Position numbers and translations under genes: made by a program. Shown here piece after piece: positions 1 through 64,000 of a stretch of 64,000 nucleotides of DNA (positions within the stretch are counted from its first letter, which is position 1; each line of letters begins with the position of its first letter). Below the pieces are notes generated by a model. It searched no databases, was not told where the DNA came from, and saw only the letters and a list, made by a program, of their open reading frames with translations. The DNA is from an uncultured Candidatus Saccharibacteria bacterium. Its GTDB lineage: Bacteria > Patescibacteriota > Saccharimonadia > Saccharimonadales > CAYOYH01. Location: positions 19,421 to 83,420 of the forward strand of contig CAZOFP010000001.1 of assembly GCA_964579475.1 (NCBI GenBank), read 5' to 3'.

Positions 1-81
1 AATTTTCTTTGCAATAGTTAACCCAGCGGCAACACCCGCTATAGAAAGCCCACCCAGTATTAGTATTTTCCTATTCTTCAT
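1..81 (-). CDS. 5' end of a gene running off the window; hydrophobic N-terminus (MKNRKILILGGLSIAGVAAGLTIAKKI), signal-peptide or TM-like
   Basis: Reverse-complement reading of bases 1-87 gives ATG ATG ATG AAG AAT AGG..., preceded by GGAGG. The rest of the gene lies outside the window. Confidence 0.3.
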   Translation of the reverse strand, partial: MKNRKILILGGLSIAGVAAGLTIAKKI

Positions 82-260
82 CATCCTCCACGATTACTCG
101 CCATATACTGTTTGACCTAATAGTAGAAACATTATATCGCCACCCAGTTATTATTGCAATAGTGCTGTGAATATGGTGTTTATGCACATGCAGCACTGTT
201 TGAACCTTGTATCGCGTGACTACATTGGGTAACATTTACCTAATAAATAAGGGGACTCAC

Positions 261-1769
261 ATGGACAAGGCTAAGATTCAGTCTAGGCGGTGGATTACGT
301 TACTCGTCATGGGCGTAGCGGTAATGATAACTGGACTACAAAATACAATGACAAATGTCGGGTTACCGTCGCTACAGGCAGAATTTGGTGCAGATGCAGC
401 CACTTCCCAGTGGTTTCTAAATTCGTACATTTTGACTTTCGCTGGTTTATTGCTGCTCATGGGTGCGTTAGGAGACAAATATGGTAGAAAACTTTTCCTC
501 AATCTTGGCCTACTTGTATTCGCGGCTGGTAGCCTTTGGGCTGTTGCGGCCACAACTAGTAATGAGTTCCTTGCTACTCAGATGCTAATGGGCGTTGGCG
601 CAGCGATGCTCACACCTCAAACATTATCGATACTGGTGAATGTTTTTAAGAAGAAGGAACGTGCGCTGGCGATTGCAATATGGACGGGTCTTGCGGCTAT
701 GGGTGCCGGACTAGGACCTTTGGTTGGTGGGATTTTACTGGAGAATTACAGTGTCAGTTCACTTTTTTACGTCAATATTCCCTTGATAGTTTTCGTGCTT
801 GTTGTTGGCTGGTTCGTGGTGCCGGAGTCAAAGAAAGCTAAAGCTCCAAAGGTAGACATCATTGGCACACTACTTTCTATGATTGCGGTCGTAGCGCTAG
901 TCGTTGGCTTCATATGGGTGCCCGAACATGGCTGGACAGGTCTTTATACGATCGGTGCTTTTGCAGTAGCTATTGTTACAGGTCTGATGTTCGTTAAATA
1001 CGAGACGATGATTAAGAATCCAATTCTAGACATGAAGTACTTTAAGGACAGAAAATTTGTAGATGGTGTGATTGGTATCGGCGTGCTGTTTTTCAATCTT
1101 ATGGGGCTACTGTTCCTGGTGACTCAGTTTTTGCAGATTGTTCAACAAAAAAGTGCAATGGACGCAGGTTTACTACTTCTACCTATGGCTGTAACCATAG
1201 CTTTTGCTTCTGTCGTTGGGCAGAAACTTGCTGAGAGATTTGGTGGCACTAAGATGATTATTTACGGTGTTTCCGTTGCAGCTGCTGGTATGTTGCTGGT
1301 GTCTCTATGGCAAGTTGCGTCGCCAGACTGGGTCGTGGCGGTCACCCTGAGCGTAGTTGGTTTAGGTGTTGGTGTAGCGATGGCGCCTGCCACAAACAGT
1401 ATTATGCAAGCATTTAATGAGGATAATGCTGGAATGGGGTCAGCCATTAATACCTTGGTAAGACAGGTGTTTGGTGCTATCGGTATCGCGGTACTTGGAT
1501 CGGCTCTCAATAGTCGATACGCGGATATACTTGAGCCGTATGTTGTTGGTGCTCCAGAGGAAATTGGTAGGCAGATTACGGGTTCAATTCAGGGAGCGTA
1601 TCAGCTTGCGGGTGATTTCGTTGCCCAAGGCCAACAAGCCATAGCCAACTCAGTGATTTCTACAGTCAATTCTGCGTTCCTGACAGGACTAGCCTCGGCA
1701 ATGGCTATTGCAGTGATTGTTACTTTGCTTGTCGCAGTCAATATTTCCCGACACACACCAAAGAACTAA
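261..1769 (+). CDS. MFS transporter, DHA2/EmrB-QacA-like (multiple TM helices)
   Basis: Track ORF 207..1769. The likely start is ATG at 261 (MDKAKIQ) with AAGGGGA upstream. MFS signature regions (LGDKYGRK, repeated TM segments); length ~503 aa. Confidence 0.8.
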   Translation: MDKAKIQSRRWITLLVMGVAVMITGLQNTMTNVGLPSLQAEFGADAATSQWFLNSYILTFAGLLLLMGALGDKYGRKLFLNLGLLVFAAGSLWAVAATTSNEFLATQMLMGVGAAMLTPQTLSILVNVFKKKERALAIAIWTGLAAMGAGLGPLVGGILLENYSVSSLFYVNIPLIVFVLVVGWFVVPESKKAKAPKVDIIGTLLSMIAVVALVVGFIWVPEHGWTGLYTIGAFAVAIVTGLMFVKYETMIKNPILDMKYFKDRKFVDGVIGIGVLFFNLMGLLFLVTQFLQIVQQKSAMDAGLLLLPMAVTIAFASVVGQKLAERFGGTKMIIYGVSVAAAGMLLVSLWQVASPDWVVAVTLSVVGLGVGVAMAPATNSIMQAFNEDNAGMGSAINTLVRQVFGAIGIAVLGSALNSRYADILEPYVVGAPEEIGRQITGSIQGAYQLAGDFVAQGQQAIANSVISTVNSAFLTGLASAMAIAVIVTLLVAVNISRHTPKN

Positions 1770-1775
1770 AAGATT

Positions 1776-2468
1776 CTAATCCTCTTGATGCGAGGCAATC
1801 TTCTTTGCCCTGTTTGAGAGTAGCGAAGCTACGCTTCCTGTTACAATTCCGAAAACTCCAAGTCCAAATATCATTAGGAATATGGCCACCCATCTTCCAG
1901 GGGTAGTGACAGGCGTTACATCACCGTAGCCGATAGTGGTGCCGGTGACCATTGCCCACCAGAAGCTATCAAAGTAAGTGTTCACATCTGGGTTAATGCC
2001 TTTTTCGGCTGAATAAAATAGTGCAGTGCTGATGAGTATAGTCGCCGACAGCGAAGTTGCGACTATCAGAGCGTAGGACCTGGGGATTAGTCGTCTGCTT
2101 ATCGTGACTAGTAGAGATATTCTGACTACAAAACGTGCAACAGCGAGGAAGTTAGCGACTGTCAGTGCCAGGCCATTACGGTCTTGTAGCCAATCAAGAG
2201 GTACTGCAGCGAGTAGTAGCCACCAGTGCTTTCTTATGAATGTGCTGCGATCGTTTGAGAGCCAGAACAAGCTCACAAACAGACCTAAGAAAAGAAAGGA
2301 AAGCAGGTTGTCTAGATTGGTGATTAATGCGGCTCTATCGCCCACTAGACTTAGGAATAGCAAGAAAAGTGTAAGTATGGCTATTAACGCCAGTAAAATG
2401 ACGCCAATTGCCTTGGTTATTGAAGGAAGATTAATTCGTTTGTACTCATGATGTCGTCGTTTGCGCAC
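1776..2468 (-). CDS. Potassium channel family protein (2TM/6TM-type pore with selectivity filter)
   Basis: Selectivity-filter motif TTIGYGD (VTGTTIGYGDVTP) plus several TM helices. Confidence 0.75.
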   Translation of the reverse strand: MRKRRHHEYKRINLPSITKAIGVILLALIAILTLFLLFLSLVGDRAALITNLDNLLSFLFLGLFVSLFWLSNDRSTFIRKHWWLLLAAVPLDWLQDRNGLALTVANFLAVARFVVRISLLVTISRRLIPRSYALIVATSLSATILISTALFYSAEKGINPDVNTYFDSFWWAMVTGTTIGYGDVTPVTTPGRWVAIFLMIFGLGVFGIVTGSVASLLSNRAKKIASHQED

Positions 2469-2584
2469 AATCGAAATTATATGCGAACACCCATAGAGTT
2501 ACCATAGCGAAAGCCAAGATGAGCTTGTTATTCATGTAGGTTTCTGTTCATAATAGTCTTTATAAATTAAGAGGAGGTCATTTT

Positions 2585-2905
2585 ATGGCTAAAATTGAAA
2601 ACAAGCGAGTTTCAGGTATATCAACAGCATCTATAGCAGTATTTGAAGGAGTATTTTTCGGTACACTTGGTATGATTGTTGCCATCTTAAGAGCTCTCGA
2701 AAACACTTTCCAGTATGCTGAGTCATCACAGAGCCTACTGAAAGGGTTGACTTTTGGTATAGCCAGCGGAGTGGTTCTCATCGTGTTGCTGCCAATAATT
2801 TGGTTTGCTATCGGCGCTTTAGTAGGTGCGATTCACGGGGTTATTTATAACTATGTATCGACACAAATGGGTGGGATTACGGTTCGTCTTACTGACGACA
2901 AATAA
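2585..2905 (+). CDS. Small integral membrane protein, hypothetical
   Basis: ORF with strong SD (AAGAGGAGG) 8 nt upstream. Two to three hydrophobic helices. Followed by an intrinsic terminator. Confidence 0.5.
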   Translation: MAKIENKRVSGISTASIAVFEGVFFGTLGMIVAILRALENTFQYAESSQSLLKGLTFGIASGVVLIVLLPIIWFAIGALVGAIHGVIYNYVSTQMGGITVRLTDDK

Positions 2906-2929
2906 TCTGGCTTATTGGTCATAAAAAAA

Positions 2930-2955
2930 GGAACGGAGCTAGTCCGTTCCTTTTT
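2930..2955. terminator. Intrinsic terminator hairpin (GGAACGGA-gctag-TCCGTTCC) flanked by an A-run and a T-run, potentially bidirectional
   Basis: Perfect 8-bp GC-containing stem followed by TTTTT, directly downstream of the 2585..2905 CDS. Confidence 0.6.
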
Positions 2956-3020
2956 GTCTAAGCAAGAAAATGGTATAGTAAGCATATTCAATAATTAATG
3001 GTGGGAATAGGAGTTCAAAT

Positions 3021-3557
3021 ATGAACGACACTATGCAAAAGTCTGGCTGGGCAGTCGGATTAGCAGGTTTGGCATCAATGACACTAGGAGTAGTGCTTTT
3101 GGTTTGGCCGGCACCAACACTTAACATCATGTTTACCGTGTTTGGTATATTTTCATTAATCTGGGGTATTATCCTCATAGTTGCTGCTATCGCCAATCGC
3201 GACGAAAGTGGCTTCTGGGCAATGCTTCTGCTGCTGGGCGTACTCAGCAGTTTATTTGGCTTGTTTCTACTTGGTGCCCCAGCATACGTAACAGGACTCA
3301 TCCTGTTACTTCTTATTGCTTTTCGTGCGCTAGTCATTGGTGCAATTGCACTGGTGCTTGGGATTCAGTCATTTAGTACCAAGTACAAGGAATGGTTCCT
3401 GCTGATATCTGGTATCGTTTCACTGCTGTTTGGGATGTACATCTTCGTGAACCCACAAGGTGGAGCTTTAGTTTCAGTACTAGCTATCTCAATCTACTTA
3501 ATAGTAGATGGTGGCTTCCTTCTTGCATCTGGTGTGTTTTCACACTCAAGCAAATAA
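3021..3557 (+). CDS. HdeD/DUF308-like multi-pass membrane protein
   Basis: About six short TM helices with repeated small-residue motifs typical of the DUF308/HdeD family. SD AGGAG upstream. Confidence 0.55.
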   Translation: MNDTMQKSGWAVGLAGLASMTLGVVLLVWPAPTLNIMFTVFGIFSLIWGIILIVAAIANRDESGFWAMLLLLGVLSSLFGLFLLGAPAYVTGLILLLLIAFRALVIGAIALVLGIQSFSTKYKEWFLLISGIVSLLFGMYIFVNPQGGALVSVLAISIYLIVDGGFLLASGVFSHSSK

Positions 3558-3583
3558 TTTCGATCTGCTCAGTCGAAATCAAA

Positions 3584-3614
3584 ATACACTCCCGCTCTGG
3601 GAGTGTATTTTATT
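3584..3614 (+). terminator. Intrinsic terminator (ATACACTCCC-gctct-GGGAGTGTAT then TTTATT)
   Basis: 10-bp perfect stem plus T-run just downstream of the 3021..3557 CDS. Confidence 0.6.
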
Positions 3615-3656
3615 CGTTGGAGTCGACATGGCTGTAGTATAATTAGTATCAAATAA

Positions 3657-4238
3657 TTGGATAAGCTAGTGCTTTTCGATATCGGCATAGGAATAATTAT
3701 TGGAATATTTTTTCACTCGACGAGTGATGTATTTACGCTTAGTACTTTTATCTCAATCAGCATAATGTTCTCTCTTTTGCCGGACATAGATTTCCCGATA
3801 CATTTCATGAGAGGCGGTACGTTTGAGGACGAGTACAAACACAGAAATCTACTTCACGTACCGCTACTACTCTGGCCTATTGGATCGCTCTTCTTGTATT
3901 TAGTTAGCCCAATACTGGTGCCAATGTTTCTCGTTGGCACGTTAATTCATTTTCTACATGACAGCATTGGTATTGGCTGGGGTATAAGGTGGCTGTATCC
4001 ATTCTCAAAAACGCACTATGCGTTTTTTTATCGCGTACGAACTGGTACCTTCACCGAGATTCCTAAACAACTGGTTTATGCTTGGACTCCAGAACAAGTG
4101 GATGAGTACGCTGAGGTGTATCATGACGAAGATTGGATTCGTAATATATATTTTAAGTGGCACCCCTACGCCATTGCAGAGGCTGCAGTATTCATTATCG
4201 CAATTCTTTATTTGATCAATTACAGTTCGGCTGGCTAG
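3657..4238 (+). CDS. Membrane-bound metal-dependent hydrolase-like protein (YdjM/DUF457-like), TTG start
   Basis: Polytopic membrane ORF with His-rich motifs (HFMRGG, HFLHDSIGIGWG). Family assignment is tentative. Confidence 0.45.
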   Translation: MDKLVLFDIGIGIIIGIFFHSTSDVFTLSTFISISIMFSLLPDIDFPIHFMRGGTFEDEYKHRNLLHVPLLLWPIGSLFLYLVSPILVPMFLVGTLIHFLHDSIGIGWGIRWLYPFSKTHYAFFYRVRTGTFTEIPKQLVYAWTPEQVDEYAEVYHDEDWIRNIYFKWHPYAIAEAAVFIIAILYLINYSSAG

Positions 4239-4786
4239 ATAGGTTCATCTTTAAGTTTAAGGAACCAGCCAATAACTGTGCTTATTGGATGCAACAACAA
4301 GCCCCAAATTATCGCCCAGGCGTACATGCTAACGGTGAAATCTGTGACTAACAAACTTAGCAATACAGCGCCGAGTATCCAGTCAATTTGGTCAAAAGGT
4401 GGCCAACTCTTACCCGGTTTTATATTTACCTGACGTTTGAAGAAACTCTCCAACGCATCACCACCTAGTGCACCAATAGTAAATATTAGCCCAAACAACC
4501 ATATGTTCACCGAACTATAATCGATGAATGAAAGCTCAAAGAAAAAGGTTGTATTTTGATAGAACCAAACTTGCAACGTCAGGACGATAAGAGCGCCAAA
4601 ATACCCTGCAATAAGACCCCTAAAAGTCTTGTGGTCGCCGAAGATTCGTTTATTGTTGAACGATTTACCGAAGTCCAGCGGTTTATCCAGCGGGTCAAGA
4701 AACTTAATCTTCTTAGCAAAAACTGGAAACATATTAGCTGTTCCAGCCGGCAGATAAAACCAAAGAGCGAACAAAATTTCGTTCAT
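4235..4786 (-). CDS. CDP-archaeol synthase-like protein (CarS / DUF46 family, CTP-transferase fold)
   Basis: Matches CarS hallmark blocks: N-terminal LPAGTAN...P.D.GK.F...R.FGD.KT.RG and C-terminal GD.LESFFKR...G...P.DQIDW; five TM segments. Confidence 0.7.
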   Translation of the reverse strand: MNEILFALWFYLPAGTANMFPVFAKKIKFLDPLDKPLDFGKSFNNKRIFGDHKTFRGLIAGYFGALIVLTLQVWFYQNTTFFFELSFIDYSSVNIWLFGLIFTIGALGGDALESFFKRQVNIKPGKSWPPFDQIDWILGAVLLSLLVTDFTVSMYAWAIIWGLLLHPISTVIGWFLKLKDEPI

Positions 4787-4826
4787 GTCTTCCTCATTTT
4801 ACTTGTGCTAATCATAGCATGTAAAT

Positions 4827-5369
4827 TTAGAGTTTGTACTCGACGACTTTACCATTTCGGATGACAGAAGTGAATGTTTCGAGTGTGGTTAAGTCGTTGA
4901 AATATCCTGCAAGAATTTGACCAGTGTTAGAATGGGCGACGATTAGTATTGAATCGCTTTTGTCATGCTTAACCTTCAAATCTTCTAGGAAGTCCGTGAC
5001 CCTTTGTTTGCTATCTAGGAGTGATTCACCGTCCCTGAATCTTTTTGAGTACCGGTCTTTTGTTAGGACGTAAGCTGCTGCTGCAAAGAACCAAGGTTTA
5101 CCGTTAAAGCCTGTCTTGTTATCGTTCAGTCTGGCATCGCTAGTAAGTTTTAGATTATGGTATTTGTTGATGATTTTTGCTGTCTCAATCGTTCGAGGCA
5201 ACGTCGATGTGTAGATGTGTGTCAAAGGAGTTTCTTTTAATTTCTCAGCAGCGGCTGCTGCCTGTCTTTTGCCTTTTTTGGTTAGTCTGACGTCAACACT
5301 TGGGTCGTCGTTCATGATGCCAAAGCGATTGTAAAATGTGTGCCCGTGGCGGACGAAGTAAATCCTCAT
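4827..5369 (-). CDS. Histidine phosphatase family protein (phosphoglycerate-mutase-like)
   Basis: N-terminal RHG motif (VRHGHTFYN) and a later His motif (VAHSNTG). 4-bp overlap with the upstream CDP-alcohol phosphatidyltransferase gene. Confidence 0.75.
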   Translation of the reverse strand: MRIYFVRHGHTFYNRFGIMNDDPSVDVRLTKKGKRQAAAAAEKLKETPLTHIYTSTLPRTIETAKIINKYHNLKLTSDARLNDNKTGFNGKPWFFAAAAYVLTKDRYSKRFRDGESLLDSKQRVTDFLEDLKVKHDKSDSILIVAHSNTGQILAGYFNDLTTLETFTSVIRNGKVVEYKL

Positions 5370-5989
5370 TCGTTTTTTGAAACCTTGGTTGAAATTGTGA
5401 GTAATCTATAGAACGCTGTCGCCCAAGAAAGTAGAGCGATTAACCAGATTACAGGTACAAGTAGATTGTTAAAAATGAGCCCGAAGACTAGAAGCGCTGT
5501 ACGCACCTCGTAGCGCATGAGTCCGGCTTGGAAGATGCGATTGATCTCCTGTGCATGGAGTGAGGAGCCCTTAAGGGCGGTCTCGCCTTTGGCTTTGATG
5601 TAACTTACGCTGTAGGCGCCTGTAATCGCTACAATTGTGGCCAGCACGGCCTTGGGGTTGTAGTCTAGTGCAAACCGATAAGCCAGCGCTGCAAAGACGA
5701 TACTTTCTTTCATGCGGTCTGTAGAAGCATCTAGAAGCATTCCGGCTTTACTGGCTCTACCCTGGACTCTTGCTAGCTCGCCGTCCAGACTATCCATTAG
5801 CCCAAATATCACCAATAAAATAGCACCAAGCAAGTATTGCTCGGCTACAATTGCAAAGAAAATTGGTACGTGTAGAACAAGAGAAGAAATAGTCACCTGG
5901 TTAGGAGTGATGGCACTATTTGAAATATTGTCTAACCACTTAGCGGCTAAGTGCATGCGAGATTTTGCAAATTTTCTTATACTATCCAT
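5366..5989 (-). CDS. CDP-alcohol phosphatidyltransferase (PgsA / archaetidyl-head-group synthase type)
   Basis: Exact CDP-OH-P-transferase motif D-G-x2-A-R-x8-G-x3-D-x3-D (DGELARVQGRASKAGMLLDASTD). The track ORF extends to 6133, but the Met at 5989 (MDSIRKF) avoids overlap with the divergent hydrolase gene. Confidence 0.8.
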   Translation of the reverse strand: MDSIRKFAKSRMHLAAKWLDNISNSAITPNQVTISSLVLHVPIFFAIVAEQYLLGAILLVIFGLMDSLDGELARVQGRASKAGMLLDASTDRMKESIVFAALAYRFALDYNPKAVLATIVAITGAYSVSYIKAKGETALKGSSLHAQEINRIFQAGLMRYEVRTALLVFGLIFNNLLVPVIWLIALLSWATAFYRLLTISTKVSKNE

Positions 5990-6047
5990 AACTTTAAAAC
6001 AGTATACTGGAAGCCAGAGATTCAGACTATTAAACTTTAGGGACAAC

Positions 6048-6977
6048 ATGCTCAAAATTCCAAAAAATGAACTTCTTCCGCTACGCATTGGGGGTATGAA
6101 CGGCAGATTATTAAAGATTGCAGCCAAGGACAATCAGGACGTTAACATATTGCTGGTTTATGGCGTTCATTCGTCAATGGAGCGTATGTATACGACCGCA
6201 AAATTTCACAGTCGATATGGGAGGGTTTGGATGCCTGATTTGCCTGGTTTTGGTGGTATGGATAGCTTTTACAAAATTGGTCGAGAACCTGACTTAGACA
6301 ACTACGCTGATTATCTATACACATTTATTCGAACATACAAACTAGACAAAAAGAAAATCCGTATCGTTGCTATGTCGTTCGGCTTTTTAGTCGTAACAAG
6401 AATGCTACAAAAATACCCACAACTCCATGACAATGTTGAGTTTGTTGTCAGCTTCGTTGGTTTTGGTAAAACTGAAGACTTCTCTGTCGATACATTCAAG
6501 AAACCAATTATTAAAATATCCCTCAGGCTAAGCAACACCAAGCTCGGCAGTTGGCTTATTGGCACACTACTATTTAATAAGGTTTCACTGAGAGTAATGT
6601 TTAAACTATTTCGTTTATTCAATCCAAACCCAAAGTATCGCCATGACTCCAAGCGCGAACAAGACCAAGCGGTTGAAATGGAGTTAGAGCTTTGGTCGAA
6701 CAACGATGCCAGAACAAAGTTTTACACCTACAAGGTTCTCTCTGATTTTGACCTTACGAAAGGTCAAAAGCCACTGCCACTAGATCTTTACGACATGGTT
6801 ACGCCAACAGATCAGTATTTTGACAGCGAATCAGTTAATAAGACCCTGTCGCAACTTTATCGTTCAAGTGAAATGTATATGGCTAATCTACGGCTTCACG
6901 CCCCAAGCGTTATTGGTGACGAAGAGGACGTAGCGAAAATCTATCCCGAAGCGATAAAGAAGATTTTAGCGAAGTGA
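6048..6977 (+). CDS. Alpha/beta-hydrolase fold protein (esterase/lipase-like)
   Basis: Only the distal part of track ORF 5712..6977 looks protein-like. The start is taken at ATG 6048 (MLKIPKNE). Nucleophile-elbow-like AMSFGFLV; length typical of alpha/beta hydrolases. Confidence 0.55.
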   Translation: MLKIPKNELLPLRIGGMNGRLLKIAAKDNQDVNILLVYGVHSSMERMYTTAKFHSRYGRVWMPDLPGFGGMDSFYKIGREPDLDNYADYLYTFIRTYKLDKKKIRIVAMSFGFLVVTRMLQKYPQLHDNVEFVVSFVGFGKTEDFSVDTFKKPIIKISLRLSNTKLGSWLIGTLLFNKVSLRVMFKLFRLFNPNPKYRHDSKREQDQAVEMELELWSNNDARTKFYTYKVLSDFDLTKGQKPLPLDLYDMVTPTDQYFDSESVNKTLSQLYRSSEMYMANLRLHAPSVIGDEEDVAKIYPEAIKKILAK

Positions 6978-6999
6978 CTTTGCTATACTTATTACCAAG

Positions 7000-8139
7000 A
7001 TGAAAATAGGTATAGTCTGTCCATACAATGTATTTAGACCCGGCGGTGTGCAGGAGGCTGTCTTTGCACATCAAAAAGAATTGATAGCACGTGGTTATGA
7101 AGTCACTATCATAACGCCAAACCCGAGACAAAATGACCGGCTTGCTCCAGAAGGTGTGCATTTAGTAGGCACTTCAACAGAACTCAATACTCCTTTTAGA
7201 ACCAAGGCGGACATCTCTTTGCATGCCGGCCCAAAAGAAATCTCCAAGTATCTTGAGGAGCAGAAATACGACCTACTTCACTTCCACGAACCCTGGGTGC
7301 CAATGCTTCCGAGACAAATTATCGACAAAGCCACCTGTCCGATAGTTGCAACTTTCCACGCCAAGCTTCCCGAAGCTTGGATATACAAAACTATTGGCAA
7401 AGCGGTTAAACCGTACACAAAGTCGTTCATTAAAGACATCGACTACATGGTTGCGGCATCAGAGCCAGCTGCGGATCATATTAACAGTCTGATAGATGGT
7501 AAGGTTCAGATAATCTACAATGGGGTCGACCTTACGAAGTATGATCCAGAGACGGTGCAGCCCCTCAAACAGTACATCGACGAAACGAAAACTATCCTTT
7601 TTATAAACCGACTAGAAAAGCGAAAAGGCCCAGATTGGATGCTAAAGGCCTACCGTCAGCTCGTGGAATCGCACGAAGACGTACGCCTGGTGATTGCTAG
7701 TGATGGCGACATGAGGAAAAGACTGGAATCGTATGTCAAAACATATGAGTTGCCAAATGTAGAGTTTCTTGGCTTTGTTGATGATGAAACGAAAGTTCGG
7801 TTGTACGCATCGGCAGACCTTTACTGCTCACCCGCCCCGTATGGCGAGGGCTTTGGCATAGTACTCCTCGAGGCCATGGCCATGCACACACCATATGTGG
7901 CTGGCGATAACGCCGGTTACAGGTTTGCAACTGGCGATAAATCTGACGAATATCTAGTTGACCCGACTAAACCTGCTCTGCTTGCAAAGCGTATTGAGAA
8001 ACTGCTCTACGATGAGGAAGCTAGAGTTGACTTCAAGAAATGGGCTAAAAAACGCGTACATACCTACGATTACAGAGTGGTGGTCGATGAGTATGAGACA
8101 ATATATAAAGATCTTATAAGGCGTGGGGACAAAAAATGA
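7000..8139 (+). CDS. Glycosyltransferase family 4 (PimA-like retaining GT)
   Basis: GT4 C-terminal signature EGFGIVLLEAMA and an N-terminal G-rich motif. Overlaps the next GT4 gene by 4 bp. Confidence 0.8.
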   Translation: MKIGIVCPYNVFRPGGVQEAVFAHQKELIARGYEVTIITPNPRQNDRLAPEGVHLVGTSTELNTPFRTKADISLHAGPKEISKYLEEQKYDLLHFHEPWVPMLPRQIIDKATCPIVATFHAKLPEAWIYKTIGKAVKPYTKSFIKDIDYMVAASEPAADHINSLIDGKVQIIYNGVDLTKYDPETVQPLKQYIDETKTILFINRLEKRKGPDWMLKAYRQLVESHEDVRLVIASDGDMRKRLESYVKTYELPNVEFLGFVDDETKVRLYASADLYCSPAPYGEGFGIVLLEAMAMHTPYVAGDNAGYRFATGDKSDEYLVDPTKPALLAKRIEKLLYDEEARVDFKKWAKKRVHTYDYRVVVDEYETIYKDLIRRGDKK

Positions 8140-9248
8140 GGATTGGCATAGTTTTCGACGACAGCCTAGACCGAGCAGACGGTGTGCAACAGTACGTCAA
8201 GACGATTGGTCGTTGGCTACAGAAACAAGACCACGTGGTTCATTACCTGGTTGGCGAAAGTGATCCGCAACTTCACTCGGATCTAACGGTCTATTCAATG
8301 ACTAAGAATTTCGGAGTTTCCGGTAACCAAAATAAACTGTCCCTACCACTACCCGCAAACAAAGAAAATATACGAAAAATACTCGATGAGCAGGAGTATG
8401 ATGTTCTGCACATCCAAATGCCGTACAATCCCCTAATGAGCGGGCGTATTATCAACGAAGCGCCCGTTGAGACGAGAATCGTAGGCACTTTCCATATCGT
8501 TGGTGCTTCATGGGTAGAAAACTACGGGTCAAAGCTTCTTAGTCTTGCGCAGAGAAAGACTTTGCGACACATTGATAAAATAGTTAGCGTATCGAGCGCT
8601 GCCCAAGAATTTTCCAAAAAATACTTCGGCATTGAATCCGATATTATTCCAAACGCAGTTGACATGAGTAAATTTAAAATCGGGAAGAAGTTAGCTAAGT
8701 TCGATGACGGAAAGCAGAATATTTTGTTTCTCAACAGATTAATGAAACGTAAAGGCTGTGAGCATTTGATCGAAGCAGTTCATTGGCTAGATAACAGAGG
8801 CATGTTCAAAAACCGAAGATTAATAGTTGTTGGAAAAGGGCCGCTCAGAACTAGTCTTGAGACTATGGCTAAACATTACGGTCTTGGCGAAAAAATTATT
8901 TTCGAAGGCTTTATCAAAGAAGAGTCCAAGGCTGATTACTTATCTAGTGCAGATTTAGCGGTCTACCCCGCAACGGGTGGTGAAAGTTTCGGGATAGTGC
9001 TGATAGAGGCCATGGCCAACGGTACGCTGACGCTAGGCGGCAATAATCCAGGTTATGCAACAGTGCTTGGTGGGCGACCAGAATTGCTGGTCGATCCTAC
9101 AGACACGGACATTTTCGCTAAACGTATCGACTCATTGCTAAATAATAAAAAGAAAGCTACAAGTCTAGTGGCTTGGCAGTCAGAAGAAGTAAAGAAATAT
9201 GATATTGAAAATGTCGGCAAACAACTGCTTAAGTTGTATGAGAACTAA
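8136..9248 (+). CDS. Glycosyltransferase family 4, second copy
   Basis: ESFGIVLIEAMA motif; paralog of the upstream gene. Confidence 0.8.
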   Translation: MRIGIVFDDSLDRADGVQQYVKTIGRWLQKQDHVVHYLVGESDPQLHSDLTVYSMTKNFGVSGNQNKLSLPLPANKENIRKILDEQEYDVLHIQMPYNPLMSGRIINEAPVETRIVGTFHIVGASWVENYGSKLLSLAQRKTLRHIDKIVSVSSAAQEFSKKYFGIESDIIPNAVDMSKFKIGKKLAKFDDGKQNILFLNRLMKRKGCEHLIEAVHWLDNRGMFKNRRLIVVGKGPLRTSLETMAKHYGLGEKIIFEGFIKEESKADYLSSADLAVYPATGGESFGIVLIEAMANGTLTLGGNNPGYATVLGGRPELLVDPTDTDIFAKRIDSLLNNKKKATSLVAWQSEEVKKYDIENVGKQLLKLYEN

Positions 9249-9269
9249 TAGAATCTTGAGGTATACTAT

Positions 9270-10343
9270 ATGTCAATGAGGGTGAAACTAGATATCGAAA
9301 ACAGAACAATAATCCGTATTGCGGTACTAATTGCAGCGGTTTGGTTGACATTACAAATCTTCATTCAAATTCGGCATGCGCTTCTAATCATCTTGGTGTC
9401 TTTCTTCCTGGCCCTAGCCCTAAATCGGCCGGTTAACTACATAGCGTCACGTTTCACTAAAGGACTCGGGGGCAGAGGCTTGGCTACGGGTATAGCCTAT
9501 TTGGGCGTTTTGCTGGTAGTTGGTTCATTCGTCTATCTGACATTTCCACCAATAATCAACGAAACTACTGACCTAATCAACGCCATCCCAACAACAATAG
9601 AAAATGTTCGCGACAGTAGTAACGGCGGAGTAATAGCTGACTTCATAGATAAATATGATCTCCAAGATGAAGCCGACCAATTAGTCAAGGACGCCACCAA
9701 GGAACTAAGTGGTTTGGTATCACCAGTTGTTACAGGCGCCGGTAAGGTGGCTGGTGCAGTTGTGTCTGTTTTGACAGTACTAGTTCTAACCTTCTTCATG
9801 CTCATTGAGGGACCAACCTGGATGAAACGTTTCTGGTCATTTACGCCAAAAGACAAAGTAGAGCATAACAAGAAACTGGCTACCGAGATGCAAGGAGTAG
9901 TCACCGGTTTTGTTAATGGCCAGCTGATGATAGCACTACTAAGCGGGGTTTCGAGTCTTATCATGATGTTGATAGTTGGCCTGCCAAATCCTATCGCTCT
10001 GGCTGGCGTGGTGACAATGTTCGCTCTAATTCCAATGATTGGGACAATCATGGGGTCGATCATTGTGATTTTAGTAGCGCTTACCCAATCATTCGCAGCA
10101 GCCCTGATAATGTTAATCTTCTTCGTAGTTTATCAACAGATTGAAAACAACACCGCTCAGCCATTTATCCAGTCTAAAACACTTAATTTATCTCCGTTCT
10201 TGGTGCTGGCGGCAGTGGTTGTCGGTTTTTCACTCGGTGGAATACTAGGCGGTTTTCTAGCGATCCCAATAGTTGCAGCCGGCAGGATACTGCTAGAGGA
10301 TTATTTAAGGCAGCGAAAACTTATCGAGGACAAAAAGGTTTAA
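9270..10343 (+). CDS. AI-2E family transporter (PerM/YdiK-like, UPF0118)
   Basis: 8-TM topology and conserved blocks of the AI-2E family; the length fits. Confidence 0.75.
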   Translation: MSMRVKLDIENRTIIRIAVLIAAVWLTLQIFIQIRHALLIILVSFFLALALNRPVNYIASRFTKGLGGRGLATGIAYLGVLLVVGSFVYLTFPPIINETTDLINAIPTTIENVRDSSNGGVIADFIDKYDLQDEADQLVKDATKELSGLVSPVVTGAGKVAGAVVSVLTVLVLTFFMLIEGPTWMKRFWSFTPKDKVEHNKKLATEMQGVVTGFVNGQLMIALLSGVSSLIMMLIVGLPNPIALAGVVTMFALIPMIGTIMGSIIVILVALTQSFAAALIMLIFFVVYQQIENNTAQPFIQSKTLNLSPFLVLAAVVVGFSLGGILGGFLAIPIVAAGRILLEDYLRQRKLIEDKKV

Positions 10344-11743
10344 GCTCGACTCCAAGTGGTATGTGATTGGCTATCATTTATTCTTACACCTTGCTCTAGT
10401 AGCTCGTCGCGCAGTTCGTCAGATTTAGCAAAATCTTTTTTGGCTCTTGCCTGTTCTCGTTGTTTGATAATTTCTTTAGCTTTCGCTGGTATGTCTGGAA
10501 GCAAAAGGTTAATTCCCAGCCTGTTATCGATGAATTTTAGAAACTCATCAAAGACCTTGCTGTCCTCATGGTTTAGTCCTTGTTTTTCGAGGCTGTTAAA
10601 GCTTTCTTCTAAGGATTTAAGAGCTGTAGGTGTATTCAAGTCGTCGTTTAGTGCCTCATCGACCCCCGCCATAGATTTTTCCAGGGTTGTCTTCAGCGAC
10701 TGCCCATCGTTAGTAGTTTGCCGGCGCAGATCAGCCATTGCCTGCCAACGTTTCAGACGAGATTGTGCAGCGTTCATTAATTTCCAAGTAAAATTACTCT
10801 CTGTCCGGTAGTGACTCGTAAGAATAAGCAGTCTAAAAGCCCGCAAATCATATTTTTTTTCTAATAAGTCGTCTATGGTGTAGATATTCCCTAGGGACTT
10901 ACTCATCTTTGTGCCGTCTATCATCATGTGTTTGTTGTGTAACCAGTAATTGACAAAAGTTTTACCTGTGATCGTTTCTGTCTGAGCGATTTCGTTTGTA
11001 TGGTGAATTGGTATATGGTCAACGCCGCCAGTGTGAATATCGATCTGATCACCCAACAGTTCGTTAGCCATGACTGAACATTCAAGATGCCAGCCAGGAA
11101 AACCCTTTCCCCAGGGGCTGTCCCATTCCATGTCTCGTTTTACACCTTTCGGCGTGAATTTCCATAGTGCAAAATCTGTGATGTTGCGTTTGCCGACATT
11201 TTTTACTCTGGCACCACTTTTGAGGCCCTCAATATCCAATCTGGCTAGTTTTCCGTAGTCTTTGAGCGTTGATGTGTCGAAATATATACCGTCGTCTTTG
11301 ATTTCATAAGTTACACCTTTGGCTTCTAGCTTTTTGACTAGCTCTATCTGCTGGGCCATATATTCAGTGGCTTTAGGGCTATGTGTTGGTTTTATTATTC
11401 CAAGTTTTTCGCGGGCTTGCTCGGTGCGCGCGGTATAAAATTCAGCTACTTCCCAGGCGGTTTTTCGCTCCTTTTCAGCGGTTTTTTGCAATTTGTCTTC
11501 ACCACTATCTTCATCATCAGTCAGGTGGCCGACGTCGGTTATGTTTTGTACGTGGTTTACGCTGTAGCCATTTGCGCGGAGCGTTCTACGGAGTATGTCC
11601 CAAGTAATGTAGGCTCGCCAATTACCGATGTGAGGGTCGCCGTAGACAGTATGGCCACAGGTATAAAGTGTGACCTCATCAGCACTAAGAGGTTTAAACT
11701 CCTCCTCACTGCGCGACATAGTGTTGTAGAGTTTGAGACTCAT
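10340..11743 (-). CDS. cysS: Cysteine--tRNA ligase
   Basis: Class I aaRS HIGN (GDPHIGN) and KMSKS motifs; CysRS-specific blocks. Confidence 0.95.
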   Translation of the reverse strand: MSLKLYNTMSRSEEEFKPLSADEVTLYTCGHTVYGDPHIGNWRAYITWDILRRTLRANGYSVNHVQNITDVGHLTDDEDSGEDKLQKTAEKERKTAWEVAEFYTARTEQAREKLGIIKPTHSPKATEYMAQQIELVKKLEAKGVTYEIKDDGIYFDTSTLKDYGKLARLDIEGLKSGARVKNVGKRNITDFALWKFTPKGVKRDMEWDSPWGKGFPGWHLECSVMANELLGDQIDIHTGGVDHIPIHHTNEIAQTETITGKTFVNYWLHNKHMMIDGTKMSKSLGNIYTIDDLLEKKYDLRAFRLLILTSHYRTESNFTWKLMNAAQSRLKRWQAMADLRRQTTNDGQSLKTTLEKSMAGVDEALNDDLNTPTALKSLEESFNSLEKQGLNHEDSKVFDEFLKFIDNRLGINLLLPDIPAKAKEIIKQREQARAKKDFAKSDELRDELLEQGVRINDSQSHTTWSRA

Positions 11744-12741
11744 TCTTCTAACTCGGACATTTCTTTTACTGTAGCTAGGAATTCTTTTTTAAGCTGTGCG
11801 TATTCTTTGTCTCGAACCTTGAATCCTGCTGCATAGGGATGTCCACCACCCCCAAAATGTTCAGCTATTTTGTTTGCGTGGATATCACCACTGTTGGCTC
11901 GTAGTTTGCAGGTGATTTTACCGTCGGGGTACATTTTGAATGCAGCGGCTATTTGTACACCCTCGACCATCCGCATTTCGTCGAGAATTAGCATCGAAGG
12001 ATTGTATGCGTCACTGTATTTTTGAATGTCTTCCCAAGGAATAACCACGATACCGATGGCACCATCCATATGAAACTCCACACGCTCAAAAAGCTGACCT
12101 TTGTAGCGGAAGATGTCCTCAGACTTTTTACTGTACATACGCCGACGCTCGTCTAGTTCATTGAGCTTGACGCCACCATCAACTAAATCTGCAATTGCTC
12201 GTATACTGCTCGCGGTAGTGGCCTCGCTCATGAGTCCTAGAGAATCAGCTAAAATAGAGTATGCTAGCGATTCTTTAGCTTCCTGGTTTAGTGGCCACTT
12301 GTTTGTTTGGGATAGTTCGTAAATAAGCTCGCCCGTCGCAACGAAGTTCGGCATATTTATCTCCACTGCGTCTATCGGTAAATCGTTGGCTACATCATGG
12401 TGATCCAGGACGACCACAGGCTTCTTGCCGAGGCTGGTAATGTTAGCAGGTGTTAGAACTCTTTCAAGCAACGACGCCGAACTAGTATCTACGATGAAAG
12501 CTAGGTCATACTTAGCTGGGAAGTCTTCACTCACACGGCTCCAACCCTCCATGAATCGCAGGTAGCGAGGTATTTGAACGGGGCAATACATAATAGTTTC
12601 TTTGCCTAGCTCACTAAATATTTGTTCCAACGCTAATGAGCTGCCTAAGCTGTCGCCATCTGGGTTTTCAGCTTGGATTATTAGTATCGTTGATGAATCT
12701 TCAACCAGAGATTGAACTTCATGGGCTTGCGCAATTTTCAT
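11740..12741 (-). CDS. nrnA: DHH-DHHA1 phosphoesterase, NrnA-like (oligoribonuclease / pAp phosphatase)
   Basis: DHH motif (LDHHD) and DHHA1 GGGH motif (GGGGHPYAAG). Confidence 0.8.
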   Translation of the reverse strand: MKIAQAHEVQSLVEDSSTILIIQAENPDGDSLGSSLALEQIFSELGKETIMYCPVQIPRYLRFMEGWSRVSEDFPAKYDLAFIVDTSSASLLERVLTPANITSLGKKPVVVLDHHDVANDLPIDAVEINMPNFVATGELIYELSQTNKWPLNQEAKESLAYSILADSLGLMSEATTASSIRAIADLVDGGVKLNELDERRRMYSKKSEDIFRYKGQLFERVEFHMDGAIGIVVIPWEDIQKYSDAYNPSMLILDEMRMVEGVQIAAAFKMYPDGKITCKLRANSGDIHANKIAEHFGGGGHPYAAGFKVRDKEYAQLKKEFLATVKEMSELEE

Positions 12742-13343
12742 AAAGTTTGTCTCCCCTCGAGTGCGCGACCGATTGTTATTTGGTCGGCGTATTCAAGGTC
12801 GACTCCAACTGGCAAACCCCTTGCTAGTCGAGTGATTATCAGTCCCTTGGCTTCAATCTGTTTCTGGACGAAGAGTGCGGTTGACTCACCCTCAACACTA
12901 GCGTTAGTTGCCAGTATTACTTCTTCTACGTTGTCTTCTTGAATCCGTTCAAGAAGCTCTGGTACTCGAATTTGTTCCGGTCCGACGCCATCAATTGGTG
13001 ACAGGGTTCCGCCTAGCACATGATAAGTTCCTTTGAACTGGCCAGTTTTTTCGATGGCTACCACGTCTAAGGGTTCTTCGACTACAGCTATGACTTGTTT
13101 GTTCCTGGTGGGATCTGAATACAAAGTTGAGACTTCCTGGTTCTTCTCAATCAACGCAAAGGTTTTCGGACAATACTGCACATTAGAATGGAGCTCCTTG
13201 AGTGCTCCGGCGATTGAGTAACTCACCTCAGGGTTGCGCTTAAGAAGACTGTAGGCATATCTCTCAGCAGTACGTGAACCGACACCTGGAAGTTTACCCA
13301 GTTCATCAATCAACTCTTGCAACGCTTTAGGTAGTACGGCCAT
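12738..13343 (-). CDS. recR: Recombination protein RecR
   Basis: N-terminal HhH (LPGVGSRTAERYA) and a Toprim domain. The classic ybaB-recR pairing is present. Confidence 0.95.
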   Translation of the reverse strand: MAVLPKALQELIDELGKLPGVGSRTAERYAYSLLKRNPEVSYSIAGALKELHSNVQYCPKTFALIEKNQEVSTLYSDPTRNKQVIAVVEEPLDVVAIEKTGQFKGTYHVLGGTLSPIDGVGPEQIRVPELLERIQEDNVEEVILATNASVEGESTALFVQKQIEAKGLIITRLARGLPVGVDLEYADQITIGRALEGRQTL

Positions 13344-13349
13344 GGAAAA

Positions 13350-13637
13350 TTATAGTCCTAGGTTGCCTAGCTGCCCCATCATTGGCTTCATTTTCTCAGC
13401 AGCGACTTTCTGACTTTTATCGATAGCTTCTTTAATAGCAGACTCAACCCAGCCTTCTAGCTCCTCGATGTCATCAAGGTCAACTCTCTGAGGGTCGATT
13501 TCAATTTTCTTAATCTTTTGTTCACCGTTGATTCTGACTACAACTGCGCCATCACCAGCGTCAACTTCAATAACTTGCTTAGCCAGCTCTTTTTGTAGCT
13601 TGCGCATTTTCATAACCATCTTCGTTTGATTCAACAT
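13350..13637 (-). CDS. ybaB: YbaB/EbfC nucleoid-associated protein
   Basis: 95-aa protein with typical YbaB sequence, directly upstream of recR. Confidence 0.85.
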   Translation of the reverse strand: MLNQTKMVMKMRKLQKELAKQVIEVDAGDGAVVVRINGEQKIKKIEIDPQRVDLDDIEELEGWVESAIKEAIDKSQKVAAEKMKPMMGQLGNLGL

Positions 13638-13690
13638 AAGTAACTCCTAATTTTTACACGTTTAATCTTAACAGTTTACCAACACCAGTT

Positions 13691-15172
13691 CTACAGGGCT
13701 ACACCATAGATCCACAAAGTAGTGGATCTCGAAGCAGTTGAACTTGGGACTATACGAGATGGTTTGCCGAGCTGTTTCTTCTCGCCAACAGAAAGGTCTT
13801 GGTAAGCGCGGTCAGTGATTATAAGGCGGCGTTCCTCTGGACTGCCGGAGACATCTTCTAATTTGTCTAAGAATGTAACTTCTGCGAAATATTTATTCAG
13901 AGGTTGCATCACTACCGTCTCTTCAGCTGAATTGAGCACTGTACTGTATGCGGAGTTTTGCTTGAGTTCCGTAAGTAACTTCGTATAAGCCTCAGAGTGC
14001 TGAGACGCAACCTCAGGCGTATTTGGCCAGGCGACGAAGTATCTCTCAGCGTGGTAGCCACCTACGAAAAGTAGTAGTATCGTGATTGGAATGATGGCAA
14101 TAATCCTGGCTAGAGGATTTTTAGGAAAGATTTCGTTCCACTGCGTAAAAAGTATTACCAAACCCCCAGCAAGTACGAAGTATACAAAAGGCAGCATTAA
14201 TGCGTAGTCAAACTGGTTGCCATTAATGGCAAGTAGCAAGATTGTAAAAGTAAGCCCACCAAGCACAATTCTTGATAGGTTTCTGCTAAGCTCGTGGTCG
14301 TAGTGGTATAGCCCAAGTGCCACCATACTGACAGAAAATATTTCCAACATCGGTAAAGTACCTAGGTGTAGGATTGGCAGAGTTTCCGAGCGCCAGATTA
14401 CATGCCCAACAACTCCCGAAAGATTCTGGAAATATTCTGCGGGGGCAGGAAAGTTTTCGGGGAATACAAGTAATTCTTTGGCTACGTCTATATCTTTAAA
14501 TATGCTATAGATTAAAGGGATTACAAGTAAAGCGAACAGACCGCAACCAAGCAATGCGTGCTTTGAATTAATCACTTTGAAGTTATTCTTAAGGCTAGGA
14601 AGAGACAGCAGTAAGCCAAACACTAGGAGGTAGATGAAGTATGGCGTGTACAAACTAAGTGCTGAAGCAGCGACTAGTAGTAACAGCCATGAGAGTTTGT
14701 ACTTTTCATTTAATTTTGTACTGATATATACAAGCAGTAATACCAACAGAACCATGAGTACCGACGGCGTGCCAAGCCTAGCTACATTGAGGAACCAGCT
14801 TGAAGTGACCAGTAGTAGTGATGCGACGATGGCTGCTCTTTTACTAAAACGATTTTCAATAATCCAGAAGAAGAGAAAGACAGCGAGGATTGCGATAATC
14901 ACCCCGGGCAGTCGTAAACCAAAAGCTGTCGGGCCTAGTAGCTTGATGCTTAGGTACTGGAGCCCATGGTAGAGAAAGTTAACCGGGTTCTCTGCTACCA
15001 AACCTAGACTCATACTTTTCGAAGCTACGGCACCTTCAAAAGAATTTATTCCAGGTAGAAGTGTGCCCAATCTGTAGAAAAGTGAAAACAACCCGACAGT
15101 CACAAGAAGCAGGTAGCCGAAAACAAATCTGAACCTATAGAGAAACGTCTCACTAAGCATAAGTTTATTCAT
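13691..15172 (-). CDS. Polytopic membrane glycosyltransferase, GT39/ArnT/PMT-like
   Basis: About 12 TM helices with an N-terminal loop typical of GT-C mannosyl/arabinosyl transferases. Confidence 0.55.
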   Translation of the reverse strand: MNKLMLSETFLYRFRFVFGYLLLVTVGLFSLFYRLGTLLPGINSFEGAVASKSMSLGLVAENPVNFLYHGLQYLSIKLLGPTAFGLRLPGVIIAILAVFLFFWIIENRFSKRAAIVASLLLVTSSWFLNVARLGTPSVLMVLLVLLLVYISTKLNEKYKLSWLLLLVAASALSLYTPYFIYLLVFGLLLSLPSLKNNFKVINSKHALLGCGLFALLVIPLIYSIFKDIDVAKELLVFPENFPAPAEYFQNLSGVVGHVIWRSETLPILHLGTLPMLEIFSVSMVALGLYHYDHELSRNLSRIVLGGLTFTILLLAINGNQFDYALMLPFVYFVLAGGLVILFTQWNEIFPKNPLARIIAIIPITILLLFVGGYHAERYFVAWPNTPEVASQHSEAYTKLLTELKQNSAYSTVLNSAEETVVMQPLNKYFAEVTFLDKLEDVSGSPEERRLIITDRAYQDLSVGEKKQLGKPSRIVPSSTASRSTTLWIYGVAL

Positions 15173-15211
15173 ATTCCTAACTCGTATTATAGCCTATTGC
15201 CGGTCAAGGGA

Positions 15212-16546
15212 CTACAGTTGTTTCTCTAGTGACAAGAACTGTAGTCGTTCAGGACTAAAGTAGAGTTCGACTTTCCCTGTTGGACCATTTCGATGCTTCT
15301 TGATGAATATATCGGTAATGTGTTCTCTGTCGGTTTCTGGGTTGTAGTAATCTTCTCGGTACATGAACGCCACAACGTCGGCATCTTGTTCGATAGATCC
15401 TGATTCACGTAGGTCGGAAAGTTGAGGCACTTGAGGGTGGCGGTTCTCTACAGACCTTGAAAGCTGAGACAGGGCGAGTACTGGCACGTTGAGTTCCCTG
15501 GCTATGGCTTTTAGCCCTCTGGAAATTTCGGAGATTTCCTGGACTCGGTTTTCCGTGTTAGCCCTAGATGTTCCGCTCATCAGTTGTAGGTAGTCGACAA
15601 CGACCAGACCAAGTGGTCGCTTTTGTTGTTCTCGACGAGCTTTAGTTCGCATCTCCAACACCGTAGCCATCGGTGAATCGTCAATGAATATCGATGCCTC
15701 TGATAGTGTCCCCATGGCTTGACCAAGCTTTTCAAAGTCTTGGTCGCTAAGATTTCCGGTTCTAATATTCCAGGCATCTATGCCAGCTTCGGCTGCTAGC
15801 AGCCTGTCTACTAACTGCTCTTTACTCATTTCCAGACTAAAGACCAAAACAGAAGATTTTTCTTTAGTTGCAACGTGGTGAGCAATATTCATCGCTAGGG
15901 TCGATTTGCCCATCGATGGTCGTGCGGCGAGTATCACCAGGTCAGACGGTTGGAGACCAGCCAAGATGTTGTCCAAATCTCGAAAACCGGTAGGAACACC
16001 GCGCATTTTTGATTTGTTTTTATGTAATTCGTCGAGTCTGTCGAAGCTCTCTGTAAGGATAGATTCAATGGACGCTAGCTCCTGTTTTAGATTGTCCTGC
16101 GAAACAGCAAAAACCGCTGCTTCAGCACGAGACAAAAGCTCGTTGGCGTCACCGTTTTCGTCGAAGCCCAGGGTTGTTATGTCGCTAGCTGCAGTTATAA
16201 GCTTTCTTCTTGTCGACTTTTGCGAAACAATCTCGCCGTATTGTTCGATGTGCGCAGAAGTTGGCACGGAGTTGGTCAACTCAGTTAGATAACTAGAACC
16301 ACCAGCATCACGAAGATGCTTCTTTTCCTCGAGGTCATTGGAAAGAGTTAGCAAATCTATCGGTTTATGGGCGTTGTACAGGCCTATCATCGAATCGTAG
16401 ATAATCTTGTGCCTACCATCGTAGAAGTCATCGGCATGAATCTTGTCAGCTATTCGTCCCAGGGCTTCGGTGTCTATAAGTATTGAGCCGAGCAAACTAG
16501 CTTCGGCATCAATGTTCTGCGGTGGAATTCTTGCTTCATCAGCCAT
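15212..16546 (-). CDS. dnaB: Replicative DNA helicase DnaB
   Basis: Walker A (GARPSMGKST), RecA-like C-domain, DnaB N-domain. Confidence 0.95.
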   Translation of the reverse strand: MADEARIPPQNIDAEASLLGSILIDTEALGRIADKIHADDFYDGRHKIIYDSMIGLYNAHKPIDLLTLSNDLEEKKHLRDAGGSSYLTELTNSVPTSAHIEQYGEIVSQKSTRRKLITAASDITTLGFDENGDANELLSRAEAAVFAVSQDNLKQELASIESILTESFDRLDELHKNKSKMRGVPTGFRDLDNILAGLQPSDLVILAARPSMGKSTLAMNIAHHVATKEKSSVLVFSLEMSKEQLVDRLLAAEAGIDAWNIRTGNLSDQDFEKLGQAMGTLSEASIFIDDSPMATVLEMRTKARREQQKRPLGLVVVDYLQLMSGTSRANTENRVQEISEISRGLKAIARELNVPVLALSQLSRSVENRHPQVPQLSDLRESGSIEQDADVVAFMYREDYYNPETDREHITDIFIKKHRNGPTGKVELYFSPERLQFLSLEKQL

Positions 16547-18009
16547 TAGATGCTCACAACCTCGCCACCACCCATAATATCAATGATACTGTTAATCTCG
16601 TCTCCATTTGATTCAGTCTCAACAGTTGGTTTTTCATTGGAAGTTACTGGCGCAATCTCAAGATTTCTGTCTATGACCATTTTCAAACTTACTGGCTTGC
16701 CCATTTCTTCACTCAAAATATCTTCGACAATTTTTTTGTTCTTGGCCGTCGAGACTTGCTTTTGATGAAACGGAAACTGAAATGTCAAAATCACGACGTC
16801 GTCGCTACCGTTTAGTCCGGCATGCGCCATCCTCAGAACAGCGTAGAGCGAATTGTTGTTACTCTGTATCTTTGTTAGTGCTCTCTCCCAAGCTTCATGA
16901 TTAAACTCTCTGGTTTCGACTATTTCTTCTGAAGAAATGTTAACAGCCTCGACTACTTCGGTTTGTCTAATCTTTTCAGGCTTATTTACATGTGATTTGC
17001 TCTGGGGCTCAGACTTTAAGAGAGCAGGTGCTAAAGTTTTGGTGGAAGACGAGTTCAGGCAAGCTTCCAGCAGCACTATCGTCAATTTTATTTCGGAGTC
17101 AGTAGCACCTTGTACTACAAGTAAGCCGTCGGTCATTTTCAGAAGTTCAACGGTGTAAGCTTCACCGCGCGACCACTGGGACTGCAATGACGATATCAGC
17201 TGCTTAGCCAACATAGGAGCACTTACTCCGTCTGCGAATGAACTGTCGATTAGTTCAAGTAAGCTTTTTGAATCACCAGAATTAGTTGCAGATAGCAAAT
17301 CGGTAACCAGTTCTTCTGGTGCTAGGCCAAGTGCGCTCACTACGTCGTCAACTTCGATAATTTTGTTCTCGCTAGTTGCGAGCTGGTCTAGAAGACTTAG
17401 CCCGTCGCGATAACTTCCACTAGCATGCAGAGCAAGCAGTTCGACCGCCTCACTGCTGACCTCAATCTTCTCTTTCTTAGCAATAAGAGCTAGGTGTTTA
17501 GCCAGGTCGTTTACGGAAACTGGTTTGAATGTGTGGCGTTGAGTACGCGAGAGTATGGTGTCGGGCAATTTGTGAGCTTCAGTCGTAGCCAGTATGAAAA
17601 CAGCGTGCTCTGGAGGCTCCTCGAGTGTTTTGAGTAGTGCGTTGAAAGCCTCTTTGGTAAGCATGTGAACTTCGTCGATGATGTAGACCTTGTACTTCGA
17701 ACTCGTAGGTGCGATACCGATCTTGTCTCGAAGGTCGCGAATTTCGTCAATACGACGGTTACTTGCCGCATCGATTTCGATTATGTCCAGGTGCGTCGAG
17801 TCGTCTTCGTAGGGAATTTCGTTGATTTCGTGGGCGAATATTCTAGCAACGCTAGTCTTGCCAACGCCCCTGGGTCCACTGAACAGATAAGCGTGGCTAA
17901 TTGCACCTTGTTTAAGCGCGTTTTCAAGAGTTTGGGTTATATGCGGTTGCCCCATAACCTCAGAAAGGTTGTGCGGTCGGTACTTCCTGTAAAAGGCGCG
18001 TTTAGCCAT
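16546..18009 (-). CDS. dnaX: DNA polymerase III subunit gamma/tau
   Basis: AAA+ clamp-loader motifs (GPRGVGKTS, DEVHML, SRTQ). Confidence 0.9.
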   Translation of the reverse strand: MAKRAFYRKYRPHNLSEVMGQPHITQTLENALKQGAISHAYLFSGPRGVGKTSVARIFAHEINEIPYEDDSTHLDIIEIDAASNRRIDEIRDLRDKIGIAPTSSKYKVYIIDEVHMLTKEAFNALLKTLEEPPEHAVFILATTEAHKLPDTILSRTQRHTFKPVSVNDLAKHLALIAKKEKIEVSSEAVELLALHASGSYRDGLSLLDQLATSENKIIEVDDVVSALGLAPEELVTDLLSATNSGDSKSLLELIDSSFADGVSAPMLAKQLISSLQSQWSRGEAYTVELLKMTDGLLVVQGATDSEIKLTIVLLEACLNSSSTKTLAPALLKSEPQSKSHVNKPEKIRQTEVVEAVNISSEEIVETREFNHEAWERALTKIQSNNNSLYAVLRMAHAGLNGSDDVVILTFQFPFHQKQVSTAKNKKIVEDILSEEMGKPVSLKMVIDRNLEIAPVTSNEKPTVETESNGDEINSIIDIMGGGEVVSI

Positions 18010-18195
18010 GTTGTTTTCTCCCTTCCACTACTTATGCGTGGGTACTAGTATAGCTCAATTGAGAGAGTATACTGATGTGCTTTTCACCTCAACAAAGCGC
18101 TTATTGTGGACATGTGGTTAAGCCAACTCATTGTGAATATAAAAAATAAACAAAATTATTTGCGATACGATAAAGTAATATTAGCTTGGGATGCT

Positions 18196-18705
18196 CTACA
18201 GAGAAGCTTCTATCGCAGCCCACTCGACGTCATCGTCACCAAGTGGAATAATAATACTAATTTGGTCGCCAGCTTTCGCCTTGAAATAAGTGACACTGGC
18301 TAGTAGTACGCGGTATTCTTTTGCGTTGGCTTCCACGAAGTATTGACCGTCTTTTTGTACAAGCGTTCCAATGAGCTGGTTTCTCTCTACTGGGCCAATC
18401 TGTTTGTAAATAAAGCCACCATCTTCAGCTATAGTAAGTTTTAAAATGTCGCCCTGAACTAGCTTTGATTTCGAGGCATAGTTGGCAGGCACAGGGTAAG
18501 TTTTTCCGTCAGGGCCGAGCATGTTTTGTCCGTCGAAAACGCCTTCAATAATTTTGCCCGTAGATTCTTCGCGAACTGTTCGAACGACTTGTTCATCCTC
18601 GCCGACTAAACTGACGAGCAGTTCATTTGCTGCAGCCAAAGAAGTCTCAGCCTCTTGGATAAGTGCTTTCAATCTCTTAACTTGTTTCTCTGGTAAATCT
18701 GACAT
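18196..18705 (-). CDS. Hypothetical protein (coiled N-terminus, beta-rich C-terminus)
   Basis: ORF with plausible codon usage; no recognisable motif. Confidence 0.5.
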   Translation of the reverse strand: MSDLPEKQVKRLKALIQEAETSLAAANELLVSLVGEDEQVVRTVREESTGKIIEGVFDGQNMLGPDGKTYPVPANYASKSKLVQGDILKLTIAEDGGFIYKQIGPVERNQLIGTLVQKDGQYFVEANAKEYRVLLASVTYFKAKAGDQISIIIPLGDDDVEWAAIEASL

Positions 18706-18821
18706 AATTTTGTCTCTGTGTTTAGATGAACAACGTTTTGAATATATTTGTTGTTCACTACTCGCTATTATCCCAGAAAGAGTAACATTTTGGAACTATT
18801 GAGTCAAAAAGTTATCCCCAC

Positions 18822-18852
18822 CCGAAAACAAAACCGCCCATAGGTAGGGCGG
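18822..18852 (-). terminator. Intrinsic terminator after rplL (CCGCCC-uaccuau-GGGCGG followed by a U-run on the minus strand)
   Basis: 6-bp GC stem plus T-rich tract immediately downstream of the rplL stop. Confidence 0.7.
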
Positions 18853-18886
18853 TCTGTATTTGTGTAAATCAACAACTTGTTACTGT

Positions 18887-19333
18887 TTAAGCCAATTCGA
18901 CGGTTGCGCCAGCTTCTTCTAGTTTCTTCTTGGCCTCTTCAGCTTCATCTTTGCTAGCACCTTCGAGTACTGGCTTTGGTGCGCCGTCGACGACTGCTTT
19001 GGCTTCACCAAGACCCAGTCCGGTGATTTCTTTCACAGCTTTGATTGCTGCAATCTTTTGAGCGCCTGCGTCTTTGAGTATTACATCAAATTCGCTCTTC
19101 TCTTCTGCAGCCTCTGCGCCTTCGCCGCCAGCTGCTGGTGCAGCCATAGCTACAGCCGGTGCGGCTGCACTTACGCCAAAGTGATCTTCTAGGATGCCTA
19201 CTAGTTCACTAAGCTCTAATACACTAAGCTCTTCGATTTCTTTGACAAGTTTTTCAAACTTTTTTGGAATATCTTTCTTCTCTTCTTTCTCGTCTGCAGC
19301 TGGTGCTGCATCTTTAGCTTTATCTTCAGCCAT
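18887..19333 (-). CDS. rplL: 50S ribosomal protein L7/L12, with ~22-aa charged N-terminal extension
   Basis: FGVSAAAP hinge and C-terminal domain ([22 protein letters not shown]). Confidence 0.9.
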
Positions 19334-19432
19334 AGTTGTCTCCTTTTAGTCGTATTTATCGTTTTTCATTGCTCAGTTTATATTTAGAGCAAAACAAACG
19401 ACAAATGTTAAATGTTAAATGAAGAATAGCTC

Positions 19433-19963
19433 TCAAGCTAGTTCTTCTTTCCTTGCGTTCAGCACGTTTACTAGACCACGCATATTTCCCGAAAGTACAT
19501 TTACAAATCCACTTAGTGGGGCTGCAATAGTACCAACCAGTTGTCCGCGCAGTTGGTCTTTGGACGGTAGCGAAGCTAGTTGCTTCACTTGTGCTTCATC
19601 CATTACCTCACCGTTGCTATTGAACGCTCCTTTGAGGTCGATAGCTGGGTGGGTTTTGGCAAAGTTCGCTAGTGTCTGAGCTGGTGCGACTTCATCTTCG
19701 TTGTTGAAGGCGTACATTAGTTGCCCCTCAAGATTAGATGTATCTACATCTTTGAGAGTGTCAACTTTACTCATAGCAACTTTTACCAGGCGATTCTTAA
19801 CGATTACCAGTGTCGTGCCATTTTCTTTGGCAAGAATTCGAAGCTCCTGAGCTTCTTTTACAGTCATACCCGTGTACTGAGCCATGACTGTAATCTTGCT
19901 GTTAGAAAGCTTTTCAACTAGATCGCTAACAATCGATTCTTTCTTCTCCTGACTTAGCGCCAT
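19433..19963 (-). CDS. rplJ: 50S ribosomal protein L10
   Basis: Typical L10 sequence; adjacent to rplL. Confidence 0.9.
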   Translation of the reverse strand: MALSQEKKESIVSDLVEKLSNSKITVMAQYTGMTVKEAQELRILAKENGTTLVIVKNRLVKVAMSKVDTLKDVDTSNLEGQLMYAFNNEDEVAPAQTLANFAKTHPAIDLKGAFNSNGEVMDEAQVKQLASLPSKDQLRGQLVGTIAAPLSGFVNVLSGNMRGLVNVLNARKEELA

Positions 19964-20181
19964 ATGAATCTCCTTGTTGTTGATATGTTAATTTACACCC
20001 CGGGAATTAAAAAACTCTCCGGCTGTCATGCATCGAAAGAGTTTAAACAATTGAATTGTTTACTCGCCTCGGTGACTTCTTATCTCCAGCGTGCGCCAGA
20101 CGTCACTGTCTTCGGTGATGATCGAGAAAAGTTTAACGTATTCGCCTACTACTGTCAAGCAGGTGAATTATATATTTTTAT

Positions 20182-20210
20182 TTGACATCAAACCTACAGG
20201 ATAGTATCTT
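20182..20210 (+). promoter_or_regulatory. Candidate sigma70-type promoter (TTGACA - 17 nt - TATCTT) pointing into the GC-rich islet
   Basis: Consensus -35 with 17-nt spacer. The -10 is TATCTT, weaker than TATAAT; no test done. Confidence 0.35.
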
Positions 20211-20534
20211 TTTATTCGTGAGCAACATCTATTCAATCATTATTACCAAGCTAGCAGACCACTTTGTGGTACGTATGCTGGTGGGTGCGTAATATTCGAT
20301 TGAAGCTGTAACACAAATAACCCACGAGCCATCGGACTTCAATCGAAAAAGGTCCGATTTTTGTTTTAGAAGGAGTTTGTTAGTCCTAAGGAATCCAAAA
20401 CTGCTGGAAACCAAATGGACGAACAAACTGTTCGACCAAGTGTGACACCCGTCACAAATTAACAAGGAGAGGATAAGTAAGCCGACAAGGCTGAGTACGA
20501 ATTGAATATACGCTCTGATACACCGGAGGATGGT

Positions 20535-20912
20535 ATGACCACTGCAACGACACGAGACCGTGTCCTGGTTGGGGATGAATATCGCATCGTCTCTTGCGCA
20601 GACCGTGATCGACGTACTGCGTTGACTCTTTTGCCACAGGCGAAGCAACTGATTCTCAACAACGTGGAGTTCAAGAGCACGGGAAGGGGTCCGAATCGCT
20701 GCACAAGCTGGGGTGAGTATCTGTACAAGCTCGCCAGCAATGTTCATCGTGGACGCGGCAAATTTCGTTCCAACCCACGGAACCAACCACTTGCTGGCTT
20801 TGAGCTCAGTGAACAGGAGTTGAAAGACTTGGTTCTTGAGCTGGAATTTGTTATAGGCAACCGAGAGCATGCGCACAGAGTCGTTTGTCAAATGCTGATC
20901 AACGGATTCTGA
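20535..20912 (+). CDS. Hypothetical 125-aa protein encoded in a GC-rich islet between the rplJ and tmk-thyX regions
   Basis: ATG preceded by GGAGGA (4-nt spacing). Balanced composition, unlike the S/T/C-rich antisense ORF. No family recognised. Confidence 0.35.
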   Translation: MTTATTRDRVLVGDEYRIVSCADRDRRTALTLLPQAKQLILNNVEFKSTGRGPNRCTSWGEYLYKLASNVHRGRGKFRSNPRNQPLAGFELSEQELKDLVLELEFVIGNREHAHRVVCQMLINGF

Positions 20913-21187
20913 ACCCATCGGGTAAGTCCTGGAGGCAGTGACCACCCTTATCACTTCCGTGGTGGTAGTTTCGACTAATAAATCGTTATTGCCACCCCAG
21001 GCCCCGTCCATTCAAAGAGCCGAAGGGGCATACTGAGCCATCATACTCAGCGGGAACGTAACACGGCACATCCACCGTCACTTGCGCAACCACCCCTTCG
21101 GCTACCTAGGCATAGTACAAATATTTGATCGCTAACGCGATTGAAACTAACTAGCTAATCCTCTCCTTCAAAACGAAATTATCAAAT

Positions 21188-23560
21188 CTATTTCTTTTTC
21201 TTCGGAGTAGCCTGCTTTGAAATTTTCTCTAGTTGTTTGAGTTTGAACTGAGTATAGCGCTCCGCTGCCAAACGAGTCAGTTTTGGGTCCTCATCTTTGT
21301 TAACAAATTTCATCGATTCGGCAATCAGTGGGTGATGTTCGGCTAGGGTGTCGTGCATTTGCTTAACGAGTCTTCGATACCCTGGATGGCCCTGCGGTGT
21401 GGTGCGGAGTTCATGAAAATGAAATGCCTGTCGGGCGTTGTAGGTGACTTTCCAGCGCATTCGGTGACCCATGAGCGTGGCATACTGGGCTTCTTCCTCG
21501 TATCCAGCTGCCTGCATTTGGCTGTAGAGCTTGTAGCTCATATCGAAACATTTCTCGAAAAGCTCACTAAGACCAGCTTCTTCGACCAGTTCTGGAATTT
21601 CATAGCCGTACCTCGGTGTCAGCAATTGCCAGTTTAAATCGTCTACCATTCTATGGCGTTGTAGGTCGCGAAAAATTCCATAATCACACATTAAATCCCA
21701 GCTGTAGCGAGCTTGCTCCAGAGCGCGGCCAGGCTTATGCCTTCTGTTCAGCCGTTCACCAACGTAGGCTTTAAAGGCGGCCAACCTGTCTTCATAACTC
21801 CACTCGGCAACTTCGCGTTCAATTTCCCTGAGCGACAGGCTGGAATGCTCGTAAAGCATATTCGGCAGCAAATCCATTTCATTTTTAGGCCAAACTTCGT
21901 TGAGCATTACTGGGTTTGCCTCAGGACTCATGTTTGGCGACAGCTTTTCGTCGGCAATCTTTTTTACTGCCGCTTTGGTGTTGGCGCTATAGGCAATAGT
22001 CGCTCCGCCTCTGTCTGGCTTGTCGGCGCGTTCTAAAAATACAGGCACGACCTTTCTGGCCTCCTCTAGTAGTTTGTCGCCAGTTTCTCTAGCTTCTTGC
22101 ATGGTTTCGCCTTGGAGGTGCATGATTAAACTCTCTAGTGCCTGCCCCGAGGCATAGATACCGACTGTCGACTTAGTAGACACCGGCAACACTGGTCGAA
22201 TCGCATCGCAGGCTTGGGCACGGGTGGCTCCTTTCCAGGCGAAATCACGCTCTTTCTTTGGCACGTTTGAGTTTTTTCGGACGTAGTCGGTCAGTTCATG
22301 AACCATCTCTGAATACGTATCAAAAATCTTGTCCATTGTTTGCTCATAACTACGAGCGATTTTTGCATTAAGATTTTTCGGTGTGAAATATTTGTAGTTG
22401 CCCTTTTCATCTTTCTGATCGAAATATATATAGCGAGTTGATTGCTCAAGGTATGCCGCCAGTCTGCCCCACTCCAGCTTTTTAGTCAGCCAGTTTGATG
22501 CACCTTCGATGACAAAATGTATACCCGACAGCTGCTGTACGGAATCATCGCCGTAAGCTGTGATGACTCTTTTTAACAATCCTTCGTCCTTGCCAGCTTT
22601 ACCGGCAAACTCATCCAGAAGAGTCACCCGCATGTCGTCGCCACGCCTGCTGAGCCGTGCCATGGCAGCAGCAACAGTCACGTTAGACATCTTGTCAGTA
22701 AACACATAAACATTATCTTCTGTGTTGGTGACGGCATCGCTTAGGTACTCCCTACCCTCGTCAGTGATACTGAACGAGCCATTCTGGTTCTTCTTGATTA
22801 GTGGCGCATCGGTTGAAGGCTCGGCGTCTTCTTGTGCTTCGTTTTTCGAAAGTTTTTTCTCGCGGAGTATCTCTTTAAGGGATGCCGCCTGACTTTGTGA
22901 AGTTGATTCGTTAACTACCCTAGGTCTACTGTGCTGGCTCTTTAGAGCGTTGGAAACATGACTCCAGATGTCATCTGCTAGTGCCTCGACAGTTTTAGTG
23001 CCGTCAACTATTGGCAGTCCTCGGAGTTTAGCTTCCTTGAGTAGTCCATTTCGCTCTCTTTCCAAAAAATCTCTGGGGAGATTGTCGAATTTTTCGCCTT
23101 GGCCTCTGTTTTTGAGTCTCTTAAGTGATTCGTCGACTGGTATATCAATGATTACAATTAAGTCTGGCTCCATGTCGGCAACGGTAAACTTGATGATCTG
23201 ATTTATAGCCTCATAATCATCGATGTCCCCTCTACCATAGTATTGAACTGCAAGTGTCGTCAGGTAACTATGGTCAACTATGCAGCTTACACCACGGTTA
23301 GTCATGTTTTTAACAATATCGAGTGTTTGGGATCGGGCAGCGTTGTACAGAAGCACTTCGGTCTTAGTATTCATTGGATACCGTGGACTCTGGGTCATTG
23401 CACGAACCGTACGTGCAGTAAGATCGGTCTGACTGTCGGGCTCGCGCATCATCCGCACTGGAAGTCCGGCAGCCTGGAAGCGACGATTAAGTTCAACTAT
23501 TTGGGTAGATTTTCCTGTACCCTGCACACCTTGGATGACGACATAAAGGCCTTTATTCAT
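21188..23560 (-). CDS. Fusion protein: thymidylate kinase (N-terminus) + tandem-duplicated flavin-dependent thymidylate synthase ThyX-like domains
   Basis: N-terminus has Tmk P-loop (VIQGVQGTGKST), the REPDS block and a lid region. The C-terminal ~500 aa contain two ThyX-like repeats; the second carries the RHR motif (FRDLQRHRM...TPRY) and the first has it replaced (EWGRLAAYLEQSTRY). Start taken at the Met just before the P-loop (track ORF starts at 23602). Confidence 0.8.
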   Translation of the reverse strand: MNKGLYVVIQGVQGTGKSTQIVELNRRFQAAGLPVRMMREPDSQTDLTARTVRAMTQSPRYPMNTKTEVLLYNAARSQTLDIVKNMTNRGVSCIVDHSYLTTLAVQYYGRGDIDDYEAINQIIKFTVADMEPDLIVIIDIPVDESLKRLKNRGQGEKFDNLPRDFLERERNGLLKEAKLRGLPIVDGTKTVEALADDIWSHVSNALKSQHSRPRVVNESTSQSQAASLKEILREKKLSKNEAQEDAEPSTDAPLIKKNQNGSFSITDEGREYLSDAVTNTEDNVYVFTDKMSNVTVAAAMARLSRRGDDMRVTLLDEFAGKAGKDEGLLKRVITAYGDDSVQQLSGIHFVIEGASNWLTKKLEWGRLAAYLEQSTRYIYFDQKDEKGNYKYFTPKNLNAKIARSYEQTMDKIFDTYSEMVHELTDYVRKNSNVPKKERDFAWKGATRAQACDAIRPVLPVSTKSTVGIYASGQALESLIMHLQGETMQEARETGDKLLEEARKVVPVFLERADKPDRGGATIAYSANTKAAVKKIADEKLSPNMSPEANPVMLNEVWPKNEMDLLPNMLYEHSSLSLREIEREVAEWSYEDRLAAFKAYVGERLNRRHKPGRALEQARYSWDLMCDYGIFRDLQRHRMVDDLNWQLLTPRYGYEIPELVEEAGLSELFEKCFDMSYKLYSQMQAAGYEEEAQYATLMGHRMRWKVTYNARQAFHFHELRTTPQGHPGYRRLVKQMHDTLAEHHPLIAESMKFVNKDEDPKLTRLAAERYTQFKLKQLEKISKQATPKKKK

Positions 23561-24266
23561 CTTCAAGCTCTGGTATTGGTTTGGGCATCTCTCGACTGTC
23601 AAGATAAGATTTTGGCAGCATCTGATCGGGCGTCCAAGTCCTGATTATCGTATCTAGGTCAGTACCGCTCTGATATTTACCACTCATACCACCGTGTCTT
23701 CCGAGACCATAGCTACCATCAACCTCGCCAGTTTCGTGAAAAATAAGCTGTCCAACGCGCTCACCAACAGGCAGAACTATGCTTTCTGTTTTATTAAGGT
23801 TGTATATTTCTAGAGTAATTCGGTTAATGTACCCTGGGTCAATGAAGCCGGCATCAAAAGCAATGGCTATGCCGTTTCTGCCCATACTCGAGCGTGAATG
23901 CACAATGGCACAACCAGGTGGCTTTATACCAATGAACTCATGAGTGTGCCCAAGAATTCTTTCTTGAGGCCTGAGGACAACAATTGGTTGGTTTTCAGGG
24001 ATGCCTTTAAAAAGCTTCGCACCGTTTAAATCAGCCCATTGCCTGTGTTCAAGCGCTTGATATGGGCCATCGAAATACCTTTCGACATCTTCTCTGTCGT
24101 AGGGGTTGTAGGTGGTTCGCTCGTTAAGCTTTTCTGTTTTGTAATACCATTTACCGAGTGTGAAATCTAGACTAGCCTGTCCAATGTGTTTGGGATTGTG
24201 CGGAGTGCAAACGATACTGCCGTTCGCAATAGCATCTTCAATCTGTACATTACTATAAACGGCCAT
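23553..24266 (-). CDS. dCTP deaminase / dUTPase-superfamily protein (Dcd-like)
   Basis: Dcd family blocks SSMGRNGIAIAFDAGFIDPGY...LEIYN and GQLIFHE. Start taken at MAVYSNVQ. Confidence 0.75.
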   Translation of the reverse strand: MAVYSNVQIEDAIANGSIVCTPHNPKHIGQASLDFTLGKWYYKTEKLNERTTYNPYDREDVERYFDGPYQALEHRQWADLNGAKLFKGIPENQPIVVLRPQERILGHTHEFIGIKPPGCAIVHSRSSMGRNGIAIAFDAGFIDPGYINRITLEIYNLNKTESIVLPVGERVGQLIFHETGEVDGSYGLGRHGGMSGKYQSGTDLDTIIRTWTPDQMLPKSYLDSREMPKPIPELEDE

Positions 24267-24335
24267 CACCAGCGCCCTCTTTAATCTTGTTGTATAAATC
24301 TTACAGAGGCGTGAACTCTGGAGCAAGCATGAGCG

Positions 24336-24893
24336 TTATTGTTCTTGGCTGGTCTGTATAATTTGGATGATTTTATGAAGTGGTTTTACGGGTACGTTTT
24401 GCATTGGAGGTTGTTGGGTAGAGTGTACTTCTAGGCGACTTTCGTACCATCTAGCAATATTCTCGTGGTGTGGTTTGATATAATTTCCAAATGATTCAGA
24501 TGTTACATGCGCTCTATATCGGGAAATTAGTCCAGCAATTGCTAAATAGGGGACTTCAGGAATTACCTCATCTTGTTCTGTCTCTGCCACTTTGATTGCC
24601 GCAGTGAGTTGTTCGAAATGAGTTTGTGTGATGTCATCTTGTATCACAGACCCCATTTCCAACAGAAGGCCAGTGTCTACAGGATAGGGCGAGTCGTTTT
24701 GAGGCGTTCTTGCAAGGTCGCCTAGAATACGTTTGGCGGCAAGCTTAGTAGGATTTAGCTCGTCACTTGACGGCTGAAGTCGTAAATATGTTCCAGCAAT
24801 GCTCTCCAAATCAGCTCGCACAACTAGACTATTGCTGCTTTTTGGTTCTTCCCTATCAAATTCCATCAGCGAGAGTTTACATGAAATCAACAA
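24336..24893 (-). CDS. Hypothetical protein
   Basis: ORF between the dcd-like gene and the dNMP kinase; the start may be the internal Met (MEFDREEP). Confidence 0.45.
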   Translation of the reverse strand: MLISCKLSLMEFDREEPKSSNSLVVRADLESIAGTYLRLQPSSDELNPTKLAAKRILGDLARTPQNDSPYPVDTGLLLEMGSVIQDDITQTHFEQLTAAIKVAETEQDEVIPEVPYLAIAGLISRYRAHVTSESFGNYIKPHHENIARWYESRLEVHSTQQPPMQNVPVKPLHKIIQIIQTSQEQ

Positions 24894-24911
24894 TTACGAA
24901 AAGCACGAGCA

Positions 24912-25685
24912 CTAAACTGCACCCTCAAAATCATCAGAATTATATTCTGGCAGTAAATCGTCTGCCAGAAGGTCCTCGTACACGGCGCGAGCCATCTCAC
25001 CCAGCGCTTCTCTGGAAGAAGTGCTTAATATAACTGTGTCCACCTTGAGCTTTGCCCAATGTGCTTCAGTGATGTCGCTAGAATCACGTGGTGGTAGGTC
25101 TTTGCGTACGAGTTTTGCTAATTTTCCGCCATTACGACGTATTACCTCGGCATCATATGGATATCTAATTCCACCAACAAGACAAAGGCTTTTGCCTTTG
25201 GTCTCTGCATCGAGAATTCTCCGTTCGATCTCATCGTACCAAACGCCTTCGCTCACCCTGACAATCAAAAAACCACCCAACCACTGTAAAATTGCGCGGT
25301 TTTTATCTTTGTTGCCATCGTTAATCTTAGAATTAATCTCGACAACACCTTGCTCAATGAGGCTGATATAGCGCACGAGCCTTGCTACCGTTTCCGGCGC
25401 CTCGTTGAAAGTTTCTTCGGTAATTAAAAGCTGCTCAGGATGTATTTTTACCTGAAGTATCTCGGAGGCGATAATCGAGAGTTCGGTAGTCCAAGCTTCT
25501 AAAATATCGTAGTCGTGATCATCAACCAAAAGTTCTTTAGGAAAATTTTTCAGCCATTTATTGGCTACTTCAGTAATTAAAGTTGAAGATTCTATCCGAA
25601 CAGCCGACTTGTCTATCGCCATGAAGGCTTTAGCAAGAGTAGATTTACCATGACCGATAGGTCCCGTAATGCCAAGAATTAACAT
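24912..25685 (-). CDS. Deoxynucleoside-monophosphate kinase-like protein (phage T4 gp1 dNMP-kinase family)
   Basis: P-loop GITGPIGHGKST plus blocks resembling T4 dNMP kinase (QWLGG.LIV, GGIRYPYDAEVIRRNGGKL.KLVR, SDITEA). Confidence 0.6.
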   Translation of the reverse strand: MLILGITGPIGHGKSTLAKAFMAIDKSAVRIESSTLITEVANKWLKNFPKELLVDDHDYDILEAWTTELSIIASEILQVKIHPEQLLITEETFNEAPETVARLVRYISLIEQGVVEINSKINDGNKDKNRAILQWLGGFLIVRVSEGVWYDEIERRILDAETKGKSLCLVGGIRYPYDAEVIRRNGGKLAKLVRKDLPPRDSSDITEAHWAKLKVDTVILSTSSREALGEMARAVYEDLLADDLLPEYNSDDFEGAV

Positions 25686-25719
25686 ATAGTTCCAGTGTAG
25701 CTGGAGTTGGCGCTAGGCG

Positions 25720-26733
25720 CTACTCTTTGTCAGCAAAAGCAGTGCTGATATCAATCCTAATAGATGGGCCCATGGTTGTCGTCAGGAATATTCTATCGAC
25801 AAATGCGCCCTTTACGCTTGCCGGCTTGGATTGTTTTATAGAATCAAGCAAAACGTTGGCGTTCTCCAGTAATTTGTCGGCGCCAAAGCTGACTTTGCCA
25901 GCTGCAGTGTGAATAATCCCTTGTTCGTCGACACGGTACTCTAGTTGCCCAGCTTTTAGCCGTTTTACGGCTTTTGCTACGTCTTTAGAGACGGTTCCAC
26001 TCTTTGGGTTCGGCATTAGACCTTTAGGTCCAAGTAGTCTAGCGAAGCGTCCAAGTTGAGCCATTAACTGCGGTGTTGAAACCAGTACATCAAAGTTAAG
26101 TTCTTCCTTTTTTAGAAGCTCCAGGAAATCTTCCTCGCCGACAATGTCAGCACCAGCAGCCTTGGCTTTATCCTGATCTTCGGAGTTGGCAAATACAGCA
26201 ACTCTTACCGTTTTGCCCGTGCCATTAGGTAGCACCACGACACCGCGAACGTTCTGGTCTGCCTGCTTCGGATCAACGTTTAGCTTCAAATGTAGTTCGA
26301 GTGAAGCATCAAAATTCACCTTCGAGGTCTTCACTGCCAGTTCGATGCCGTCTTTTAAATTGTACGACTTCTCGTCATCTACGAGTTTGGCCAGTTCCTG
26401 ATATCGTTTCGAACGCCGCTCGATTAGCGGTCGCGTTACAGGTGTCGGCCCGCGTTTCTCAGCAGCAGTTGGCGTATCGGTGTCTTGTTCTTTAGCTATA
26501 CGCTCTTGACGCTTATCTTCCTCTTCATCGTCACTAATGGCCTTCGCACTGCGTTTTCCAGCCTTTGCGGTTGCGCTCTTTTCTTCAACTGGTTTTGCTT
26601 CGTGCACTTTGTCGTGTTTTGTCGGGTTAGATTTTTCGATAGCTGCTTTTATGTCAGCTATTTTGTCTTTTGGGGTCACCTTTAGCCCTAAATCTTGAGC
26701 CTCTTTCAACCAATCTTGTTTCGTCTTTGCCAT
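25720..26733 (-). CDS. rplA: 50S ribosomal protein L1 with ~105-aa lysine/glutamate-rich N-terminal extension
   Basis: C-terminal 230 aa align with bacterial L1 (QNVRGVVVLPNGTGK..., GPKGLMPNPK.GTV). The N-terminal extension lies in the same ORF with SD AAAGGA upstream of its ATG. Confidence 0.9.
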   Translation of the reverse strand: MAKTKQDWLKEAQDLGLKVTPKDKIADIKAAIEKSNPTKHDKVHEAKPVEEKSATAKAGKRSAKAISDDEEEDKRQERIAKEQDTDTPTAAEKRGPTPVTRPLIERRSKRYQELAKLVDDEKSYNLKDGIELAVKTSKVNFDASLELHLKLNVDPKQADQNVRGVVVLPNGTGKTVRVAVFANSEDQDKAKAAGADIVGEEDFLELLKKEELNFDVLVSTPQLMAQLGRFARLLGPKGLMPNPKSGTVSKDVAKAVKRLKAGQLEYRVDEQGIIHTAAGKVSFGADKLLENANVLLDSIKQSKPASVKGAFVDRIFLTTTMGPSIRIDISTAFADKE

Positions 26734-26782
26734 TTCATTCCTTTCGTGGTGCTAACGGTGGTCTTCACCTCCCACAAATTAT

Positions 26783-27013
26783 TTATGTTCTTGTTCTCTC
26801 ACCCTTCAACACCTTGTGTATGTGTTCGATGGCTAATTGCTCTTCATCAGGGTAGTCGTTTGGATTATATGAAGACATACTCTGAAGGAAGTCCGCCACA
26901 AGTGGAGTTCTTCTGCTCACTACGTTTTCGAAATCAGCTAAAACTGTACCCACACGTGCAGACATCTCAAACATGTTTGCTGTATCTCCTTGGTCTATCT
27001 CTGGGGAGCCCAC
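26783..27013 (-). CDS. Hypothetical 76-aa protein between rplK and rplA (GTG start)
   Basis: ORF with GGAGAT SD. Acidic, protein-like composition; no homology recognised. Confidence 0.3.
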   Translation of the reverse strand: MGSPEIDQGDTANMFEMSARVGTVLADFENVVSRRTPLVADFLQSMSSYNPNDYPDEEQLAIEHIHKVLKGERTRT

Positions 27014-27014
27014 T

Positions 27015-27449
27015 TTAGTTCTCTATCTCCACACCCATACTACGTGCTGTGCCGGCGACTTGCTTCATCGCTCCTTCTAGGTCGACTGCATTCATGTCCA
27101 GCATCTTTTCCTCGGCTATTTGCTTGAGTTGTGCCTTTGAAAGCGTAGCAACTTTTTCTTCATGGGGACGTCCTGAACCTTTGTCAATCTTTAGAATCTC
27201 ACGGATTCTCTCATCCGTTGCGGCGGTCACTACTCGCCAGTCCATAGACTTGTCGTCGTAAATTGCTACATGGACTGTGAGCATCTGCCCCTGTAAATCC
27301 TTAGTCTTGTCGTTAAAGGGTGTTACGAAATCCATCATGTTTACGCCATACTGACCAAGCGTTGAACCAACTGGTGGTCCTGCGCTAGCTTGACCCGCCG
27401 GTATTCGCATTTTTATATTCGCAGTAACTTGTTTCGCTTTTTTTGCCAT
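27015..27449 (-). CDS. rplK: 50S ribosomal protein L11
   Basis: Conserved L11 N-terminal (PAGQASAGPPVG) and C-terminal domains. Confidence 0.95.
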   Translation of the reverse strand: MAKKAKQVTANIKMRIPAGQASAGPPVGSTLGQYGVNMMDFVTPFNDKTKDLQGQMLTVHVAIYDDKSMDWRVVTAATDERIREILKIDKGSGRPHEEKVATLSKAQLKQIAEEKMLDMNAVDLEGAMKQVAGTARSMGVEIEN

Positions 27450-27457
27450 ATCGTCTC

Positions 27458-28003
27458 CTACATCTTCTTTACTTGTAGACCATCAAGCTCAACAGGAGTC
27501 TCTCGGCCAAACATGTTAACTAATACTTTAATTTTGCCCTTTTGAGCATCAATCTCGTTTATTGCACCGTCAAAACCTTTAAAGGGCCCGTCGATGATAC
27601 TTACTACTTCGCCAACCTTAAAGTCAATCTTGTGCTTAGGATCTTCAATACCGATTCTGCGCTGAATCTTTTTCATTTCATCTTCAGATACAGGAGTTGG
27701 CACTGTCCCACTACCAACGAAACCAGTTACGTTAGGGGTGTTTCGTACGATATACCAAGCGTCTTCAGTCATTTTGAGTTGAACCAGCACATAGCCTTGG
27801 AAGATTCGCTTCTCGACAACTTTTCTTTTACCGTTTTTTATCTCTATCTGCTTCTCTTTCGGCACTAAAACGTCGAAAATCTTGTCAGACATATCTAGAG
27901 AGTCACTTCTTTGCTTTATCGACTCGGCAACTTTTTCCTCGTAACCAGAATATGTGTGAATTGCGTACCAGTGTTTTGATGAATCGTATCTTTTCTTGCT
28001 CAT
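27458..28003 (-). CDS. nusG: Transcription termination/antitermination factor NusG
   Basis: NGN domain plus C-terminal KOW (GEVVSIIDGPFKGFDGAI). Confidence 0.9.
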   Translation of the reverse strand: MSKKRYDSSKHWYAIHTYSGYEEKVAESIKQRSDSLDMSDKIFDVLVPKEKQIEIKNGKRKVVEKRIFQGYVLVQLKMTEDAWYIVRNTPNVTGFVGSGTVPTPVSEDEMKKIQRRIGIEDPKHKIDFKVGEVVSIIDGPFKGFDGAINEIDAQKGKIKVLVNMFGRETPVELDGLQVKKM

Positions 28004-28005
28004 AA

Positions 28006-28275
28006 TTAGAGGAATATCCTTTGCGCTAACTTTTCAAATCCATAGTCTACAATGACTATGAATATCGTAAATATTGTTGTGAAGACGAGTACTGCGAAGG
28101 TAAGTTTCCAGGTTTCTTTCTTGTTGGGCCACGTAACCTTTCTTATCTCCTGGAGAGACTCCCTGACATATCGAGGTAGTCGAATTCTTCTGCTCTTACC
28201 AAGTTTGCCTTCTGAAAGCTTCTTGGGCAGCGGAACTTTAACCTCTTTTTTTAAGAATGATTTCTTCTTTGCCAC
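28006..28275 (-). CDS. secE: Preprotein translocase subunit SecE
   Basis: Small protein with a single C-terminal TM helix and conserved pre-TM block (EIRKVTWPNKKET); canonical secE-nusG-rplK order. Confidence 0.75.
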   Translation of the reverse strand: MAKKKSFLKKEVKVPLPKKLSEGKLGKSRRIRLPRYVRESLQEIRKVTWPNKKETWKLTFAVLVFTTIFTIFIVIVDYGFEKLAQRIFL

Positions 28276-28391
28276 GCTTGTACTTCTCTCCCAAATTAAA
28301 TAAAGGCTGAGTTTTCGGCCTTTGGTGTCAATACTACTACTAGAGTTCAGCTAAGTCAACACTGGTGAGAGTAAATTTGTGCTGACTTCTG

Positions 28392-29897
28392 TTGTGCTAT
28401 GCTAGTAAACATATGCAAAATATCTTCCTGATGTTGATACTTGACCTTAGTATTATTTCCGCCTTGCTGGTGATTATTCACCACAGAAAAATTCGTTTTT
28501 TGAACTGGCTGATTGTTGGCTTGACTCTGTTGGGTGTGTTCATGAGTATCGGCCTTATAGCCAGCTTAGTTAGTCTGCTGGGTTCACTAGCCTTCATCTG
28601 GGTTTTGTTCAGCAACAGTCGGTTACTGAGTAATAGACGAAATTACAGAACAAACTACGTCGTTGTTCACGAGGGTTGGTGGACGTTTATGTTGTTGTAC
28701 TTTGTTATATTTGTTTTTGATTATCTGCTAGTAGACACGGCTCTGATTTTATCTTTTAGCATTCTCTCCTTAGGTGTGGCTGCCGTAACACTAATCTTCA
28801 CAATCTATCACGCATTTAGCTATCGACTCATTAATAATGACGAAAAGGATGATTCTGCAATGCCACCGGTTACTCTTGCGGTGCCTGCCAGGAATGAAAC
28901 CAATGTAATTGAGGAGTATTTGCGCTCTGCCTTGGCAAGCGACTATCCAAAGCTTGAAATTCTGGTTATAGATGACTGCTCTCAGGATAGAACGCCGCAG
29001 CTTATACGTGATTTCGCACACGAAGGCGTCCGTTTTATCCAGGGAGCGAAGTTAAACGAACATTGGCTCGGCAAGAATGCATCGTATAAAACTCTCACCG
29101 AGGAAGCCAGCGGGGACTATATTGTATTTACTGGGGTAGATGTCAGGCTCTCGAGCCACTCGATAAGTGCTCTCGTTAATCATATGCTTGAAAATGAGCT
29201 AGATATGCTCTCAGTTATGCCTCAACGTACGAGTTTTGATTACTTGGCGAATTTCTTGCAAACAACCAGATATTATTTTCAATTCATCTTGCCTTGGGAA
29301 CTACTACCAGTAAATCCTGTTCTAAGTTCTCTTTGGGTTGTAAAGCGTGAGAGATTACTAGAGTTGGGTGGTTTTGACGTCACGCCCAACTTGGTTGTGC
29401 CCGAGCGTTACTTCGCCAACGAGATTGGCAAAAATAAGTCCTATAAATTCATTGTTGCCGATCGCTCGCTGGGAGTTACATCCCGCAAACGCACCAGCAG
29501 CCAGACAGAAACTGCGGTTAGAACGCTTTATCCGCTCTTTAGAGAAAACCCCTTACTAATATTCGTAGCGTCATTTGGCCTCTTATCTCTACTGGTTCTG
29601 CCGTTTCTAGTCGTCATCCTGGGACTGTTCGGTATCGAAATACCGAATTACGAGCATGCTCTGCTTAGCTCGGTGCTTTTGACTGTCGCTAATCTAGTCG
29701 TATACACTCGCTTTAATGCCTCGACGTGGTTCATTGGGTTATTTAATTTCCCGTTCATAATCACGCTCGAAGCGTTGCTGATGCAATGGTCAATGCTTAA
29801 ATACGAATATTCAAAGGTTGTCTGGAAGGACAGAAATATCTGCATTCCAGTGCTAAACCCCCCGCTCAAGCGTCAAAGAAGTAATCCTATTATATAA
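28392..29897 (+). CDS. Membrane-embedded glycosyltransferase family 2 (GT-A fold between N- and C-terminal TM bundles)
   Basis: GT2 motifs (VIDDCSQD, DxD-like TGVDV) flanked by multiple TM helices. Confidence 0.7.
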   Translation: MCYASKHMQNIFLMLILDLSIISALLVIIHHRKIRFLNWLIVGLTLLGVFMSIGLIASLVSLLGSLAFIWVLFSNSRLLSNRRNYRTNYVVVHEGWWTFMLLYFVIFVFDYLLVDTALILSFSILSLGVAAVTLIFTIYHAFSYRLINNDEKDDSAMPPVTLAVPARNETNVIEEYLRSALASDYPKLEILVIDDCSQDRTPQLIRDFAHEGVRFIQGAKLNEHWLGKNASYKTLTEEASGDYIVFTGVDVRLSSHSISALVNHMLENELDMLSVMPQRTSFDYLANFLQTTRYYFQFILPWELLPVNPVLSSLWVVKRERLLELGGFDVTPNLVVPERYFANEIGKNKSYKFIVADRSLGVTSRKRTSSQTETAVRTLYPLFRENPLLIFVASFGLLSLLVLPFLVVILGLFGIEIPNYEHALLSSVLLTVANLVVYTRFNASTWFIGLFNFPFIITLEALLMQWSMLKYEYSKVVWKDRNICIPVLNPPLKRQRSNPII

Positions 29898-29980
29898 CCC
29901 TGTTGACCATAAAGAGCACCTACTCTAACAGATTAGTCTTCAAGTAGTTATATAATTAATTATATAACCATGTTTCTAGA

Positions 29981-31618
29981 CTACTTCTTGGTTGAACCAA
30001 TTGTCAGCGAGAATGTGGAGCCAGAATTCAGCTTTGATTTTACGTCGATTTTACCGTCGATTTTTGTGGCCAATTTCTGTGTAATATGCAGCCCCAGTCC
30101 TGTGCCGCTGCTTTCTCTGGTGCGGTAATCTTCTGAGCGGAAGAACTTGTCGAAAAGTTTCTTTTGGTCGCTGGTGCTGACACCAATACCAGTATCTTTA
30201 ACTGAAAAGACAACAGTGCCGTGTTCCTTGCCGCTTTGCGCTGCGATGGTGATCGAACCTTTTTGAGTATATTTCAGTGAATTAGTGACGAAATTCTGTA
30301 AGATTTCCTGAACGTAAAGCTTGCTGTTGTTGATTGATGGCAGATTATTGGAAATATTAATTTCTAGCTTCAAGCCTTTTTGCTCGGCTTCAATTTTATA
30401 ATTTGCTTTAATCTCTCTGAGCAGGCTGGCTGGATCGATTAGGCTTATCTCCATGTCCAGAGCGCCTCTCTCTGCCCTGGCGAGGGTTGATAGGTCGTTT
30501 ATCATCGATGCCAAGAATAGGGTTTGTTCATGGGCTTCGGATAGCGACTTGCCAATCCTTTCGTCTTTCGTCTCTTTGTCGTTGACCAGCATGGCATTAG
30601 AAATCTTACCCTCGGTGATAGCGATTGGCGTGCGTAGCTCATGCGAAACGACAGAAATAAACTCGTCCCTCTCCTCTTCTAGAGATTTTTGACTAGTAAT
30701 GTCACGGAGAATCAGTGTGTAGCCTTTTTCAGAACCTTCACCGTAGCCAACGCGTATTGGAGAGATGTTTACGTAGAGATTTATTTTGTCGTCCTTGCTC
30801 AGCGAAAGAACTAAATCATCCCTGATAATTGTTTTGTGGTGTTTCTTGGCGTCTGCAATTAAATCTACACTTTCGCCGTCTTTGTCGGTTAACTTCAGGT
30901 ATTTAGATAACGGATTACCACCAATAGATTCATTCGTGTCTACCAGATCCAGTGCGGCACCATTGTAGTTGTCTATCTTGCCACTTGCATCTGTTACGAC
31001 TACGCCGTCACCCATGCTGTTAATAAGCGAGTTGATGCGAGTGTGCTCGATTTCTACGTCAGTCGTTTTAACAGACAGCTCTGTAATCTTTTCGTTGGCA
31101 ACAGTGACGATGTCGATTATAAATAGCGAAAGTAGCGTCAGAATTGCAATCATGGCTATGAAGTAGGCAAAGCTGGCAAAATCGGCATTTGGGACATCGA
31201 TGATGAATACGGCCGAGAGCATGATTATCTGCGCAAGCATACTGATAATTGCTGCTCGTCGCCCATAGAGCAGATGGCTAAGGAACACTAGCATTTGGCC
31301 CAAGAAAACAAATGGGTACTGAAGGCCTACAACGAGCAGCAGGAACAAAAAGAGCATCAAATGGTAAACAACTATCGGCATATACTTGAGTTTGCCCTTA
31401 TCTGAGCGCAACTTATGCGAATACCGCAGGTAGTCTAGTATTCCGCCGACGGCACCTAGTAGCAGACTGAAGATGAACGCTGGCCAACTTACTTCACCGC
31501 TAATGACAAGCAGAAGAAGAGGCAGTGCTACAAATAAAGGCATCAAGAAGGAGCCTTCTTTCTCGCCAGCAAGCTCCAAAGCTGAAATATTCTCCTCTGA
31601 TTCAGACTTTTTCTTCAT
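29981..31618 (-). CDS. Sensor histidine kinase (TM sensor region, PAS-like domain, HisKA, HATPase_c)
   Basis: H-box SHELRTP, N/G1/G2 boxes (DTGIGV, GSGTGLGL); N-terminal polytopic region. Confidence 0.85.
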   Translation of the reverse strand: MKKKSESEENISALELAGEKEGSFLMPLFVALPLLLLVISGEVSWPAFIFSLLLGAVGGILDYLRYSHKLRSDKGKLKYMPIVVYHLMLFLFLLLVVGLQYPFVFLGQMLVFLSHLLYGRRAAIISMLAQIIMLSAVFIIDVPNADFASFAYFIAMIAILTLLSLFIIDIVTVANEKITELSVKTTDVEIEHTRINSLINSMGDGVVVTDASGKIDNYNGAALDLVDTNESIGGNPLSKYLKLTDKDGESVDLIADAKKHHKTIIRDDLVLSLSKDDKINLYVNISPIRVGYGEGSEKGYTLILRDITSQKSLEEERDEFISVVSHELRTPIAITEGKISNAMLVNDKETKDERIGKSLSEAHEQTLFLASMINDLSTLARAERGALDMEISLIDPASLLREIKANYKIEAEQKGLKLEINISNNLPSINNSKLYVQEILQNFVTNSLKYTQKGSITIAAQSGKEHGTVVFSVKDTGIGVSTSDQKKLFDKFFRSEDYRTRESSGTGLGLHITQKLATKIDGKIDVKSKLNSGSTFSLTIGSTKK

Positions 31619-31655
31619 ATACTCATGAAATTATGGCATAAAGCTTAAGCAGTTA

Positions 31656-32354
31656 CTAGAAAATGACCATCTGTTTTAGCTGTTTGCGCTCTTGCCTGGC
31701 ACCAGGCCTGACGGTTTCGAATATCTCCCAGAAGTCGTCGCCGTGGCTCAAGGCTTTGGTGTGCGACAACTCATGCAGTAGCACATGGTCAATCAGGTCA
31801 CCGTCAAGCTTCATCAGCTGAATGTTTAGGTTTATGTTACCCGCAGACGAACAACTGCCCCATCTAGTATGGATATTTTTTAAACGTAGCTGGTTGTACT
31901 TAAAATCATAGACGTTAGCCAGCTCGCTGAGGCGTTTTGGTAGGTATTTTTTTGCCTGCTTTCGCCACACAGGCACCAAAGCTTCGATGAGCTTCTGCTG
32001 CACTTGCTTGCTGTCTGCAGACAAGGTTGCCGGATGCGTTACCTTAAAGCCTGCACCAACACTTGTTATAACTACGTCTTTTACGTCATTCTTACTTTCG
32101 AATACCACCTTGAAACCTTCGGCCAGGATATCGCCGTCATTTATTATTTTTGATTGCTTGGAGGTTACGAGTTTCTTCAGTATCCAGTCGTGGTTTTTAT
32201 TGAGGAATGAAACCACTGCCGACTTCGAAACTCCATACGGTTTCGACACTCTCACCTCCCCAGAGGCGACGCTGAGTCTAATGTTTCGAGAGCGGCGGTT
32301 AGTAGTTACCTTGACCGTCCCAACGTCAGACATTTCTATATATTCTTGTTTCAA
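31656..32354 (-). CDS. DUF45/YgjP-like (M48/WLM-type) zinc metallohydrolase
   Basis: HExxH (LLHELSH) within a DUF45-like C-terminus. Confidence 0.7.
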   Translation of the reverse strand: MKQEYIEMSDVGTVKVTTNRRSRNIRLSVASGEVRVSKPYGVSKSAVVSFLNKNHDWILKKLVTSKQSKIINDGDILAEGFKVVFESKNDVKDVVITSVGAGFKVTHPATLSADSKQVQQKLIEALVPVWRKQAKKYLPKRLSELANVYDFKYNQLRLKNIHTRWGSCSSAGNINLNIQLMKLDGDLIDHVLLHELSHTKALSHGDDFWEIFETVRPGARQERKQLKQMVIF

Positions 32355-32357
32355 AAC

Positions 32358-33002
32358 TTAGGGAGTAAACTGCCTGCGACCACCGATGCTCCGTCTTCTT
32401 GGGGTCGGCCCAGGGTGGCTTCGCTCAAATCTTGAGGGAGCTTTTTCTAGTGGTTCTATAATCTTCATTTTCTCTAGTTTCTTCAGCACTGTGAGTTCTT
32501 GGGCCGGAAAATCATATTTGCCACTCACTACAACGTACTCTTCGCCATACCCAGGAGCGGTAATTCTCCCAAGAACAGAATCGAATGTGTCTTGATTCAT
32601 GCTGAAGGAGTATTTGTCGCCATGACGCCGTTTATCTCTAGTCGAGGCGCGTGTAAATGCTGTGTTTAAATCTGTTTGCGTCCAGACCATGACGGTTCGA
32701 ATACCGCGTTTTCTAGCAATACTGACTATTTCTTGACGTTTTTTTCTCACACCGTTGTTGGCATCGTAGATAATACTTGTCTTTGTCTTCATTGCTTGCT
32801 CGAGCATATAGTCCATTAGGCGTTCGACTACTTGGTTCTCGCCGTCGCTAAACTGTGGGTCATCGAAAAGCTCATAGCGAAACCTGTCCCCACTGATGTG
32901 GATTAAGCCATGTTTGGCCGCAAATTGAGAGGCAAAGTGAGTCTTACCTGCCCCGGGGTAGCCAAACATTAGTATCAGCGTCTGTTGTCGTAGTTGAATC
33001 AT
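32358..33002 (-). CDS. P-loop kinase, zeta-toxin / AAA_33-like
   Basis: Walker A GYPGAGKTH near the N-terminus. Size and layout match zeta-toxin/polynucleotide-kinase-like proteins. Confidence 0.6.
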   Translation of the reverse strand: MIQLRQQTLILMFGYPGAGKTHFASQFAAKHGLIHISGDRFRYELFDDPQFSDGENQVVERLMDYMLEQAMKTKTSIIYDANNGVRKKRQEIVSIARKRGIRTVMVWTQTDLNTAFTRASTRDKRRHGDKYSFSMNQDTFDSVLGRITAPGYGEEYVVVSGKYDFPAQELTVLKKLEKMKIIEPLEKAPSRFERSHPGPTPRRRSIGGRRQFTP

Positions 33003-33099
33003 TGCACATATTATACCGTATATTTATATCCTCGAGAATTAAAACAGCTTTGCTCGAAAACTATTCGTTCACGACGGGGTGAAATCGCATGTAACGATG

Positions 33100-33732
33100 C
33101 TAACCCACCCACCGTACATCAAGCTCGCTAAGCACATCTAAAACACTGTTTCTTAAGACATCATAGTCCGCCGGAGGCCGCTTAAGCGAGTCACCAGTAC
33201 TAGCGGTTCTTTCCCGAAATCGTACCTTGCCTTCATTGCCATCACCTCTGTCTACATACCTACCTCCACAGCGGATTGTTGCATCTGCAAAGACAGTAGA
33301 GAATTCTTTGAAATGTCTATACGTATCCCAACTCTGTTCGGAGCTTATGTGATCGACAACTACTACGTGCCACATAGTTTTTGATTTGTCTGGACCGCTA
33401 AAAAATCCCTTAGTGTCACTCTGTATGTCTGCAAATACTGTGTTCCCTAGAAATTTTGAACTCGCAAGGATTCTCGGAATACTTCTTGGTCGTGGCTTAT
33501 TGGGGCTTGCGTTAATTGATTCTACCATTCCAAGTAGCAAGGCTCTGCAATCGTTGCTTAAAAATGGTGCTCTTTGAATATCTAGACCATTGGGTGAATA
33601 ATACTCTGCTGCAATATTACCGCTCCGGAGTTGTTCTACTTTCGCTGCATTAGCGACACGGTCTTGTGCGACACGTGCTTCTCTGTCGCGTCTTCTTCTA
33701 TCAAGCTCTTCATTTATGTCCTCAAATGTCAT
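33100..33732 (-). CDS. Hypothetical protein
   Basis: ORF with protein-like composition; no motif recognised. Confidence 0.45.
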   Translation of the reverse strand: MTFEDINEELDRRRRDREARVAQDRVANAAKVEQLRSGNIAAEYYSPNGLDIQRAPFLSNDCRALLLGMVESINASPNKPRPRSIPRILASSKFLGNTVFADIQSDTKGFFSGPDKSKTMWHVVVVDHISSEQSWDTYRHFKEFSTVFADATIRCGGRYVDRGDGNEGKVRFRERTASTGDSLKRPPADYDVLRNSVLDVLSELDVRWVG

Positions 33733-33799
33733 GCTTTAACCTTGGTTATACGTACATCTCATCATATACATTGAAGATTTGCAAGCATAAGGCATTTGC

Positions 33800-33990
33800 G
33801 GGGTGGAGGGACTTGCCTGACCAGGCAAAAGAAACATACTTTTGCAACGGTCATCGAAAACATGCCTACTGGCATATTTGTCGACAAGGAGCCGGGGAAT
33901 GCCGACTGCCATTCCCGTTCAAGTCCCAGCTCCAGAAATAACAAAGACTCCCTCAGACGAGGAAGTCGTTATTATGGCAGCCTTTAGTGG
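33800..33990. repeat. Direct repeat copy A (~190 bp) beginning with a 16-nt copy of the tRNA-Trp 3' end (GGGGTGGAGGGACTTG on the plus strand)
   Basis: ~150 nt identical to 36445..36596 and then ~40 nt with a few mismatches. Contains several internal hairpins. Confidence 0.85.
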
Positions 33991-34033
33991 ACGCACTTCA
34001 TGATTTTCATATAAGCAAAATTGAGAACTAAAA

Positions 34034-34597
34034 TTATACTGTTTCAGTCACGAATTTATGAAAACTCTTAAAGGAGTTGGATTTATCTAAGGCCTTTTCA
34101 ATATTCAAATATTTCGCAAAGTCTTCATTATTCTTAGTCATAAAGTACTTTTCTTTTTGTGAACACTTGAACACTTGATCTTTAATTTTTCCTTTAGGGT
34201 CTTGGATGGTCTCTGGTAATCCAGAAAATTTAGGCATAAATTTTAGATTTAGAGACTTCTTGATACAGCCTGGATCACTGATAAACCAAGCCTCCAGTTC
34301 TTCAACTGGGATACAAATGTATCTGTTACCAAGCCTACTAGACGATAGAATACTCTCTAGCTCTGCCCTGACTCTGTCTTCACCGTTTGTCCCATCAAGG
34401 TCCTGCACAAGTATTAAAGCGCTGCAGCCTTGTGAGTGTAGAACATCAGCCCACATTAAACATTTCCGTTTGATATTGCCTTTTCCGTTTTTAGCGAACT
34501 CCCTGAAGCCTATACCGTTTTTATCAGATATTCTACGCACTAGAACTTCGATTGTGCTTGTGTCAGTCCTGTCTTCACCTATCAACCCAATGCGCAT
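34034..34597 (-). CDS. DUF4276/RloB-type Toprim-like small protein (partner of the adjacent ABC ATPase)
   Basis: N-terminal Toprim-like G-E-D (IGLIGEDRTD) and DxD (LVQDLDG), C-terminal EELEAW. Its ATG follows the upstream ATPase stop codon directly (no intergenic gap). Confidence 0.6.
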   Translation of the reverse strand: MRIGLIGEDRTDTSTIEVLVRRISDKNGIGFREFAKNGKGNIKRKCLMWADVLHSQGCSALILVQDLDGTNGEDRVRAELESILSSSRLGNRYICIPVEELEAWFISDPGCIKKSLNLKFMPKFSGLPETIQDPKGKIKDQVFKCSQKEKYFMTKNNEDFAKYLNIEKALDKSNSFKSFHKFVTETV

Positions 34598-34600
34598 TAC

Positions 34601-35809
34601 TTATTCGCTCCTAAAACCAGTTTCTCTCCAATAATCACCAAGGCTGCCTGTGTTCAAAAGGTATTCACGCAACGCGTTATGATCATTAGAATTTAGTTTC
34701 TTTTTCAATGAACTTGCACTAGTACCATTTGAGCCTTTACCAACTAACACAATTTGCTCGGGCTCAAGTTTATCTACTACATTATCGGAATGAGTGCTTA
34801 TTATCATTTGTTTTGTCTCTGCTTTCGATTCCACAAGCTCCATAACGCTGTTGATTAAACCGTGATGTACACCTATTTCGGGCTCTTCGATTAACAATAA
34901 TTCGTTGTTATTTCGAACTATATAGTAAACCAGTGCTAAAGTTTTTAAAGTTCCTTCAGAAAGCTGTGAAGGTGATAACTGTAGACCATCAATAGTAAAA
35001 GTGGGTATGACAATGTTGCGATCTATATCGATTTTTTCTATTCCGCCTCCTGGCTTCACCCTAATATTGCTATTGGGGACTGTGACATTTTGAAAATTAA
35101 TGTCTTCAATAAGCCCTATCCCTAGTGGGCCTACGGCGTTAATAAAAAGCTGGAACGACTTATCGTCACTCCTGCTCGAGTTATATATATCAAAAAGAAA
35201 TTTTCGATGTATGTTGGATTCTCCGTAACTTCTTGGAAGTTCACCATCTTCGATTTCTATTGATATTGGGCTGTCTGCAGGATTGGAGAAATGGGTTGCA
35301 CTGTAGTACCTAATACCAAAGAGGAATTCATTAAGCTTCGCTAAGAACTGGTTGATATCTTTTGAAGGAGTAAAGTACCTTTTCTTTAGACTTTCGGGGA
35401 TACTGTCATTCCCGAATTGTTGGATTACACTAAATGCTTGACTGCTGATCTCATGCCTCTTTTCATTAGTGCCCCCCATTTTCTTTACATGTAATTCTGA
35501 TACATCGATATCGTCCTGGTCGTATTGGTCAAAAAATATTTCTAGGAATAACCTATACGTATTGTCACCATCAGAAACGTCAGCTTCGATAAGTGATGAT
35601 GACAATGACTTAACTCCAGACCTCGGTGGACGTGCACGTCTATACCCTAGGCTGTAAATGCCTTTTTTGAGCAAGCCTATAGCAGCTAAAATATTAGTCT
35701 TTCCAGCACCGTTCCTCCCAATGAGAACTGTCGGATTTGTGCTAATTGCAAGTTTTGTGTCAATAAGAGATCTGTAGTTCTCGATTCTAATTTGAGTAAG
35801 CTTTAACAT
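34601..35809 (-). CDS. ABC-type/SMC-like ATPase of the AAA_21/OLD-AbiL-PARIS class
   Basis: Walker A GRNGAGKTN near the N-terminus; distal Walker B LLLIEEPE and H-loop (HH/STHS). Confidence 0.75.
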   Translation of the reverse strand: MLKLTQIRIENYRSLIDTKLAISTNPTVLIGRNGAGKTNILAAIGLLKKGIYSLGYRRARPPRSGVKSLSSSLIEADVSDGDNTYRLFLEIFFDQYDQDDIDVSELHVKKMGGTNEKRHEISSQAFSVIQQFGNDSIPESLKKRYFTPSKDINQFLAKLNEFLFGIRYYSATHFSNPADSPISIEIEDGELPRSYGESNIHRKFLFDIYNSSRSDDKSFQLFINAVGPLGIGLIEDINFQNVTVPNSNIRVKPGGGIEKIDIDRNIVIPTFTIDGLQLSPSQLSEGTLKTLALVYYIVRNNNELLLIEEPEIGVHHGLINSVMELVESKAETKQMIISTHSDNVVDKLEPEQIVLVGKGSNGTSASSLKKKLNSNDHNALREYLLNTGSLGDYWRETGFRSE

Positions 35810-36444
35810 ATGTATTCCTCTCTAATGCCTTAATGGTAACCTACGAAGATGCTTGACTCCAAACAGCAAGTTCATGGGATTTTCGAATTTGGAGCAAGAT
35901 AAAAACAAAGTTTTTGATGAAGAGAAGCCTTAACGTTAGTGCTTGTTGCATTCAATAAGTAGTGTATGATGCAATTAGCTTGAATTGTGAATGCACAATT
36001 CGTGTACTTATTAAGAGCTCCGCGCACCCAATGAGGTCCATTCGGATCAACAGATCGCTATAACAAGAGAGCCAGGCATTATAAATGAGCTAAACCATTT
36101 ATAGTGTCTTTTTTATTTCTATCTCTAGAAGTTAGGGGACCTATACAGGTTATCTACTAACTTAATGAGGTAGTTCGTAATGCTTGGAACTATTTGGGAT
36201 CTGGGATTATGTCGAAACCCGCGCCCTTTACGCCTCACTTTGATTCAAAATTGTTTCGCGGCCAGTCCAGAGAGAACTGATTTCATTGCTGGCGAGGCAA
36301 GGCATGTTTATGCGCAAGTGGCTGTGTATGTGATACTGCTACTGAGCATGAATATGTCTTAACGAAGTTAGAAATGAAAAAGCTTACGCAGGTGTCGCAA
36401 ACTTTGTTTGTGAGCAGTACGTAAGCTGTTCAGACTCTCTGGCA

Positions 36445-36619
36445 GGGGTGGAGGGACTTGCCTGACCAGGCAAAAGAAACATACTTTTGCAACGGTCATC
36501 GAAAACATGCCTACTGGCATATTTGTCGACAAGGAGCCGGGGAATGCCGACTGCCATTCCCGTTCAAGTCCCAGCTCCAGAAATAACAAAGACTCTCTCG
36601 AATGAGAAAGTCGTTGTTA
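36445..36619. repeat. Direct repeat copy B, immediately abutting tRNA-Trp
   Basis: Same unit as 33800..33990. Ends with TGGCAG, which supplies the discriminator and CCA complement of the tRNA. Confidence 0.85.
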
Positions 36620-36696
36620 TGGCAGGGGTGGAGGGACTTGAACCCGCGACCTTCGGTTTTGGAGACCGACGCTCTAGCCAGCTGAGCTACACCCCT
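36620..36696 (-). tRNA. trnW: tRNA-Trp (anticodon CCA), CCA encoded
   Basis: Cloverleaf by hand-folding: acceptor AGGGGTG/CACCCCT, D-arm GCTC...GAGC, anticodon stem TCGGT/ACCGA with loop CTCCAAA, T-loop TTCAAGT. One C-U mismatch in the T-stem. Confidence 0.8.
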
Positions 36697-36890
36697 ATGC
36701 TTGGTTGATTATAACTGAAATGTTCAAATCTGGGACTCTCCCACCGATATTTCCCCTGACGGAGAAATTCGTCGGGCCCACCTCGCGGTCTTCGCCTTTC
36801 ACTTTCGCTCAAACTCAGGCAACGCTCCGGTCTTGCGAACCTACAAAAGTGAAACAGTTCACTTTTGCTTTACGGTTCTCACCCGAGAAC

Positions 36891-36933
36891 TTCGTTTTGG
36901 AGACCACGACCAAAACCAGCTGAGCTACACTCC
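36891..36933 (-). pseudogene. Degenerate partial copy of the tRNA-Trp 5' half (pseudo-tRNA fragment)
   Basis: CTTCGTTTTGGAGACCACGACCAAAACCAGCTGAGCTACACTCC parallels the tRNA-Trp anticodon/D-arm/acceptor region, but the D-stem is disrupted. Confidence 0.4.
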
Positions 36934-37076
36934 TATGGCACACATATAATCTACATGGATTTTATGTGTATTGCTATCTTTACAACAAAAACTGCTAATT
37001 ATCTCTGTTTTCGTACTTGTCATAACAGTAGCTTAAGCACTATAATCATCGAAGAAGATAAACAGAGAAAAAGTAA

Positions 37077-38327
37077 GTGAAAATATTGATGCTCGGGTGG
37101 GAGCTTCCACCACATTATGTTGGCGGCATGGGTGTCGTTTGCTACAGCCTATGTGAACACCTTGCGAAATCTGGTGCTGATATTGAATTTATTCTTCCTT
37201 TCGAAGCAGATTACAGCGATATAAAGTTCATGAAGGTCAATCCCGACATAACTAAATCTATCGCTAGCGGTAAAATTAGCTATTCAACTTTGGACAAGAT
37301 GAACGCTACAGCTTACGGCAAAGCAGACATTTCTTCTTCGACTGCCAGAGAGATGGGCGTTATGCCTCTGGATGAGATTAATGATATCTTCCTACAGAAG
37401 GTCATGAAAGCTTCTATACTGGGGAACTTCGACATCATCCACGCTCATGATTGGCTCACTCTCCGAGGTGCAATGCTGGCTAAACGTATCACTGGCTTAC
37501 CTCTCGTCGTTCACATCCACGCCACTGAATTTGACCGTTCTGGTGTTGACGAGAATGAACGCGGCAACGAAATGATTCACCTTATCGAGTACGAGGGGAT
37601 GATGATGGCAGATACCATAATCGCGGTCTCGCAGTGGACTAAAGATATCATCGTCAAACGCTACCGTATTTCTCCAGACAAAATTCAAGTGGTTCACAAT
37701 AGTATTGATCTGGACAGCCCCTACATAAGAGCCGCCGATGATTTGGCGACTGATTTTCATTACCTAGAGACGATGCAGAAGCACGGTTACAGTGTAGTGA
37801 TAAATGCTGGACGGCAATCCATCCAAAAGGGACTTCCTGGCATGCTCGAGGCAGCCAAGCTAGCACTTGAAATCAATCCTAAAATTATTTTTGTGATGGT
37901 TGGTTCTGGCGATATGCACAACGAATTAATCGAAAAAGCAGCCTATCTTGGCATTAGTCGTAACGTAATGTTCACTGGATTCATTAAAGGCAAACAACTG
38001 AGAGACATATATAAGATTGCTGATTTGTTCGTGATGCCCTCTGTGTCAGAGCCATTTGGAAGTACACCGCTTGAAGCAATCGGCCTGGGAACGCCAGTAC
38101 TCATATCAAAGCAATCTGGCGTCAGTGAAGTTATAAAGAATGCTTTAAAAGTTGATTTTTGGGATGCGCAGGAGATGGCTAACAGTATGGTTGCTGTCAC
38201 GATGAATCAGGGTCTAAAAGAGGATTTGACTACAAATGGCTACTCCGAGTTTCTTAGCCAGTCTTGGATTCAGGCGGCTGATAAGACATTGCACGCCTAC
38301 CAGTGCGCGGTGGGGGCGATCACATGA
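37077..38327 (+). CDS. Glycogen/alpha-glucan synthase-like glycosyltransferase (GT4/GT5-type), GTG start
   Basis: N-terminal glycogen-synthase-like motif (GGMGVV) and GT-B C-terminal E-x7-E block (EPFGSTPLEA). Confidence 0.65.
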   Translation: MKILMLGWELPPHYVGGMGVVCYSLCEHLAKSGADIEFILPFEADYSDIKFMKVNPDITKSIASGKISYSTLDKMNATAYGKADISSSTAREMGVMPLDEINDIFLQKVMKASILGNFDIIHAHDWLTLRGAMLAKRITGLPLVVHIHATEFDRSGVDENERGNEMIHLIEYEGMMMADTIIAVSQWTKDIIVKRYRISPDKIQVVHNSIDLDSPYIRAADDLATDFHYLETMQKHGYSVVINAGRQSIQKGLPGMLEAAKLALEINPKIIFVMVGSGDMHNELIEKAAYLGISRNVMFTGFIKGKQLRDIYKIADLFVMPSVSEPFGSTPLEAIGLGTPVLISKQSGVSEVIKNALKVDFWDAQEMANSMVAVTMNQGLKEDLTTNGYSEFLSQSWIQAADKTLHAYQCAVGAIT

Positions 38328-39538
38328 GCAAAGCGGTTAGTTTATACCTACATTTGCACCAACCCTATCGGGTTAAACCCTACAGCATTTTCCGAGCTGG
38401 CACTGATCATATGTATTTCAACGATCAAACCCCCAACACTGACACTAACAATGAATTCATAATTCGAAAAGTAACCGAAAAGTCATACCTGCCAACTAAT
38501 GAAATCCTCCTTGAATTACTCAATAAGCATGAGAAATTCAAACTAAGCATATCCATGCCTGGCACCATCATCGAACAGTTCGAAAATTGGGCGCCAGACG
38601 CTCTAGAAAGCTTCAAGAGACTGGTCGACACTGGTAAAGTCGAGATTTTAGCTGAAACTTATCATCACTCATTGGCGTTTTTCTATGACCGTGAGGAATT
38701 TGAAACTCAAGTGAGAATGCACCGAGAAAAGATTCAGCAAGTGTTTGGTGTCACGCCTACGGCATTTAGAAATACAGAGCTTAGCTATAACAATGACCTT
38801 GCCTATTGGGCTGACCAAGCTGGCTACAAAGCCATAATCACCGAAGGTTGGGATCCAATTCTTGGTTGGCGCAGTCCAAACTTTGTCTATCGCCCCGCTT
38901 ACACCAACTACATTCGTTTGCTGGTAAAAAACTACAGGCTGTCAGATGACGTTGCCTTTCGTTTCTCTAATCAAGACTGGCCAGAGTGGCCACTAACCTC
39001 TGAAAAATATGTTCATTGGCTAAATGCAATTCCCGACGAAGACGAAGTGGTGAATCTGTTCATGGACTACGAGACTTTCGGAGAACACCAATGGGAACAC
39101 TCCGGTATCTTTGATTTCTTGCGACACTTCCCTGGCGAATTTTTGAAGCAGGAGGGAAATGAATTTGTAACTATCACAGAATCTTCGGAAAAATTTGAGG
39201 CAAAGGACTTCATTGATGTTCCACATATTCTGACTTGGGCCGACACCGAGAGAGACTTGACTGCTTGGACTGGTAACGCCATGCAACACCAAGCCATTAG
39301 CGCCATATATGACCTCAAGAAACAAGTTATTGAGTCTAATGACCTAGATTTGATAGAAGATTGGCGAAAGTTACAGGGTTCTGATCATTTCTATTACATG
39401 TGTACTAAATGGTTCAACGACGGCGACGTTCACGCCTATTTCAGCCCCTATGATTCTCCATACGAAGCTTTCATTCATTACATGAACGTTTTACACGATA
39501 TGCGCTTTAGGCTGGTTGAGAAGGGGTTTGATGTCTAG
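38324..39538 (+). CDS. Glycoside hydrolase family 57 (alpha-amylase / 4-alpha-glucanotransferase / branching-enzyme type)
   Basis: GH57 hallmark YLHLHQPYR near the N-terminus. ATGA overlap with the upstream GT. Confidence 0.8.
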   Translation: MSKAVSLYLHLHQPYRVKPYSIFRAGTDHMYFNDQTPNTDTNNEFIIRKVTEKSYLPTNEILLELLNKHEKFKLSISMPGTIIEQFENWAPDALESFKRLVDTGKVEILAETYHHSLAFFYDREEFETQVRMHREKIQQVFGVTPTAFRNTELSYNNDLAYWADQAGYKAIITEGWDPILGWRSPNFVYRPAYTNYIRLLVKNYRLSDDVAFRFSNQDWPEWPLTSEKYVHWLNAIPDEDEVVNLFMDYETFGEHQWEHSGIFDFLRHFPGEFLKQEGNEFVTITESSEKFEAKDFIDVPHILTWADTERDLTAWTGNAMQHQAISAIYDLKKQVIESNDLDLIEDWRKLQGSDHFYYMCTKWFNDGDVHAYFSPYDSPYEAFIHYMNVLHDMRFRLVEKGFDV

Positions 39539-41489
39539 GCCGCTGTTTCTTGGCAATGGTCATATGCTTGTCGGGTTAAATAGTTTTGGCCTAGTTCATG
39601 ATTTCTATTTTCCCTACGCGGGTTATGAAAATCATCTGTCAGAGGACGGCCAACGACACAAAATAGGCATATGGGTAGACGGCAAATTCAGCTGGCTAGA
39701 CGACGGTACCTGGAGTACGTCGATTACTTATGAGGATATGGCTCTAATTGGGCACATTAGGGCTTTAAATGATAACTTAGGCATCGTTTTGGAGTTCACA
39801 GATTTCGTTGACAGTGAGCTGTCGGCTTTCATCAGGAACGTGCACGTTGTTAATAAAAGCGACGTCAGACGCGAAATTCGTGTCTTCTTTCACCAAGTTT
39901 TTGAGATTAGCGAATCTAACAGAGGCGATAGTGCTATATATGTCCCCGCAGAAAAAGCTATTCTAAACTACAAAGGGCACAGAAACTTCGTAATTTCTGG
40001 CAACAGAGCGGACGGTTTAAGTTTCGATCAATATGGCATCGGCAATTACGGTATAGAGGGTAAGGAAGGCACCTACAAGGACGCAGAGGACGGCCAGCTT
40101 TCAGGTAATGCTGTCGAGCACGGTCGTGTCGATAGCGCCATTGGTTTCACGCTTAATATCGCCTCCCATTCATCTAGAAGAGTTAACTATTGGGTCGCTG
40201 CCGGGCAAACTAGAGATGCGGCTTTTGGCATAAGTAGAAAAATCCGCGACGATTCTGTACACACCAGACACGCCATTACACAAAACTTCTACCATGAGTG
40301 GCTGACTATTGCAGAGCCAAAAATATTGAAACTACCTAAGAAATACCGACATTACGTGATTAAATCGTTGTTGATTATAAAATCTCACATCGATGCCCGT
40401 GGTGCGATTATTGCGTCTGGTGATTCGCAAATGCTTAATTACGCCAGGGATTACTATGGATACTTCTGGCCAAGAGACGGCGCATTTATCATCTGGCCAC
40501 TTATTCGACTTGGTTACACTGAGGAAGCCAAGAATTTTTTTAATTTTTGTAAAAACGTTCTAACCCCCGGTGGGTACTTCATGCATAAATATTTGCCCGA
40601 TGAATCTGTGGGCAGTACCTGGCACGCGGCGATTGAAAATGGCCACGACGAGCTACCAATCCAGGAAGACGAAACTGCAATTGTCATCTTCATGCTCAAC
40701 GAGTATATGCAGTATTCAAACGACACCGACTTTGTTGAGTTGATGTTCACCAAGCTAGTCAAACCTGCGATAAAATACATTTTAGAGTTTATGGATAAAG
40801 AAACGGGTCTTCCTCATCAGAGCTTTGATCTTTGGGAGGAAAAGTTCCAAACCACCACCTACACAACCGCTACGGTATATGGGGCGCTAGTAGCGGCTCG
40901 CGAGATTGCCGAAACTTTGAATTTCTCTGAAGACGCACTGGCCTGGAAGGAGGCCGCCACCGCCCTGAGAAAAAAGGCCCAGATCATATTTTTCAATAAA
41001 GACAAAGGCTACTTTTACAAAGGCTACCAAATAGTTGACGGCACAATGAAGTTCGATGACACTATCGATGTCTCTAGCCTGTTTGGCGCTGTACTGTTTG
41101 GTCTTTTCGATATCGATGACCCACGTGTCCTGCAAGCCGAGAAAACTCTCGAAGCCACCCTGGTGGATTCACCAAAAGTTAATGGGACACCTAGGTACGA
41201 GAACGATCAGTACAACCTAAATGATAAATCGGCTAAGGGCAATCCGTGGTTCGTAACTTCGTTTTGGTATGCGCAGTACATGGTGGAGCGCGGCAACAAA
41301 GAGTTCGCCGAGAAAGTGCTCAACTGGAGCCTAGATTATATGTTGCCGACTGGAGTATTGCCTGAACAAATAGACACCAACGAAGGAACCTATATTTCGG
41401 TTGCGCCTCTGATATGGAGCCAAGCAGAATTTATTAATACTGTATTCGATCTTTACTCGGCTAGGGATCTGCCCGATGAAGATACCTAA
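39531..41489 (+). CDS. Glycoside hydrolase family 15-like (glucoamylase/glucodextranase; N-terminal beta-sandwich plus (alpha/alpha)6 barrel)
   Basis: GH15-like catalytic-region blocks (DLWEE, WFVTSFWYAQY). Overlaps the GH57 stop. Confidence 0.75.
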   Translation: MSRPLFLGNGHMLVGLNSFGLVHDFYFPYAGYENHLSEDGQRHKIGIWVDGKFSWLDDGTWSTSITYEDMALIGHIRALNDNLGIVLEFTDFVDSELSAFIRNVHVVNKSDVRREIRVFFHQVFEISESNRGDSAIYVPAEKAILNYKGHRNFVISGNRADGLSFDQYGIGNYGIEGKEGTYKDAEDGQLSGNAVEHGRVDSAIGFTLNIASHSSRRVNYWVAAGQTRDAAFGISRKIRDDSVHTRHAITQNFYHEWLTIAEPKILKLPKKYRHYVIKSLLIIKSHIDARGAIIASGDSQMLNYARDYYGYFWPRDGAFIIWPLIRLGYTEEAKNFFNFCKNVLTPGGYFMHKYLPDESVGSTWHAAIENGHDELPIQEDETAIVIFMLNEYMQYSNDTDFVELMFTKLVKPAIKYILEFMDKETGLPHQSFDLWEEKFQTTTYTTATVYGALVAAREIAETLNFSEDALAWKEAATALRKKAQIIFFNKDKGYFYKGYQIVDGTMKFDDTIDVSSLFGAVLFGLFDIDDPRVLQAEKTLEATLVDSPKVNGTPRYENDQYNLNDKSAKGNPWFVTSFWYAQYMVERGNKEFAEKVLNWSLDYMLPTGVLPEQIDTNEGTYISVAPLIWSQAEFINTVFDLYSARDLPDEDT

Positions 41490-42087
41490 CCCACTAGCCA
41501 AAAATCCTTTCCAGGAATTTGCTGACGAACATTCACTTGTCTACAGTGCTCACTTTGAAGAAGATGCACACACTGTTGTTCGCGGGATTACCCTAACTAC
41601 CTCAAGAAAGGATGAATTTTTGGTACAAGGTAATATCGAAGGTCACGAAGTTCAGCTGTTACAACGCCGAGTTTCAATGCATAAACCTGGTAGTGAAATG
41701 CTAGTTCTAAAGTGGGCAATATTGCATCTGACTCTATCGAAAGACGCCAATCTGCCGCACATATTCTTAGACGGCAACAACAGATACCACGAAGATGTAT
41801 ACGACGCAATTTTTACCAAATTCCACAAATTAGTTCTCGCCCCCGCCCCCTTTAAAAACAATTTCACCTCAAACTACCGTATATTCACAAATCCTGAAAC
41901 CATCCCACTGCTCTCTCAACACCTAAGCAGCGCCACTACGGAAAAACTTTCCACTCTTGGACACTTTATGGATTATGAACTATTTGAGAACAATATATTC
42001 GTTTATTTGCCAAGCGGTGCAACAAAAATCGCCCAGTTGAATCAAATGTTTCAAGCTGGACGATTGTTAGCGAACTCTGCTGATTAA
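41476..42087 (+). CDS. Hypothetical protein
   Basis: ORF overlapping the GH15 stop; no motif recognised. Confidence 0.45.
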   Translation: MKIPNPLAKNPFQEFADEHSLVYSAHFEEDAHTVVRGITLTTSRKDEFLVQGNIEGHEVQLLQRRVSMHKPGSEMLVLKWAILHLTLSKDANLPHIFLDGNNRYHEDVYDAIFTKFHKLVLAPAPFKNNFTSNYRIFTNPETIPLLSQHLSSATTEKLSTLGHFMDYELFENNIFVYLPSGATKIAQLNQMFQAGRLLANSAD

Positions 42088-42275
42088 ACTTCGTTTCTTC
42101 CCAAATTCTTTTTTGTCTCTACGTAGAGTGTTTTGCGCTTCAATAGAGGGTTGTACTTCTTGAGCTGAATTTTGTCCGGTGAATTTACGGTATTTTTAGT
42201 AGTGTAATAATCTCGTCTACCTGTCTCTTCACAGACGAGTCCTATTATCTTTCGCTTATTGGTCTTTTTGGCCAT
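42084..42275 (-). CDS. rpmG: 50S ribosomal protein L33
   Basis: 63 aa; L33 pattern (KI.L.C..TG...Y.T.KN......KL.LKKY.P..K); no upstream Cys pair (zinc-independent type). Confidence 0.85.
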   Translation of the reverse strand: MAKKTNKRKIIGLVCEETGRRDYYTTKNTVNSPDKIQLKKYNPLLKRKTLYVETKKNLGRNEV

Positions 42276-42474
42276 TCTCTTCCTTCACTGGCATTATTAG
42301 TGCCGCCACAATATAAAATATTAACCCCGGTACTATACCACTGAAAATGATTGCAGCCAAGACTAAAAGTCGCATTAACGTCGCGTCCATGTCGGCATAG
42401 TCTGCCAAACCGGCTGCAACGCCCGCAAAAATCTTGTTATCTGCGTCTTTGTATAACTTCTTCTGTTCTGTCAT
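42256..42474 (-). CDS. PspC-domain membrane protein
   Basis: KLYKDADNKIFAGVAAGLADY motif then a TM helix. Start taken at the internal Met to avoid the tRNA. Confidence 0.7.
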   Translation of the reverse strand: MTEQKKLYKDADNKIFAGVAAGLADYADMDATLMRLLVLAAIIFSGIVPGLIFYIVAALIMPVKEENGQKDQ

Positions 42475-42495
42475 AGGGTACGCCTCTTTATTTAT

Positions 42496-42570
42496 TGGAG
42501 CCCCGACCGAGACTTGAACTCGGGACCTCATCCTTACCATGGATGCGCTCTACCACTGAGCTATCGGGGC
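42496..42570 (-). tRNA. tRNA-Thr (anticodon GGT), CCA encoded
   Basis: Hand-folded cloverleaf: acceptor GCCCCGA/TCGGGGC, D-arm GCTC..GAGC, anticodon stem CATCC/GGATG with loop ATGGTAA, T-arm CCGAG-TTCAAGT-CTCGG. Confidence 0.85.
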
Positions 42571-42613
42571 ACCATCACCACAAGATTATATCAGAATGTA
42601 GCTTATGTTGGCA

Positions 42614-42642
42614 TTGCGATTTACATCTGTTTTTGATACTAT
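42614..42642 (+). promoter_or_regulatory. Candidate promoter (TTGCGA - 17 nt - TACTAT) upstream of tRNA-Thr(TGT)/tRNA-Tyr
   Basis: Near-consensus -35/-10 with 17-nt spacing, ~20 nt before the tRNA 5' end. Confidence 0.4.
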
Positions 42643-42661
42643 TTCCTGCGTCCAGACAGAT

Positions 42662-42738
42662 GCCGGCATAGCTCAGTTGGCTAGAGCAACGGTTTTGTAA
42701 ACCGTAGGTCGCGGGTTCGAATCCCCCTGCCGGCTCCA
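42662..42738 (+). tRNA. tRNA-Thr (anticodon TGT), CCA encoded
   Basis: Acceptor GCCGGCA/TGCCGGC, D-arm GCTC..GAGC, anticodon stem ACGGT/ACCGT with loop TTTGTAA, T-loop TTCGAAT. One mismatch in the T-stem. Confidence 0.8.
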
Positions 42739-42878
42739 TAATCTTTTGTTCGTCAAATGACGAGCGAAAGATTATAGTATCTGTAAGGCGAATCCTTTTG
42801 CAAAACAGGGGTTCGATCACAAGGTTCACGCGTAGAAGTTTACTTCGAGCATGAGTCGCAGAGAGTAGCGGTAGCGTC

Positions 42879-42896
42879 ATCCCTCTGCCGGCTGCA
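42879..42896 (+). repeat. Duplicated 3'-end fragment of tRNA-Thr(TGT) (ATCCCTCTGCCGGCTGCA vs ATCCCCCTGCCGGCTCCA)
   Basis: 18-nt near-copy located ~140 nt downstream of the intact tRNA. Confidence 0.5.
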
Positions 42897-42909
42897 TTTA
42901 CATTACAAT

Positions 42910-42996
42910 GCTGGGATAGCGAAGCGGTCAAACGCAGCAGGCTGTAAACCTGCCGGCCTAGTGCCTACGTAGGTTCGAGTCCTACTCCCAGCACCA
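42910..42996 (+). tRNA. tRNA-Tyr (anticodon GTA), long variable arm, CCA encoded
   Basis: Acceptor GCTGGGA/TCCCAGC, anticodon stem GCAGG/CCTGC with loop CTGTAAA, T-arm GTAGG-TTCGAGT-CCTAC. Confidence 0.85.
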
Positions 42997-43100
42997 GTTT
43001 AATTAAGACGAGAACCGTCAGCACAAGGTGCGAGGTTCGAAGACAAGGAAGCGCGCAGATGCTTGCACCTGGGCACTGGACAAAGCGCACCTGAAGGATA

Positions 43101-43118
43101 GTCCTACTCTCAGCACCA
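43101..43118 (+). repeat. Duplicated 3'-end fragment of tRNA-Tyr (GTCCTACTCTCAGCACCA vs GTCCTACTCCCAGCACCA)
   Basis: 18-nt copy with one mismatch ~100 nt downstream of tRNA-Tyr. Confidence 0.5.
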
Positions 43119-43167
43119 ATATTTATCATATTTAAACGAAATTATTAGATTAACACTGAGAACTCTT

Positions 43168-43953
43168 ATGCCCAGTGACCCTAGAACAATAGAATCCTAC
43201 AATGAGAATGCCGAGTCTTACGACAGACACATTAGAGATCCTTCTGGCTCGACCTACCATTCTTACTATGAAAAGCCTGCTATCCGGGCTGAGCTACCTA
43301 GCTTAGCTGAATTAGATACTATCAGCATCGGCTGTGGCAGTGGAATTGATGCACAGTGGCTTAAAGATAACGGTGCAAAATCCGTTGTTGGTATAGATAT
43401 CTCCACAGGACTAATCGATATAGCTAAGTCCAAACACCCCGAAATAGATTTTTTTGTGTCAGATATGGAAAAGCTGGATTTTAAAGATGAGAGTTTTGAC
43501 TTAGCTTACTCTAGTCTAGCAATGCACTATGTTGACGACTGGACACAAGCATTAACAGAAGCACGTCGAGTTCTCAAACAAGGTGGCCAATATGTATTCT
43601 CCTGTGGCCATCCAATAGACAGTGCTATGGAATATAGTAAGAACGGAAGTATACGAGAGAAAAAACTTGGCATTACAATAGATGATGCGACGAGCGAGCG
43701 CACCCTGTACGGCGATTACCTTGCTGCCGATAGTGATGGAACAAAAGAGATTAATGGAAACTTGGGCGATATGGAAATCGTTATTTACCACAGAACCATA
43801 GGCAAGATGATTGAACAAATTCTAGCCTCCGGTTTTAGCATTGAGCGACTTGTTGAACCCCTACCTGCGGAAGAGCTAAAAAACGTCCGCAAAGAGAAGT
43901 ACGACCAACTGAGACGAATCCCGTTCTTTATAATTTGGGTTTTAAGAAAATAA
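43168..43953 (+). CDS. Class I SAM-dependent methyltransferase
   Basis: Motif I (ISIGCGSGID) and Rossmann-fold MTase blocks (VLKQGGQYVFS). Confidence 0.8.
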   Translation: MPSDPRTIESYNENAESYDRHIRDPSGSTYHSYYEKPAIRAELPSLAELDTISIGCGSGIDAQWLKDNGAKSVVGIDISTGLIDIAKSKHPEIDFFVSDMEKLDFKDESFDLAYSSLAMHYVDDWTQALTEARRVLKQGGQYVFSCGHPIDSAMEYSKNGSIREKKLGITIDDATSERTLYGDYLAADSDGTKEINGNLGDMEIVIYHRTIGKMIEQILASGFSIERLVEPLPAEELKNVRKEKYDQLRRIPFFIIWVLRK

Positions 43954-44023
43954 CCCTGTCTTCTTCATAACTCTCTCGTCTAAGACTACACTCACCAATT
44001 AGCGCTTCGTGATATGCAGAGCG

Positions 44024-44050
44024 CCAGAGAGAAGTGTTCAGACTCTCTGG
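44024..44050. terminator. Stem-loop CCAGAGAG-(11 nt)-CTCTCTGG between convergent genes; possible bidirectional terminator
   Basis: Perfect 8-bp inverted repeat. The distal arm is part of a 16-nt motif that recurs at 36427..36442. Confidence 0.4.
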
Positions 44051-44707
44051 TTACATTACCACGCGACGCGGTTGAGAAAGTCGCTTGTGTTTTTTTGAGC
44101 CGTTGGTCATTATTTTGGCGATTCTGCTTTTAAGTTTCTTCGACTCATCTTCCATACCAGCTGCATCGTAGGCATCCAGTAGCAATCGCAGGGTCTGCGG
44201 TGTCTTCTCTAGCCTAACTGCATTTTCTAATGCTTCGACTACTTTTTTATGGTTGCCAAGCTTTTCCTCCACTTTGGCATAAGCTACATGTCTAGCGGCT
44301 AGCTCATCTTCGATTTCTAGAGCGTTTTCAAAAGCCAGTGCCGCTTTGTCGTATTTCTCTGTTTCGTAGTAGATTAAACCAAGATTGTGCAAGCTGGATG
44401 CGCTAGGGTCGATACTGCAAGCAATCTCGAAACATTCTATAGCGTCCTTGTACTCTTTTTGGCGGGCATAAATGATTCCAAGCCGACTGTAAGCAGCGGC
44501 GTTGCGCTTATCAAACTTCAAGATAGTCAAAAGTGCCCGCTCTGCACGCAGATACTTTTTATCGCGAATGCCGAGATTCGCAGCTCTCCAAAGCTGTTCA
44601 ACTCGGCCAGTGACCTTCCTAGAGAGAGGCTGAATACTTCTTTCCACTCTGTGGATGGTAATGTATCCGAAAACTCCAAGTAGGGTTACTACTAATACTG
44701 AAAACAT
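44051..44707 (-). CDS. TPR-repeat protein with N-terminal TM anchor
   Basis: Four to five tetratricopeptide-like repeats (A/Y/G spacing) after a hydrophobic N-terminus. Confidence 0.65.
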   Translation of the reverse strand: MFSVLVVTLLGVFGYITIHRVERSIQPLSRKVTGRVEQLWRAANLGIRDKKYLRAERALLTILKFDKRNAAAYSRLGIIYARQKEYKDAIECFEIACSIDPSASSLHNLGLIYYETEKYDKAALAFENALEIEDELAARHVAYAKVEEKLGNHKKVVEALENAVRLEKTPQTLRLLLDAYDAAGMEDESKKLKSRIAKIMTNGSKKHKRLSQPRRVVM

Positions 44708-44741
44708 GAAGAATATTATAGCAGAAAACAGAGGTAATTAG

Positions 44742-45608
44742 CTAAATACCAACTAGTAGGCTTGTAAGATTCAACCGGACATTGCCGTTAGCTTCTAAGT
44801 TGGTAGCGGTGAGCTCGGCTTTTTTGAGTATTTCCAGCCATTTTTCCCCACTCTTCCCAGATGAAATCGCTGTTTTTAGGCCAATAAAGGACAGGTGATA
44901 AAGATTGTTAGCTATTTCAATTGCTTTTGCACGGTCGTTCATGGCAGCTTTAGTCATTACTAGCCGTTGATACGGCTTTTTCGCTATCAATTCCTTAGAC
45001 AGACCCAGGCCTTCTTCTGAGTTTAACTTACTTAGTGAAAGCGCTTTGTAAACTTCCCCGCCACTTACAAATCTTAATCGTTCTACCTCTGCCGAGTCTA
45101 CGCCGCTACTCACTAGCATTTTGCTAAATTCATCTCTCGAAACACCCTGGATTATCAGTTTTGTTGTACGCGAATCGATAGTAGAGAGCACTGAGCGCGT
45201 CGACGGAGCACTCAATATGAAGTTGAGGTATTCTGGTGGTTCTTCTAGAAGTTTGAGCAGACTATTTTGCGCCTCTGTCGTTAACGCATGAGCATCATAG
45301 ATTAAGACAAGCTTCGTCTTGTCTGTGCCTTTAGAACCGGACACCTTGGCGAATTTCCAGACTTCACGTATTTCATCTATTGAAATATTGCCGTTTTTGT
45401 TTGGTTTGATGACTAGGGCTCTCGGTGTATTGTTCAACTGCAGCTTTTCGGTAAGTTTAAGCCGTTCGAGTCCTAGAGCCGTCACAACCTCATCGACACC
45501 ACTACCTTTGCTTCCTATGACCAGCAGAGCGTGTGTTGGGTCTTTCAAATATTGGCTGACTGCTACTTTAGTGTTTCTGGCGATCATTAGATTATCTAGC
45601 TTACTCAT
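44742..45608 (-). CDS. holB: DNA polymerase III delta-prime-like clamp-loader subunit (degenerate AAA+)
   Basis: AAA+-like fold with degenerate P-loop (VIGSKGSGVDEV). Size and context (near other replication genes) fit holB; assignment is tentative. Confidence 0.5.
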   Translation of the reverse strand: MSKLDNLMIARNTKVAVSQYLKDPTHALLVIGSKGSGVDEVVTALGLERLKLTEKLQLNNTPRALVIKPNKNGNISIDEIREVWKFAKVSGSKGTDKTKLVLIYDAHALTTEAQNSLLKLLEEPPEYLNFILSAPSTRSVLSTIDSRTTKLIIQGVSRDEFSKMLVSSGVDSAEVERLRFVSGGEVYKALSLSKLNSEEGLGLSKELIAKKPYQRLVMTKAAMNDRAKAIEIANNLYHLSFIGLKTAISSGKSGEKWLEILKKAELTATNLEANGNVRLNLTSLLVGI

Positions 45609-46450
45609 AAAACAAACTCTTTCGGTGGTTCGGAAACGAAAACTTGACGCTTGCCGTCAGGTAATGCGAGCTCCAGTTTGTAGGCATGTAGCATTACGCG
45701 TGGCGCAGGTGCACCTCCGTAAACCGTGTCACCCAGTATCGCAAGATCCATAAATGCCATATGGACTCGTAGCTGGTGAGTACGACCCGTGGTCGGATAC
45801 AGCTCGACCAGAGCTTTGTCTTCATTTTCCTTGATGACTGAATATTCCGTCTGTGCTGACTTACCGTTAGGCCCGGCTCGAAATGTACTAGGCATTTTAG
45901 GGTTTCGTTCAATCGGCACATCAATCATCGCCTCTTTCTCGTCTGGTATATGTGACAAAATCGCCAGGTAGGTCTTCTCGACTTTCCTGGTGCTAAACTG
46001 CTTTTGCAAGAATTTGGCTGCTTCGTCACTTCTTGCACATATCATCACACCAGAAGTTGTTCGGTCTAGCCGGTGAACGATACCAGAACGCTCGGTCTCT
46101 TTGCCGCTGAACTTATCTTTCATAAAATCAGCAACCGTGAACTCTGGATTGAAAGCACCTTTAGAGTGGCTGAGCATGCCGACGGGTTTATCTATTACTA
46201 CAACGTCGTCATTCTCGAAGATTATTGGTATTTCCACTCGCTTAACGTCGATTTCGGGCAGATTAATTGAGATTTTGTCAGCTTCTTTTACCTTGTAGCT
46301 GGTTTTTGTCTTCTTTCCGTTAACTAACACCTGTCCGCTGTTTATGGTTTTAGACCAATAATTCCGCGAATTCGCGTCAAGATGATTCGCTACAACTGCG
46401 TCTAACCTACTCCCATAGTCCTCGTCGGTGAGTTTTAGGAGCCTTTGCAT
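45605..46450 (-). CDS. RluA-family pseudouridine synthase (RluD-like, S4 + catalytic domain)
   Basis: Catalytic motif HRLDRTTSGVMICAR; S4-like N-terminus. Start taken at the internal Met to avoid overlap with trpS. Confidence 0.85.
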   Translation of the reverse strand: MQRLLKLTDEDYGSRLDAVVANHLDANSRNYWSKTINSGQVLVNGKKTKTSYKVKEADKISINLPEIDVKRVEIPIIFENDDVVVIDKPVGMLSHSKGAFNPEFTVADFMKDKFSGKETERSGIVHRLDRTTSGVMICARSDEAAKFLQKQFSTRKVEKTYLAILSHIPDEKEAMIDVPIERNPKMPSTFRAGPNGKSAQTEYSVIKENEDKALVELYPTTGRTHQLRVHMAFMDLAILGDTVYGGAPAPRVMLHAYKLELALPDGKRQVFVSEPPKEFVL

Positions 46451-46451
46451 A

Positions 46452-47483
46452 CTACTTACGCAATCCGACGACCCTTTGGACATCTTCTAGCTTCGCATTC
46501 GCTATCATTCTGGCTTGTTTTTCGCCGCGCTCAAGCACTTTTTCGGCATCAGAGAGTGCAATATGTGAAAGCTTCTCGGCGAATTCTGCTAAAAACGTAC
46601 TAGTGACTTCGGCAACATACTCTTTCAGTTTACCGTATTCGTTTGAACCACTCCATTGGCTAGTCACCTCGTCTACGCTTCTGCCTTCCAGTAACGCACC
46701 AATCTGCAATAAGTTAGCTACTCCTGGCTGTTTGTCAAAATCGTAGCTCACCGAACCTTCGTTGTCTGTTTGAGCGGACATTATCTTCTTCCTTGCTTCG
46801 TCCGGCGTGTCTGTAAGCAAAATTGTGCCACTAGGGTCGTCAACTGATTTACTCATCTTTTTATCAGGATGTGCAAGCGATTTGATGCGTACACTGTAGT
46901 CACGCTTTGAAAACTCCAATTGCTCTTTCCACGGCTTTGGAACAGTAAAAAGCTCGCCAAACCTCTCGTTCATGCGCTTGGCGATAGTTCGAGTCAGCTC
47001 CATGTGCTGTTTTTGGTCATCACCCAAAGGTACATAATCTGCACTGTATAACAATATGTCAGCCGCCATCAAAATCGGATAGTTAAGAAGCCCCACGCTC
47101 ACAGGCTTACTTCCGAGTTTGACTGACTTATCCTTAAACTCCGTCATACGACTAGCTTCACCGTAGTACGTAAAACAACTCAGTATCCATTCAAGCTCAC
47201 TATGTGCAGGTATCTGACTCTGGCGATACAGAAGCGACTGCTCGTTGCGGGAATCAATACCCGCAGCCAAGAAGACTCGCACGTTCTCTAGTGAATTTTC
47301 GTACAGAGTGTCGTGGTCGACTGGTGTAGTAAAGCTGTGCAAGTCGGGTACGAACATGAAAAGCTGATCTTCTGCCCCTAGTGATTTTTGCAAATTAACC
47401 ATAGGTAAAATCGCACCAAGGTAATTACCCAGGTGCAGGTCGTTATTAGCTCGCAGTCCTGTCAGTATTGTGCTCATTAACAC
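46452..47483 (-). CDS. trpS: Tryptophan--tRNA ligase
   Basis: HIGH-class motif (LHLGNYLGA) and KMSKS. Confidence 0.95.
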   Translation of the reverse strand: MLMSTILTGLRANNDLHLGNYLGAILPMVNLQKSLGAEDQLFMFVPDLHSFTTPVDHDTLYENSLENVRVFLAAGIDSRNEQSLLYRQSQIPAHSELEWILSCFTYYGEASRMTEFKDKSVKLGSKPVSVGLLNYPILMAADILLYSADYVPLGDDQKQHMELTRTIAKRMNERFGELFTVPKPWKEQLEFSKRDYSVRIKSLAHPDKKMSKSVDDPSGTILLTDTPDEARKKIMSAQTDNEGSVSYDFDKQPGVANLLQIGALLEGRSVDEVTSQWSGSNEYGKLKEYVAEVTSTFLAEFAEKLSHIALSDAEKVLERGEKQARMIANAKLEDVQRVVGLRK

Positions 47484-47538
47484 AAATTATATCAGTTACA
47501 CGTTCAGCTTGAAACAACAACGGTTTACCAACGTGTGC

Positions 47539-47943
47539 CTATTCTAAAGAAAGATGTCCTGATTCAATTTTTCTTAAAAACTTCTCAGTGCCAGGATATA
47601 GGTCAAGTTTGAGAGCCTCGCTAACAGTGAACCATCCGTATTCTGAAGATTTCTTATCTAAAACAACTTTCTGTACATCACATTCGGCCTTCCAGAAATA
47701 TATCGTCTTTACCTTTGAGTCAGCAGGTTGGCTGTGAAGTCTCTTTACTGGAACTACCCTAAGACCGGTTTTCTCTCTTACCTCCCTAATGACGCATTCC
47801 TTTTCATTACCATCTATCTGTTCACAGATGCCGTGGGGCGGTGCCCAGAGGTCTAAGAATTCGCTTCTCGTCTCCTTCGTTAGTAGCAACTTACCGTTGT
47901 TGTAAATAATTGTAACAATTCCATAATCTTTGTATTTGTTCAT
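47539..47943 (-). CDS. NUDIX hydrolase
   Basis: Nudix box G.CEQIDGNEKECVIREVREKTGL. Start taken at MNKYKDYG (the track ORF extends further upstream). Confidence 0.75.
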   Translation of the reverse strand: MNKYKDYGIVTIIYNNGKLLLTKETRSEFLDLWAPPHGICEQIDGNEKECVIREVREKTGLRVVPVKRLHSQPADSKVKTIYFWKAECDVQKVVLDKKSSEYGWFTVSEALKLDLYPGTEKFLRKIESGHLSLE

Positions 47944-48417
47944 TGGTAAAATTATAGCATCTAGAACATGCGAGATCAGCTGTGCATTAGTCTTTCTTCT
48001 TAACTGGTACTTCAACGGTGACCCAGGTGTCGTCAAACTCGCATTCAAACACGCGTCTGTCGTATTCGACGTAGTCACTGCCGCTCTTTTCATTATTACT
48101 TACATCAGAGCTGACATTTTTCATTACTTCGTCGCAAACTGGACAATTCATACCAAAATTATATCAAAACTCTAAATCGTGTCTCAATAAACGATTATAA
48201 CTTTGTGACGGCCGTCTTGATTATTATAATCTGCGTATCTTCGCTGCAACTTAAGATTTGCTCAACAACTACCATCAATTCATTGATAACACTGGTTGAG
48301 CGACAGACAGAGTAGAGTTGGTTGAGAATTGTTAATTAGGAGGTATAGAATTTTGGAATGCTTGCATGAGGCGAGCTTGGTGTCTAGTGACACCATGCTC
48401 GCCTCCAATTTCGGCTC

Positions 48418-48771
48418 CTACTCGAGATCGGACGAATCAACGACAACGAGGTTGGGTACACCCGCCGCTGTCCTAATTGCCTCAATCACTCCTGGAACAA
48501 CTTCACTCCAGGAGTATGCTGGGTCCTTGCCGACCTGCACCTCCTTCTCGCTGATGGTCACATCACTTACTCCCTTGATTTGAAGAAGTTCAGTGAACAA
48601 ACTTCTTGTCACTGCGTGGTTCTCGCCTCGTAGGCGTTTCGGTGCTCCTCCGTACGGATCATACTGGCCATCGTTTCGCTCTGTCCTTTCAGTAACAGTT
48701 GCGATCTTGATCGTAGCGTAGAACCTACGCCATCCAGAGTTCACTCGATATACAACGATTCTTTGTACCAT
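48418..48771 (-). CDS. Hypothetical 117-aa protein with a structured 5' leader
   Basis: ORF with SD AGGAAGAAGGAAAAGA. The leader contains nested hairpins (CATCCGC...GCGGATG). No family recognised. Confidence 0.4.
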   Translation of the reverse strand: MVQRIVVYRVNSGWRRFYATIKIATVTERTERNDGQYDPYGGAPKRLRGENHAVTRSLFTELLQIKGVSDVTISEKEVQVGKDPAYSWSEVVPGVIEAIRTAAGVPNLVVVDSSDLE

Positions 48772-49129
48772 TCTTTTCCTTCTTCCTATCGTTTCTCAAC
48801 AGTTTACTCATCCGCACAGATAGCTAATCGCCAGAAGCTTTAGCTAGCAAAGCGGATGAGAAAACTCGTCTGTCTGTCAAAAAACAACAGTAAGGCCACG
48901 TTTAGCCCCACTATGTACTACACATTATGGCACGCTTTCAGCTTTCTGTCAAACTATTTCAGAAAAGAGCCTTATTAATCACTGACTTGAGTGCATGTAG
49001 CGAGTTCCTCCTGAGAAGTGACTGACTGGCTCAGGCGCTTCGGTTTCTTTACTAGAAAGGCGACGCGAGAAATGAAAGTGGCTGCATGGAAATACTGTTA
49101 CTTGAGCCCCGCAAGTTTCCAACGCACCT

Positions 49130-49158
49130 AGAAAAAAACCTCCCTGGGCAGAGGGAGG
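49130..49158 (-). terminator. Intrinsic terminator of the ribosomal-protein mega-operon (CCUCCCUCUGCCCAGGGAGG followed by U7 on the minus strand)
   Basis: Perfect 7-bp GC stem plus a 7-T run ~20 nt after the rpsI stop. Confidence 0.8.
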
Positions 49159-49178
49159 CCGTCCGTAGTGTCTGAGGA

Positions 49179-49583
49179 CTAACGCTTGGAGAACTGTTCT
49201 TTCTTACGAGCCTTACGAAGTCCGTACTTTTTCCGTTCCTTCTCGCGCGGGTCTCTTTTGAGCAGCCCAGCTTTTTTCAAAGTTGAGCGAAGATCGTCAT
49301 TCATTTCTGCAAGAGCTTTGGCTATAGCTAGCTTCATGGCATCTACTTGGCCAGGAGTACCGCCACCAGATACTCTGATAGTTACATCCAGAGCCTTTTC
49401 CTTACCAACAAGGGATAGCGGTTGATTTAAGTCCCAAATTAGTCGTTCGTCGTCACTCAGGTAAACATTGGCAGGCTTGTCGTTAATCGTGATGTTGCCT
49501 TTGCCACCGAATAGTCGGGCTCGAGCTGTTGCGCGTTTGCGCCGTCCTAGTCCGTAGTGATATGAATCTTTTTTAGTAGCCAT
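49179..49583 (-). CDS. rpsI: 30S ribosomal protein S9
   Basis: Conserved S9 C-terminus (GGGTPGQVDAMKLAIAKAL...KRDPREKERKK..). Confidence 0.95.
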   Translation of the reverse strand: MATKKDSYHYGLGRRKRATARARLFGGKGNITINDKPANVYLSDDERLIWDLNQPLSLVGKEKALDVTIRVSGGGTPGQVDAMKLAIAKALAEMNDDLRSTLKKAGLLKRDPREKERKKYGLRKARKKEQFSKR

Positions 49584-49586
49584 AGT

Positions 49587-50027
49587 CTAAACCTTCACTT
49601 TCTTAGGGTCTTGGGCTTGATGATCATGTTCGCTACCTGCAAATACTTTCAGTCGAGCCATACGTCCATCCTGCAATTTATTCTTTGGTAGCATGCCTTT
49701 TATCGCATCTTCGACAACTCCAGTGCTGTCACCTTTGTCCATCCGGCTTTTAAGATCCGTAGTTTTAAGCGCGCCAGGATAGTTCGAGTGACTATAGTAC
49801 TTCTTCGAAAGAAGCTTGTCGCCCGTTACCTTTAGCTTTTCGGCGTTAACTATCACTACGAAGTCGCCACAATCGATGTTCGGCGAGTACATTGGCTTAT
49901 TCTTGCCAGTTAGGTGTTTTGCGGCAACTGTTGCTACTCTGCCTAATGTATTTTCTGAAGCATCGAGTAGAAGCCATTTGCGTTCCACGTCTGTCGGTTT
50001 TGCTGAATATGTCTTTGCATTCTTCAT
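49587..50027 (-). CDS. rplM: 50S ribosomal protein L13
   Basis: Typical L13 N-terminus (KTYSAKPTDVERKW.L.DA....LGR.A). Confidence 0.95.
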   Translation of the reverse strand: MKNAKTYSAKPTDVERKWLLLDASENTLGRVATVAAKHLTGKNKPMYSPNIDCGDFVVIVNAEKLKVTGDKLLSKKYYSHSNYPGALKTTDLKSRMDKGDSTGVVEDAIKGMLPKNKLQDGRMARLKVFAGSEHDHQAQDPKKVKV

Positions 50028-50030
50028 TTC

Positions 50031-50489
50031 TTAGGCCTTTTTCACCTTCTCTTTGGCTTTTTCAGTCTTTTTGGCTGGTGGTTTTTTCGCCTTAGCCTTC
50101 TTAACTGGTTTAACCTCTTTACTGTCTTTAATCTCGTCAACAAACGAAACTTCCGCCATTTGAGTACCATCTCCTCTACGCAACAAAGTTTTCTTTAGTC
50201 TCAAGTAGCCACTGTCCCGCCCCGTGGTAGAGGGCGCGACGACTTCGAAAAGCTTGTTCGTAGCTTCAATACTGCCAAGAGTCGAAATAACTTGTCTTCG
50301 GTTGTGAAGATCACCTTTTTTTGCCTTAGTGACTAATTTTTCGGTAAACGGAATGACTTCTTTAGCTTTAGGAAGAGTAGTCTCGATGGACTCGTCCAAA
50401 ATCAGCGAAGTCGAAAGACCCTTTAGAAGAGCGCGACGTTGATCCCGCTTTCTGCCTAGTTTACGACCTTTGTACCCGTGTCTGTGCAT
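50031..50489 (-). CDS. rplQ: 50S ribosomal protein L17 with lysine-rich C-terminal tail
   Basis: L17 core (MHRHGYKGRKLGRK...RRALL) plus a ~25-aa K-rich extension. Confidence 0.9.
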   Translation of the reverse strand: MHRHGYKGRKLGRKRDQRRALLKGLSTSLILDESIETTLPKAKEVIPFTEKLVTKAKKGDLHNRRQVISTLGSIEATNKLFEVVAPSTTGRDSGYLRLKKTLLRRGDGTQMAEVSFVDEIKDSKEVKPVKKAKAKKPPAKKTEKAKEKVKKA

Positions 50490-50498
50490 ATCTCTTTC

Positions 50499-51428
50499 CT
50501 ACAGCTCCATCTCGGCTAATTTGTCTTTTACTTCGTCCATGGCTTTGGTGCCAAAACCCTTTAAGTCGCGCAGTTCGGCGCCACTAAGTGTGACCAGCTC
50601 TTTAATGGTCTTGATATCGTTATTTATCAGCGCGTTAGTTGTACGAGCCGACAGGTTTAGATCCTCTATAGGGGTATTGAGCTCGGACATATCGTCTTCC
50701 ACCTCTTCTGGCTCAGACAATGGAGCAGCTGCTTCTATACGCGTAGCACCAGAAAGTGCTTCGTACTGGCTAAGTAAAATTGCGTTAGCCTCTTCAAAAG
50801 CGTCTTTAGGTGTAATCGAGTCGTCAGTATTGATGGTAATGTGTAGTTTATCTAGGTTGGTAATCTGACCAACTCGAGTGTTAGAAACCTTATATCTTAC
50901 TCTAGTAATAGGGCTAAACAGTGAGTCTAGGGCAATCATGTCGGAAGGTACGTGTTTTGCGGTGTTTTCCTCGATTGCGCGGTAACCTCGGCCGACTTCT
51001 ACGATTAAGTCCATTACGAAACTAGCCTTGGCATCGTCAATGGTTGCAATAACATACTTCTTGTTAACGATTTCTACATCGGCGTTGACTTCGATATCGC
51101 CTGCAGTGACAGGGCCTTTGCCCTTTTTTACAATCCTTAGAGTCTGTGGCTCATCGGAGTAAACTTTGAAACGTACACCTTTTAGGTTCAGCATGATATC
51201 AACGATATCTTCTTTAACGCCTTTAACAGTGGTGAACTCGTGTGTTGCACCTTCGATTTTAAACGCCACGATAGCAGCGCCGCCGATACTAGTAAGCAAT
51301 ACTCGGCGCAACGAGTTGCCCAAAGTCATACCGTAACCGGTATGCAGTGGTTGCACCTCGAAAGTCGCACTTGTCTTGCTGTGCTCATCGATGTTTGATA
51401 ATTCTGGGGCGTGTATTGTCTTTGACAT
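50499..51428 (-). CDS. rpoA: DNA-directed RNA polymerase subunit alpha
   Basis: NTD and CTD (helix-hairpin-helix ELNLSARTTNAL) recognisable; canonical position after rpsD. Confidence 0.95.
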   Translation of the reverse strand: MSKTIHAPELSNIDEHSKTSATFEVQPLHTGYGMTLGNSLRRVLLTSIGGAAIVAFKIEGATHEFTTVKGVKEDIVDIMLNLKGVRFKVYSDEPQTLRIVKKGKGPVTAGDIEVNADVEIVNKKYVIATIDDAKASFVMDLIVEVGRGYRAIEENTAKHVPSDMIALDSLFSPITRVRYKVSNTRVGQITNLDKLHITINTDDSITPKDAFEEANAILLSQYEALSGATRIEAAAPLSEPEEVEDDMSELNTPIEDLNLSARTTNALINNDIKTIKELVTLSGAELRDLKGFGTKAMDEVKDKLAEMEL

Positions 51429-51452
51429 ATTCTTCTCCTCGCTCTTCTACTA

Positions 51453-52082
51453 CTAACGTGAGTAGTATTCTACGATTAATTGTTCATTTATATCCGGCTC
51501 TGCCTCTTCACGCTTGGGCTCGCCAGTTATCCTAATTTCCATCTTCTTAATGTCGCTTTTCAGCCAGCTAAGCGGTGGCTGTTCGACGTCTGTTGTGTAC
51601 TGCTCGATGTTCTTAAAGTATTCGGTTTTTTTACTTCTGGCTCTCGTTGTAATCACGTCGCCTTTCGAAACCTGAATAGAAGGTATGTCGATTCGTCGGC
51701 CGTTTAGTTCAAAGTGGCCATGGTTCACCAGTTGCCTGGCACCTCGTCTACTAGATGAAAATCCAGCACGATAAACTGCATTATCTAGTCGATTTTCCAG
51801 TAGTTTGATTAGGTTCTCGCCGGCAATTCCGTCGCGTCTAGAAGCTTCTTTCATTAAGTTACTAAACTGTTTCTCCATAAGCCCGTAAAGCCTTTTGACC
51901 TTTTGTTTCTCACGAAGTTGCAGGGAATACTGACTTGGCTTACCGCGCCGACGTCCACCAGTGTTACCACCAGCTTGTCCAGGTGGATTCGTTCGCTTGA
52001 CCATAATCTTGTGTGCTTTAGGGTGAAGTGCGTAACCTTCGCGTCGACTTTGCTTAGTTATTGGTGCTCTATCTCTACCCAT
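51453..52082 (-). CDS. rpsD: 30S ribosomal protein S4
   Basis: KQSRREG N-terminal block and S4 RNA-binding domain. Start taken at MGRDRAP. Confidence 0.9.
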   Translation of the reverse strand: MGRDRAPITKQSRREGYALHPKAHKIMVKRTNPPGQAGGNTGGRRRGKPSQYSLQLREKQKVKRLYGLMEKQFSNLMKEASRRDGIAGENLIKLLENRLDNAVYRAGFSSSRRGARQLVNHGHFELNGRRIDIPSIQVSKGDVITTRARSKKTEYFKNIEQYTTDVEQPPLSWLKSDIKKMEIRITGEPKREEAEPDINEQLIVEYYSR

Positions 52083-52083
52083 G

Positions 52084-52518
52084 TTAACCTCGCCTTGCCT
52101 TTCGTGGTCGACAACCGCCGTGAGGCGTGCCCGTGACATCTGTAATCGAATCGACAACGATATCTACGTTATGAAGGGCGCGCATAGCAGATTCTCGACC
52201 CATTCCGGTGCCTTTCACGAAAATATCAACCTTCTTTAGTCCATTGTTCTGTTTGGCGGTAGAAAGAGCTTTCTCACCTGCTACTTGAGCTGCGTAGGCT
52301 GTACCTTTTTTCGAACCGCGGAAACCACAGGCTCCAGCACTGGAAAAAGCAATGACGTTACCCTGTTTGTCGGTAACTGTAACAATGGTGTTGTTGAAAG
52401 TTGCTTGGATATGCACTTGCCCAACGGGAACAGACCGCTTCTTAGCCTTACCCTTAGATTTCGGCGCTACTGCAACAGTTTCTTCTACTGCTTCTGGTGT
52501 TTTTACATCTTCTGCCAT
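52084..52518 (-). CDS. rpsK: 30S ribosomal protein S11
   Basis: HIQATFNNTIVTVTD, GTPHGGCRPRKARR. Start taken at MAEDV. Confidence 0.9.
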   Translation of the reverse strand: MAEDVKTPEAVEETVAVAPKSKGKAKKRSVPVGQVHIQATFNNTIVTVTDKQGNVIAFSSAGACGFRGSKKGTAYAAQVAGEKALSTAKQNNGLKKVDIFVKGTGMGRESAMRALHNVDIVVDSITDVTGTPHGGCRPRKARRG

Positions 52519-52528
52519 GATTTCTTTC

Positions 52529-52915
52529 CTAGGTCTTAGTCGCCGATTTAGGTTGCGCACCACCAACTGCTATTCGCTTACCACGTCTAGTTCGGGCATT
52601 GGTTTTAGTTCGTTGACCGCGCGATGGAAGATTTCTGGAATGTCTTGAGCCTCTGTAGGAATTAATGTCTTTAAGTCGTTTAATGTTAGTCCGCACTCGA
52701 CGTTGCAGCTCGCCCTCTACGGTGAGGTTTTCGCTAATGTAATCGCGTATTTTCTTCAGTTCTGACTCAGTAAGGTCTTTAACCCGAGTCTCGCCAGATA
52801 CTCCTGTATGACCAAGTATCTTCTTGGACGTGGTTAGACCAATTCCATGCACATAGGTCAGGGCAACGACTGTTCGCTTATCTGTGGGGATGGTGACTCC
52901 AGCAACTCGCGCCAT
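52529..52915 (-). CDS. rpsM: 30S ribosomal protein S13
   Basis: [10 protein letters not shown]..., typical S13. Confidence 0.95.
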
Positions 52916-53031
52916 TAACCTTGCCTCTGCTTGTGTTTAGGTTTTTTCTTGTTGATAACGTAAACTCGACCTTTTCTTCGGACGATTTGGTCATCTGGAC
53001 TCATTTTCTTGACGCTAGCTCTTACTTTCAT
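52915..53031 (-). CDS. rpmJ: 50S ribosomal protein L36, cysteine-free (zinc-independent) form
   Basis: Not in the ORF track (38 aa). The reverse-strand ORF encodes [38 protein letters not shown], the L36 consensus with the Zn-ligand Cys replaced by S/D/N. TAATG overlap with rpsM. Confidence 0.8.
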
Positions 53032-53037
53032 CTTTCC

Positions 53038-53256
53038 TTAGTTCCTGTAGGTTATTCTACCTTTGGTTAAGTCATACGGTGTTAGCTCAACTGTAACCTC
53101 GTCACCAGGGACAATACGGATGTAATGCTTGCGCATTCTTCCAGCTACATGGGCAATAATCTCGTGACCGTTCTCCAGCTCAACTCTAAACTGAGCGCTG
53201 GGGAGGGTTTCAGTGATTTTACCGGTTAACTCTATAACTTCTTTTTTGCTCGCCAT
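53038..53256 (-). CDS. infA: Translation initiation factor IF-1
   Basis: S1-like OB fold; near-consensus IF-1 sequence. Confidence 0.95.
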
Positions 53257-53270
53257 AATTACAAGGGTGG

Positions 53271-53299
53271 ATTATACAGTAGTCCATCAGATGTGTAAA
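53271..53299 (-). promoter_or_regulatory. Candidate internal promoter (TTTACA - 17 nt - TATAAT on the minus strand) directly upstream of infA
   Basis: Consensus -10 and near-consensus -35 in the 124-nt secY-infA spacer. Would give a very short infA leader. Confidence 0.4.
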
Positions 53300-53380
53300 C
53301 ACTTTTATACACTTTAAACATACCGACCCTCTAAGGCGTTTAGTACATTTTACAAAAAAAGTGTTCCTACATCAAGCAGA

Positions 53381-54778
53381 TTAAGCTTGATCGTAGGTTA
53401 CCATCAGTGCCCGAGATTCCACCTGTCGGAGCGTTTCTATGGCTACAGATACAACAATCAAGAGACCGGTGCCACCAATTGTCAGCTGATCGGTGCCGAG
53501 CAACGCTTGGGCGATGAATGGAGTCAGAGCCAAGAAACCTAAGCTGATTGAGCCAATGAAGTTAAGTCTAGACACAATCTTCTTCAGATACTCCTCTGTT
53601 TGTTTGCCCGGACGAATGCCCGCAATAAAACCACCCTGATTCTGTAGATTCTCGGCAATCTGTTTAGCGTTAAACACGATACCCGTATAAAAATACGTAA
53701 ACAAAATCACCAAGAGGAAGTAAACCGTCGGGTATATCCATGGGTTACCCTGAGTAATTGTGCCCTGTGAACCAGTAGTCTGGAACCAGCCGATAAGGTT
53801 CACCCCCCAGCCAGACAAAAGAGCAGAATCTGTATTTTGCAGTAGCTGACCAACAAAGCTTGGTACGGACAAGAACGCCACAGCGAAGATAATCGGAATG
53901 ACTCCAGCAATGATTAGTTTTATCGGTAGTACGCTGTCCACCCCACCGTACGCTCTGTTGCCTTGGACTCGTTTGGCATAGCTAACAGTAATCACCCTCT
54001 GGGCTTCGTTAAGCTTGACTACGAAATAGACCAACAACAAAGATACGAGTAAGAACGCACCTAATATCATTACTAGAGTTAAGTTGACCGGCACTACAAA
54101 TAATCCAAAGAATTCATATTGAATCCCTCCGCCAAAGCTTGCCACGATAGAACTGTAAATAGTCGCAAATATCGTTGGAAACTGGCTGATTATACCAGCG
54201 AAAATTAGCAACGAAATACCGTTACCAACACCTTGTTCGGTCATAAGTTCACCTATCCACATAAGCAGCATCGAACCAGCCGTAAGCGCTGTTATCATCA
54301 ATGTCCACTGTAGAATCGATGCGCCAGAAGCAATATCGATACCGCTGATACTGCTGGCTTGCTGACGGATTAACAGGAGTATACCGATGGACTGGATGAT
54401 GGACAGTGGTAGCGTCGCCAACCTGGTGTACTGGTTAATCTTTCTACGGCCACTCTCGCCATCTTCAGAAATCTCCTCAAGTTTGGGCACAGCCTTTTGT
54501 AGTAGCTGCATGATAATTGAGGCATTAATGTAGGGCCCAAGACCCATCAGAACAATAGAGAAATTACTAAGTGCACCACCTGAGAGGAGATCCAAAAACC
54601 CTAGTAGTTGTTGGGAATTGAACAAACTATCGAGTAGCTGTCTAAGCTGTGTTGGTTCGTCTAGAGGTATCGGAATAAAGGACAGTGCACGGAAAATAAG
54701 CATCATGACAGCGACCCATATAAATCGCTTTCGCATATCGGCATTTTTGAATGCTTTCGCGATAGTCCCCCAACTCAC
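53381..54778 (-). CDS. secY: Preprotein translocase subunit SecY
   Basis: 10-TM topology and conserved SecY blocks; canonical position after rplO. Confidence 0.95.
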   Translation of the reverse strand: MSWGTIAKAFKNADMRKRFIWVAVMMLIFRALSFIPIPLDEPTQLRQLLDSLFNSQQLLGFLDLLSGGALSNFSIVLMGLGPYINASIIMQLLQKAVPKLEEISEDGESGRRKINQYTRLATLPLSIIQSIGILLLIRQQASSISGIDIASGASILQWTLMITALTAGSMLLMWIGELMTEQGVGNGISLLIFAGIISQFPTIFATIYSSIVASFGGGIQYEFFGLFVVPVNLTLVMILGAFLLVSLLLVYFVVKLNEAQRVITVSYAKRVQGNRAYGGVDSVLPIKLIIAGVIPIIFAVAFLSVPSFVGQLLQNTDSALLSGWGVNLIGWFQTTGSQGTITQGNPWIYPTVYFLLVILFTYFYTGIVFNAKQIAENLQNQGGFIAGIRPGKQTEEYLKKIVSRLNFIGSISLGFLALTPFIAQALLGTDQLTIGGTGLLIVVSVAIETLRQVESRALMVTYDQA

Positions 54779-54812
54779 TTACACCTCCTAAGTTTAGATA
54801 ATTTTTAAACTA

Positions 54813-55283
54813 CTACGCAGTAGTTGGCTTTTTGCTTCTAGCCTTTGGCGTCGCCACAACGCTGAAGGATCCACCGGCACTTTCAATCGCTTTTTGTGCG
54901 TTTTTTGACGCCGCTTGAAGCGCAACAGTCTTCTTCGACTTTAACTGTCCACTACTAACTACTCTAACAGGCGTATCAATCTTTTCAACAATATGGCTAG
55001 CATGAAGCGTCTTATTATCGATCACTGCACCCTTGACTCTTTCTAAGTCACTAAGGGAAATCGTCTGGGATTTAGTATGCCTACTGGTAAAACCTGGAAG
55101 TTTTGGTATACGTTGCATCAGTGGATTTTGGCCACCTTCAAAACCTAGTCGAGTTCCGCCGCCGGTTCTGGAATTTTGTCCTTTAGTGCCGCGGCCTGCA
55201 GTTTTGCCACCGCCAGCGCTAATTCCACGACCGACGCGTTTGCGGTTCTTTGTCGAAGTAGTTTTTAGCTCGTGATATTTCAT
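54813..55283 (-). CDS. rplO: 50S ribosomal protein L15
   Basis: G-rich N-terminus (GRGISAGGGKTAGRGTKGQ). Confidence 0.95.
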   Translation of the reverse strand: MKYHELKTTSTKNRKRVGRGISAGGGKTAGRGTKGQNSRTGGGTRLGFEGGQNPLMQRIPKLPGFTSRHTKSQTISLSDLERVKGAVIDNKTLHASHIVEKIDTPVRVVSSGQLKSKKTVALQAASKNAQKAIESAGGSFSVVATPKARSKKPTTA

Positions 55284-55873
55284 TATTTGGCTCCTGCCTT
55301 GGCCTTCTTCGCAGCTGGCTTCTTTACGGTCTTCTTTTCCTTTGTCTCTTTAGGTTCCGCCTCTTCTTTCGTTGGCGTTTTCTTGCCCTGTCTAGTCACC
55401 CACTTGTCTGCAGGAACTAGTGCGCCGAGCGCCTCAAGCGTTGCGTAAGCAACATTGACCTTGTTCGAGGAGCCAAGCGATTTTGAAAGTATATCCTGAA
55501 TACCTGTCACGTCTAGCACAGCGCGAACAGTACCACCAGCGATTATGCCTGTTCCTGGACTGGCTGGTTTGAGCAGAATATTCGCACCACTGTGTTTGTA
55601 CTGGGTCACATGCGGAATGGTTGTCTTGTAAGTAGAGATGGTTATCATCTGTTTCTTGGCCACCTCGACAGCTTTAGAAATGGCAGCCTGAACGTCCGAA
55701 CCCTTAGACACGCCAATTCCAATTCGGTTTTTGCCGTCGCCAATAACTACTAGCGCACGGAACCTGAATCTCCGGCCACCTTTAACCACTCGTGACACAC
55801 GGTCAATGGTGATTACTTGTTCGTTAAACTCTTTCTTTTCTGGTTCGTAATGTCTGCGGTCGTCTCTTGCCAT
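55283..55873 (-). CDS. rpsE: 30S ribosomal protein S5 with K-rich C-terminal tail
   Basis: S5 dsRBD and C-domain plus a ~30-aa lysine-rich extension. No rpmD (L30) gene between rpsE and rplO. Confidence 0.95.
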   Translation of the reverse strand: MARDDRRHYEPEKKEFNEQVITIDRVSRVVKGGRRFRFRALVVIGDGKNRIGIGVSKGSDVQAAISKAVEVAKKQMITISTYKTTIPHVTQYKHSGANILLKPASPGTGIIAGGTVRAVLDVTGIQDILSKSLGSSNKVNVAYATLEALGALVPADKWVTRQGKKTPTKEEAEPKETKEKKTVKKPAAKKAKAGAK

Positions 55874-55875
55874 GA

Positions 55876-56232
55876 TTAGAACTCCAGTCCTTCCTGCCTA
55901 GCCGCATCGGCTAGTTCTTTTACTCTTCCATGATATAGTTTACCGTTTCGGTCGAAAACAACTTGGCTGACTTTGGCGATTTTGGCTTTTTTAGCAATCT
56001 CCGTACCAACCCATTTAGCCTTTTCGCTCATGCTACCCTTTAGGGCAGTATTACTCTCGGTTGTTACAGAGGCCACAGTCTTAGACTTGCTGTCGTCGAT
56101 AAGCTGTGCAGCAATCTGTTTGTTGCTGACAAACACGCTTAGGCGTGGTTTTTCAGTCGTGCCTTTGACGCGTTTTTGGATGCGTTGTTTACGAAGAGCT
56201 AGTCCTGTTCGTTTATGATTTAGTCTATTCAT
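55876..56232 (-). CDS. rplR: 50S ribosomal protein L18
   Basis: Typical L18 (RLSVF.S.K.I.AQ.IDD). Confidence 0.95.
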   Translation of the reverse strand: MNRLNHKRTGLALRKQRIQKRVKGTTEKPRLSVFVSNKQIAAQLIDDSKSKTVASVTTESNTALKGSMSEKAKWVGTEIAKKAKIAKVSQVVFDRNGKLYHGRVKELADAARQEGLEF

Positions 56233-56780
56233 TATTCAGCTCCCGCGCCGGCAGTCTTACCGGCTTTTCTAATAACATACTCATCCACATACATAATACC
56301 TTTGCCTTTATAAGGTTCCGGTTTCTTAAGCTCCCGTATCTGGGCTGCACTTTGGCCAACAAGTTGTTTGTCGATGCCTGAAACGGTGATATTCAACTCT
56401 TCAACAGAAAGTTCTATGCCTTCAGGTGCTGTAAACTCAACTTCGTGTGAGAAACCTAAGGACATCTTCAACGTATTACCGCTAAGATTGACCTTGAAAC
56501 CGACACCCTCAACCTTTAGTTCTTTCTTGTAACCTTCGGTTACGCCGATAATCATGTTATTGATTAGTGAGCGGATTAGCCCATGATAGGCCTTTGTAGC
56601 CTTGTCTTCATTAGCTCTAGCAACCGTTACGATGCCGTCTTTTTCGCTAACTTTAACATTTGGGTTTGCTAGGGGTGTGCTGAGTTCACCCTTAGGGCCG
56701 ACTACTTTAACATCAGTCGCTCCGATAGTGACGGTAACTCCTTCTGGGATGGTGATTGGTGAATTTCCTATACGACTCAT
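56232..56780 (-). CDS. rplF: 50S ribosomal protein L6
   Basis: Two L6 repeats (MSRIG..PI.IP). Confidence 0.95.
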   Translation of the reverse strand: MSRIGNSPITIPEGVTVTIGATDVKVVGPKGELSTPLANPNVKVSEKDGIVTVARANEDKATKAYHGLIRSLINNMIIGVTEGYKKELKVEGVGFKVNLSGNTLKMSLGFSHEVEFTAPEGIELSVEELNITVSGIDKQLVGQSAAQIRELKKPEPYKGKGIMYVDEYVIRKAGKTAGAGAE

Positions 56781-56781
56781 A

Positions 56782-57180
56782 CTAATAAACCTTACAGATT
56801 AACTCTCCGCCGACACGCTTTTTCTTTGCTGTGTCGCCAGTCATTAACCCTTGTGATGTTGAAACAATAACCACACCTCGACCATTCATAATTTTCGGGA
56901 TGTCCTCTGACTTTGCGTACATTCGGCGTCCAGGCTTAGAAACTCGTTCAATTTTACTAATCCGAGCATTCGTACCAGGAGCATTAATCGTAAGAACTAG
57001 TCGCTTGAAGTCCACGCTGTCATCAGTCTTTACCTCGTCGATGAAACCAGCTGACTTAATCTCTTTAGCTAGTCGTTCTTTCATAGAAGAATAGGGCAAA
57101 TTAACCTCGTTTTTACCCACCATAATAGCGTTGCGTATTCTTGATAACATATCTGCAATTGGATCTGTTGAAACCATCAT
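56782..57180 (-). CDS. rpsH: 30S ribosomal protein S8
   Basis: DPIADMLSRIRNA N-terminus. Start taken at the MM pair. Confidence 0.9.
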   Translation of the reverse strand: MMVSTDPIADMLSRIRNAIMVGKNEVNLPYSSMKERLAKEIKSAGFIDEVKTDDSVDFKRLVLTINAPGTNARISKIERVSKPGRRMYAKSEDIPKIMNGRGVVIVSTSQGLMTGDTAKKKRVGGELICKVY

Positions 57181-57185
57181 ATCTC

Positions 57186-57455
57186 CTACCAACTCGCTTT
57201 CGTTACGCCAGGAATCTCGCCCTTAGAGGCGTGCTCACGGAATGAGATTCTACTCAGACCAAATTTACGTATGTACCCACGTGAGCGACCAGTCTCGTTG
57301 CATCTGTTGTTCCAACGAGTTGGACTGGAATTGCGAGGTAATCGAGCTAGACCTTCCCAGTCACCTGCAGCTTTAAGCTCGGCTCTCCTAGCGGCATACT
57401 TCTTAATCATTCTCTTTCGTTTCTCGTCTCGCTCGACGATTGCTTTTCTTGCCAT
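57186..57455 (-). CDS. rpsN: 30S ribosomal protein S14, long cysteine-free form
   Basis: [14 protein letters not shown]...[11 protein letters not shown]; no CxxC pairs. Start taken at MARKA. Confidence 0.85.
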
Positions 57456-57456
57456 G

Positions 57457-58026
57457 TTACTTCCTTTCCTTTTCAAACGGCATTCCCATGCTTGCAAGAA
57501 GCGCATACGCGTGGTCTCTATTATTCGTTGTGGTCACTATAGTCACTTGCAGCCCATGTAAGGTTGCAACGTCGTTATAATCTAGCTCAGGAAATACAGA
57601 TTGTTCGACAAACCCAATACTGTAATTGCCGCTTTTATCAAAAGCCTTTGGCGATACACCATGGAAATCTCTAACTCTCGGTATTACGATATTTATCATT
57701 CGATCTAGAAATTCGTACATTTTTGCACCGCGCAGGGTTACTTTCATGCCGATTCTCTGTCCCTCGCGAAGTTTAAAGTTGGCAATCGATTTCTTGGCAA
57801 CAGTGAAAACAGGTTTTTGACCAGTAATTTTAGTCAGCGTGCCCTCGGCTATCTCGAATGCTCGTTTGTCTTCTTTACTGCGTCCAAGACCAACGTTGAC
57901 GATAACTTTTTCAATACCAGGAACCTGATGGATGTTATCAAGTTTCAGCTCTTTTTTTAGCTCACTTCGAAGCTTCGAGTCGTACTCTTGCTTCAGTTTT
58001 GGCTTGTTAGCAGTTGCAGTAGCCAT
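57457..58026 (-). CDS. rplE: 50S ribosomal protein L5
   Basis: Typical L5; canonical position. Confidence 0.95.
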
Positions 58027-58157
58027 TACTTCATCTCCTTACCTTCGGCATGAGACAAACCTACGGTTTTTCTCATCGCGCTTTCTGAACTAAATTCAAA
58101 TTCACTTTGTGAAACAGCGCTGCTCTTTTCCCTTGGGATTATATTGAGCGAAAACAT
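58026..58157 (-). CDS. Conserved 43-aa microprotein ORF inserted between rplX and rplE (paralog of 62049..62180)
   Basis: Not in the ORF track. Encodes MFSLNIIPREKSSAVSQSEFEFSSESAMRKTVGLSHAEGKEMK. AAGGAG SD 8 nt upstream. Start overlaps the rplX stop as TAATG and stop overlaps the rplE start as TAATG. The canonical rplX-rplE junction is normally tight. Confidence 0.5.
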   Translation of the reverse strand: MFSLNIIPREKSSAVSQSEFEFSSESAMRKTVGLSHAEGKEMK

Positions 58158-58480
58158 TACTTTATCTCCTTGTTGGAATCTTGTCGCATTACTCGAACTT
58201 TCTTATCTTTTTTAGTCTCGTAGCCCACTCGGCTGGCTTTCTTCTTGTCAGACCCACGCACCACGCCGACCTTCGAATACTTTATCGGCTGTGAATCTTT
58301 GATAACTCCACCTTGTGGGTAGGCGGCAGATGGCTTCTGATGGATAGTTCGTACATTCAAACCCTCGATCAGTACTGTCATATTCTTGGGGTCAGTCGAA
58401 GTAACTTTACCAGTTTTACCCTTCTCGCTACCACTTCTGATCATTACGGTGTCACCTTTTTTAATCTTCATTCCACTCAT
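58157..58480 (-). CDS. rplX: 50S ribosomal protein L24
   Basis: KOW motif (IKKGDTVMIRSGSEKGKTGKV). Confidence 0.95.
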   Translation of the reverse strand: MSGMKIKKGDTVMIRSGSEKGKTGKVTSTDPKNMTVLIEGLNVRTIHQKPSAAYPQGGVIKDSQPIKYSKVGVVRGSDKKKASRVGYETKKDKKVRVMRQDSNKEIK

Positions 58481-58482
58481 AA

Positions 58483-58851
58483 CTATAGTACCTCCGGAGC
58501 TAAGCTAACAATCTTCATGTAACCCTTTTCACGGAGTTCTCTGGGCACAGGGCCAAAGATTCGAGTTCCACGCGGAAGTTTAGCCTCATCAATAATTACT
58601 GCAGCGTTGTCGTCAAACTTAATAGTCGAGCCGTCTTTTCGCTGGATTGTATCGCGAGTTCTAACAACTACCGCCTGGACAACTTGTTTCTTCTTAACCG
58701 TTCCATTAGGTGTTGCAGCTTTAACTGTCGCAGTGATGATGTCACCGACACGAGCGTAGCGTCTACCGCTACCACCAAGAACACGGATACAAAGTATCTC
58801 TCTTGCACCGCTATTGTCTGTAACTCGTAATCGACTTTCTTGCTGTATCAT
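58483..58851 (-). CDS. rplN: 50S ribosomal protein L14
   Basis: [17 protein letters not shown], typical L14. Confidence 0.95.
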
Positions 58852-58854
58852 CCT

Positions 58855-59100
58855 CTATCCTTGCGCCTTCTTGACCACCTTAGTTAGCACCCAAGTCTTG
58901 TTCTTACTTATCGGCTTTGTTTCCTCGATCTCTACAACATCGCCAACGTGAGCTTCATTCTTTTCATCATGAGCATGGAACTTACGACTAGTTTTGTATC
59001 GTTTCTTATATATTGGGTGCATTTTGGAACCAGAAACCAGGACGACGATTGTCTTGTCCTGAGCGTCTGACGTTACTGTTGCTACAATTGTTTTCTTCAT
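58855..59100 (-). CDS. rpsQ: 30S ribosomal protein S17
   Basis: OB-fold S17 sequence. Confidence 0.9.
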   Translation of the reverse strand: MKKTIVATVTSDAQDKTIVVLVSGSKMHPIYKKRYKTSRKFHAHDEKNEAHVGDVVEIEETKPISKNKTWVLTKVVKKAQG

Positions 59101-59318
59101 GATTTCTCTTCCTTCATCTCGTTAGTCTCTTTGGTCCCACTCTCTCGCATTAGCGTTTCTACTCGTGCTATGTCTTTACGAACTTTGCGTATTTGTGAGT
59201 TTTCTTTCACGTCGTTCACCAGCAAATCTTTACGCAGTCCAGCTAGCTTATTTCGTAGCTTCTGGGATTCTTTAGCCAAATCTGCACTGTTTTTCTTTCG
59301 CATCACATCGAGCTTCAT
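59097..59318 (-). CDS. rpmC: 50S ribosomal protein L29
   Basis: Coiled small protein with the L29 pattern; canonical position. Confidence 0.85.
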   Translation of the reverse strand: MKLDVMRKKNSADLAKESQKLRNKLAGLRKDLLVNDVKENSQIRKVRKDIARVETLMRESGTKETNEMKEEKS

Positions 59319-59321
59319 GGC

Positions 59322-59732
59322 TTAGGCACCCCTCTTCACGAACTTAGTTCGCACAGGCAACTTATGAGCAGCCAACCTTAGGGCTTCACGTGCCTGCCCT
59401 TCAGTAACGTCATCCATCTCAAACAGAATTGTTCCTGGTTTTACTTTGGCTACAAAGAATTCAGGGTTGCCCTTACCAGAACCCATCTTTACATCTTGAG
59501 GTTTTCTAGTAACAGGAGTATGTGGGAAGATACGAATCCAGATACGGCCACCACGTTTTATGTAACGGGTCATCGCCTGCCTAGATGCCTCTATCTGACG
59601 GGAAGTAATTCTCTCGGCGTCCATAGACTTCAAACCATAGTTCCCAAAGGTAAGCGTAGCGCCGCGAGTTGCGACACCTTTGTTCTTGCCTTTGCGTACT
59701 TTTCGGTACTTGGTTTTATTTGGCATCAACAT
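59322..59732 (-). CDS. rplP: 50S ribosomal protein L16
   Basis: [11 protein letters not shown]..., typical L16. Confidence 0.95.
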
Positions 59733-59733
59733 A

Positions 59734-60363
59734 CTAAAGCGCCTCTCCCTTGTGTATCCAAACCTTCACGCCGATAGTACCAGCGCCCGTCTTGGCCGTT
59801 GCTAGCGCGTAGTCAATATCAGCTCGCAGGGTATGCAGTGGGACCGAACCTTGAATCTCTTTTTCACGACGGCTCATATCGGAACCATTAAGCCGTCCAG
59901 CAACTTCGACGCGGACGCCTTTAGCACCAGCACGCATAGTTGCAGCGGCGGTTGATTTTACGGCTCGGCGGAAATTAATTCGTCTCTCCAGCTGGTAGGC
60001 GATGTTTTCAGCCACAATCTTAGCTGAAAGTTCGGCTTTCTTTACTTCCTCGATGTTGAGTCGAACTGTACCTGGGATAATTTTCGAAACTTCATTTTTA
60101 AGTTCGGTTACTCCTGCACCCCCACGACCAATAACCACACCCGCTTTACCGGTGTGAATCGTGATATTTACGAGGTTTGGTGAACGCTCAATGTCCACCT
60201 TGCTAATTGACGCTCGCCCCTGGTATTTGTTCTGAATAAGTCGGCGCACTTCAAGATCTTGTGTCAAAAACTCGGTGTAGTCCTTTTTGGATGCGAACCA
60301 CTTAGAACGCCAGTCTTTGTTGACTGCTAGTCTCATGCTAATTGGATTAACTTTCTGACCCAT
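59734..60363 (-). CDS. rpsC: 30S ribosomal protein S3
   Basis: KH domain and S3 C-domain. Confidence 0.95.
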
Positions 60364-60929
60364 TATCTGTCGCCCCTTCTTCCTGTTCGTTGTTTAGTAA
60401 TCGGTACATCTTTCTTCTTGCCTATGTTTCTTATGAAGCCGCGTTTCTTCTGTGCTTGCTCATCTTGCATGGTATCGGTTGTCTTTTCTGACTTGTCGGG
60501 CGCTTTTTTGGTAGTTTTTGGCTTCTCATCAGTTTTCTTAGCAACTGCAGGTTTTTTAGCATCAGACTTTTTAGCAGATGATTTCTTTTTGGGCTTTTCT
60601 TTGCCCTCTACTACAACTCGAATATTTGTCGAGCGCTTTAGGTAGGGCTGAGCACGCCCATGAGCCGCTGGTCGGTACCGCTTCAGTGAAGTAGCTTGCC
60701 CGATGTCCAGTTCGACTATCTGCAGGTCTTTGCCGTCCATATTATGATTGTTCATCGCATTTGCCTTAGCACTTTCGATAGTTTTTCTCAGAGGTTCGGC
60801 TGCTCGTTTCGGTGTGTGCGCCAAAATCACTATGGCATCCGCAACACTTCGTCCGCGCACTAAAGACGCCACTAAACCAATCTTTCGTGGTGTTTGACGT
60901 ACTGCTCTTGAGGTTGCGGTTACTTGCAT
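60363..60929 (-). CDS. rplV: 50S ribosomal protein L22 with ~75-aa K-rich C-terminal extension
   Basis: L22 core in the N-terminal 110 aa; long lysine-rich tail. Confidence 0.9.
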   Translation of the reverse strand: MQVTATSRAVRQTPRKIGLVASLVRGRSVADAIVILAHTPKRAAEPLRKTIESAKANAMNNHNMDGKDLQIVELDIGQATSLKRYRPAAHGRAQPYLKRSTNIRVVVEGKEKPKKKSSAKKSDAKKPAVAKKTDEKPKTTKKAPDKSEKTTDTMQDEQAQKKRGFIRNIGKKKDVPITKQRTGRRGDR

Positions 60930-60932
60930 GAC

Positions 60933-61211
60933 TTAGAACCCTGTTCCTTTAGCTAACTTACCGCCGTGCGCTCTGAACTTCCTCGTTGGTGAAAACTCAC
61001 CAAGCTTGTGGCCTACCATGTTCTCAGAAATAAACACTGGTACGTGAACTTTACCGTTATGAACGGCGATAGTCTTACCAACCATATCTGGTGAAATAGT
61101 ACTGTGGCGTGCCCAAGTCTTGATGACCGTTCGATCGTCACTCGAAAGAGCGTTAATCTTGTCAGCAAGTTTAGGGTCTATAAATGGTCCTTTTTTTAGA
61201 CTTCTGCTCAT
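60933..61211 (-). CDS. rpsS: 30S ribosomal protein S19
   Basis: [12 protein letters not shown]..., typical S19. Confidence 0.95.
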
Positions 61212-61212
61212 A

Positions 61213-62049
61213 CTATCTCCTCTTAGCCTCTTGGCGCTTCTTTACAATATATTTGTCAGTATCTTTACGTCGACGCGTCTTGTAGCCAAGTGTAGGCACT
61301 CCCCAAGGAGTTTTCGGTGTTCGTCCGACACCATGCGCACCGCCATCACCACCACCGTGTGGGTGATCCGCTGCATTCATAGCTTTGCCGCGAACACTTG
61401 GTCTAAAGCCTTGTTTACGTCGTCTACCAGCCTTACCAATCTTCACGTTCTGGTGCTGTTCGTTACCGACGACACCGACAGTTGCCTGACATTTCAGGTT
61501 GACCATTCGAACTTCGCCGCTTGGCAACCTTATCTGTGCGTAACCGTTGTCTTTAGCCATCAGTTGTGCCGATGCGCCTGCGCTTCGCACCATTTGTCCG
61601 CCTTTACCGACGTTTAGCTCTATATTATAAATCGAGCTGCCCTCAGGGATGAGTTCTAGGGTTAGTCGGTTGCCTTGCTCAATAGGACTTTTGTGTCCGC
61701 TTTCAATCTTTTGGCCGACTTTCATACCATTTCCAGCGATAACGTAGTGTAGTGTGCCGTCTTGGTCCTTAATTCGTGCAATCCTGGCAGAGCGGTTTGG
61801 GTCATACTCGATAGCCTCAATTGTTGCAATCGTTCCAGGTGCAAGACCAAAATCAACCACACGGTAGAACTTCTTGGCACCAGTACCGCGGTGACGAACG
61901 GTAATTCGACCACGGTTGTTTCTTCCAGCTTTCGATTTGTTGACACGTAGCAGGGAACGCACAGGTTTTTTCGCAGTAATCATCGAATTATCCTGCGAAG
62001 TCATTCCACGGCGTCCAGGTGTAGTTGGCTTGTAAGCTTTAACAGCCAT
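61213..62049 (-). CDS. rplB: 50S ribosomal protein L2
   Basis: Typical L2 ([20 protein letters not shown]). Confidence 0.95.
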
Positions 62050-62180
62050 TACTTATTCACCTTTCCAGGAGTATGAGACAAACCTACGGTTTTTCTCATC
62101 GCACCTTCTGCAGTAAATCCAGATTCACTTCGTGAACCGGTGCTGCTCTTTTCCCTCAGTAAGGAGTTGGAATATACCAT
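62049..62180 (-). CDS. Conserved 43-aa microprotein ORF inserted between rplW and rplB (paralog of 58026..58157)
   Basis: Not in the ORF track. Encodes MVYSNSLLREKSSTGSRSESGFTAEGAMRKTVGLSHTPGKVNK. TAATG overlap with the rplW stop and with the rplB start. 22/43 residues identical to the other copy, including REKSS and AMRKTVGLSH. Confidence 0.5.
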   Translation of the reverse strand: MVYSNSLLREKSSTGSRSESGFTAEGAMRKTVGLSHTPGKVNK

Positions 62181-62482
62181 TACTTGCTCTCCTCAAAGAC
62201 GGGAATGTTATCACCCTCTTTAATCGTTACATAGGCCCGCTTAGTATCTTTTCTGAAGCCATCAATCGGCGCCACGCGTTTTTGCACAGAGCTCTTTTTC
62301 TTGCCCTTGTTCACAGAAATTCGTACGCCAGTCACTGTCACGTCGAACTGTTCTTCAACAGCTTCTCTCACAGTCATCTTGGTAGCCGTCATCGGCACCA
62401 CGAAGACATAGGTATTGTTCTCAGACAGCAGGAAGCTCTTTTCGCTAATCTTCGGAATCAGTGGCATGTGGGTTGCGTCCAT
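62180..62482 (-). CDS. rplW: 50S ribosomal protein L23
   Basis: L23 core (KISEKS...VF.V...A.K..V..AVE..F.V.V..V). Start chosen at the ATG forming TAATG with the rplD stop. Confidence 0.9.
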   Translation of the reverse strand: MDATHMPLIPKISEKSFLLSENNTYVFVVPMTATKMTVREAVEEQFDVTVTGVRISVNKGKKKSSVQKRVAPIDGFRKDTKRAYVTIKEGDNIPVFEESK

Positions 62483-63120
62483 TATTTCGCACCTCCGAGC
62501 CATTCTTTGATGATTTCAAGTGATTTTTTGGACACAATGACTGAATCTGCGTTCATAATGTCGTAGACGTTCAAATATGACGCCTGGGTAACTTTGAGCT
62601 TTTGTATATTCCTCGTTGCACGATCAATATTCTCAGTCTTTTCCTCAACTACGATAAGGATTCTTCTGGTTGCGCCAATCTTGTCTAGAAGCTTGGCTGT
62701 TTCACTTGTCTTGCCATCTTTCACGTCAAAGCCTTCGATAACACTTAGTTTTCCAGCTTCAGCCGACAGAGTTAGCGCCTGACGCAAGGCCTTTTTGCTG
62801 GCTTTCTTTGAAAGCTTCTTCGAATAGTTTTCTTCGCCAGTTGGGCCGAAAGTTATTCCGCCGCCGCGCCATATAGGGCTACGAATAGAACCATGCCTTG
62901 CACGACCTGTGCCCTTTTGCTTCCAAGGCTTTCGTCCGCCGCCGCGTACATTACCCCTAGTAATAGTCTTTGCGTTGTTCGAGCGACCATTAGCTAGGTA
63001 CAGCTCGTAGGCTTGTTTTAGAAGCACGTGACTGTCTACCTTCTCTGAAAAAACTTCCTTAGGTAGGGTAGCTGCAGTTGCGCTTTTGCTGCCAGTTTTG
63101 GAGTAAGTCGCTACAGACAT
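62482..63120 (-). CDS. rplD: 50S ribosomal protein L4
   Basis: Typical L4; canonical position. Confidence 0.95.
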   Translation of the reverse strand: MSVATYSKTGSKSATAATLPKEVFSEKVDSHVLLKQAYELYLANGRSNNAKTITRGNVRGGGRKPWKQKGTGRARHGSIRSPIWRGGGITFGPTGEENYSKKLSKKASKKALRQALTLSAEAGKLSVIEGFDVKDGKTSETAKLLDKIGATRRILIVVEEKTENIDRATRNIQKLKVTQASYLNVYDIMNADSVIVSKKSLEIIKEWLGGAK

Positions 63121-63725
63121 TATTTCGTCCCTCTCACTGTCACATAAGACTTACGTGGGCCGGGGATAGCACCCTTAATACCCAGAATATTGTTCTCTTC
63201 GTCGACAAGTGCGATAGAAAGGCCGCTGGTAGTCACTTGCTCTGCGCCCATCTGTGAGGCCATTTTCTTACCTCTGAAGACTTTTTGAGGGTACATCGAG
63301 CCGATTGAACCAAGTCGTCTAACGACGCCGTTACCACCATGACTCGAAGCACTTGTTTTGAAATTGTATTTCTTCACAACTCCTGCAAAACCTTTACCTT
63401 TGCTCACACCGGTAACTTTAACCTTGTCGCCTTCAACAAACTCAGAAACATTAAAAGAGTCGCCAACGGCGACTTCTTCATCGGTTCTAAATTCTCGGAT
63501 AATCTTTGGGGTAACTTTTGCGTTCTTCAGATGATTTACTTGTGGTTTGTTCGTGTGCTTTGCCTTACCGTAGCCCATTTGTACTGCCTTGTAGCCGTCT
63601 TTTTCGTCGGTCTTTACCTGAGTAACGGTCACGGGGCCAGCCTGTATCAGCGTAACATTAACAACCTCTCCGTCTTCGCGGATGATACTGGTCATTCCTA
63701 GTTTTTTACCGATAGTGGCTTTCAC
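63120..63725 (-). CDS. rplC: 50S ribosomal protein L3
   Basis: Typical L3 (GMTSIIREDGEV, GKGFAGVVKKYNF). No rpsJ within the ~275 bp remaining upstream. Confidence 0.95.
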   Translation of the reverse strand: MKATIGKKLGMTSIIREDGEVVNVTLIQAGPVTVTQVKTDEKDGYKAVQMGYGKAKHTNKPQVNHLKNAKVTPKIIREFRTDEEVAVGDSFNVSEFVEGDKVKVTGVSKGKGFAGVVKKYNFKTSASSHGGNGVVRRLGSIGSMYPQKVFRGKKMASQMGAEQVTTSGLSIALVDEENNILGIKGAIPGPRKSYVTVRGTK

Positions 63726-63930
63726 TGATTTCGTCTCTCTTTAAGCGTTAAAAAAATTGGTTCCTGCTGGTTCCCACTAGTCGGGCCTTTGCATTTACCA
63801 ATTCCAAAACGACGTTTTGAAAACTACCGAGCGATTTTAACAAATAAATATATAGAGGTCAACCCCGAGTTACAATCTAGACGGCAGAAGCTAGAATCTA
63901 ATAAATCCAAACCAAAGAAATAGAGAATAC

Positions 63931-63955
63931 GTTTCCAGGGGAATCCCCTGGAAAC
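63931..63955. other. Perfect palindromic hairpin GTTTCCAGGGG-aat-CCCCTGGAAAC upstream of the r-protein operon
   Basis: 11-bp perfect stem with 3-nt loop. Could terminate a minus-strand gene lying beyond the window end, or act as an operator. Confidence 0.35.
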
Positions 63956-64000
63956 TCCCTTGATAACGTTTAGGGCATATCGAAGATCACATTAATCTGC

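What the first reader, a model, noticed from the sequence alone, without database searches (positions are those of the whole stretch)
4235..5989. Archaeal-type polar-lipid head-group mini-pathway: CarS-like (DUF46) + histidine phosphatase + CDP-alcohol phosphatidyltransferase
Three co-directional, overlapping or closely spaced genes encode a CDP-alcohol phosphatidyltransferase with a perfect D-G-x2-A-R-x8-G-x3-D-x3-D motif, a histidine (PGAM-like) phosphatase, and a protein matching both conserved blocks of CDP-archaeol synthase CarS. Biochemically these would form a coherent route: CarS activates the lipid with CTP, the transferase attaches a head-group phosphate ester, and the phosphatase removes the terminal phosphate, as in archaetidylglycerol or archaetidylinositol synthesis. 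A divergent alpha/beta-hydrolase and two GT4 (PimA-like) glycosyltransferases follow, suggesting a glyco/phospholipid biosynthesis island. CarS is normally archaeal; in a bacterium it implies horizontal acquisition or unusual lipid chemistry.
Basis: partly seen in the sequence, partly recalled or inferred. Interest (0 to 1): 0.65.

Follow-up and report, generated by a model that had tools for sequence, protein, structure and literature searches.

The report
Inositol-lipid operon using a CarS-type enzyme
A tiny parasitic bacterium (Saccharibacteria) carries a compact gene set that most likely builds the membrane lipid phosphatidylinositol and sugar-decorated forms of it, using a lipid-activating enzyme of the type otherwise known from archaea; the gene set is common in this bacterial group and shows no sign of archaeal-style lipids.

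Summary
Three co-directional minus-strand genes encode a CDP-alcohol phosphatidyltransferase (5366-5989), a histidine phosphatase (4827-5369) and a CarS-family cytidylyltransferase (4235-4786).

The proposed three-step route (activate the lipid, attach a phosphorylated head group, dephosphorylate) is strongly supported by comparative genomics. At least 535 loci in a one-genome-per-species collection encode this CarS-like protein, mostly Saccharibacteria and other Patescibacteria. About 40 of 80 sampled loci have the order transferase, phosphatase, CarS. Natural transferase+CarS and PAP2+CarS fusions exist.

The head group is most likely inositol phosphate:
- the best matches are PIP and AIP synthases;
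- the inositol-phosphate-binding residues are invariant;
- an inositol-phosphate synthase gene is adjacent in 7 loci;
- both neighbouring GT4 enzymes are PimA-like.

In most relatives the middle gene is a PHP phosphoesterase. This clade has swapped in a histidine phosphatase.

The "archaeal lipid / horizontal transfer" reading is not supported. The bacterial proteins form a clade separate from archaeal CarS (100/100 bootstrap). No ether-lipid genes are nearby. Published lipidomics finds only acylglycerols in CPR cells.

The most likely function is a CdsA-like CDP-diacylglycerol synthase feeding PI and PIM synthesis. This is a new variant of a known pathway. The lipid substrate is untested.

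The parts
4235..4786 (-). CarS-family CTP:lipid-phosphate cytidylyltransferase, 183 aa. Predicted to make the CDP-activated lipid, most likely CDP-diacylglycerol.
   Evidence: PF01864 98.1 bits. NCBIfam CarS equivalog NF003114 127.5 bits, below the 148 cutoff. PDB 5GUF E 1.1e-12. AF2 model pLDDT 91.3; Foldseek top hit 5GUF with TM 0.71/0.81 and 30% identity. 20 core positions are shared with archaeal CarS.
4787..4826 (-). 40-nt spacer holding a GAGGA ribosome-binding site for the CarS-like gene and a promoter-like TTTACA-18-TAAAAT pair.
   Evidence: Sequence read; consensus scan. That scan found fewer promoter-like sites in the region than in shuffles, so the promoter is unproven.
4827..5369 (-). 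Histidine phosphatase (His_Phos_1), 180 aa. Predicted phosphatase that removes the head-group phosphate (PIP to PI).
   Evidence: PF00300 111.9 bits. R7, H8, R59, D83 and H146 are invariant. It occupies exactly the slot held by a PHP phosphoesterase in most related loci. Operon-embedded orthologs are restricted to this clade.
5366..5989 (-). Class I CDP-alcohol phosphatidyltransferase, 207 aa, similar to PIP synthase and AIP synthase.
   Evidence: PF01066 55.9 bits. NCBIfam best hits are AIP synthase (104.4 bits) and PIP synthase (84.6 bits), both below cutoff; pgsA scores only 27. Best PDB hit is M. tuberculosis PgsA1, 6H53, E 8.7e-13. The equivalents of R94, S132, R155 and R195 are conserved in the window and in 49-51 of 51 orthologs. 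Its stop overlaps the next gene's start as ATGA.
5990..6047 (.). 58-nt divergent intergenic region between the two transcription units.
6048..6977 (+). Divergent alpha/beta-hydrolase, 309 aa, with conserved candidate triad residues S114 (in the AMSFG motif), D259 and H288, numbered from the 6036 alignment start. Role inferred only: lipid acyl transfer or lipase.
   Evidence: Weak Pfam hits to Hydrolase_4 and Abhydrolase_1 (E about 2e-3) and a weak NCBIfam hit to OlsI. S114, D259 and H288 are invariant in 4 orthologs. Syntenic in the clade.
7000..8139 (+). GT4 glycosyltransferase, 379 aa, PimA-like (phosphatidylinositol mannosyltransferase-like).
   Evidence: Glycos_transf_1 136.7 bits. Best PDB hit is PimA (4N9W/2GEJ), E 5e-44, 154 bits, full length; the next GT4 scores E 6.5e-16.
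8136..9248 (+). Second GT4 glycosyltransferase, 370 aa, also PimA-like. Overlaps the first by 4 nt.
   Evidence: Glycos_transf_1 114.2 bits. Best PDB hit is PimA, E 1.5e-30; the next hit scores 6e-12; PimB' (3OKA) scores 2e-11.
9270..10343 (+). AI-2E family membrane transporter. A conserved last gene of the divergent unit; role unknown.
   Evidence: PF01594 183.7 bits. Same position in L089, L090 and L091.

Best explanation
This is a phosphatidylinositol (PI) and PI-glycolipid synthesis locus of a Saccharibacterium. It is built on a three-gene core that is widespread in Patescibacteria.

Step 1 (inferred). The CarS-family membrane enzyme uses CTP to convert a lipid phosphate into its CDP-activated form. 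The substrate is most likely phosphatidic acid made from scavenged host diacylglycerol or phospholipid, so the enzyme would do the job of CdsA.

Step 2 (well supported by sequence). The PIP-synthase-like CDP-alcohol transferase joins the activated lipid to myo-inositol phosphate, giving phosphatidylinositol phosphate.

Step 3 (inferred from position). The histidine phosphatase between the two genes removes the head-group phosphate to give PI. In most relatives a PHP phosphoesterase sits in that slot. This clade replaced it.

Step 4 (inferred). The divergently transcribed unit comprises an alpha/beta-hydrolase, two PimA-like GT4 enzymes and an AI-2E transporter. It glycosylates PI, and perhaps acylates or exports it, giving PIM-like glycolipids that resemble those of the Actinobacteria on which Saccharibacteria live.
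For: Family assignments and fold.

Conserved synteny in 80 species-level genomes. The transferase lies within 4 kb in 67 loci. A PHP gene sits directly upstream of CarS in 46-54 loci. The ordered trio occurs in about 40.

Different phosphatase families occupy or adjoin the same position: PHP, His_Phos_1 and HAD in operons, and PAP2 and DUF212 in fusions.

Rosetta-stone fusions join the CDP-OH transferase to CarS-like (P0267, P0292).

Evidence for inositol as the head group:
- All PDB hits are inositol-phosphate transferases, led by mycobacterial PgsA1.
- The equivalents of R94, S132, R155 and R195, the residues that bind inositol phosphate in PgsA1, are conserved in the window and in 49-51 of 51 orthologs.
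- A myo-inositol-phosphate synthase gene is adjacent in 7 loci.
- Both GT4 enzymes match PimA far better than any other solved GT4.

Evidence for an acyl lipid:
- A DAGK_cat lipid kinase is adjacent in 11 loci.
- CPR-fraction lipids were all acylglycerols.
- Patescibacteria lack lipid synthesis and live on Actinomycetia hosts.

Starr 2018 had already predicted CDP-DAG to PI to PIM in a soil Saccharibacterium.

The catalytic core is shared with ApCarS.
Against: - Characterised archaeal CarS prefers DGGGP to phosphatidic acid and does not complement E. coli cdsA. Activity on acyl lipid is therefore an assumption.
- No MIPS, DAG kinase or PHP homolog is present in this 64-kb window. MIPS is adjacent in only 7 of 80 related loci.
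- Both the transferase and the CarS-like protein score below the NCBIfam equivalog cutoffs.
- More distant His_Phos homologs are stand-alone genes next to enolase/S2 or BacA. The phosphatase could therefore have another job.
- A haloarchaeal AIPS-like enzyme is suspected of using glycerol phosphate.
- Whether the genome also has a canonical CdsA could not be checked.
Confidence: 0.6

Rival explanations
1. Same module, but the head group is glycerol-3-phosphate. The transferase would be a PGP synthase and the phosphatase a PGP phosphatase, giving phosphatidylglycerol, the universal bacterial lipid.
For: - Most related loci (73 of 80) have no adjacent MIPS, and the window has none in 64 kb.
- An AIPS-like haloarchaeal enzyme is suspected of attaching glycerol phosphate.
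- The transferase scores are below the PIPS and AIPS cutoffs.
- PAP2-type fusions recall PgpB-like PGP phosphatases (my own knowledge).
Against: - The pgsA models score only 22-27 bits, against 85-104 bits for PIPS and AIPS.
- No PgsA structure is hit at E<0.01, while five inositol-phosphate transferases are.
- The inositol-phosphate-binding Arg and Ser residues are invariant.
- Where a head-group supply gene is adjacent, it is MIPS.
- PimA-like GT4 enzymes sit next door.
Confidence: 0.15
2. Genuine archaeal-type chemistry. The CarS-like enzyme activates an isoprenoid ether lipid (DGGGP or archaetidic acid) and the transferase makes archaetidylinositol phosphate, so the bacterium would have mixed or archaeal-like membrane lipids.
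For: - CarS fold and conserved core.
- The NCBIfam AIP synthase model scores above the bacterial PIPS model.
- Characterised CarS is selective for geranylgeranyl lipids.
- GGGPS and DGGGPS homologs have been reported in one Parcubacteria genome.
Against: - The bacterial proteins form a clade distinct from all sampled archaeal CarS, and the window protein is below the equivalog cutoff.
- No UbiA- or PcrB-like family recurs within 4 kb of the gene in 81 loci, and none is seen in the window.
- A DAG-kinase-type lipid kinase is a recurrent neighbour.
- CPR-size-fraction intact polar lipids were all acylglycerols.
- Patescibacteria are reported to lack lipid synthesis pathways.
Confidence: 0.07
3. 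The CarS-like and transferase pair works as proposed, but the histidine phosphatase is an unrelated housekeeping enzyme (PhoE- or PGAM-like) that landed between them. Dephosphorylation would then be done elsewhere or not at all.
For: - His_Phos homologs at 38-46% identity are stand-alone genes in unrelated contexts.
- NCBIfam gives only generic sub-cutoff hits: ribazole phosphatase, dPGM, PspA.
- Some loci have the transferase directly next to CarS with no phosphatase between them.
Against: - It replaces the PHP gene at precisely the same position, with an ATGA overlap to the transferase.
- No PHP homolog remains in the window.
- It is retained in all five clade members examined, at 59-99% CarS identity.
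- Independent fusions and adjacency of other phosphatase families to CarS show that a phosphatase belongs to the module.
Confidence: 0.2
4. The CarS-like protein is not a cytidylyltransferase but a CTP-dependent lipid kinase, like the dolichol and phytol kinases of the same superfamily.
For: The superfamily includes CTP-dependent kinases (my own knowledge). Only a weak PF01148 hit is seen.
Against: - The closest fold and sequence match is CarS itself, with the shared core.
- The obligate partner is an enzyme that needs a CDP-activated substrate, and the two are fused in some organisms.
Confidence: 0.04

Closest known systems
Mycobacterial PI/PIM pathway: CdsA, PgsA1 (PIP synthase), an unidentified PIP phosphatase, then PimA and PimB'
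   Same: - The transferase is most similar to PgsA1 and keeps its inositol-phosphate-binding residues.
- The pathway passes through a phosphorylated intermediate that needs a phosphatase.
- Two GT4 enzymes are most similar to PimA.
- The synthase is clustered with glycosyltransferase genes and a putative acyl-handling gene. This recalls the mycobacterial pgsA1-Rv2611c-pimA arrangement (from my own knowledge, not checked here).
   Different: - The activating enzyme is CarS-type with 5 TM helices, not CdsA.
- The phosphatase is encoded in the operon, whereas it was still unidentified in mycobacteria as of the 2019 paper read.
- An alpha/beta-hydrolase stands where mycobacteria have an LPLAT-type acyltransferase.
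- The organism apparently cannot make its own fatty acids.
Archaeal CarS plus archaetidylinositol-phosphate synthase route to archaetidylinositol
   Same: - CarS fold and catalytic core.
- The transferase's best NCBIfam model is AIP synthase.
- The logic is the same three steps.
   Different: - The bacterial proteins form a separate clade from archaeal CarS.
- Both proteins score below the equivalog cutoffs.
- No ether-lipid core genes are seen nearby.
- The lipid is probably diacyl.
Bacteroides thetaiotaomicron inositol-lipid cluster (MIPS BT_1526, PIPS BT_1523, PIP phosphatase BT_1525)
   Same: It is a gene cluster combining a PIP synthase with a dedicated PIP phosphatase. MIPS joins the cluster in some Patescibacterial loci.
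   Different: - BT_1525 is annotated as PgpA. Here the candidates are His_Phos_1 or PHP, with HAD, PAP2 and DUF212 in other lineages.
- No cytidylyltransferase is listed among the characterised genes of the Bacteroides cluster.
- The BT_1523 model scores only 51 bits here.
CdsA, the bacterial CDP-diacylglycerol synthase (PF01148)
   Same: Same superfamily and proposed reaction. The window protein has a weak PF01148 hit over the signature region and a weak Foldseek match to TmCdsA.
   Different: The architecture and sequence are CarS-like, not CdsA-like: TM score 0.41-0.49 to CdsA against 0.71-0.81 to ApCarS.

Membership tests
CarS (CDP-archaeol synthase) family | Matches the Pfam CarS-like model PF01864 above the gathering score | tested here: met
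   98.1 bits against a cutoff of 22, covering 3-181 of 183 residues.
CarS (CDP-archaeol synthase) family | Reaches NCBIfam equivalog NF003114 (CDP-2,3-bis-(O-geranylgeranyl)-sn-glycerol synthase), i.e. the same function can be trusted | tested here: not met
   127.5 bits against a cutoff of 148.
CarS (CDP-archaeol synthase) family | Five-TM CarS fold with the conserved CTP/Mg-binding core | tested here: met
   AF2 pLDDT 91.3. Foldseek to 5GUF gives TM 0.71/0.81 and rmsd 2.9. 20 conserved positions are shared with 24 archaeal CarS, including D38, R47, T54, D110, S114, K117, R118, D132 and Q133.
CarS (CDP-archaeol synthase) family | Groups within archaeal CarS in a phylogeny | tested here: not met
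   In an NJ tree the 36 Patescibacterial and 24 archaeal sequences form two clean groups, with 100/100 bootstraps. The method is distance-based only, with no outgroup.
CarS (CDP-archaeol synthase) family | Substrate is DGGGP/archaetidic acid; the genome encodes GGGPS, DGGGPS and G1P dehydrogenase | not testable with these tools
   Only 64 kb of the genome and 20-kb loci are available. None of these genes was seen in them. Testing needs whole genomes and biochemistry.
Class I CDP-alcohol phosphatidyltransferase | D-G-x2-A-R-x8-G-x3-D-x3-D motif and a PF01066 match | tested here: met
   The motif is exact in the sequence. PF01066 55.9 bits against a cutoff of 22. The D68, D71, D89 and D93 equivalents are invariant.
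PIP synthase / AIP synthase (inositol-phosphate-using subgroup) | Reaches the NCBIfam equivalog cutoffs | tested here: not met
   AIP synthase 104.4 against 180; PIP synthase 84.6 against 170. These two are nevertheless the top-ranked models.
PIP synthase / AIP synthase (inositol-phosphate-using subgroup) | Residues that bind the inositol-phosphate substrate in M. tuberculosis PgsA1 (R94, S132, R155, R195) | tested here: met
   All four are conserved in the window protein and in 49-51 of 51 same-strand orthologs. Their roles come from the PgsA1 paper read. The R155 column differs between the phmmer and MAFFT alignments, but an Arg is present in both.
PIP synthase / AIP synthase (inositol-phosphate-using subgroup) | A source of myo-inositol phosphate (MIPS) in the same genome | tested here: inconclusive
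   No MIPS homolog in the 64-kb window. MIPS (PF01658, 121.9 bits) is adjacent to the operon in 7 of 80 related loci. The rest of this genome was not available.
Histidine phosphatase superfamily, branch 1 | PF00300 match with the catalytic RHG His, two Arg, an acid residue and the second His | tested here: met
   111.9 bits. R7, H8, R59, D83 and H146 are invariant in 14 homologs.
PIP phosphatase (function) | Hydrolyses phosphatidylinositol phosphate to PI | not testable with these tools
   Inferred only from position and from the replacement of PHP. The one bacterial PIP phosphatase reported in the paper I read, BT_1525, is annotated as PgpA, a different family.
PimA-type phosphatidylinositol mannosyltransferase (GT4) | Closest characterised relative is PimA, over the full length | tested here: inconclusive
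   PimA scores E 5e-44 and 1.5e-30, against 6.5e-16 or weaker (first GT4) and 6e-12 or weaker (second GT4) for other solved GT4 enzymes. No curated PimA model appeared in NCBIfam output, and the donor sugar and acceptor are untested.

The most novel reading that the evidence does not exclude
The CarS-family enzyme of Patescibacteria really does activate isoprenoid or ether-type lipid phosphates, either scavenged from neighbouring archaea or made by unrecognised enzymes. These ultra-small bacteria would then carry archaetidylinositol-like lipids, a natural breach of the lipid divide across a huge radiation.

A milder version is far more likely: a bacterial branch of CarS works on ordinary phosphatidic acid, so the CarS/CdsA split does not track the lipid divide, and the PHP and His_Phos proteins are previously unrecognised PIP phosphatases. 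I put that version at about 0.5.
Probability: 0.07. Interest if true: 0.9.

Novelty: new variant of a known kind. Interest (0 to 1): 0.55.

Why it matters
- Patescibacteria are thought to lack lipid synthesis and to take lipids from hosts. This locus shows which steps they keep: re-activating a scavenged lipid backbone and giving it an inositol head group and sugars like those of their actinobacterial hosts.
- If the CarS-type enzyme makes CDP-diacylglycerol, an enzyme family treated as an archaeal marker has a large bacterial branch working on bacterial lipids. That affects how CarS hits are read in metagenomes and in lipid-divide arguments.
- The PIP-to-PI phosphatase was described as unidentified in mycobacteria in 2019. 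The only bacterial PIP phosphatase I found reported, BT_1525, is annotated as PgpA. The interchangeable phosphatase slot here (PHP, His_Phos, HAD, PAP2) yields concrete, testable candidates.
- Public annotation of these genes as 'CDP-archaeol synthase' is probably a functional over-call.

Tried and rejected
- **Whole-genome test for CdsA, PlsC/PlsY, GGGPS and DGGGPS.** This was impossible because only the window and 20-kb loci are readable. A regex scan for the CdsA signature PxHGGxxDR in 1.48 Mb found none, but only about 1-2 hits would be expected by chance sampling, so the test has little power. My loose UbiA-motif regex hit only the CDP-OH transferases themselves.
- **Southlakia epibionticum Tn-seq tables.** They list no PF01864, PF01148, PF01553 or PF02660. 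The single CDP-alcohol transferase, SEML1_0297, is non-essential. That oral species therefore appears to lack the module and cannot inform on essentiality here. The stored supplementary files may be truncated.
- **Literature searches.** Searches for bacterial CarS-like proteins with Saccharibacteria, CPR or inositol found nothing specific. Coleman 2019 did not analyse CarS. The haloarchaeal three-gene operon around HVO_1297 is a different arrangement.
- **Alpha/beta-hydrolase.** The single-sequence AF2 model was unusable (pLDDT 43.4), so no fold search was run. A profile search of the PDB gave nothing better than E 0.015.
- **Promoter and terminator scan** of 3400-7200. It gave no signal above shuffles for promoters, and the terminator-like hits lie inside genes.
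- **Lineage-specific residues** in CarS-like versus archaeal CarS. Only F131/L121, Q72, Y155 and S127/P117 differ consistently, which is not enough to infer lipid specificity.
- **Kinase reading of the CarS-like protein.** Considered and rejected because its conserved, sometimes fused, partner needs a CDP-activated donor.


Full report
**What is in the sequence**

The window is low-GC (about 0.45) DNA from a member of the Saccharibacteria (Patescibacteria/CPR). The closest proteins carry Saccharibacteria or Saccharimonadales names. The remainder of the window holds housekeeping genes:
- ribosomal protein operon, SecY, RpoA, DnaB, DnaX;
- CysRS, RecR;
- glycogen enzymes.

On the minus strand lie three genes.
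- A CDP-alcohol phosphatidyltransferase, 5366-5989, 207 aa, with an exact DGx2ARx8Gx3Dx3D motif.
- A branch-1 histidine phosphatase, 4827-5369, 180 aa.
- A CarS-family protein, 4235-4786, 183 aa.

Their Pfam scores are 55.9, 111.9 and 98.1 bits. The first two genes overlap as ATGA. The third follows after 40 nt and has a GAGGA ribosome-binding site.

Transcribed divergently from a 58-nt gap are four more genes:
- an alpha/beta-hydrolase (6048-6977);
- two GT4 glycosyltransferases (7000-8139 and 8136-9248);
- an AI-2E family transporter (9270-10343).

**The CarS-like protein**

The protein passes the Pfam CarS-like model. It stays under NCBI's equivalog cutoff for CDP-archaeol synthase (127.5 against 148 bits).

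Its only solved relative by sequence is Aeropyrum pernix CarS, PDB 5GUF, at E 1.1e-12. An AlphaFold model built on 33 homologs has pLDDT 91.3. It superposes on 5GUF with TM 0.71/0.81 at 30% identity. Thermotoga CdsA is a distant second.

Twenty positions are conserved in both the bacterial family and 24 diverse archaeal CarS. They include D38, R47, T54, D110, S114, K117, R118, D132 and Q133. The catalytic machinery is therefore intact.

The family is large.
- There are 891 hits at 90% clustering.
- There are 1563 clusters at 50% identity with E<=1e-3.
- At least 535 loci occur in a collection holding one genome per species.

The record titles are mostly Saccharibacteria or Saccharimonadia. Dojkabacteria/WS6, Levy- and Roizmanbacteria and Parcubacteria also appear.

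In a neighbour-joining tree, 36 of these proteins separate from 24 archaeal CarS in 100 of 100 bootstraps. The archaeal set covers Thermoprotei, Aig-, Thor-, Verstraete-, Mars- and Micrarchaeota and Methanobacteria. This is a long-established bacterial branch of the CarS family. It is not a recent import into this genome.

**Context is the strongest evidence**

I compared 80 species-level loci plus several metagenomic ones. A homolog of the window's transferase lies within 4 kb of the CarS-like gene in 67 of 80 loci. In about 40 of them the order is transferase, a roughly 215-aa gene, then CarS-like, all on one strand.

That middle gene is not a histidine phosphatase. It is a PHP-domain phosphoesterase (PF02811/PF13263), found directly upstream of the CarS-like gene in 46-54 loci.

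The histidine phosphatase occupies the slot only in the window's own clade, where CarS identity is 59-99% (L001, L007, L089, L090, L091). In that clade the whole block is conserved: CysRS, then AI-2E, GT4, GT4 and alpha/beta-hydrolase on one strand, then transferase, His_Phos and CarS on the other. The next group out, at 57% identity, still has transferase, PHP, CarS.

Other lineages place a HAD hydrolase beside the pair. Single polypeptides fuse PAP2 or the PAP2-like DUF212 to the CarS domain. Two further cluster representatives fuse the CDP-alcohol transferase to the CarS domain.

A transferase and a cytidylyltransferase that are neighbours or fused, with a slot filled by several unrelated phosphatase families, is what a three-step pathway would look like:
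- activate the lipid;
- attach a phosphorylated head group;
- dephosphorylate.

**Which head group**

The evidence points to inositol phosphate.
- The transferase's best NCBIfam models are archaetidylinositol-phosphate synthase (104 bits) and PIP synthase (85 bits). The pgsA models reach only 22-27 bits.
- Every solved structure it hits uses inositol phosphate. M. tuberculosis PgsA1 leads at E 8.7e-13, followed by other PIP synthases, AF2299 and DIPP synthase.
- The PgsA1 structure paper assigns phosphate and inositol binding to R94, S132, R155 and R195. It notes that R94 is typical of inositol-phosphate users.
- Those four positions are conserved in the window protein and in 49-51 of 51 same-strand orthologs.
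- A myo-inositol-1-phosphate synthase gene (PF01658, 122 bits) abuts the operon in 7 loci.
- Both window GT4 proteins match mycobacterial PimA, the phosphatidylinositol mannosyltransferase, at E 5e-44 and 1.5e-30. Other solved GT4 enzymes score 6.5e-16 or weaker against the first and 6e-12 or weaker against the second.
- PIG-L family deacetylases recur nearby in 9 loci.

Weaknesses remain. All equivalog cutoffs are missed. The window itself has no MIPS. An AIPS-like haloarchaeal enzyme is suspected of using glycerol phosphate. I therefore keep phosphatidylglycerol synthesis as a rival at about 0.15.

**Which lipid**

This is the unresolved step. A review reports three relevant findings about archaeal CarS.
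- A. fulgidus CarS strongly prefers DGGGP to phosphatidic acid.
- It does not complement E. coli cdsA.
- Crude-membrane work suggested that the geranylgeranyl chains matter more than ether versus ester linkage or the stereochemistry.

Against an ether-lipid reading here:
- the bacterial clade is distinct;
- no UbiA- or PcrB-type family recurs within 4 kb in 81 loci, or appears in the window;
- a DAGK_cat lipid kinase, which would make phosphatidic acid from diacylglycerol, is a divergent neighbour in 11 loci;
- intact polar lipids of a CPR-dominated size fraction were all acylglycerols;
- Patescibacteria are described as lacking lipid synthesis and depending on hosts, which for Saccharibacteria are Actinomycetia.

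A 2018 genome paper on a soil Saccharibacterium had already predicted phosphatidate cytidylyltransferase, then CDP-DAG, then PI, then PI-mannosides.

The most economical reading is that the CarS-like enzyme is the functional CDP-diacylglycerol synthase of these bacteria. I could not check whether a canonical CdsA co-exists, and no biochemistry exists. The oral species Southlakia has neither CarS-like nor CdsA domains in its published tables.

**The histidine phosphatase**

It has the full catalytic set, R7, H8, R59, D83 and H146, invariant across 14 homologs. The family is narrow, with only 20 hits. Members at 54% identity or more sit on the same contigs as the CarS-like genes. Homologs at 46% and 38% identity are stand-alone genes.

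It therefore looks recruited from a soluble paralog to replace PHP. Its role as the PIP phosphatase rests on position alone.

The PIP phosphatase was called unidentified in mycobacteria in 2019. The bacterial one reported in the preprint I read, Bacteroides BT_1525, carries a PgpA annotation. Either His_Phos or PHP would therefore be a new type.

**Verdict**

The finding is real, and its pathway logic is right. 'Archaeal-type' should be read as 'CarS-family', not as evidence of archaeal lipids or of a recent transfer.

The locus is best described as a Patescibacterial PI/PIM-like synthesis island with a lineage-specific phosphatase swap. It is a new variant of a known pathway. Public databases already annotate these genes, probably over-specifically, as CDP-archaeol synthase. 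I found no paper that analyses the operon.

Confidence in the overall mechanism is about 0.6. Interest is 0.55.

Noticed in passing
Related loci, e.g. L092:6351-7004, L013:9327-10001, L008:9334-10005: A short (about 215 aa) PHP-domain phosphoesterase sits between the transferase and the CarS-like gene, or directly upstream of the CarS-like gene, in 46-54 of 80 genomes. No specific NCBIfam family covers it. It is a candidate for a new kind of PIP (or PGP) phosphatase.
   Followed up: partly
P0267, P0292, P0285, P0369 (loci L087, L088): These are natural fusion proteins. P0267 and P0292 join a CDP-OH transferase to CarS-like. P0369 joins PAP2 to CarS-like, and P0285 joins DUF212 (PAP2-like) to CarS-like. 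All are on short metagenomic contigs of unknown organism.
   Followed up: partly
L030, L046, L066, L069, L071, L082, L086; also L020, L021, L032, L053, L058, L063, L064, L069, L075, L080, L085: A myo-inositol-1-phosphate synthase is adjacent to the operon in 7 loci. A DAGK_cat lipid kinase is divergently adjacent in 11 loci. Together they would supply both substrates of the pathway.
   Followed up: partly
L023, L037, L044, L051, L054, L083 (next to CarS); L050, L074, L061, L092:10195-10944: A PIG-L family deacetylase (the GlcNAc-PI de-N-acetylase / MshB family) recurs close to the operon, often with a SIS/PGI-like gene. This hints at GlcN-inositol chemistry, GPI-like or mycothiol-like, in some Saccharibacteria.
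   Followed up: no
L014, L027, L034, L043, L065, L081 (directly upstream of the CarS-like gene): In Dojkabacteria/WS6-type loci, a conserved gene of about 310 aa with no Pfam match precedes the CarS-like gene, in place of the transferase and PHP genes.
   Followed up: no
L079; L012, L018, L025, L086; L051: The record titles call these contigs Woesearchaeota, Gammaproteobacteria or Limnocylindria. Their CarS-like genes nest within the Patescibacterial clade, and L051 shows typical Saccharibacteria synteny. Mis-binning or mislabelling of the MAGs is likely.
   Followed up: partly
window 34034-35809, beside tRNA-Trp at 36620-36696: This is the lowest-GC stretch of the window (0.38 against about 0.45). 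It holds a 402-aa protein with an N-terminal AAA/OLD-like ATPase look and a 187-aa partner, possibly a small defence or mobile islet. The assignment is by eye only.
   Followed up: no
window 21188-23602: An 804-aa ORF appears to fuse a thymidylate-kinase-like N-terminus (a GxGKST P-loop) to a long ThyX-like region with an RHR motif. A dCTP-deaminase-like gene follows. The assignment is by eye only.
   Followed up: no
window 4796-4825 (minus strand): A promoter-like pair, TTTACA-18-TAAAAT (10 of 12 matches), lies in the 40-nt spacer just upstream of the CarS-like gene. It may be an internal promoter, but the scan found fewer such sites in the region than in shuffled sequence.
   Followed up: no
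window 3657-4238 (plus strand): A YdjM-family membrane protein converges on the CarS-like gene, with a 4-nt overlap of the 3' ends. It is conserved there, together with a DUF308 protein, in L001 and L090.
   Followed up: no

What the first reader, a model, noticed from the sequence alone, without database searches (positions are those of the whole stretch)
21188..23560. Single ~790-aa polypeptide fusing thymidylate kinase to a tandem-duplicated ThyX, with the first ThyX copy lacking the RHR motif
The N-terminal ~210 aa form a clear Tmk (P-loop, REPDS block, lid region). The C-terminal ~500 aa contain two ThyX-like repeats. In repeat 1 the RHR motif is replaced (EWGRLAAYLEQSTRY); repeat 2 keeps RHR (QRHRM...TPRY) but with atypical spacing to the usual Ser. 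ThyX is normally a ~220-aa homotetramer, so a covalent pseudo-dimer fused to the next pathway enzyme (dUMP to dTMP to dTDP) is unusual. It may represent substrate channelling, or a ThyX-derived enzyme with altered chemistry such as hydroxymethylation, as in phage thymidylate-synthase homologs.
Basis: partly seen in the sequence, partly recalled or inferred. Interest (0 to 1): 0.6.

Follow-up and report, generated by a model that had tools for sequence, protein, structure and literature searches.

The report
Thymidylate kinase fused to double-domain ThyX
This is a real, conserved Saccharibacteria gene that joins a thymidylate kinase to a double-length flavin-dependent thymidylate synthase whose two halves appear to build one shared active site; it is an interesting variant of known enzymes, not a new kind of system.

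Summary
Window 21188-23560 (- strand) encodes one 790-aa protein: a Tmk domain (aa 1-205), a disordered linker, and two ThyX (Pfam Thy1) folds. It is not an assembly artefact: thousands of full-length homologues exist in Saccharibacteria, always after a dCTP-deaminase gene with a conserved 8-nt overlap.

"Unusual" is overstated. Double-length ThyX is a large family annotated as thymidylate synthase. It occurs stand-alone in Acidimicrobiia (e.g. Acidimicrobium ferrooxidans) and in phages.

The motif oddities have a simple explanation. Half 1 keeps exactly the residues that one canonical ThyX subunit gives to a dUMP site (E86, S88, R90, Y91, R147 equivalents). Half 2 keeps exactly those of the partner subunit (R74, RHR, NAR, R174). 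So one complete site per chain is inferred, not a changed chemistry.

The kinase part is less settled:
- Related genomes fuse at least three Tmk sequence types to near-orthologous ThyX.
- Many relatives also carry a second kinase nearby.
- The window's clade has E10Q, E13Q and R97H at catalytic positions, yet the domain is under strong purifying selection.

Verdict: dCTP to dUMP to dTMP to dTDP module; a new variant of a known kind; moderate interest.

The parts
21188..23560 (-). Whole tmk::thyX2 gene (790 codons plus stop at 21188-21190)
22946..23560 (-). Tmk domain, aa 1-205. P-loop GVQGTGKST aa 11-19 (23504-23530); REPDSQ aa 39-44; VDHSY aa 95-99 (23264-23278), where the family consensus is VDRNY; lid KRLKNRGQGEKFD aa 147-159.
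22769..22945 (-). Variable linker, aa 206-264. Predicted disordered (pLDDT about 30 for aa 210-250) and fast-evolving (pN 0.37 against 0.06-0.09 in the domains).
21953..22768 (-). ThyX half 1, aa 265-536. Keeps the equivalents of T. maritima R80, E86, S88, R90, Y91 (WGR...EQSTRY, aa 364-377) and R147 (R455). Has lost R78/H79 (W364, G365) and N163/R165 (S471, Q473). H481 sits at the R174 position.
21191..21952 (-). ThyX half 2, aa 537-790. Keeps the equivalents of R74 (R631), RHR (R635 H636 R637), NAR (N708, R710), R174 (R719) and E58 (E615). Has lost E86 (L646), S88 (T648, after a 3-aa insertion) and R147 (Y693).
23553..24266 (-). Upstream dCTP-deaminase-family gene (237 aa from the internal ATG). 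Its stop overlaps the tmk::thyX2 start by 8 nt (ATGAATAA). It scores higher against dUMP-forming bifunctional enzymes than against E. coli Dcd.
   Evidence: the same 8-nt overlap
24912..25685 (-). 257-aa P-loop kinase (weak Pfam DNMK match). It occupies the slot after rplA that holds a stand-alone Tmk in other Saccharibacteria. Possible second (d)NMP kinase of the module.

Best explanation
The gene encodes a bifunctional thymidylate-synthesis protein of a Saccharibacteria (CPR/Patescibacteria) chromosome.

Shown:
- One conserved ORF joins a Tmk-family P-loop kinase domain, through a disordered variable linker, to a member of the widespread double-domain ('long') ThyX family.
- The gene is translationally coupled (8-nt overlap) to an upstream dCTP-deaminase-family gene.
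- This module sits inside the rplKA-rplJL ribosomal cluster.

Inferred:
1. The two ThyX halves are a sub-functionalised tandem duplicate. In canonical homotetrameric ThyX, each dUMP site is built by R74, Q75, R78 and R174 of one subunit plus E86, S88, G89, R90 and R147 of a neighbouring subunit. Here half 2 keeps the first set plus the FAD-binding RHR and NAR residues. Half 1 keeps the second set plus Y91. The reciprocal positions are degenerate.
2. So each chain should form one complete FAD/dUMP site. A dimer of chains would mimic the ThyX tetramer with two working sites instead of four.
3. The chemistry should be ordinary flavin-dependent reductive methylation of dUMP to dTMP.
4. Pathway: dCTP to dUMP (Dcd family, probably dUMP-forming), dUMP to dTMP (ThyX2), dTMP to dTDP (Tmk domain). 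This would let a cell without de novo nucleotide synthesis make thymidine nucleotides from scavenged deoxycytidine nucleotides.
5. Fusion gives fixed 1:1 expression and proximity, not a demonstrated tunnel.

Open point: in the window's own clade the Tmk domain has Q10, Q13 and H97 where the family has E, E and R. Its kinase activity is therefore uncertain, even though the domain is clearly under selection.
For: Domain identities.
Conservation of the fusion.
Synteny and the 8-nt overlap with dcd in the window and in six relatives' contigs.
Residue mapping: by hhalign to T. maritima ThyX (sequence verified against PDB 1kq4).
Subunit assignment of dUMP-binding residues: PolB/ThyX paper PMC5003785, agreeing with PBCV-1 ThyX (PMC3498832) and M. 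tuberculosis ThyX (PMC6514825).
Complementary conservation in 266 long-ThyX sequences: half 1 has R80 244, E86 247, S88 239, R90 235, R147 243 of 266, but W at R78 and Q at R165. Half 2 has R74 242, R78 241, H79 243, N163 243, R165 249, R174 231, but Y at R147 in 259.
Long form used as the annotated thymidylate synthase in cultured Acidimicrobium ferrooxidans and in phages.
Dcd scores higher against dUMP-forming enzymes (M. tuberculosis 43.9 bits, M. jannaschii 40.3 bits) than against E. coli Dcd (22.9-25.7 bits).
Saccharimonadia lack de novo nucleotide synthesis: PMC12592800.
Tmk domain under purifying selection: pN 0.090 against 0.37 in the linker.
Against: - No biochemical data exist for any member of this fused family.
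- TIGR02170 (thyX equivalog) scores 68 bits, below its cut-off of 87.9.
- No solved ThyX chain is found by sequence, even with a family profile. Half 1 aligns to T. maritima ThyX only weakly by hhalign (E 7e-4).
- The one-site-per-chain model rests on alignment plus literature subunit assignments. I could not measure distances in the model or predict the dimer.
- Half 1 keeps an Arg at the R174 position in 63% of long ThyX, so the 'dead' site may keep some ligand binding.
- The window's Tmk domain has H97 at the Arg of the DRx motif and Q13 at the P-loop acidic residue.
- Relatives encode a separate Tmk that passes the TIGR00041 cut-off (103 bits) or a DNMK-like kinase next to the module. The fused domain need not be the working dTMP kinase.
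- No folate-supplying gene (glyA, folD) turned up: 20 large window ORFs were scanned with Pfam, about 30 other ORFs of >=120 aa were not scanned, and the rest of the genome was not available.
Confidence: 0.75

Rival explanations
1. The ThyX part works as described, but in this clade the fused Tmk-like domain is no longer the cell's dTMP kinase. It would be a nucleotide-binding, regulatory or scaffold domain. dTMP phosphorylation would be done by the neighbouring 257-aa DNMK-like kinase (or, in other Saccharibacteria, by the stand-alone Tmk).
For: - E10Q, E13Q, R97H and N98S co-vary perfectly in 13 sequences. R97 is the DRx arginine, aligned to Aquifex Tmk R90, which is mutated in PDB 5xb5.
- All four genomes of this clade that I examined have the DNMK-like kinase after rplA.
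- Other genomes have a stand-alone Tmk that passes the TIGR00041 cut-off at that position.
- In L028 the fused domain's P-loop is degenerate (GIEGQTKD) and a canonical tmk lies just upstream, yet the domain is retained.
Against: - The domain still passes the TIGR00041 cut-off.
- It keeps K17, S18, R39-E40-P41, R76, D96 and the lid residues R148, R152 and D159.
- It evolves as slowly as the ThyX halves.
- Q and H are conservative, hydrogen-bonding replacements that might keep activity.
- The DNMK-like kinase also occurs in genomes whose fused domain has E/E/R.
Confidence: 0.3
2. The ThyX-like region has changed chemistry or substrate, e.g. hydroxymethylation, or methylation of UMP or dCMP.
For: - The RHR-X7-S motif is not intact in either half.
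- The score is below the TIGR02170 cut-off.
- A ThyX homologue with a different natural substrate exists: PolB, a UMP methylase (PMC5003785). It appears among the fold hits.
Against: - All uracil- and phosphate-contacting residues and the proposed catalytic S88, R90, Y91 and R174 equivalents are conserved once per chain.
- The same long form is the annotated ThyX of free-living Acidimicrobiia.
- The gene is sandwiched between a dCTP deaminase and a dTMP-kinase domain.
- From my own knowledge, not tested here: phage hydroxymethylases are ThyA homologues, not ThyX homologues.
Confidence: 0.05
3. Both ThyX halves are independently active, so a dimer has four working sites like a normal tetramer.
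For: - Both halves pass Pfam Thy1.
- Half 1 often has Arg at the R174 position and half 2 often has Arg at the R90 position.
Against: The reciprocal site would lack R78, H79, N163 and R165 (FAD binding) as well as E86, S88 and R147. These losses are fixed across 266 sequences: Y at R147 in 97% and Q at R165 in 84%.
Confidence: 0.05
4. An assembly error or frameshift joined separate tmk and thyX genes.
For: One Saccharibacteria genome (L035) has tmk and thyX2 as separate adjacent ORFs.
Against: - The open frame is uninterrupted here.
- Full-length homologues occur in thousands of independent assemblies from NCBI, JGI, ENA and Logan.
- The linker is translated and variable, but always in frame.
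Confidence: 0.01

Closest known systems
Canonical flavin-dependent thymidylate synthase ThyX (T. maritima TM0449, PDB 1o26; about 220 aa, homotetramer)
   Same: Same fold for each half. Same set of dUMP/FAD residues when the two halves are taken together. Same predicted reaction.
   Different: Two folds lie in one chain. Neither half carries the complete RHR-X7-S motif. The residues are partitioned between the halves, so two sites per four domains are inferred rather than four. Sequence is too diverged to hit any solved ThyX with phmmer or a family profile.
Stand-alone double-domain ('long') ThyX, about 520-560 aa: Acidimicrobium ferrooxidans WP_015798353.1, many Acidimicrobiia, Microcystis phage LMM01 thymidylate synthase, Tunturiibacter phage Tunturi_5. 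From memory only: Chlamydia trachomatis ThyX, about 529 aa.
   Same: About 35-55% identity over both halves, with the same invariant residues and the same complementary degeneration.
   Different: These proteins lack the N-terminal Tmk domain and linker. I could not confirm with these tools that the biochemically studied Chlamydia enzyme belongs to this long form.
Bacterial thymidylate kinase, E. coli type (PDB 4tmk; Aquifex 2pbr; P. aeruginosa 3uxm)
   Same: Fold TM-score 0.85-0.89. Has the P-loop, the REP and AAR motifs and the lid arginines. Passes the TIGR00041 cut-off.
   Different: It is fused to ThyX. It has an unusual REPDSQTDLTAR...YPMNT insert region. In the window's clade Q10/Q13 replace E/E and H97 replaces the DRx Arg.
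Bifunctional DHFR-TS of protozoa and plants (established knowledge, not tested here)
   Same: Consecutive enzymes of thymidylate metabolism are joined in one chain. That is the classic precedent for proximity or channelling arguments.
   Different: The enzymes are unrelated (ThyA and DHFR). DHFR-TS has a defined inter-domain architecture, whereas here the linker is predicted disordered.
PolB, ThyX-family UMP/dUMP C5-methylase of polyoxin biosynthesis (PDB 4p5b)
   Same: ThyX fold hit (rank 45). Same substrate-contact residue set. I used it for the subunit assignment.
   Different: PolB is a single-domain homotetramer encoded in an antibiotic gene cluster. Nothing in the window's gene context suggests secondary metabolism.

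Membership tests
ThyX / FDTS (Pfam PF02511 Thy1) | ThyX fold and Pfam Thy1 match above the gathering score | tested here: met
   Whole protein 130.2 bits. Half 1 scores 71.2 bits and half 2 scores 67.0 bits, against a cut-off of 24.8. Foldseek top hits are all ThyX.
ThyX / FDTS | Contiguous ThyX motif RHR-X7-S(-x-R-Y) within one domain | tested here: not met
   Half 1 has WGR-X7-S-T-R-Y. Half 2 has RHR-X10-T-P-R-Y. The motif is present only as a composite of the two halves.
ThyX / FDTS | Full set of dUMP-contact residues (R74, Q75, R78, R174 from one subunit; E86, S88, R90, R147 from the neighbour) | tested here: met
   Met once per chain. Half 2: R631, R635, R719 (D632 sits at the Q75 position). 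Half 1: E372, S374, R376, R455. Each is conserved in 87-93% of 266 sequences.
ThyX / FDTS | FAD-binding residues (H79/RHR, N163, R165, E58) | tested here: met
   Met in half 2 only: H636, N708, R710, E615. Lost in half 1: G365, S471, Q473.
ThyX / FDTS | NCBIfam TIGR02170 thyX equivalog trusted cut-off | tested here: not met
   68 bits against a cut-off of 87.9.
ThyX / FDTS | Homotetramer with four active sites; FAD-, NADPH- and CH2-THF-dependent dTMP formation | not testable with these tools
   No multimer prediction or model coordinates were available, and there is no biochemistry. A dimer of pseudo-dimers with two sites is inferred.
Double-domain (long) ThyX family | Two Thy1 domains in one chain, sharing the invariant residues GDDS, R..EQSTRY and R(PV)LP in half 1, and NRRHKPGR.E, FRDLQRHR, NAR and ELR..P.GH in half 2 | tested here: met
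   All of these residues are invariant or nearly invariant in A2/A3 and in the window protein. Identity to stand-alone members is 32-55%.
dTMP kinase (Tmk; PF02223, TIGR00041) | Family HMMs above cut-off, and the Tmk fold | tested here: met
   PF02223 83.2 bits. TIGR00041 96.1 bits against 83.25. Fold TM-score 0.85-0.90.
dTMP kinase (Tmk) | P-loop GxxGxGK(S/T) and lid arginines | tested here: met
   GVQGTGKST at aa 11-19. R148 and R152 are conserved in 119 and 114 of 120 sequences.
dTMP kinase (Tmk) | Arg of the DR(Y/H/F) motif and the acidic P-loop residue (E. coli R100 and E12) | tested here: not met
   The window has H97 and Q13. 107 of 120 homologues have R, and 105 of 120 have E.
dTMP kinase (Tmk) | ATP-dependent phosphorylation of dTMP | not testable with these tools
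   Requires an enzyme assay or genetic complementation.

The most novel reading that the evidence does not exclude
The fusion is not simple pathway stitching. Saccharibacteria have repeatedly attached (or swapped) different Tmk lineages onto the same asymmetric ThyX, and they keep the domain even when its catalytic residues change (Q/Q/H here; a degenerate P-loop in L028) and another kinase sits nearby. On this reading the Tmk-like domain has a second role. It could sense thymidine nucleotides and regulate ThyX allosterically, or it could be required for assembly. The half-degenerate ThyX pseudo-site would then be a regulatory nucleotide pocket.
Probability: 0.15. Interest if true: 0.6.

Novelty: new variant of a known kind. 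Interest (0 to 1): 0.4.

Why it matters
- It gives Saccharibacteria, which cannot make nucleotides de novo, a compact three-activity route from deoxycytidine nucleotides to dTDP. Current annotation hides this, because the gene is usually named only 'dTMP kinase'.
- The long ThyX is a natural asymmetric ThyX in which the two roles of a subunit are separated into different domains: the flavin/'unprimed' side and the substrate-loop/'primed' side. That makes subunit-specific mutagenesis of the ThyX mechanism straightforward.
- No solved structure matched the ThyX part by sequence, and none of the listed top fold hits covers more than one half.
- ThyX is a drug target that humans lack, so a divergent form in human-associated Saccharibacteria and, if my recollection holds, in Chlamydia is of practical interest.
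- The clade-specific changes in the Tmk domain, together with the alternating second kinase, form a small natural experiment on how fused domains lose or change function.

Tried and rejected
- BLASTP of half 1 against half 2 found no similarity. The duplication is visible only through profiles and the predicted structure.
- PDB sequence searches with the protein, its C-terminal part and the family profile found only Tmk chains.
- Foldseek with the full-length model listed only Tmk in its top 50, so I re-modelled the C-terminal part alone.
- All ten literature searches found no paper on a Tmk-ThyX fusion, on double-domain ThyX, or on ThyX in Saccharibacteria. The Leduc 2004 and Griffin 2005 papers are not held. 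Chlamydia ThyX being a long form therefore remains my recollection only.
- dN/dS could not be computed because synonymous sites are saturated between the window and L004. I used pN alone.
- phmmer searches of the 64-kb window's six-frame ORFs for a second Tmk, a ThyA or a short ThyX found nothing. The ThyA query was an E. coli sequence recalled from memory and not verified. Pfam scans of 20 large ORFs showed no folate-pathway gene; about 30 other ORFs of >=120 aa were not scanned. The rest of the genome could not be scanned.
- Artefact and altered-chemistry readings were considered and rejected; see the rival explanations.
Full report
**1. Observation**

The - strand ORF 21188..23602 has an ATG at 23560. 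That start gives a 790-aa product, and it matches the N-termini of homologues (consensus MNRGKYIVIEG).

- Pfam finds Thymidylate_kin at aa 9-198 and Thy1 in two stretches.
- Scanned separately, aa 265-536 scores 71.2 bits and aa 537-790 scores 67.0 bits on Thy1, against a cut-off of 24.8.
- NCBIfam TIGR00041 (dTMP kinase) is passed, 96.1 against 83.25. TIGR02170 (thyX) is not, 68 against 87.9.
- The quoted motifs are at aa 363-377 and aa 634-651.

AlphaFold2 modelling supports the domain plan.
- The full-length model has a confident Tmk domain, a disordered stretch at aa 210-250, and pTM 0.60. Its fold hits are solved Tmk structures.
- The C-terminal 539 aa, modelled with a diverse alignment, reach pLDDT 89.9 and pTM 0.87 and show the same secondary-structure order twice.
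- That model's PDB fold hits are all ThyX, each covering about 225 columns, i.e. one half.
- In the viral structure library it aligns over both halves to a 491-aa thymidylate synthase of Microcystis phage LMM01.

**2. Not an artefact, and not rare**

The word-indexed search returned 6354 hits. The best 120 are all full-length (98-100% coverage, 63-100% identity). They come from NCBI, JGI, ENA and Logan assemblies and are named 'dTMP kinase' or 'putative thymidylate synthase' of Candidatus Saccharimonadales or Patescibacteria.

An exhaustive search of 50%-identity representatives with the ThyX part alone found 3426 clusters, 700 of them at E<=1e-30. They fall into two groups:
- proteins of about 720-800 aa whose extra ~260 N-terminal residues are Thymidylate_kin even at 34-47% identity;
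- many stand-alone proteins of about 520-560 aa.

The stand-alone form is annotated as FAD-dependent thymidylate synthase in Acidimicrobiia, Actinomycetota, Methylomirabilota and Binatia. Cultured examples are Acidimicrobium ferrooxidans DSM 10331 (WP_015798353.1, 532 aa) and Ferrithrix thermotolerans. It also occurs on large viral contigs and in Tunturiibacter phage Tunturi_5.

I recall that the biochemically studied Chlamydia trachomatis ThyX is also about 529 aa, but I could not verify this here. PMC3498832 only confirms that the enzyme is active.

**3. What the odd motifs mean**

I verified my copy of the T. maritima ThyX sequence against PDB 1kq4. I then aligned profiles of each half to it. 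Half 2 aligns with 94.7% probability over 182 columns. Half 1 aligns weakly, but in register on the motifs.

| T. maritima residue | Half 1 | Half 2 |
|---|---|---|
| R74 Q75 | K360 K361 | R631 D632 |
| R78 H79 R80 | W364 G365 R366 | R635 H636 R637 |
| E86 | E372 | L646 |
| S88 | S374 | T648 (after a 3-residue insertion) |
| R90 | R376 | R650 |
| Y91 | Y377 | Y651 |
| R147 | R455 | Y693 |
| N163 / R165 | S471 / Q473 | N708 / R710 |
| R174 | H481 | R719 |

The PolB/ThyX structural paper states which subunit supplies which residue. The dUMP phosphate is held by F79, R82 and H83 of one monomer and by S96', A97', R98' and R166' of the neighbour. O3' is held by E94' and R86, and O2 by R193 (PMC5003785). 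In T. maritima numbering this means:
- one subunit gives R74, Q75, R78 and R174;
- the other subunit gives E86, S88, G89, R90 and R147.

The PBCV-1 and M. tuberculosis descriptions agree.

So half 1 retains exactly the second set and half 2 exactly the first set, plus the flavin-binding RHR and NAR residues. This is a property of the whole long-ThyX family, not of this one protein. Counts in 266 sequences:

| Position (T. maritima) | Half 1 | Half 2 |
|---|---|---|
| R74 | K 228 | R 242 |
| R78 | W 170 | R 241 |
| H79 | G 176 | H 243 |
| R80 | R 244 | R 236 |
| E86 | E 247 | variable |
| S88 | S 239 | T 147 / S 75 |
| R90 | R 235 | R 124 |
| Y91 | Y 233 | H 139 / Y 51 / L 49 |
| R147 | R 243 | Y 259 |
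| N163 | T 115 / S 93 / N 45 | N 243 |
| R165 | Q 223 | R 249 |
| R174 | R 167 | R 231 |

The simplest reading is sub-functionalisation after tandem duplication. One composite site per chain is kept and the reciprocal site is lost. A dimer of chains would then replace the tetramer. This step is inferred, because I had no access to model coordinates or to multimer prediction.

It also argues against altered chemistry. The residues proposed to activate dUMP and assist methylene transfer (R174, S88, R90, Y91; PMC8316439) are all present.

**4. Gene context**

The start codon overlaps the stop of the upstream dCTP-deaminase-family gene by 8 nt (ATGAATAA). The same 8-nt overlap is called in six relatives' contigs.

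The Dcd homologue scores higher against dUMP-forming bifunctional enzymes than against monofunctional E. coli Dcd:
- M. tuberculosis enzyme: 43.9 bits
- M. jannaschii enzyme: 40.3 bits
- E. coli Dcd: 22.9-25.7 bits

This weakly suggests direct dUMP supply.

The module sits between rplK-rplA and rplJ-rplL, and this placement is conserved across Saccharibacteria. Saccharimonadia are reported to lack de novo nucleotide synthesis (PMC12592800). A dCTP to dUMP to dTMP to dTDP conversion module therefore makes physiological sense.

**5. The kinase half is the less settled part**

*A second kinase nearby.*
- In the flanks of 11 relatives (6-10 kb fetched upstream of the gene) there is a separate Tmk. 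Gene calls for three of them place it directly after rplA. In L001 it scores 103 bits on TIGR00041 and is only 23% identical to the fused domain.
- Nine loci, including the window, have a 250-260-aa DNMK-like P-loop kinase upstream instead. Where flanking genes were called (window, L133) it lies directly after rplA.
- Within the window I found no second Tmk, no ThyA and no short ThyX.

*Several Tmk types are fused.*
- The fused domain comes in at least three sequence types. All are Pfam Thymidylate_kin, and all are attached to ThyX parts about 65-70% identical to each other.
- One genome has tmk and thyX2 as separate adjacent genes (L035).
- Another (L028) has a degenerate P-loop in the fused domain plus an extra canonical tmk immediately upstream.
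- This points to repeated fusion or domain replacement. It also shows the domain being retained even where its catalysis looks dispensable.

*The window's own clade.*
- This clade makes up 13 of the 120 top hits. E10Q, E13Q, R97H and N98S co-vary perfectly.
- R97 is the Arg of the DRx motif. It aligns to Aquifex Tmk R90, the residue mutated in PDB 5xb5. Q13 is the counterpart of E. coli Glu12; this correspondence rests on established knowledge of Tmk, not on a test here.
- Yet the domain evolves as slowly as the ThyX halves: pN 0.090 against 0.06-0.08, compared with 0.37 in the linker.
- All four genomes of this clade that I examined carry the DNMK-like kinase.
- I therefore give only about even odds that the window's Tmk domain is a normal dTMP kinase.

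**6. Comparison and novelty**

Each part belongs to a known family: Tmk, and long-form ThyX. The whole works like a fused pair of consecutive pathway enzymes, as DHFR-TS does.

It fails two formal membership features:
- neither ThyX half has a contiguous ThyX motif;
- the window's Tmk domain lacks the DRx arginine.

The domain architecture is already visible in public databases through automated Pfam assignments. However, none of the ten full-text searches found any description of the fusion, of the double-domain form, or of its complementary degeneration.

I rate it a new variant of a known kind, with interest 0.4. It is solid and tidy, and useful for ThyX enzymology and for correcting annotation, but it is not a surprise in kind.

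Noticed in passing
window 24912-25685 (-); L001:4895-5482, L005:6782-7408: The slot directly after rplA holds a 257-aa DNMK-like P-loop kinase in the window. It has no PDB or NCBIfam match. Across the surveyed relatives' flanks, 11 loci carry a stand-alone Tmk (TIGR00041 103 bits in L001) and 9 carry the DNMK-like kinase, never both; gene calls confirm the post-rplA position for three of the former and for L133. The two kinases look like alternative occupants of one position in the thymidylate module.
   Followed up: partly
window 23264-23278 and 23504-23530 (-): There is a clade-specific, perfectly co-varying change in the fused Tmk domain: E10Q, E13Q, R97H and N98S (VIQGVQG...VDHSY against VIEGPEG...VDRNY). 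It occurs in 13 of the 120 closest homologues, and the domain remains under strong purifying selection.
   Followed up: partly
L006-L039 (Saccharibacteria loci), especially L028:4571-7584 and L035:4130-7605: At least three Tmk sequence types are fused to near-orthologous ThyX2. L035 has dcd, tmk and thyX2 as separate genes. L028 has a degenerate P-loop (GIEGQTKD) in the fused domain plus an extra canonical tmk between dcd and the fusion.
   Followed up: partly
window 19965-21187: A 1.2-kb stretch between rplJ and the gene's stop has no convincing gene. There is a sub-threshold Rfam L10_leader match at 20000-20133 (-) (34.4 bits against a gathering score of 44). Positions 19965-20475 are 77% identical to L004 with no consistent reading frame. 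Positions 20476-21187 are not conserved, and the 260-aa ORF at 20229-21011 has no family match.
   Followed up: partly
window 24336-24893 (-): A 185-aa ORF lies between the DNMK-like kinase and dcd, with no Pfam or NCBIfam match. The closest relative, L004, has only a 102-aa ORF at this position.
   Followed up: no
window 25720-26733 (-); L133:4403-5431: Ribosomal protein L1 is 337 aa, with a lysine-rich N-terminal extension of about 100 aa. In relative L133 the equivalent 342-aa protein also hits RNA_pol_A_CTD and HHH_5, suggesting a helix-hairpin-helix module fused to L1.
   Followed up: no
window 34001-36000: This is the lowest G+C stretch of the window (0.38 against 0.42-0.47 elsewhere). 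It coincides with a 402-aa AAA_21/AAA_15 (AbiEii-like) ATPase at 34601-35809 (-), next to tRNA-Trp at 36620-36696. It may be a small defence or mobile insert.
   Followed up: no
L086-L132 (IMG/VR contigs); PP885688.1 46546-47979: Double-domain ThyX genes occur on many large viral contigs (60-530 kb) and in the jumbo phage Tunturi_5. They are 23-39% identical to the window's ThyX part, and none looks like a Saccharibacteria-type Tmk fusion.
   Followed up: partly

What the first reader, a model, noticed from the sequence alone, without database searches (positions are those of the whole stretch)
33800..36696. Two-gene ABC-ATPase + DUF4276/Toprim-like defence-type module inside a 2.8-kb islet bounded by direct repeats derived from the tRNA-Trp 3' end
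A 402-aa ABC/SMC-like ATPase (Walker A GRNGAGKTN, Walker B LLLIEEPE) is followed directly by a 187-aa Toprim-like protein (GED and DxD motifs). This gene pair is typical of split OLD-family, AbiL and PARIS-like anti-phage systems. The pair sits between two copies of a ~190-bp repeat (33800..33990 and 36445..36619), each starting with a 16-nt copy of the 3' end of tRNA-Trp; copy B abuts the intact tRNA-Trp (36620..36696). This is the footprint of integrase-mediated insertion at a tRNA with att duplication. No integrase gene remains, so it looks like a decayed or trans-mobilised defence islet. A further pseudo-tRNA fragment (36891..36933) indicates repeated events at this site.
Basis: partly seen in the sequence, partly recalled or inferred. 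Interest (0 to 1): 0.7.

Follow-up and report, generated by a model that had tools for sequence, protein, structure and literature searches.

The report
Candidate defence gene pair beside tRNA-Trp
A tiny-genome Saccharimonadales bacterium has picked up, next to its tRNA-Trp gene, a foreign two-gene cassette (ATPase plus Toprim-type nuclease) of an already catalogued but unproven anti-phage family, so it is a tidy but fairly ordinary mobile defence islet.

Summary
A 181-nt direct repeat (33800-33980 / 36445-36625, 175/181 identical) brackets a two-gene operon on the 3' side of tRNA-Trp (36620-36696, minus strand). The genes are an ABC/SMC-type ATPase (34601-35809) and a DUF4276 protein (34034-34597). 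Both have their best PADLOC matches in HEC-01A and HEC-01B, a catalogued candidate defence pair. The one HEC-01 tested in E. coli protected against no phage tested.

The host is a Saccharimonadales (CPR) bacterium. The cassette looks foreign:
- It has the lowest GC of any segment in the window.
- Its nearest homologues are only about 46% identical.
- It is absent from the conserved AAA33-tRNA-Trp-glycosyltransferase synteny of 13 distant relatives.

No integrase was found nearby. A Maribacter homologue of the pair sits in a classic integrase-bearing tRNA-Met island.

The other ~160 nt is a strongly structured unit that starts with a terminator hairpin. Similar units follow tRNA-Trp in two other Saccharimonadales genomes. 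The duplication is therefore more than a simple att duplication, and homologous recombination cannot be excluded.

Verdict: new member of a known kind, moderate-to-low interest. The defence function is inferred.

The parts
33100..33732 (-). hyp210: a 210-aa ORFan between the conserved AAA33 kinase-like gene and repeat A. It lies outside the repeat-bounded unit but inside the lineage-specific insertion.
   Evidence: It has no Pfam, PADLOC, PHROG or NCBIfam match. It finds only itself among 5.8 billion proteins and one 32%-identical protein in 1.84 billion representatives. It has no tblastn hit in 29 Saccharimonadales loci. Its GC3 is 0.35, against 0.47-0.55 for neighbouring core genes.
33795..33815 (-). 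att4: the distal partial copy of the tRNA-Trp 3' end (16 of 21 nt; the CCA-end part has decayed).
33800..33980 (.). Direct repeat copy A (181 nt). It consists of the 16-nt tRNA 3'-end copy, a ~160-nt structured unit X, and TGGCAG.
   Evidence: The unit folds strongly (z -4.7 for 150 nt).
33946..33967 (-). Terminator-like hairpin of copy A, 67 nt downstream of the DUF4276 stop codon. It probably terminates the cassette operon.
   Evidence: All 6 differences from copy B lie in or beside this hairpin and preserve its pairing: one U-A to C-G compensatory pair, one C to U giving G-U, and three loop changes.
33975..34002 (-). att3-like: a degenerate resemblance to the tRNA-Trp T-loop/acceptor 3' end at the inner edge of copy A. 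This is a weak call, by eye.
   Evidence: Read directly from the sequence. TGGCAG is exact, then about 10-11 of 13-15 positions match with an indel. It was not tested statistically.
34034..34597 (-). DUF4276 protein (187 aa), a predicted Toprim-superfamily nuclease of HEC-01B type.
   Evidence: - Pfam DUF4276 E 2.6e-10; PADLOC HEC-01B E 3e-12.
- E8, D9, D12, D66, D68, E99, E100 and E102 are invariant across 13 homologues.
- The AlphaFold2 model has pLDDT 91.8, with E8 after strand 1 and DxD after strand 3.
34601..35809 (-). ABC/SMC-type ATPase (402 aa) of HEC-01A type.
   Evidence: - Pfam AAA_21 E 2e-25, AAA_15 E 9e-22, SMC_N E 3e-13; PADLOC HEC-01A E 2e-29.
- Walker A (G31-K37), signature LSEG (283-286), Walker B (L306-E311) and the H-loop (T339-H340) are invariant in 16 homologues.
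- PDB sequence hits are weak and confined to the N-terminal P-loop of GajA, retron Ec83 ATPase and Rad50.
35810..36439 (.). A 630-nt non-coding spacer upstream of the ATPase gene. It presumably holds the promoter. No integrase remnant was detected.
   Evidence: No ORF exceeds 62 aa, and there are no Pfam or PHROG hits. Rfam finds nothing. Folding is unremarkable (z -2.1). A terminator-like hairpin at 36405-36379 (minus strand) directly follows att2.
36440..36460 (-). att2: a perfect 21-nt copy of the tRNA-Trp 3' end (T-loop C56 to CCA).
   Evidence: family D3, 100%.
36445..36625 (.). Direct repeat copy B (181 nt). It abuts the tRNA-Trp 3' end and overlaps it by 6 nt.
   Evidence: RNA fold of 36440-36625 on the minus strand gives -77.3 kcal/mol, z -6.75.
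36591..36612 (-). Terminator-like hairpin of copy B, immediately downstream of tRNA-Trp.
36620..36696 (-). Intact tRNA-Trp (CCA anticodon), with the CCA end encoded.
36881..36938 (-). Pseudo-tRNA: the 5' part of a tRNA-Trp (positions 1-54 plus leader). Its similarity stops in the T-loop.
   Evidence: The match ends at ...GGGT, whereas the att copies begin at CAAGTCCC. Together they partition a tRNA at the T-loop.

Best explanation
This is a horizontally acquired islet without an integrase. Its repeat period is 2,645 bp and its span is 2,826 bp. It sits on the 3' side of tRNA-Trp in a Saccharimonadales (CPR/TM7) genome.

It carries one operon of the PADLOC candidate type HEC-01: an ABC/SMC-like ATPase translationally coupled to a DUF4276 Toprim-superfamily nuclease.

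Most likely mechanism, by analogy with PARIS and OLD/Gabija (inferred): the ATPase oligomer holds or regulates the nuclease and senses an invader cue. ATP binding or hydrolysis then licenses the Toprim active site (E8, D66xD68, E99-E102) to cut nucleic acid, either DNA or tRNA. This blocks a phage or other mobile element.

Delivery (inferred): recombination at the tRNA-Trp T-loop/3'-end hotspot. The incoming DNA carried its own copy of the resident ~160-nt unit plus att. That left 181-bp direct repeats, which can now delete the islet by homologous recombination. The first hairpin of each repeat serves as a terminator, for tRNA-Trp in copy B and for the cassette operon in copy A.

Shown: family identity, intact catalytic motifs, conservation of the gene pair, foreign composition, repeat anatomy, and absence from the syntenic site of relatives.

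Inferred: complex formation, the trigger, the substrate, the defence phenotype, and the recombination route.
For: Family identity:
- Pfam and PADLOC assign the proteins to AAA_21/AAA_15/SMC_N and DUF4276, with best PADLOC matches in HEC-01A and HEC-01B.
- The catalytic residues are invariant in homologues.
- The Toprim signature lies where expected on a pLDDT 91.8 model. Published work places DUF4276 and HEC-01B in the Toprim superfamily.
- The pair is adjacent and co-oriented in 4 of 4 homologue contexts examined.

Foreign origin:
- GC is 0.385 against 0.448 +/- 0.015 for the window, the lowest of all 1.8-kb segments. GC3 is 0.36-0.38 against 0.47-0.55.
- The nearest ATPase homologue is 46% identical, and the named hits are mostly Bacteroidota.
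- There is no tblastn hit in 29 Saccharimonadales loci. In 8 of them, AAA33, tRNA-Trp and GT lie within a few hundred nt of one another.

Link to tRNA islands:
- The repeats and att copies are documented.
- The pseudo-tRNA and the att copies partition a tRNA at the T-loop.
- In Maribacter litopenaei the homologous pair lies in a ~14.4-kb island at tRNA-Met. That island has an adjacent tyrosine integrase and a 44-47-nt repeat of the tRNA 3' part.
- The closest homologue lies 390 nt from a tRNA-Asn.

The sequence is real: independent contigs carry it.
Against: - The only HEC-01 representative tested gave no protection in E. coli.
- No integrase was found, so site-specific delivery is unproven. 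A 181-bp repeat is far longer than a normal att core.
- No close relative or population variant with an empty site was found. The comparators share only 30-53% protein identity.
- The genomic neighbours of homologues L083, L084 and L090 are not defence islands.
Confidence: 0.65

Rival explanations
1. Same cassette, different route. The islet entered by RecA-type homologous (Campbell) recombination, or arose by unequal crossing-over through a pre-existing ~180-nt unit downstream of tRNA-Trp. No integrase acted in the last step, and the tRNA-derived 16-21 nt are relics of older events.
For: - The repeat is 181 nt, and about 160 nt of it is not tRNA sequence.
- Comparable X-plus-att units follow tRNA-Trp in L010 and L013 without this cassette.
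- The first 151 nt of the two copies are identical and all 6 differences cluster in the next 21 nt (repeat positions 152-172). That mosaic suggests a crossover or gene conversion.
- No integrase is present.
Against: - The inner edge of copy A still shows a degenerate tRNA 3'-end-like stretch, and the pseudo-tRNA and att copies partition exactly in the T-loop. Both point to site-specific events at some stage.
- A homologous pair rides an integrase island at a tRNA in Maribacter.
Confidence: 0.35
2. The pair is not an anti-phage system. It could be a selfish addiction or toxin-like module, or a DNA-repair or mobile-element maintenance function that merely travels on mobile DNA.
For: - HEC-01 gave no protection in the only test.
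- Three of the four homologue contexts examined are ordinary metabolic neighbourhoods.
- Pfam describes AAA_21 as a 'putative AbiEii toxin' type domain.
- There are weak N-terminal similarities to RecF and Rad50.
Against: - The RecF and Rad50 hits cover only the P-loop and fall far below the family cut-offs.
- ABC ATPase plus Toprim is the architecture of several proven defence systems, including OLD, Gabija and PARIS.
- HEC-01 was defined by its embedding in Hma defence loci.
- DUF4276 is an effector domain in Menshen and MADS.
Confidence: 0.2
3. The arrangement is an assembly or binning artefact: a chimeric join at a repeat in a metagenome-assembled genome.
For: The source is a MAG. The repeat is longer than typical assembler k-mers. 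Logan contigs break near the repeat.
Against: - Contig VAPM010740171.1 spans hyp210, repeat A, DUF4276 and ATPase at 100% identity.
- The two repeat copies differ at 6 positions, including compensatory changes.
- The cassette was recovered from three assemblies.
- The repeat B side was not independently confirmed.
Confidence: 0.05

Closest known systems
PADLOC HEC-01 (Hma-embedded candidate 01; HEC-01A ABC ATPase + HEC-01B TOPRIM/DUF4276), Payne et al. bioRxiv 10.1101/2024.01.29.577857
   Same: The two-gene architecture and gene order match. Both proteins have their best PADLOC hits in HEC-01 models. The ABC ATPase motifs and the Toprim acidic residues are conserved.
   Different: The pair here is not embedded in an Hma system. 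It stands alone in a tRNA-linked islet of a CPR bacterium. It is about 46% identical at most to any other member found. The family has no demonstrated phenotype.
PARIS (AriA ABC ATPase + AriB DUF4435 Toprim nuclease)
   Same: Both are split pairs of an AAA_15/21 ATPase and a Toprim-superfamily nuclease. The ATPase hits AriA models at E 3e-25. PARIS offers a plausible working model: the ATPase scaffold releases or activates the nuclease on a trigger.
   Different: The second protein is DUF4276, not DUF4435, and has no AriB model hit. The PARIS paper places DUF4276 partners as a separate domain class. The trigger and substrate are unknown here.
OLD-family nucleases / Gabija GajA (fused ABC ATPase-Toprim)
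   Different: The domains are split into two proteins rather than fused. There is no GajB/UvrD helicase partner. The Pfam Toprim_Old model was not matched.
MADS Mad3/Mad4 (methylation-associated defence system)
   Same: The best NCBIfam hits are MAD3 for the ATPase and, faintly, MAD4 for the DUF4276 protein. The PADLOC mad3 model hits at E 4e-22. Mad4 is a DUF4276 homologue.
   Different: Scores are far below the equivalog cut-offs: 76 against 420 bits, and 14 against 160 bits. No methyltransferase or other mad genes lie nearby.
tRNA-integrated genomic islands and their integrase-less derivatives (cis-mobilisable elements, tandem accretion)
   Same: The position is on the tRNA 3' side. Direct repeats contain the tRNA T-loop-to-CCA segment. 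Composition is foreign. The cargo is a defence-type cassette. The Maribacter homologue island shows the complete form, with an integrase.
   Different: There is no integrase. The repeat is 181 bp and is mostly non-tRNA structured sequence. An extra truncated pseudo-tRNA lies upstream.

Membership tests
PADLOC HEC-01 | Protein A matches HEC-01A HMMs (ABC ATPase of AAA_15/AAA_21 type). | tested here: met
   The best PADLOC hits are HEC-01A models, at E 2.2e-29, 1.7e-28 and 1.7e-26. Pfam gives AAA_21, AAA_15 and SMC_N.
PADLOC HEC-01 | Protein B matches HEC-01B HMMs (TOPRIM/DUF4276). | tested here: met
   15 of its 16 PADLOC hits carry a HEC-01 label (14 HEC-01B, one HEC-01A); the best is E 3e-12. 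Pfam DUF4276 scores 41.3 bits against a cut-off of 30.2.
PADLOC HEC-01 | The two genes are adjacent and co-oriented. | tested here: met
   A 3-nt gap separates them on the same strand. The same arrangement is seen in L083, L084, L089 and L090.
PADLOC HEC-01 | Anti-phage activity. | not testable with these tools
   The published representative gave no protection in E. coli.
Toprim superfamily (for the DUF4276 protein) | A conserved Glu after strand 1 and a DxD after strand 3 of a four-stranded alpha/beta core. | tested here: met
   E8 follows strand 2-7 and D66-x-D68 follows strand 60-65 in the model (pLDDT 91.8). Both are invariant in 13 sequences. The criterion is as described in PMC12065111.
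Toprim superfamily (for the DUF4276 protein) | The closest structural neighbours are Toprim domains. | tested here: inconclusive
PARIS | The AriB partner has a DUF4435 Toprim domain. | tested here: not met
   Protein B has no AriB or DUF4435 hit in PADLOC or Pfam.
OLD class 1 / Gabija | A single polypeptide with ATPase and Toprim_Old domains. Gabija additionally needs a GajB helicase. | tested here: not met
   The domains are on two proteins. No helicase ORF lies in 33000-37100.
AbiL | AbiLi ATPase plus an AbiLii partner. | tested here: not met
   The ATPase hits AbiLi at E 2.6e-25, but protein B has no AbiLii hit.
MADS | Mad3 and Mad4 equivalogs within a multi-gene locus that includes a methyltransferase. 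| tested here: not met
   NCBIfam MAD3 scores 75.9 bits against a cut-off of 420, and MAD4 13.7 against 160. The flanking genes are hyp210, the AAA33 kinase-like gene and a tRNA.
tRNA-integrated genomic island | Located at the 3' end of a tRNA gene and flanked by direct repeats that include the tRNA 3' segment. | tested here: met
tRNA-integrated genomic island | Encodes an integrase next to the tRNA. | tested here: not met
   There is no integrase domain in the ORFs of 29981-41489. A regex search found no tyrosine-recombinase HxxR-type motif in any window ORF (a weak test).
tRNA-integrated genomic island | Composition differs from the host, and the island is absent from related genomes. | tested here: met
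   GC lies 4 sd below the window mean. The cassette is absent from the syntenic site in 13 relatives that have tRNA-Trp there. These relatives are distant, and no conspecific empty site was found.

The most novel reading that the evidence does not exclude
The ~160-nt structured units that end in a copy of the host's own tRNA-Trp 3' end may not be scars. They occur in this window (twice), in L010 (two in tandem) and in L013. They could be the recombination modules of a cassette-capture or accretion platform specific to Saccharimonadales at the tRNA-Trp T-loop. A trans-acting recombinase would serve the platform, loosely as attC sites work in integrons or as cis-mobilisable elements work. The HEC-01 pair would be one captured cassette, and the flipping orientation of the tRNA among relatives would be a by-product.
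Probability: 0.07. Interest if true: 0.7.

Novelty: new member of a known kind. Interest (0 to 1): 0.33.

Why it matters
CPR/Saccharibacteria have tiny genomes and are thought to carry few defences beyond restriction-modification. A clean, datable acquisition of a candidate ABC-ATPase/Toprim system at a tRNA hotspot adds to the picture of defence genes arriving on genomic islands in Patescibacteria (PMC12455944).

It also offers a compact HEC-01 variant, 1.8 kb with its own terminator, for functional testing of a family that still has no phenotype.

The recurrent tRNA-Trp-linked structured units hint at how integrase-less islets are gained and lost in these genomes.

Tried and rejected
- **Rfam.** Searches of 33600-37100 and of the L010 and L013 units found only tRNA. 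No family matches the 160-nt unit.
- **IMG/VR.** Two 22-23-mers of the unit gave 0 hits.
- **JGI metagenomes.** A 22-mer scan returned only the same organism's contig, so there was no empty-site variant.
- **Exact-protein look-ups.** The glycosyltransferase and hyp210 are not on record. The AAA33 and ATPase look-ups gave only short Logan contigs that break near the repeats.
- **Integrase relic in the spacer.** Six-frame pieces of the 630-nt spacer had no Pfam or PHROG hits.
- **Housekeeping reading of the ATPase.** RecF, Rad50 and ABC-transporter hits cover only the P-loop or signature regions and fall far below cut-offs. This reading is rejected.
- **Unit X as an antisense tRNA.** It has an inverted T-loop-like motif, and L010 X1 has a cloverleaf-like fold. 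Neither ARAGORN nor Rfam supports a tRNA.
- **Aligning the X units of the three genomes.** Only the architecture is shared (terminator hairpin, GGAnTTGAAC motif, terminal att). There is no usable sequence homology, so no covariance model was built.
- **Structure searches for Toprim.** The results were ambiguous.
Full report
**1. Checking the observation**

ARAGORN and Rfam both find an intact tRNA-Trp(cca) at 36620-36696 on the minus strand. A 181-nt direct repeat lies at 33800-33980 and 36445-36625, with 175/181 positions identical (blastn E 1.6e-87).

The repeat begins, in plus-strand coordinates, with GGGGTGGAGGGACTTG. This is the complement of the tRNA's T-loop-to-acceptor 3' segment. The 16-mer occurs exactly three times in the 64-kb window. 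Only 0.29 matches are expected even with three mismatches allowed. At copy B the tRNA-derived stretch is a perfect 21-mer (36440-36460). At copy A, 16 of 21 positions survive. Each repeat ends with TGGCAG, the CCA end. In copy B those six bases are the real 3' end of the tRNA.

Between the repeats lie two minus-strand ORFs, 3 nt apart. One is 402 aa (34601-35809) and the other 187 aa (34034-34597). A 630-nt non-coding spacer follows (35810-36439).

The repeat is 181 nt rather than about 190, and copy A ends at 33980.

A metagenome contig from another assembly (VAPM010740171.1) is 100% identical to 33433-35469 and spans the repeat A junction. The DUF4276 gene was recovered from three assemblies. 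The two repeat copies differ at six positions, so an assembler's duplication of one sequence is unlikely.

**2. The proteins**

The 402-aa protein matches Pfam AAA_21 (E 2e-25), AAA_15 (E 9e-22) and SMC_N (E 3e-13). The 187-aa protein matches DUF4276 above its gathering score.

In PADLOC-DB the best models are HEC-01A for the first protein (E 2e-29) and HEC-01B for the second (E 3e-12). The ATPase also hits AbiLi, AriA, mad3, Old, PtuA and GajA models. The second protein hits only HEC-01-type models and one faint PDC model. NCBIfam gives MAD3 and MAD4 as best hits, but far below their cut-offs.

Across 16 ATPase homologues, Walker A, the LSEG signature, Walker B and the H-loop are invariant. 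Across 13 DUF4276 homologues, E8, D9, D12, D66, D68 and the CIPVEELEAWF block are invariant.

An AlphaFold2 model of the DUF4276 protein has pLDDT 91.8. It places E8 right after strand 1 and D66-x-D68 right after strand 3. That is the Toprim signature described for DUF4276 in PMC12065111 and for HEC-01B in the HEC preprint.

The pair is therefore a member of the catalogued candidate family HEC-01. It is not PARIS, AbiL, fused OLD/Gabija or MADS.

**3. Genomic setting**

The glycosyltransferase next to the tRNA finds Saccharimonadales / Candidatus Saccharibacteria MAGs as its best relatives, at no more than 53% identity. The host is thus a CPR bacterium with no close relative in the species-representative collection.

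In these distant relatives the order histidine kinase, YgjP, AAA33 kinase-like, tRNA-Trp, glycosyltransferase, GH57, glucoamylase is conserved. In eight of them the AAA33 gene, tRNA-Trp and glycosyltransferase are separated by only about 80-270 nt. Here, 3.6 kb lies between AAA33 and the tRNA: the ORFan hyp210 plus the islet.

None of the 29 loci has a tblastn hit to the ATPase, the DUF4276 protein or hyp210.

Wherever more than 1 kb of extra DNA occurs at this locus, it lies on the 3' side of tRNA-Trp. This holds for L010, L011, L013, L014, L024 and this window. In L014 the extra DNA includes a type IV secretion coupling protein.

The cassette genes have GC 0.385, the lowest of all 1.8-kb segments of the window (mean 0.448, sd 0.015). 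Their GC3 is 0.36-0.38 against 0.47-0.55 for neighbouring genes.

The nearest ATPase homologue is 46% identical. The named hits are mostly Bacteroidota.

The two genes stay together in all four homologue contexts examined. In Maribacter litopenaei the pair lies inside a ~14.4-kb island that starts at tRNA-Met. That island has a tyrosine integrase next to the tRNA and ends with a 44-47-nt repeat of the tRNA 3' part. The closest homologue lies 390 nt from a tRNA-Asn.

No integrase domain occurs in the ORFs flanking the islet, and no relic was found in the spacer. A simple motif scan of all window ORFs was also negative.

**4.

Only the outer 16-21 nt and the inner 6 nt of each repeat come from the tRNA. 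The remaining ~160 nt (unit X) is unusually structured. It folds at -77.3 kcal/mol, z -6.75, on the tRNA strand.

On that strand X starts with a long terminator-like hairpin (36612-36591 in copy B, 33967-33946 in copy A). In copy B the hairpin directly follows tRNA-Trp. In copy A it lies 67 nt after the DUF4276 stop codon, so it can terminate the cassette operon.

All six differences between the copies fall in this hairpin region, at 33951-33971. All of them preserve pairing: one U-A to C-G double change, one C to U giving a G-U pair, and three loop changes. The first 151 nt are identical. That mosaic suggests a crossover or conversion tract and selection on the hairpin.

X also contains an inverted copy of the T-loop segment (GGGACTTGAAC).

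Comparable units exist elsewhere. In L010 the tRNA-Trp is followed after 161 nt by a 20/20 copy of its own 3' end, and after about another 160 nt by a degenerate third copy. In L013 a copy follows after 169 nt. These units share the architecture but not the sequence, and no Rfam family matches them.

Upstream of the tRNA, the pseudo-tRNA (36881-36934) matches tRNA-Trp positions 1-54 and stops at GGGT in the T-loop. The att copies begin at CAAGTCCC. The two kinds of fragment therefore partition a tRNA within one or two bases of each other in the T-loop. This is the expected signature of site-specific events there.

The orientation of tRNA-Trp between the same two flanking genes also differs among relatives.

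**5. Explanation**

The simplest account is as follows. tRNA-Trp is a recombination hotspot in this lineage. A resident X-att unit already followed the tRNA. DNA carrying the HEC-01 pair together with its own X-att copy, presumably from a related donor locus, was then inserted. Insertion was either by a trans-acting integrase at the att core or by homologous recombination through X. This left 181-bp direct repeats with a period of 2,645 bp.

The islet has no mobility gene of its own and can be lost by recombination between the repeats.

Functionally, the pair most likely works like other ABC-ATPase/Toprim systems. An ATPase oligomer senses an invader and licenses a metal-dependent nuclease. 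Whether the target is DNA (as in OLD and Gabija) or tRNA (as in PARIS) is unknown.

The domains, motifs, operon coupling, foreign origin and repeat anatomy are shown. Complex formation, trigger, substrate, defence phenotype and recombination route are inferred. The one published test of HEC-01 was negative, so defence is a likelihood, not a fact.

**6. Novelty and verdict**

The gene pair belongs to a catalogued candidate family. tRNA-linked islets without an integrase are well known, and genomic islands bearing defence genes have been described in Patescibacteria. This is a new member of a known kind.

The mildly unusual features are the CPR host, the long structured repeat that doubles as a terminator, and the recurrence of X-att units at tRNA-Trp in other Saccharimonadales.

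Interest is 0.33. The most novel reading not excluded is that the X-att units are functional recombination modules of a cassette platform (probability about 0.07).

Noticed in passing
L010:5816-6214; L013:1139-1382; window 36440-36696: In three distantly related Saccharimonadales genomes, tRNA-Trp is followed by ~160-180-nt units. Each unit starts with a terminator-like hairpin, holds an inverted T-loop-like motif (GGAnTTGAAC), and ends in a direct copy of that genome's own tRNA-Trp 3' end. L010 has two such units in tandem. No Rfam family matches them.
   Followed up: partly
window 36881-36938 versus 36440-36460 and 33795-33815: The pseudo-tRNA keeps tRNA-Trp positions 1-54 and loses similarity at GGGT in the T-loop. 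The displaced 3' copies begin at CAAGTCCC. Together they partition a tRNA at the T-loop, as if an element carrying its own tRNA-Trp had once split an ancestral gene.
   Followed up: partly
window 33946-33975 versus 36591-36620: All six differences between the two 181-nt repeat copies lie in or beside the terminator hairpin and preserve its pairing, including one U-A to C-G compensatory double change. The first 151 nt are identical.
   Followed up: yes
L008, L010, L011, L013, L014, L017, L019, L022, L024, L028 (plus strand) versus L015, L020, L023, L025 and the window (minus strand): The orientation of tRNA-Trp relative to the conserved flanking glycosyltransferase gene (and the AAA33 gene where the contig holds it) flips among relatives. 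This implies repeated inversion or replacement of the tRNA gene at one site.
   Followed up: no
window 33100-33732 (minus strand): This 210-aa ORFan lies next to the islet. It has no family match and only one remote homologue (32% identity, L086) among 1.84 billion representatives. Its GC3 is low (0.35). It may be older acquired DNA at the same hotspot.
   Followed up: partly
L089:6416-20934 (Maribacter litopenaei CP104205): A ~14.4-kb island at tRNA-Met carries a tyrosine integrase (7508-8635), the homologous ATPase + DUF4276 pair (10001-11783), a split second integrase (19520-20729), and a 44-47-nt repeat of the tRNA 3' part at 20888-20934.
   Followed up: partly
L014:7198-9807: An 869-aa type IV secretion coupling protein (TrwB/TraD-like) lies directly on the 3' side of tRNA-Trp in another Saccharimonadales MAG. 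It suggests a remnant of a conjugative element at the same hotspot.
   Followed up: partly
window 42496-42996 and the matching positions in L002-L028: A tRNA-Thr(ggt) / tRNA-Thr(tgt) / tRNA-Tyr cluster downstream of the glucoamylase gene is conserved across relatives. Its order and orientation are rearranged between genomes.
   Followed up: no
L010:6818-9896 and L013:1442-4812: Between tRNA-Trp and the glycosyltransferase, two relatives carry three ORFs that, from reading the ORF listing translations only (no family search was run), resemble oxidative pentose-phosphate enzymes (6-phosphogluconolactonase, 6-phosphogluconate dehydrogenase, glucose-6-phosphate dehydrogenase). Not all variable DNA on the tRNA 3' side is mobile or defence cargo.
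   Followed up: no
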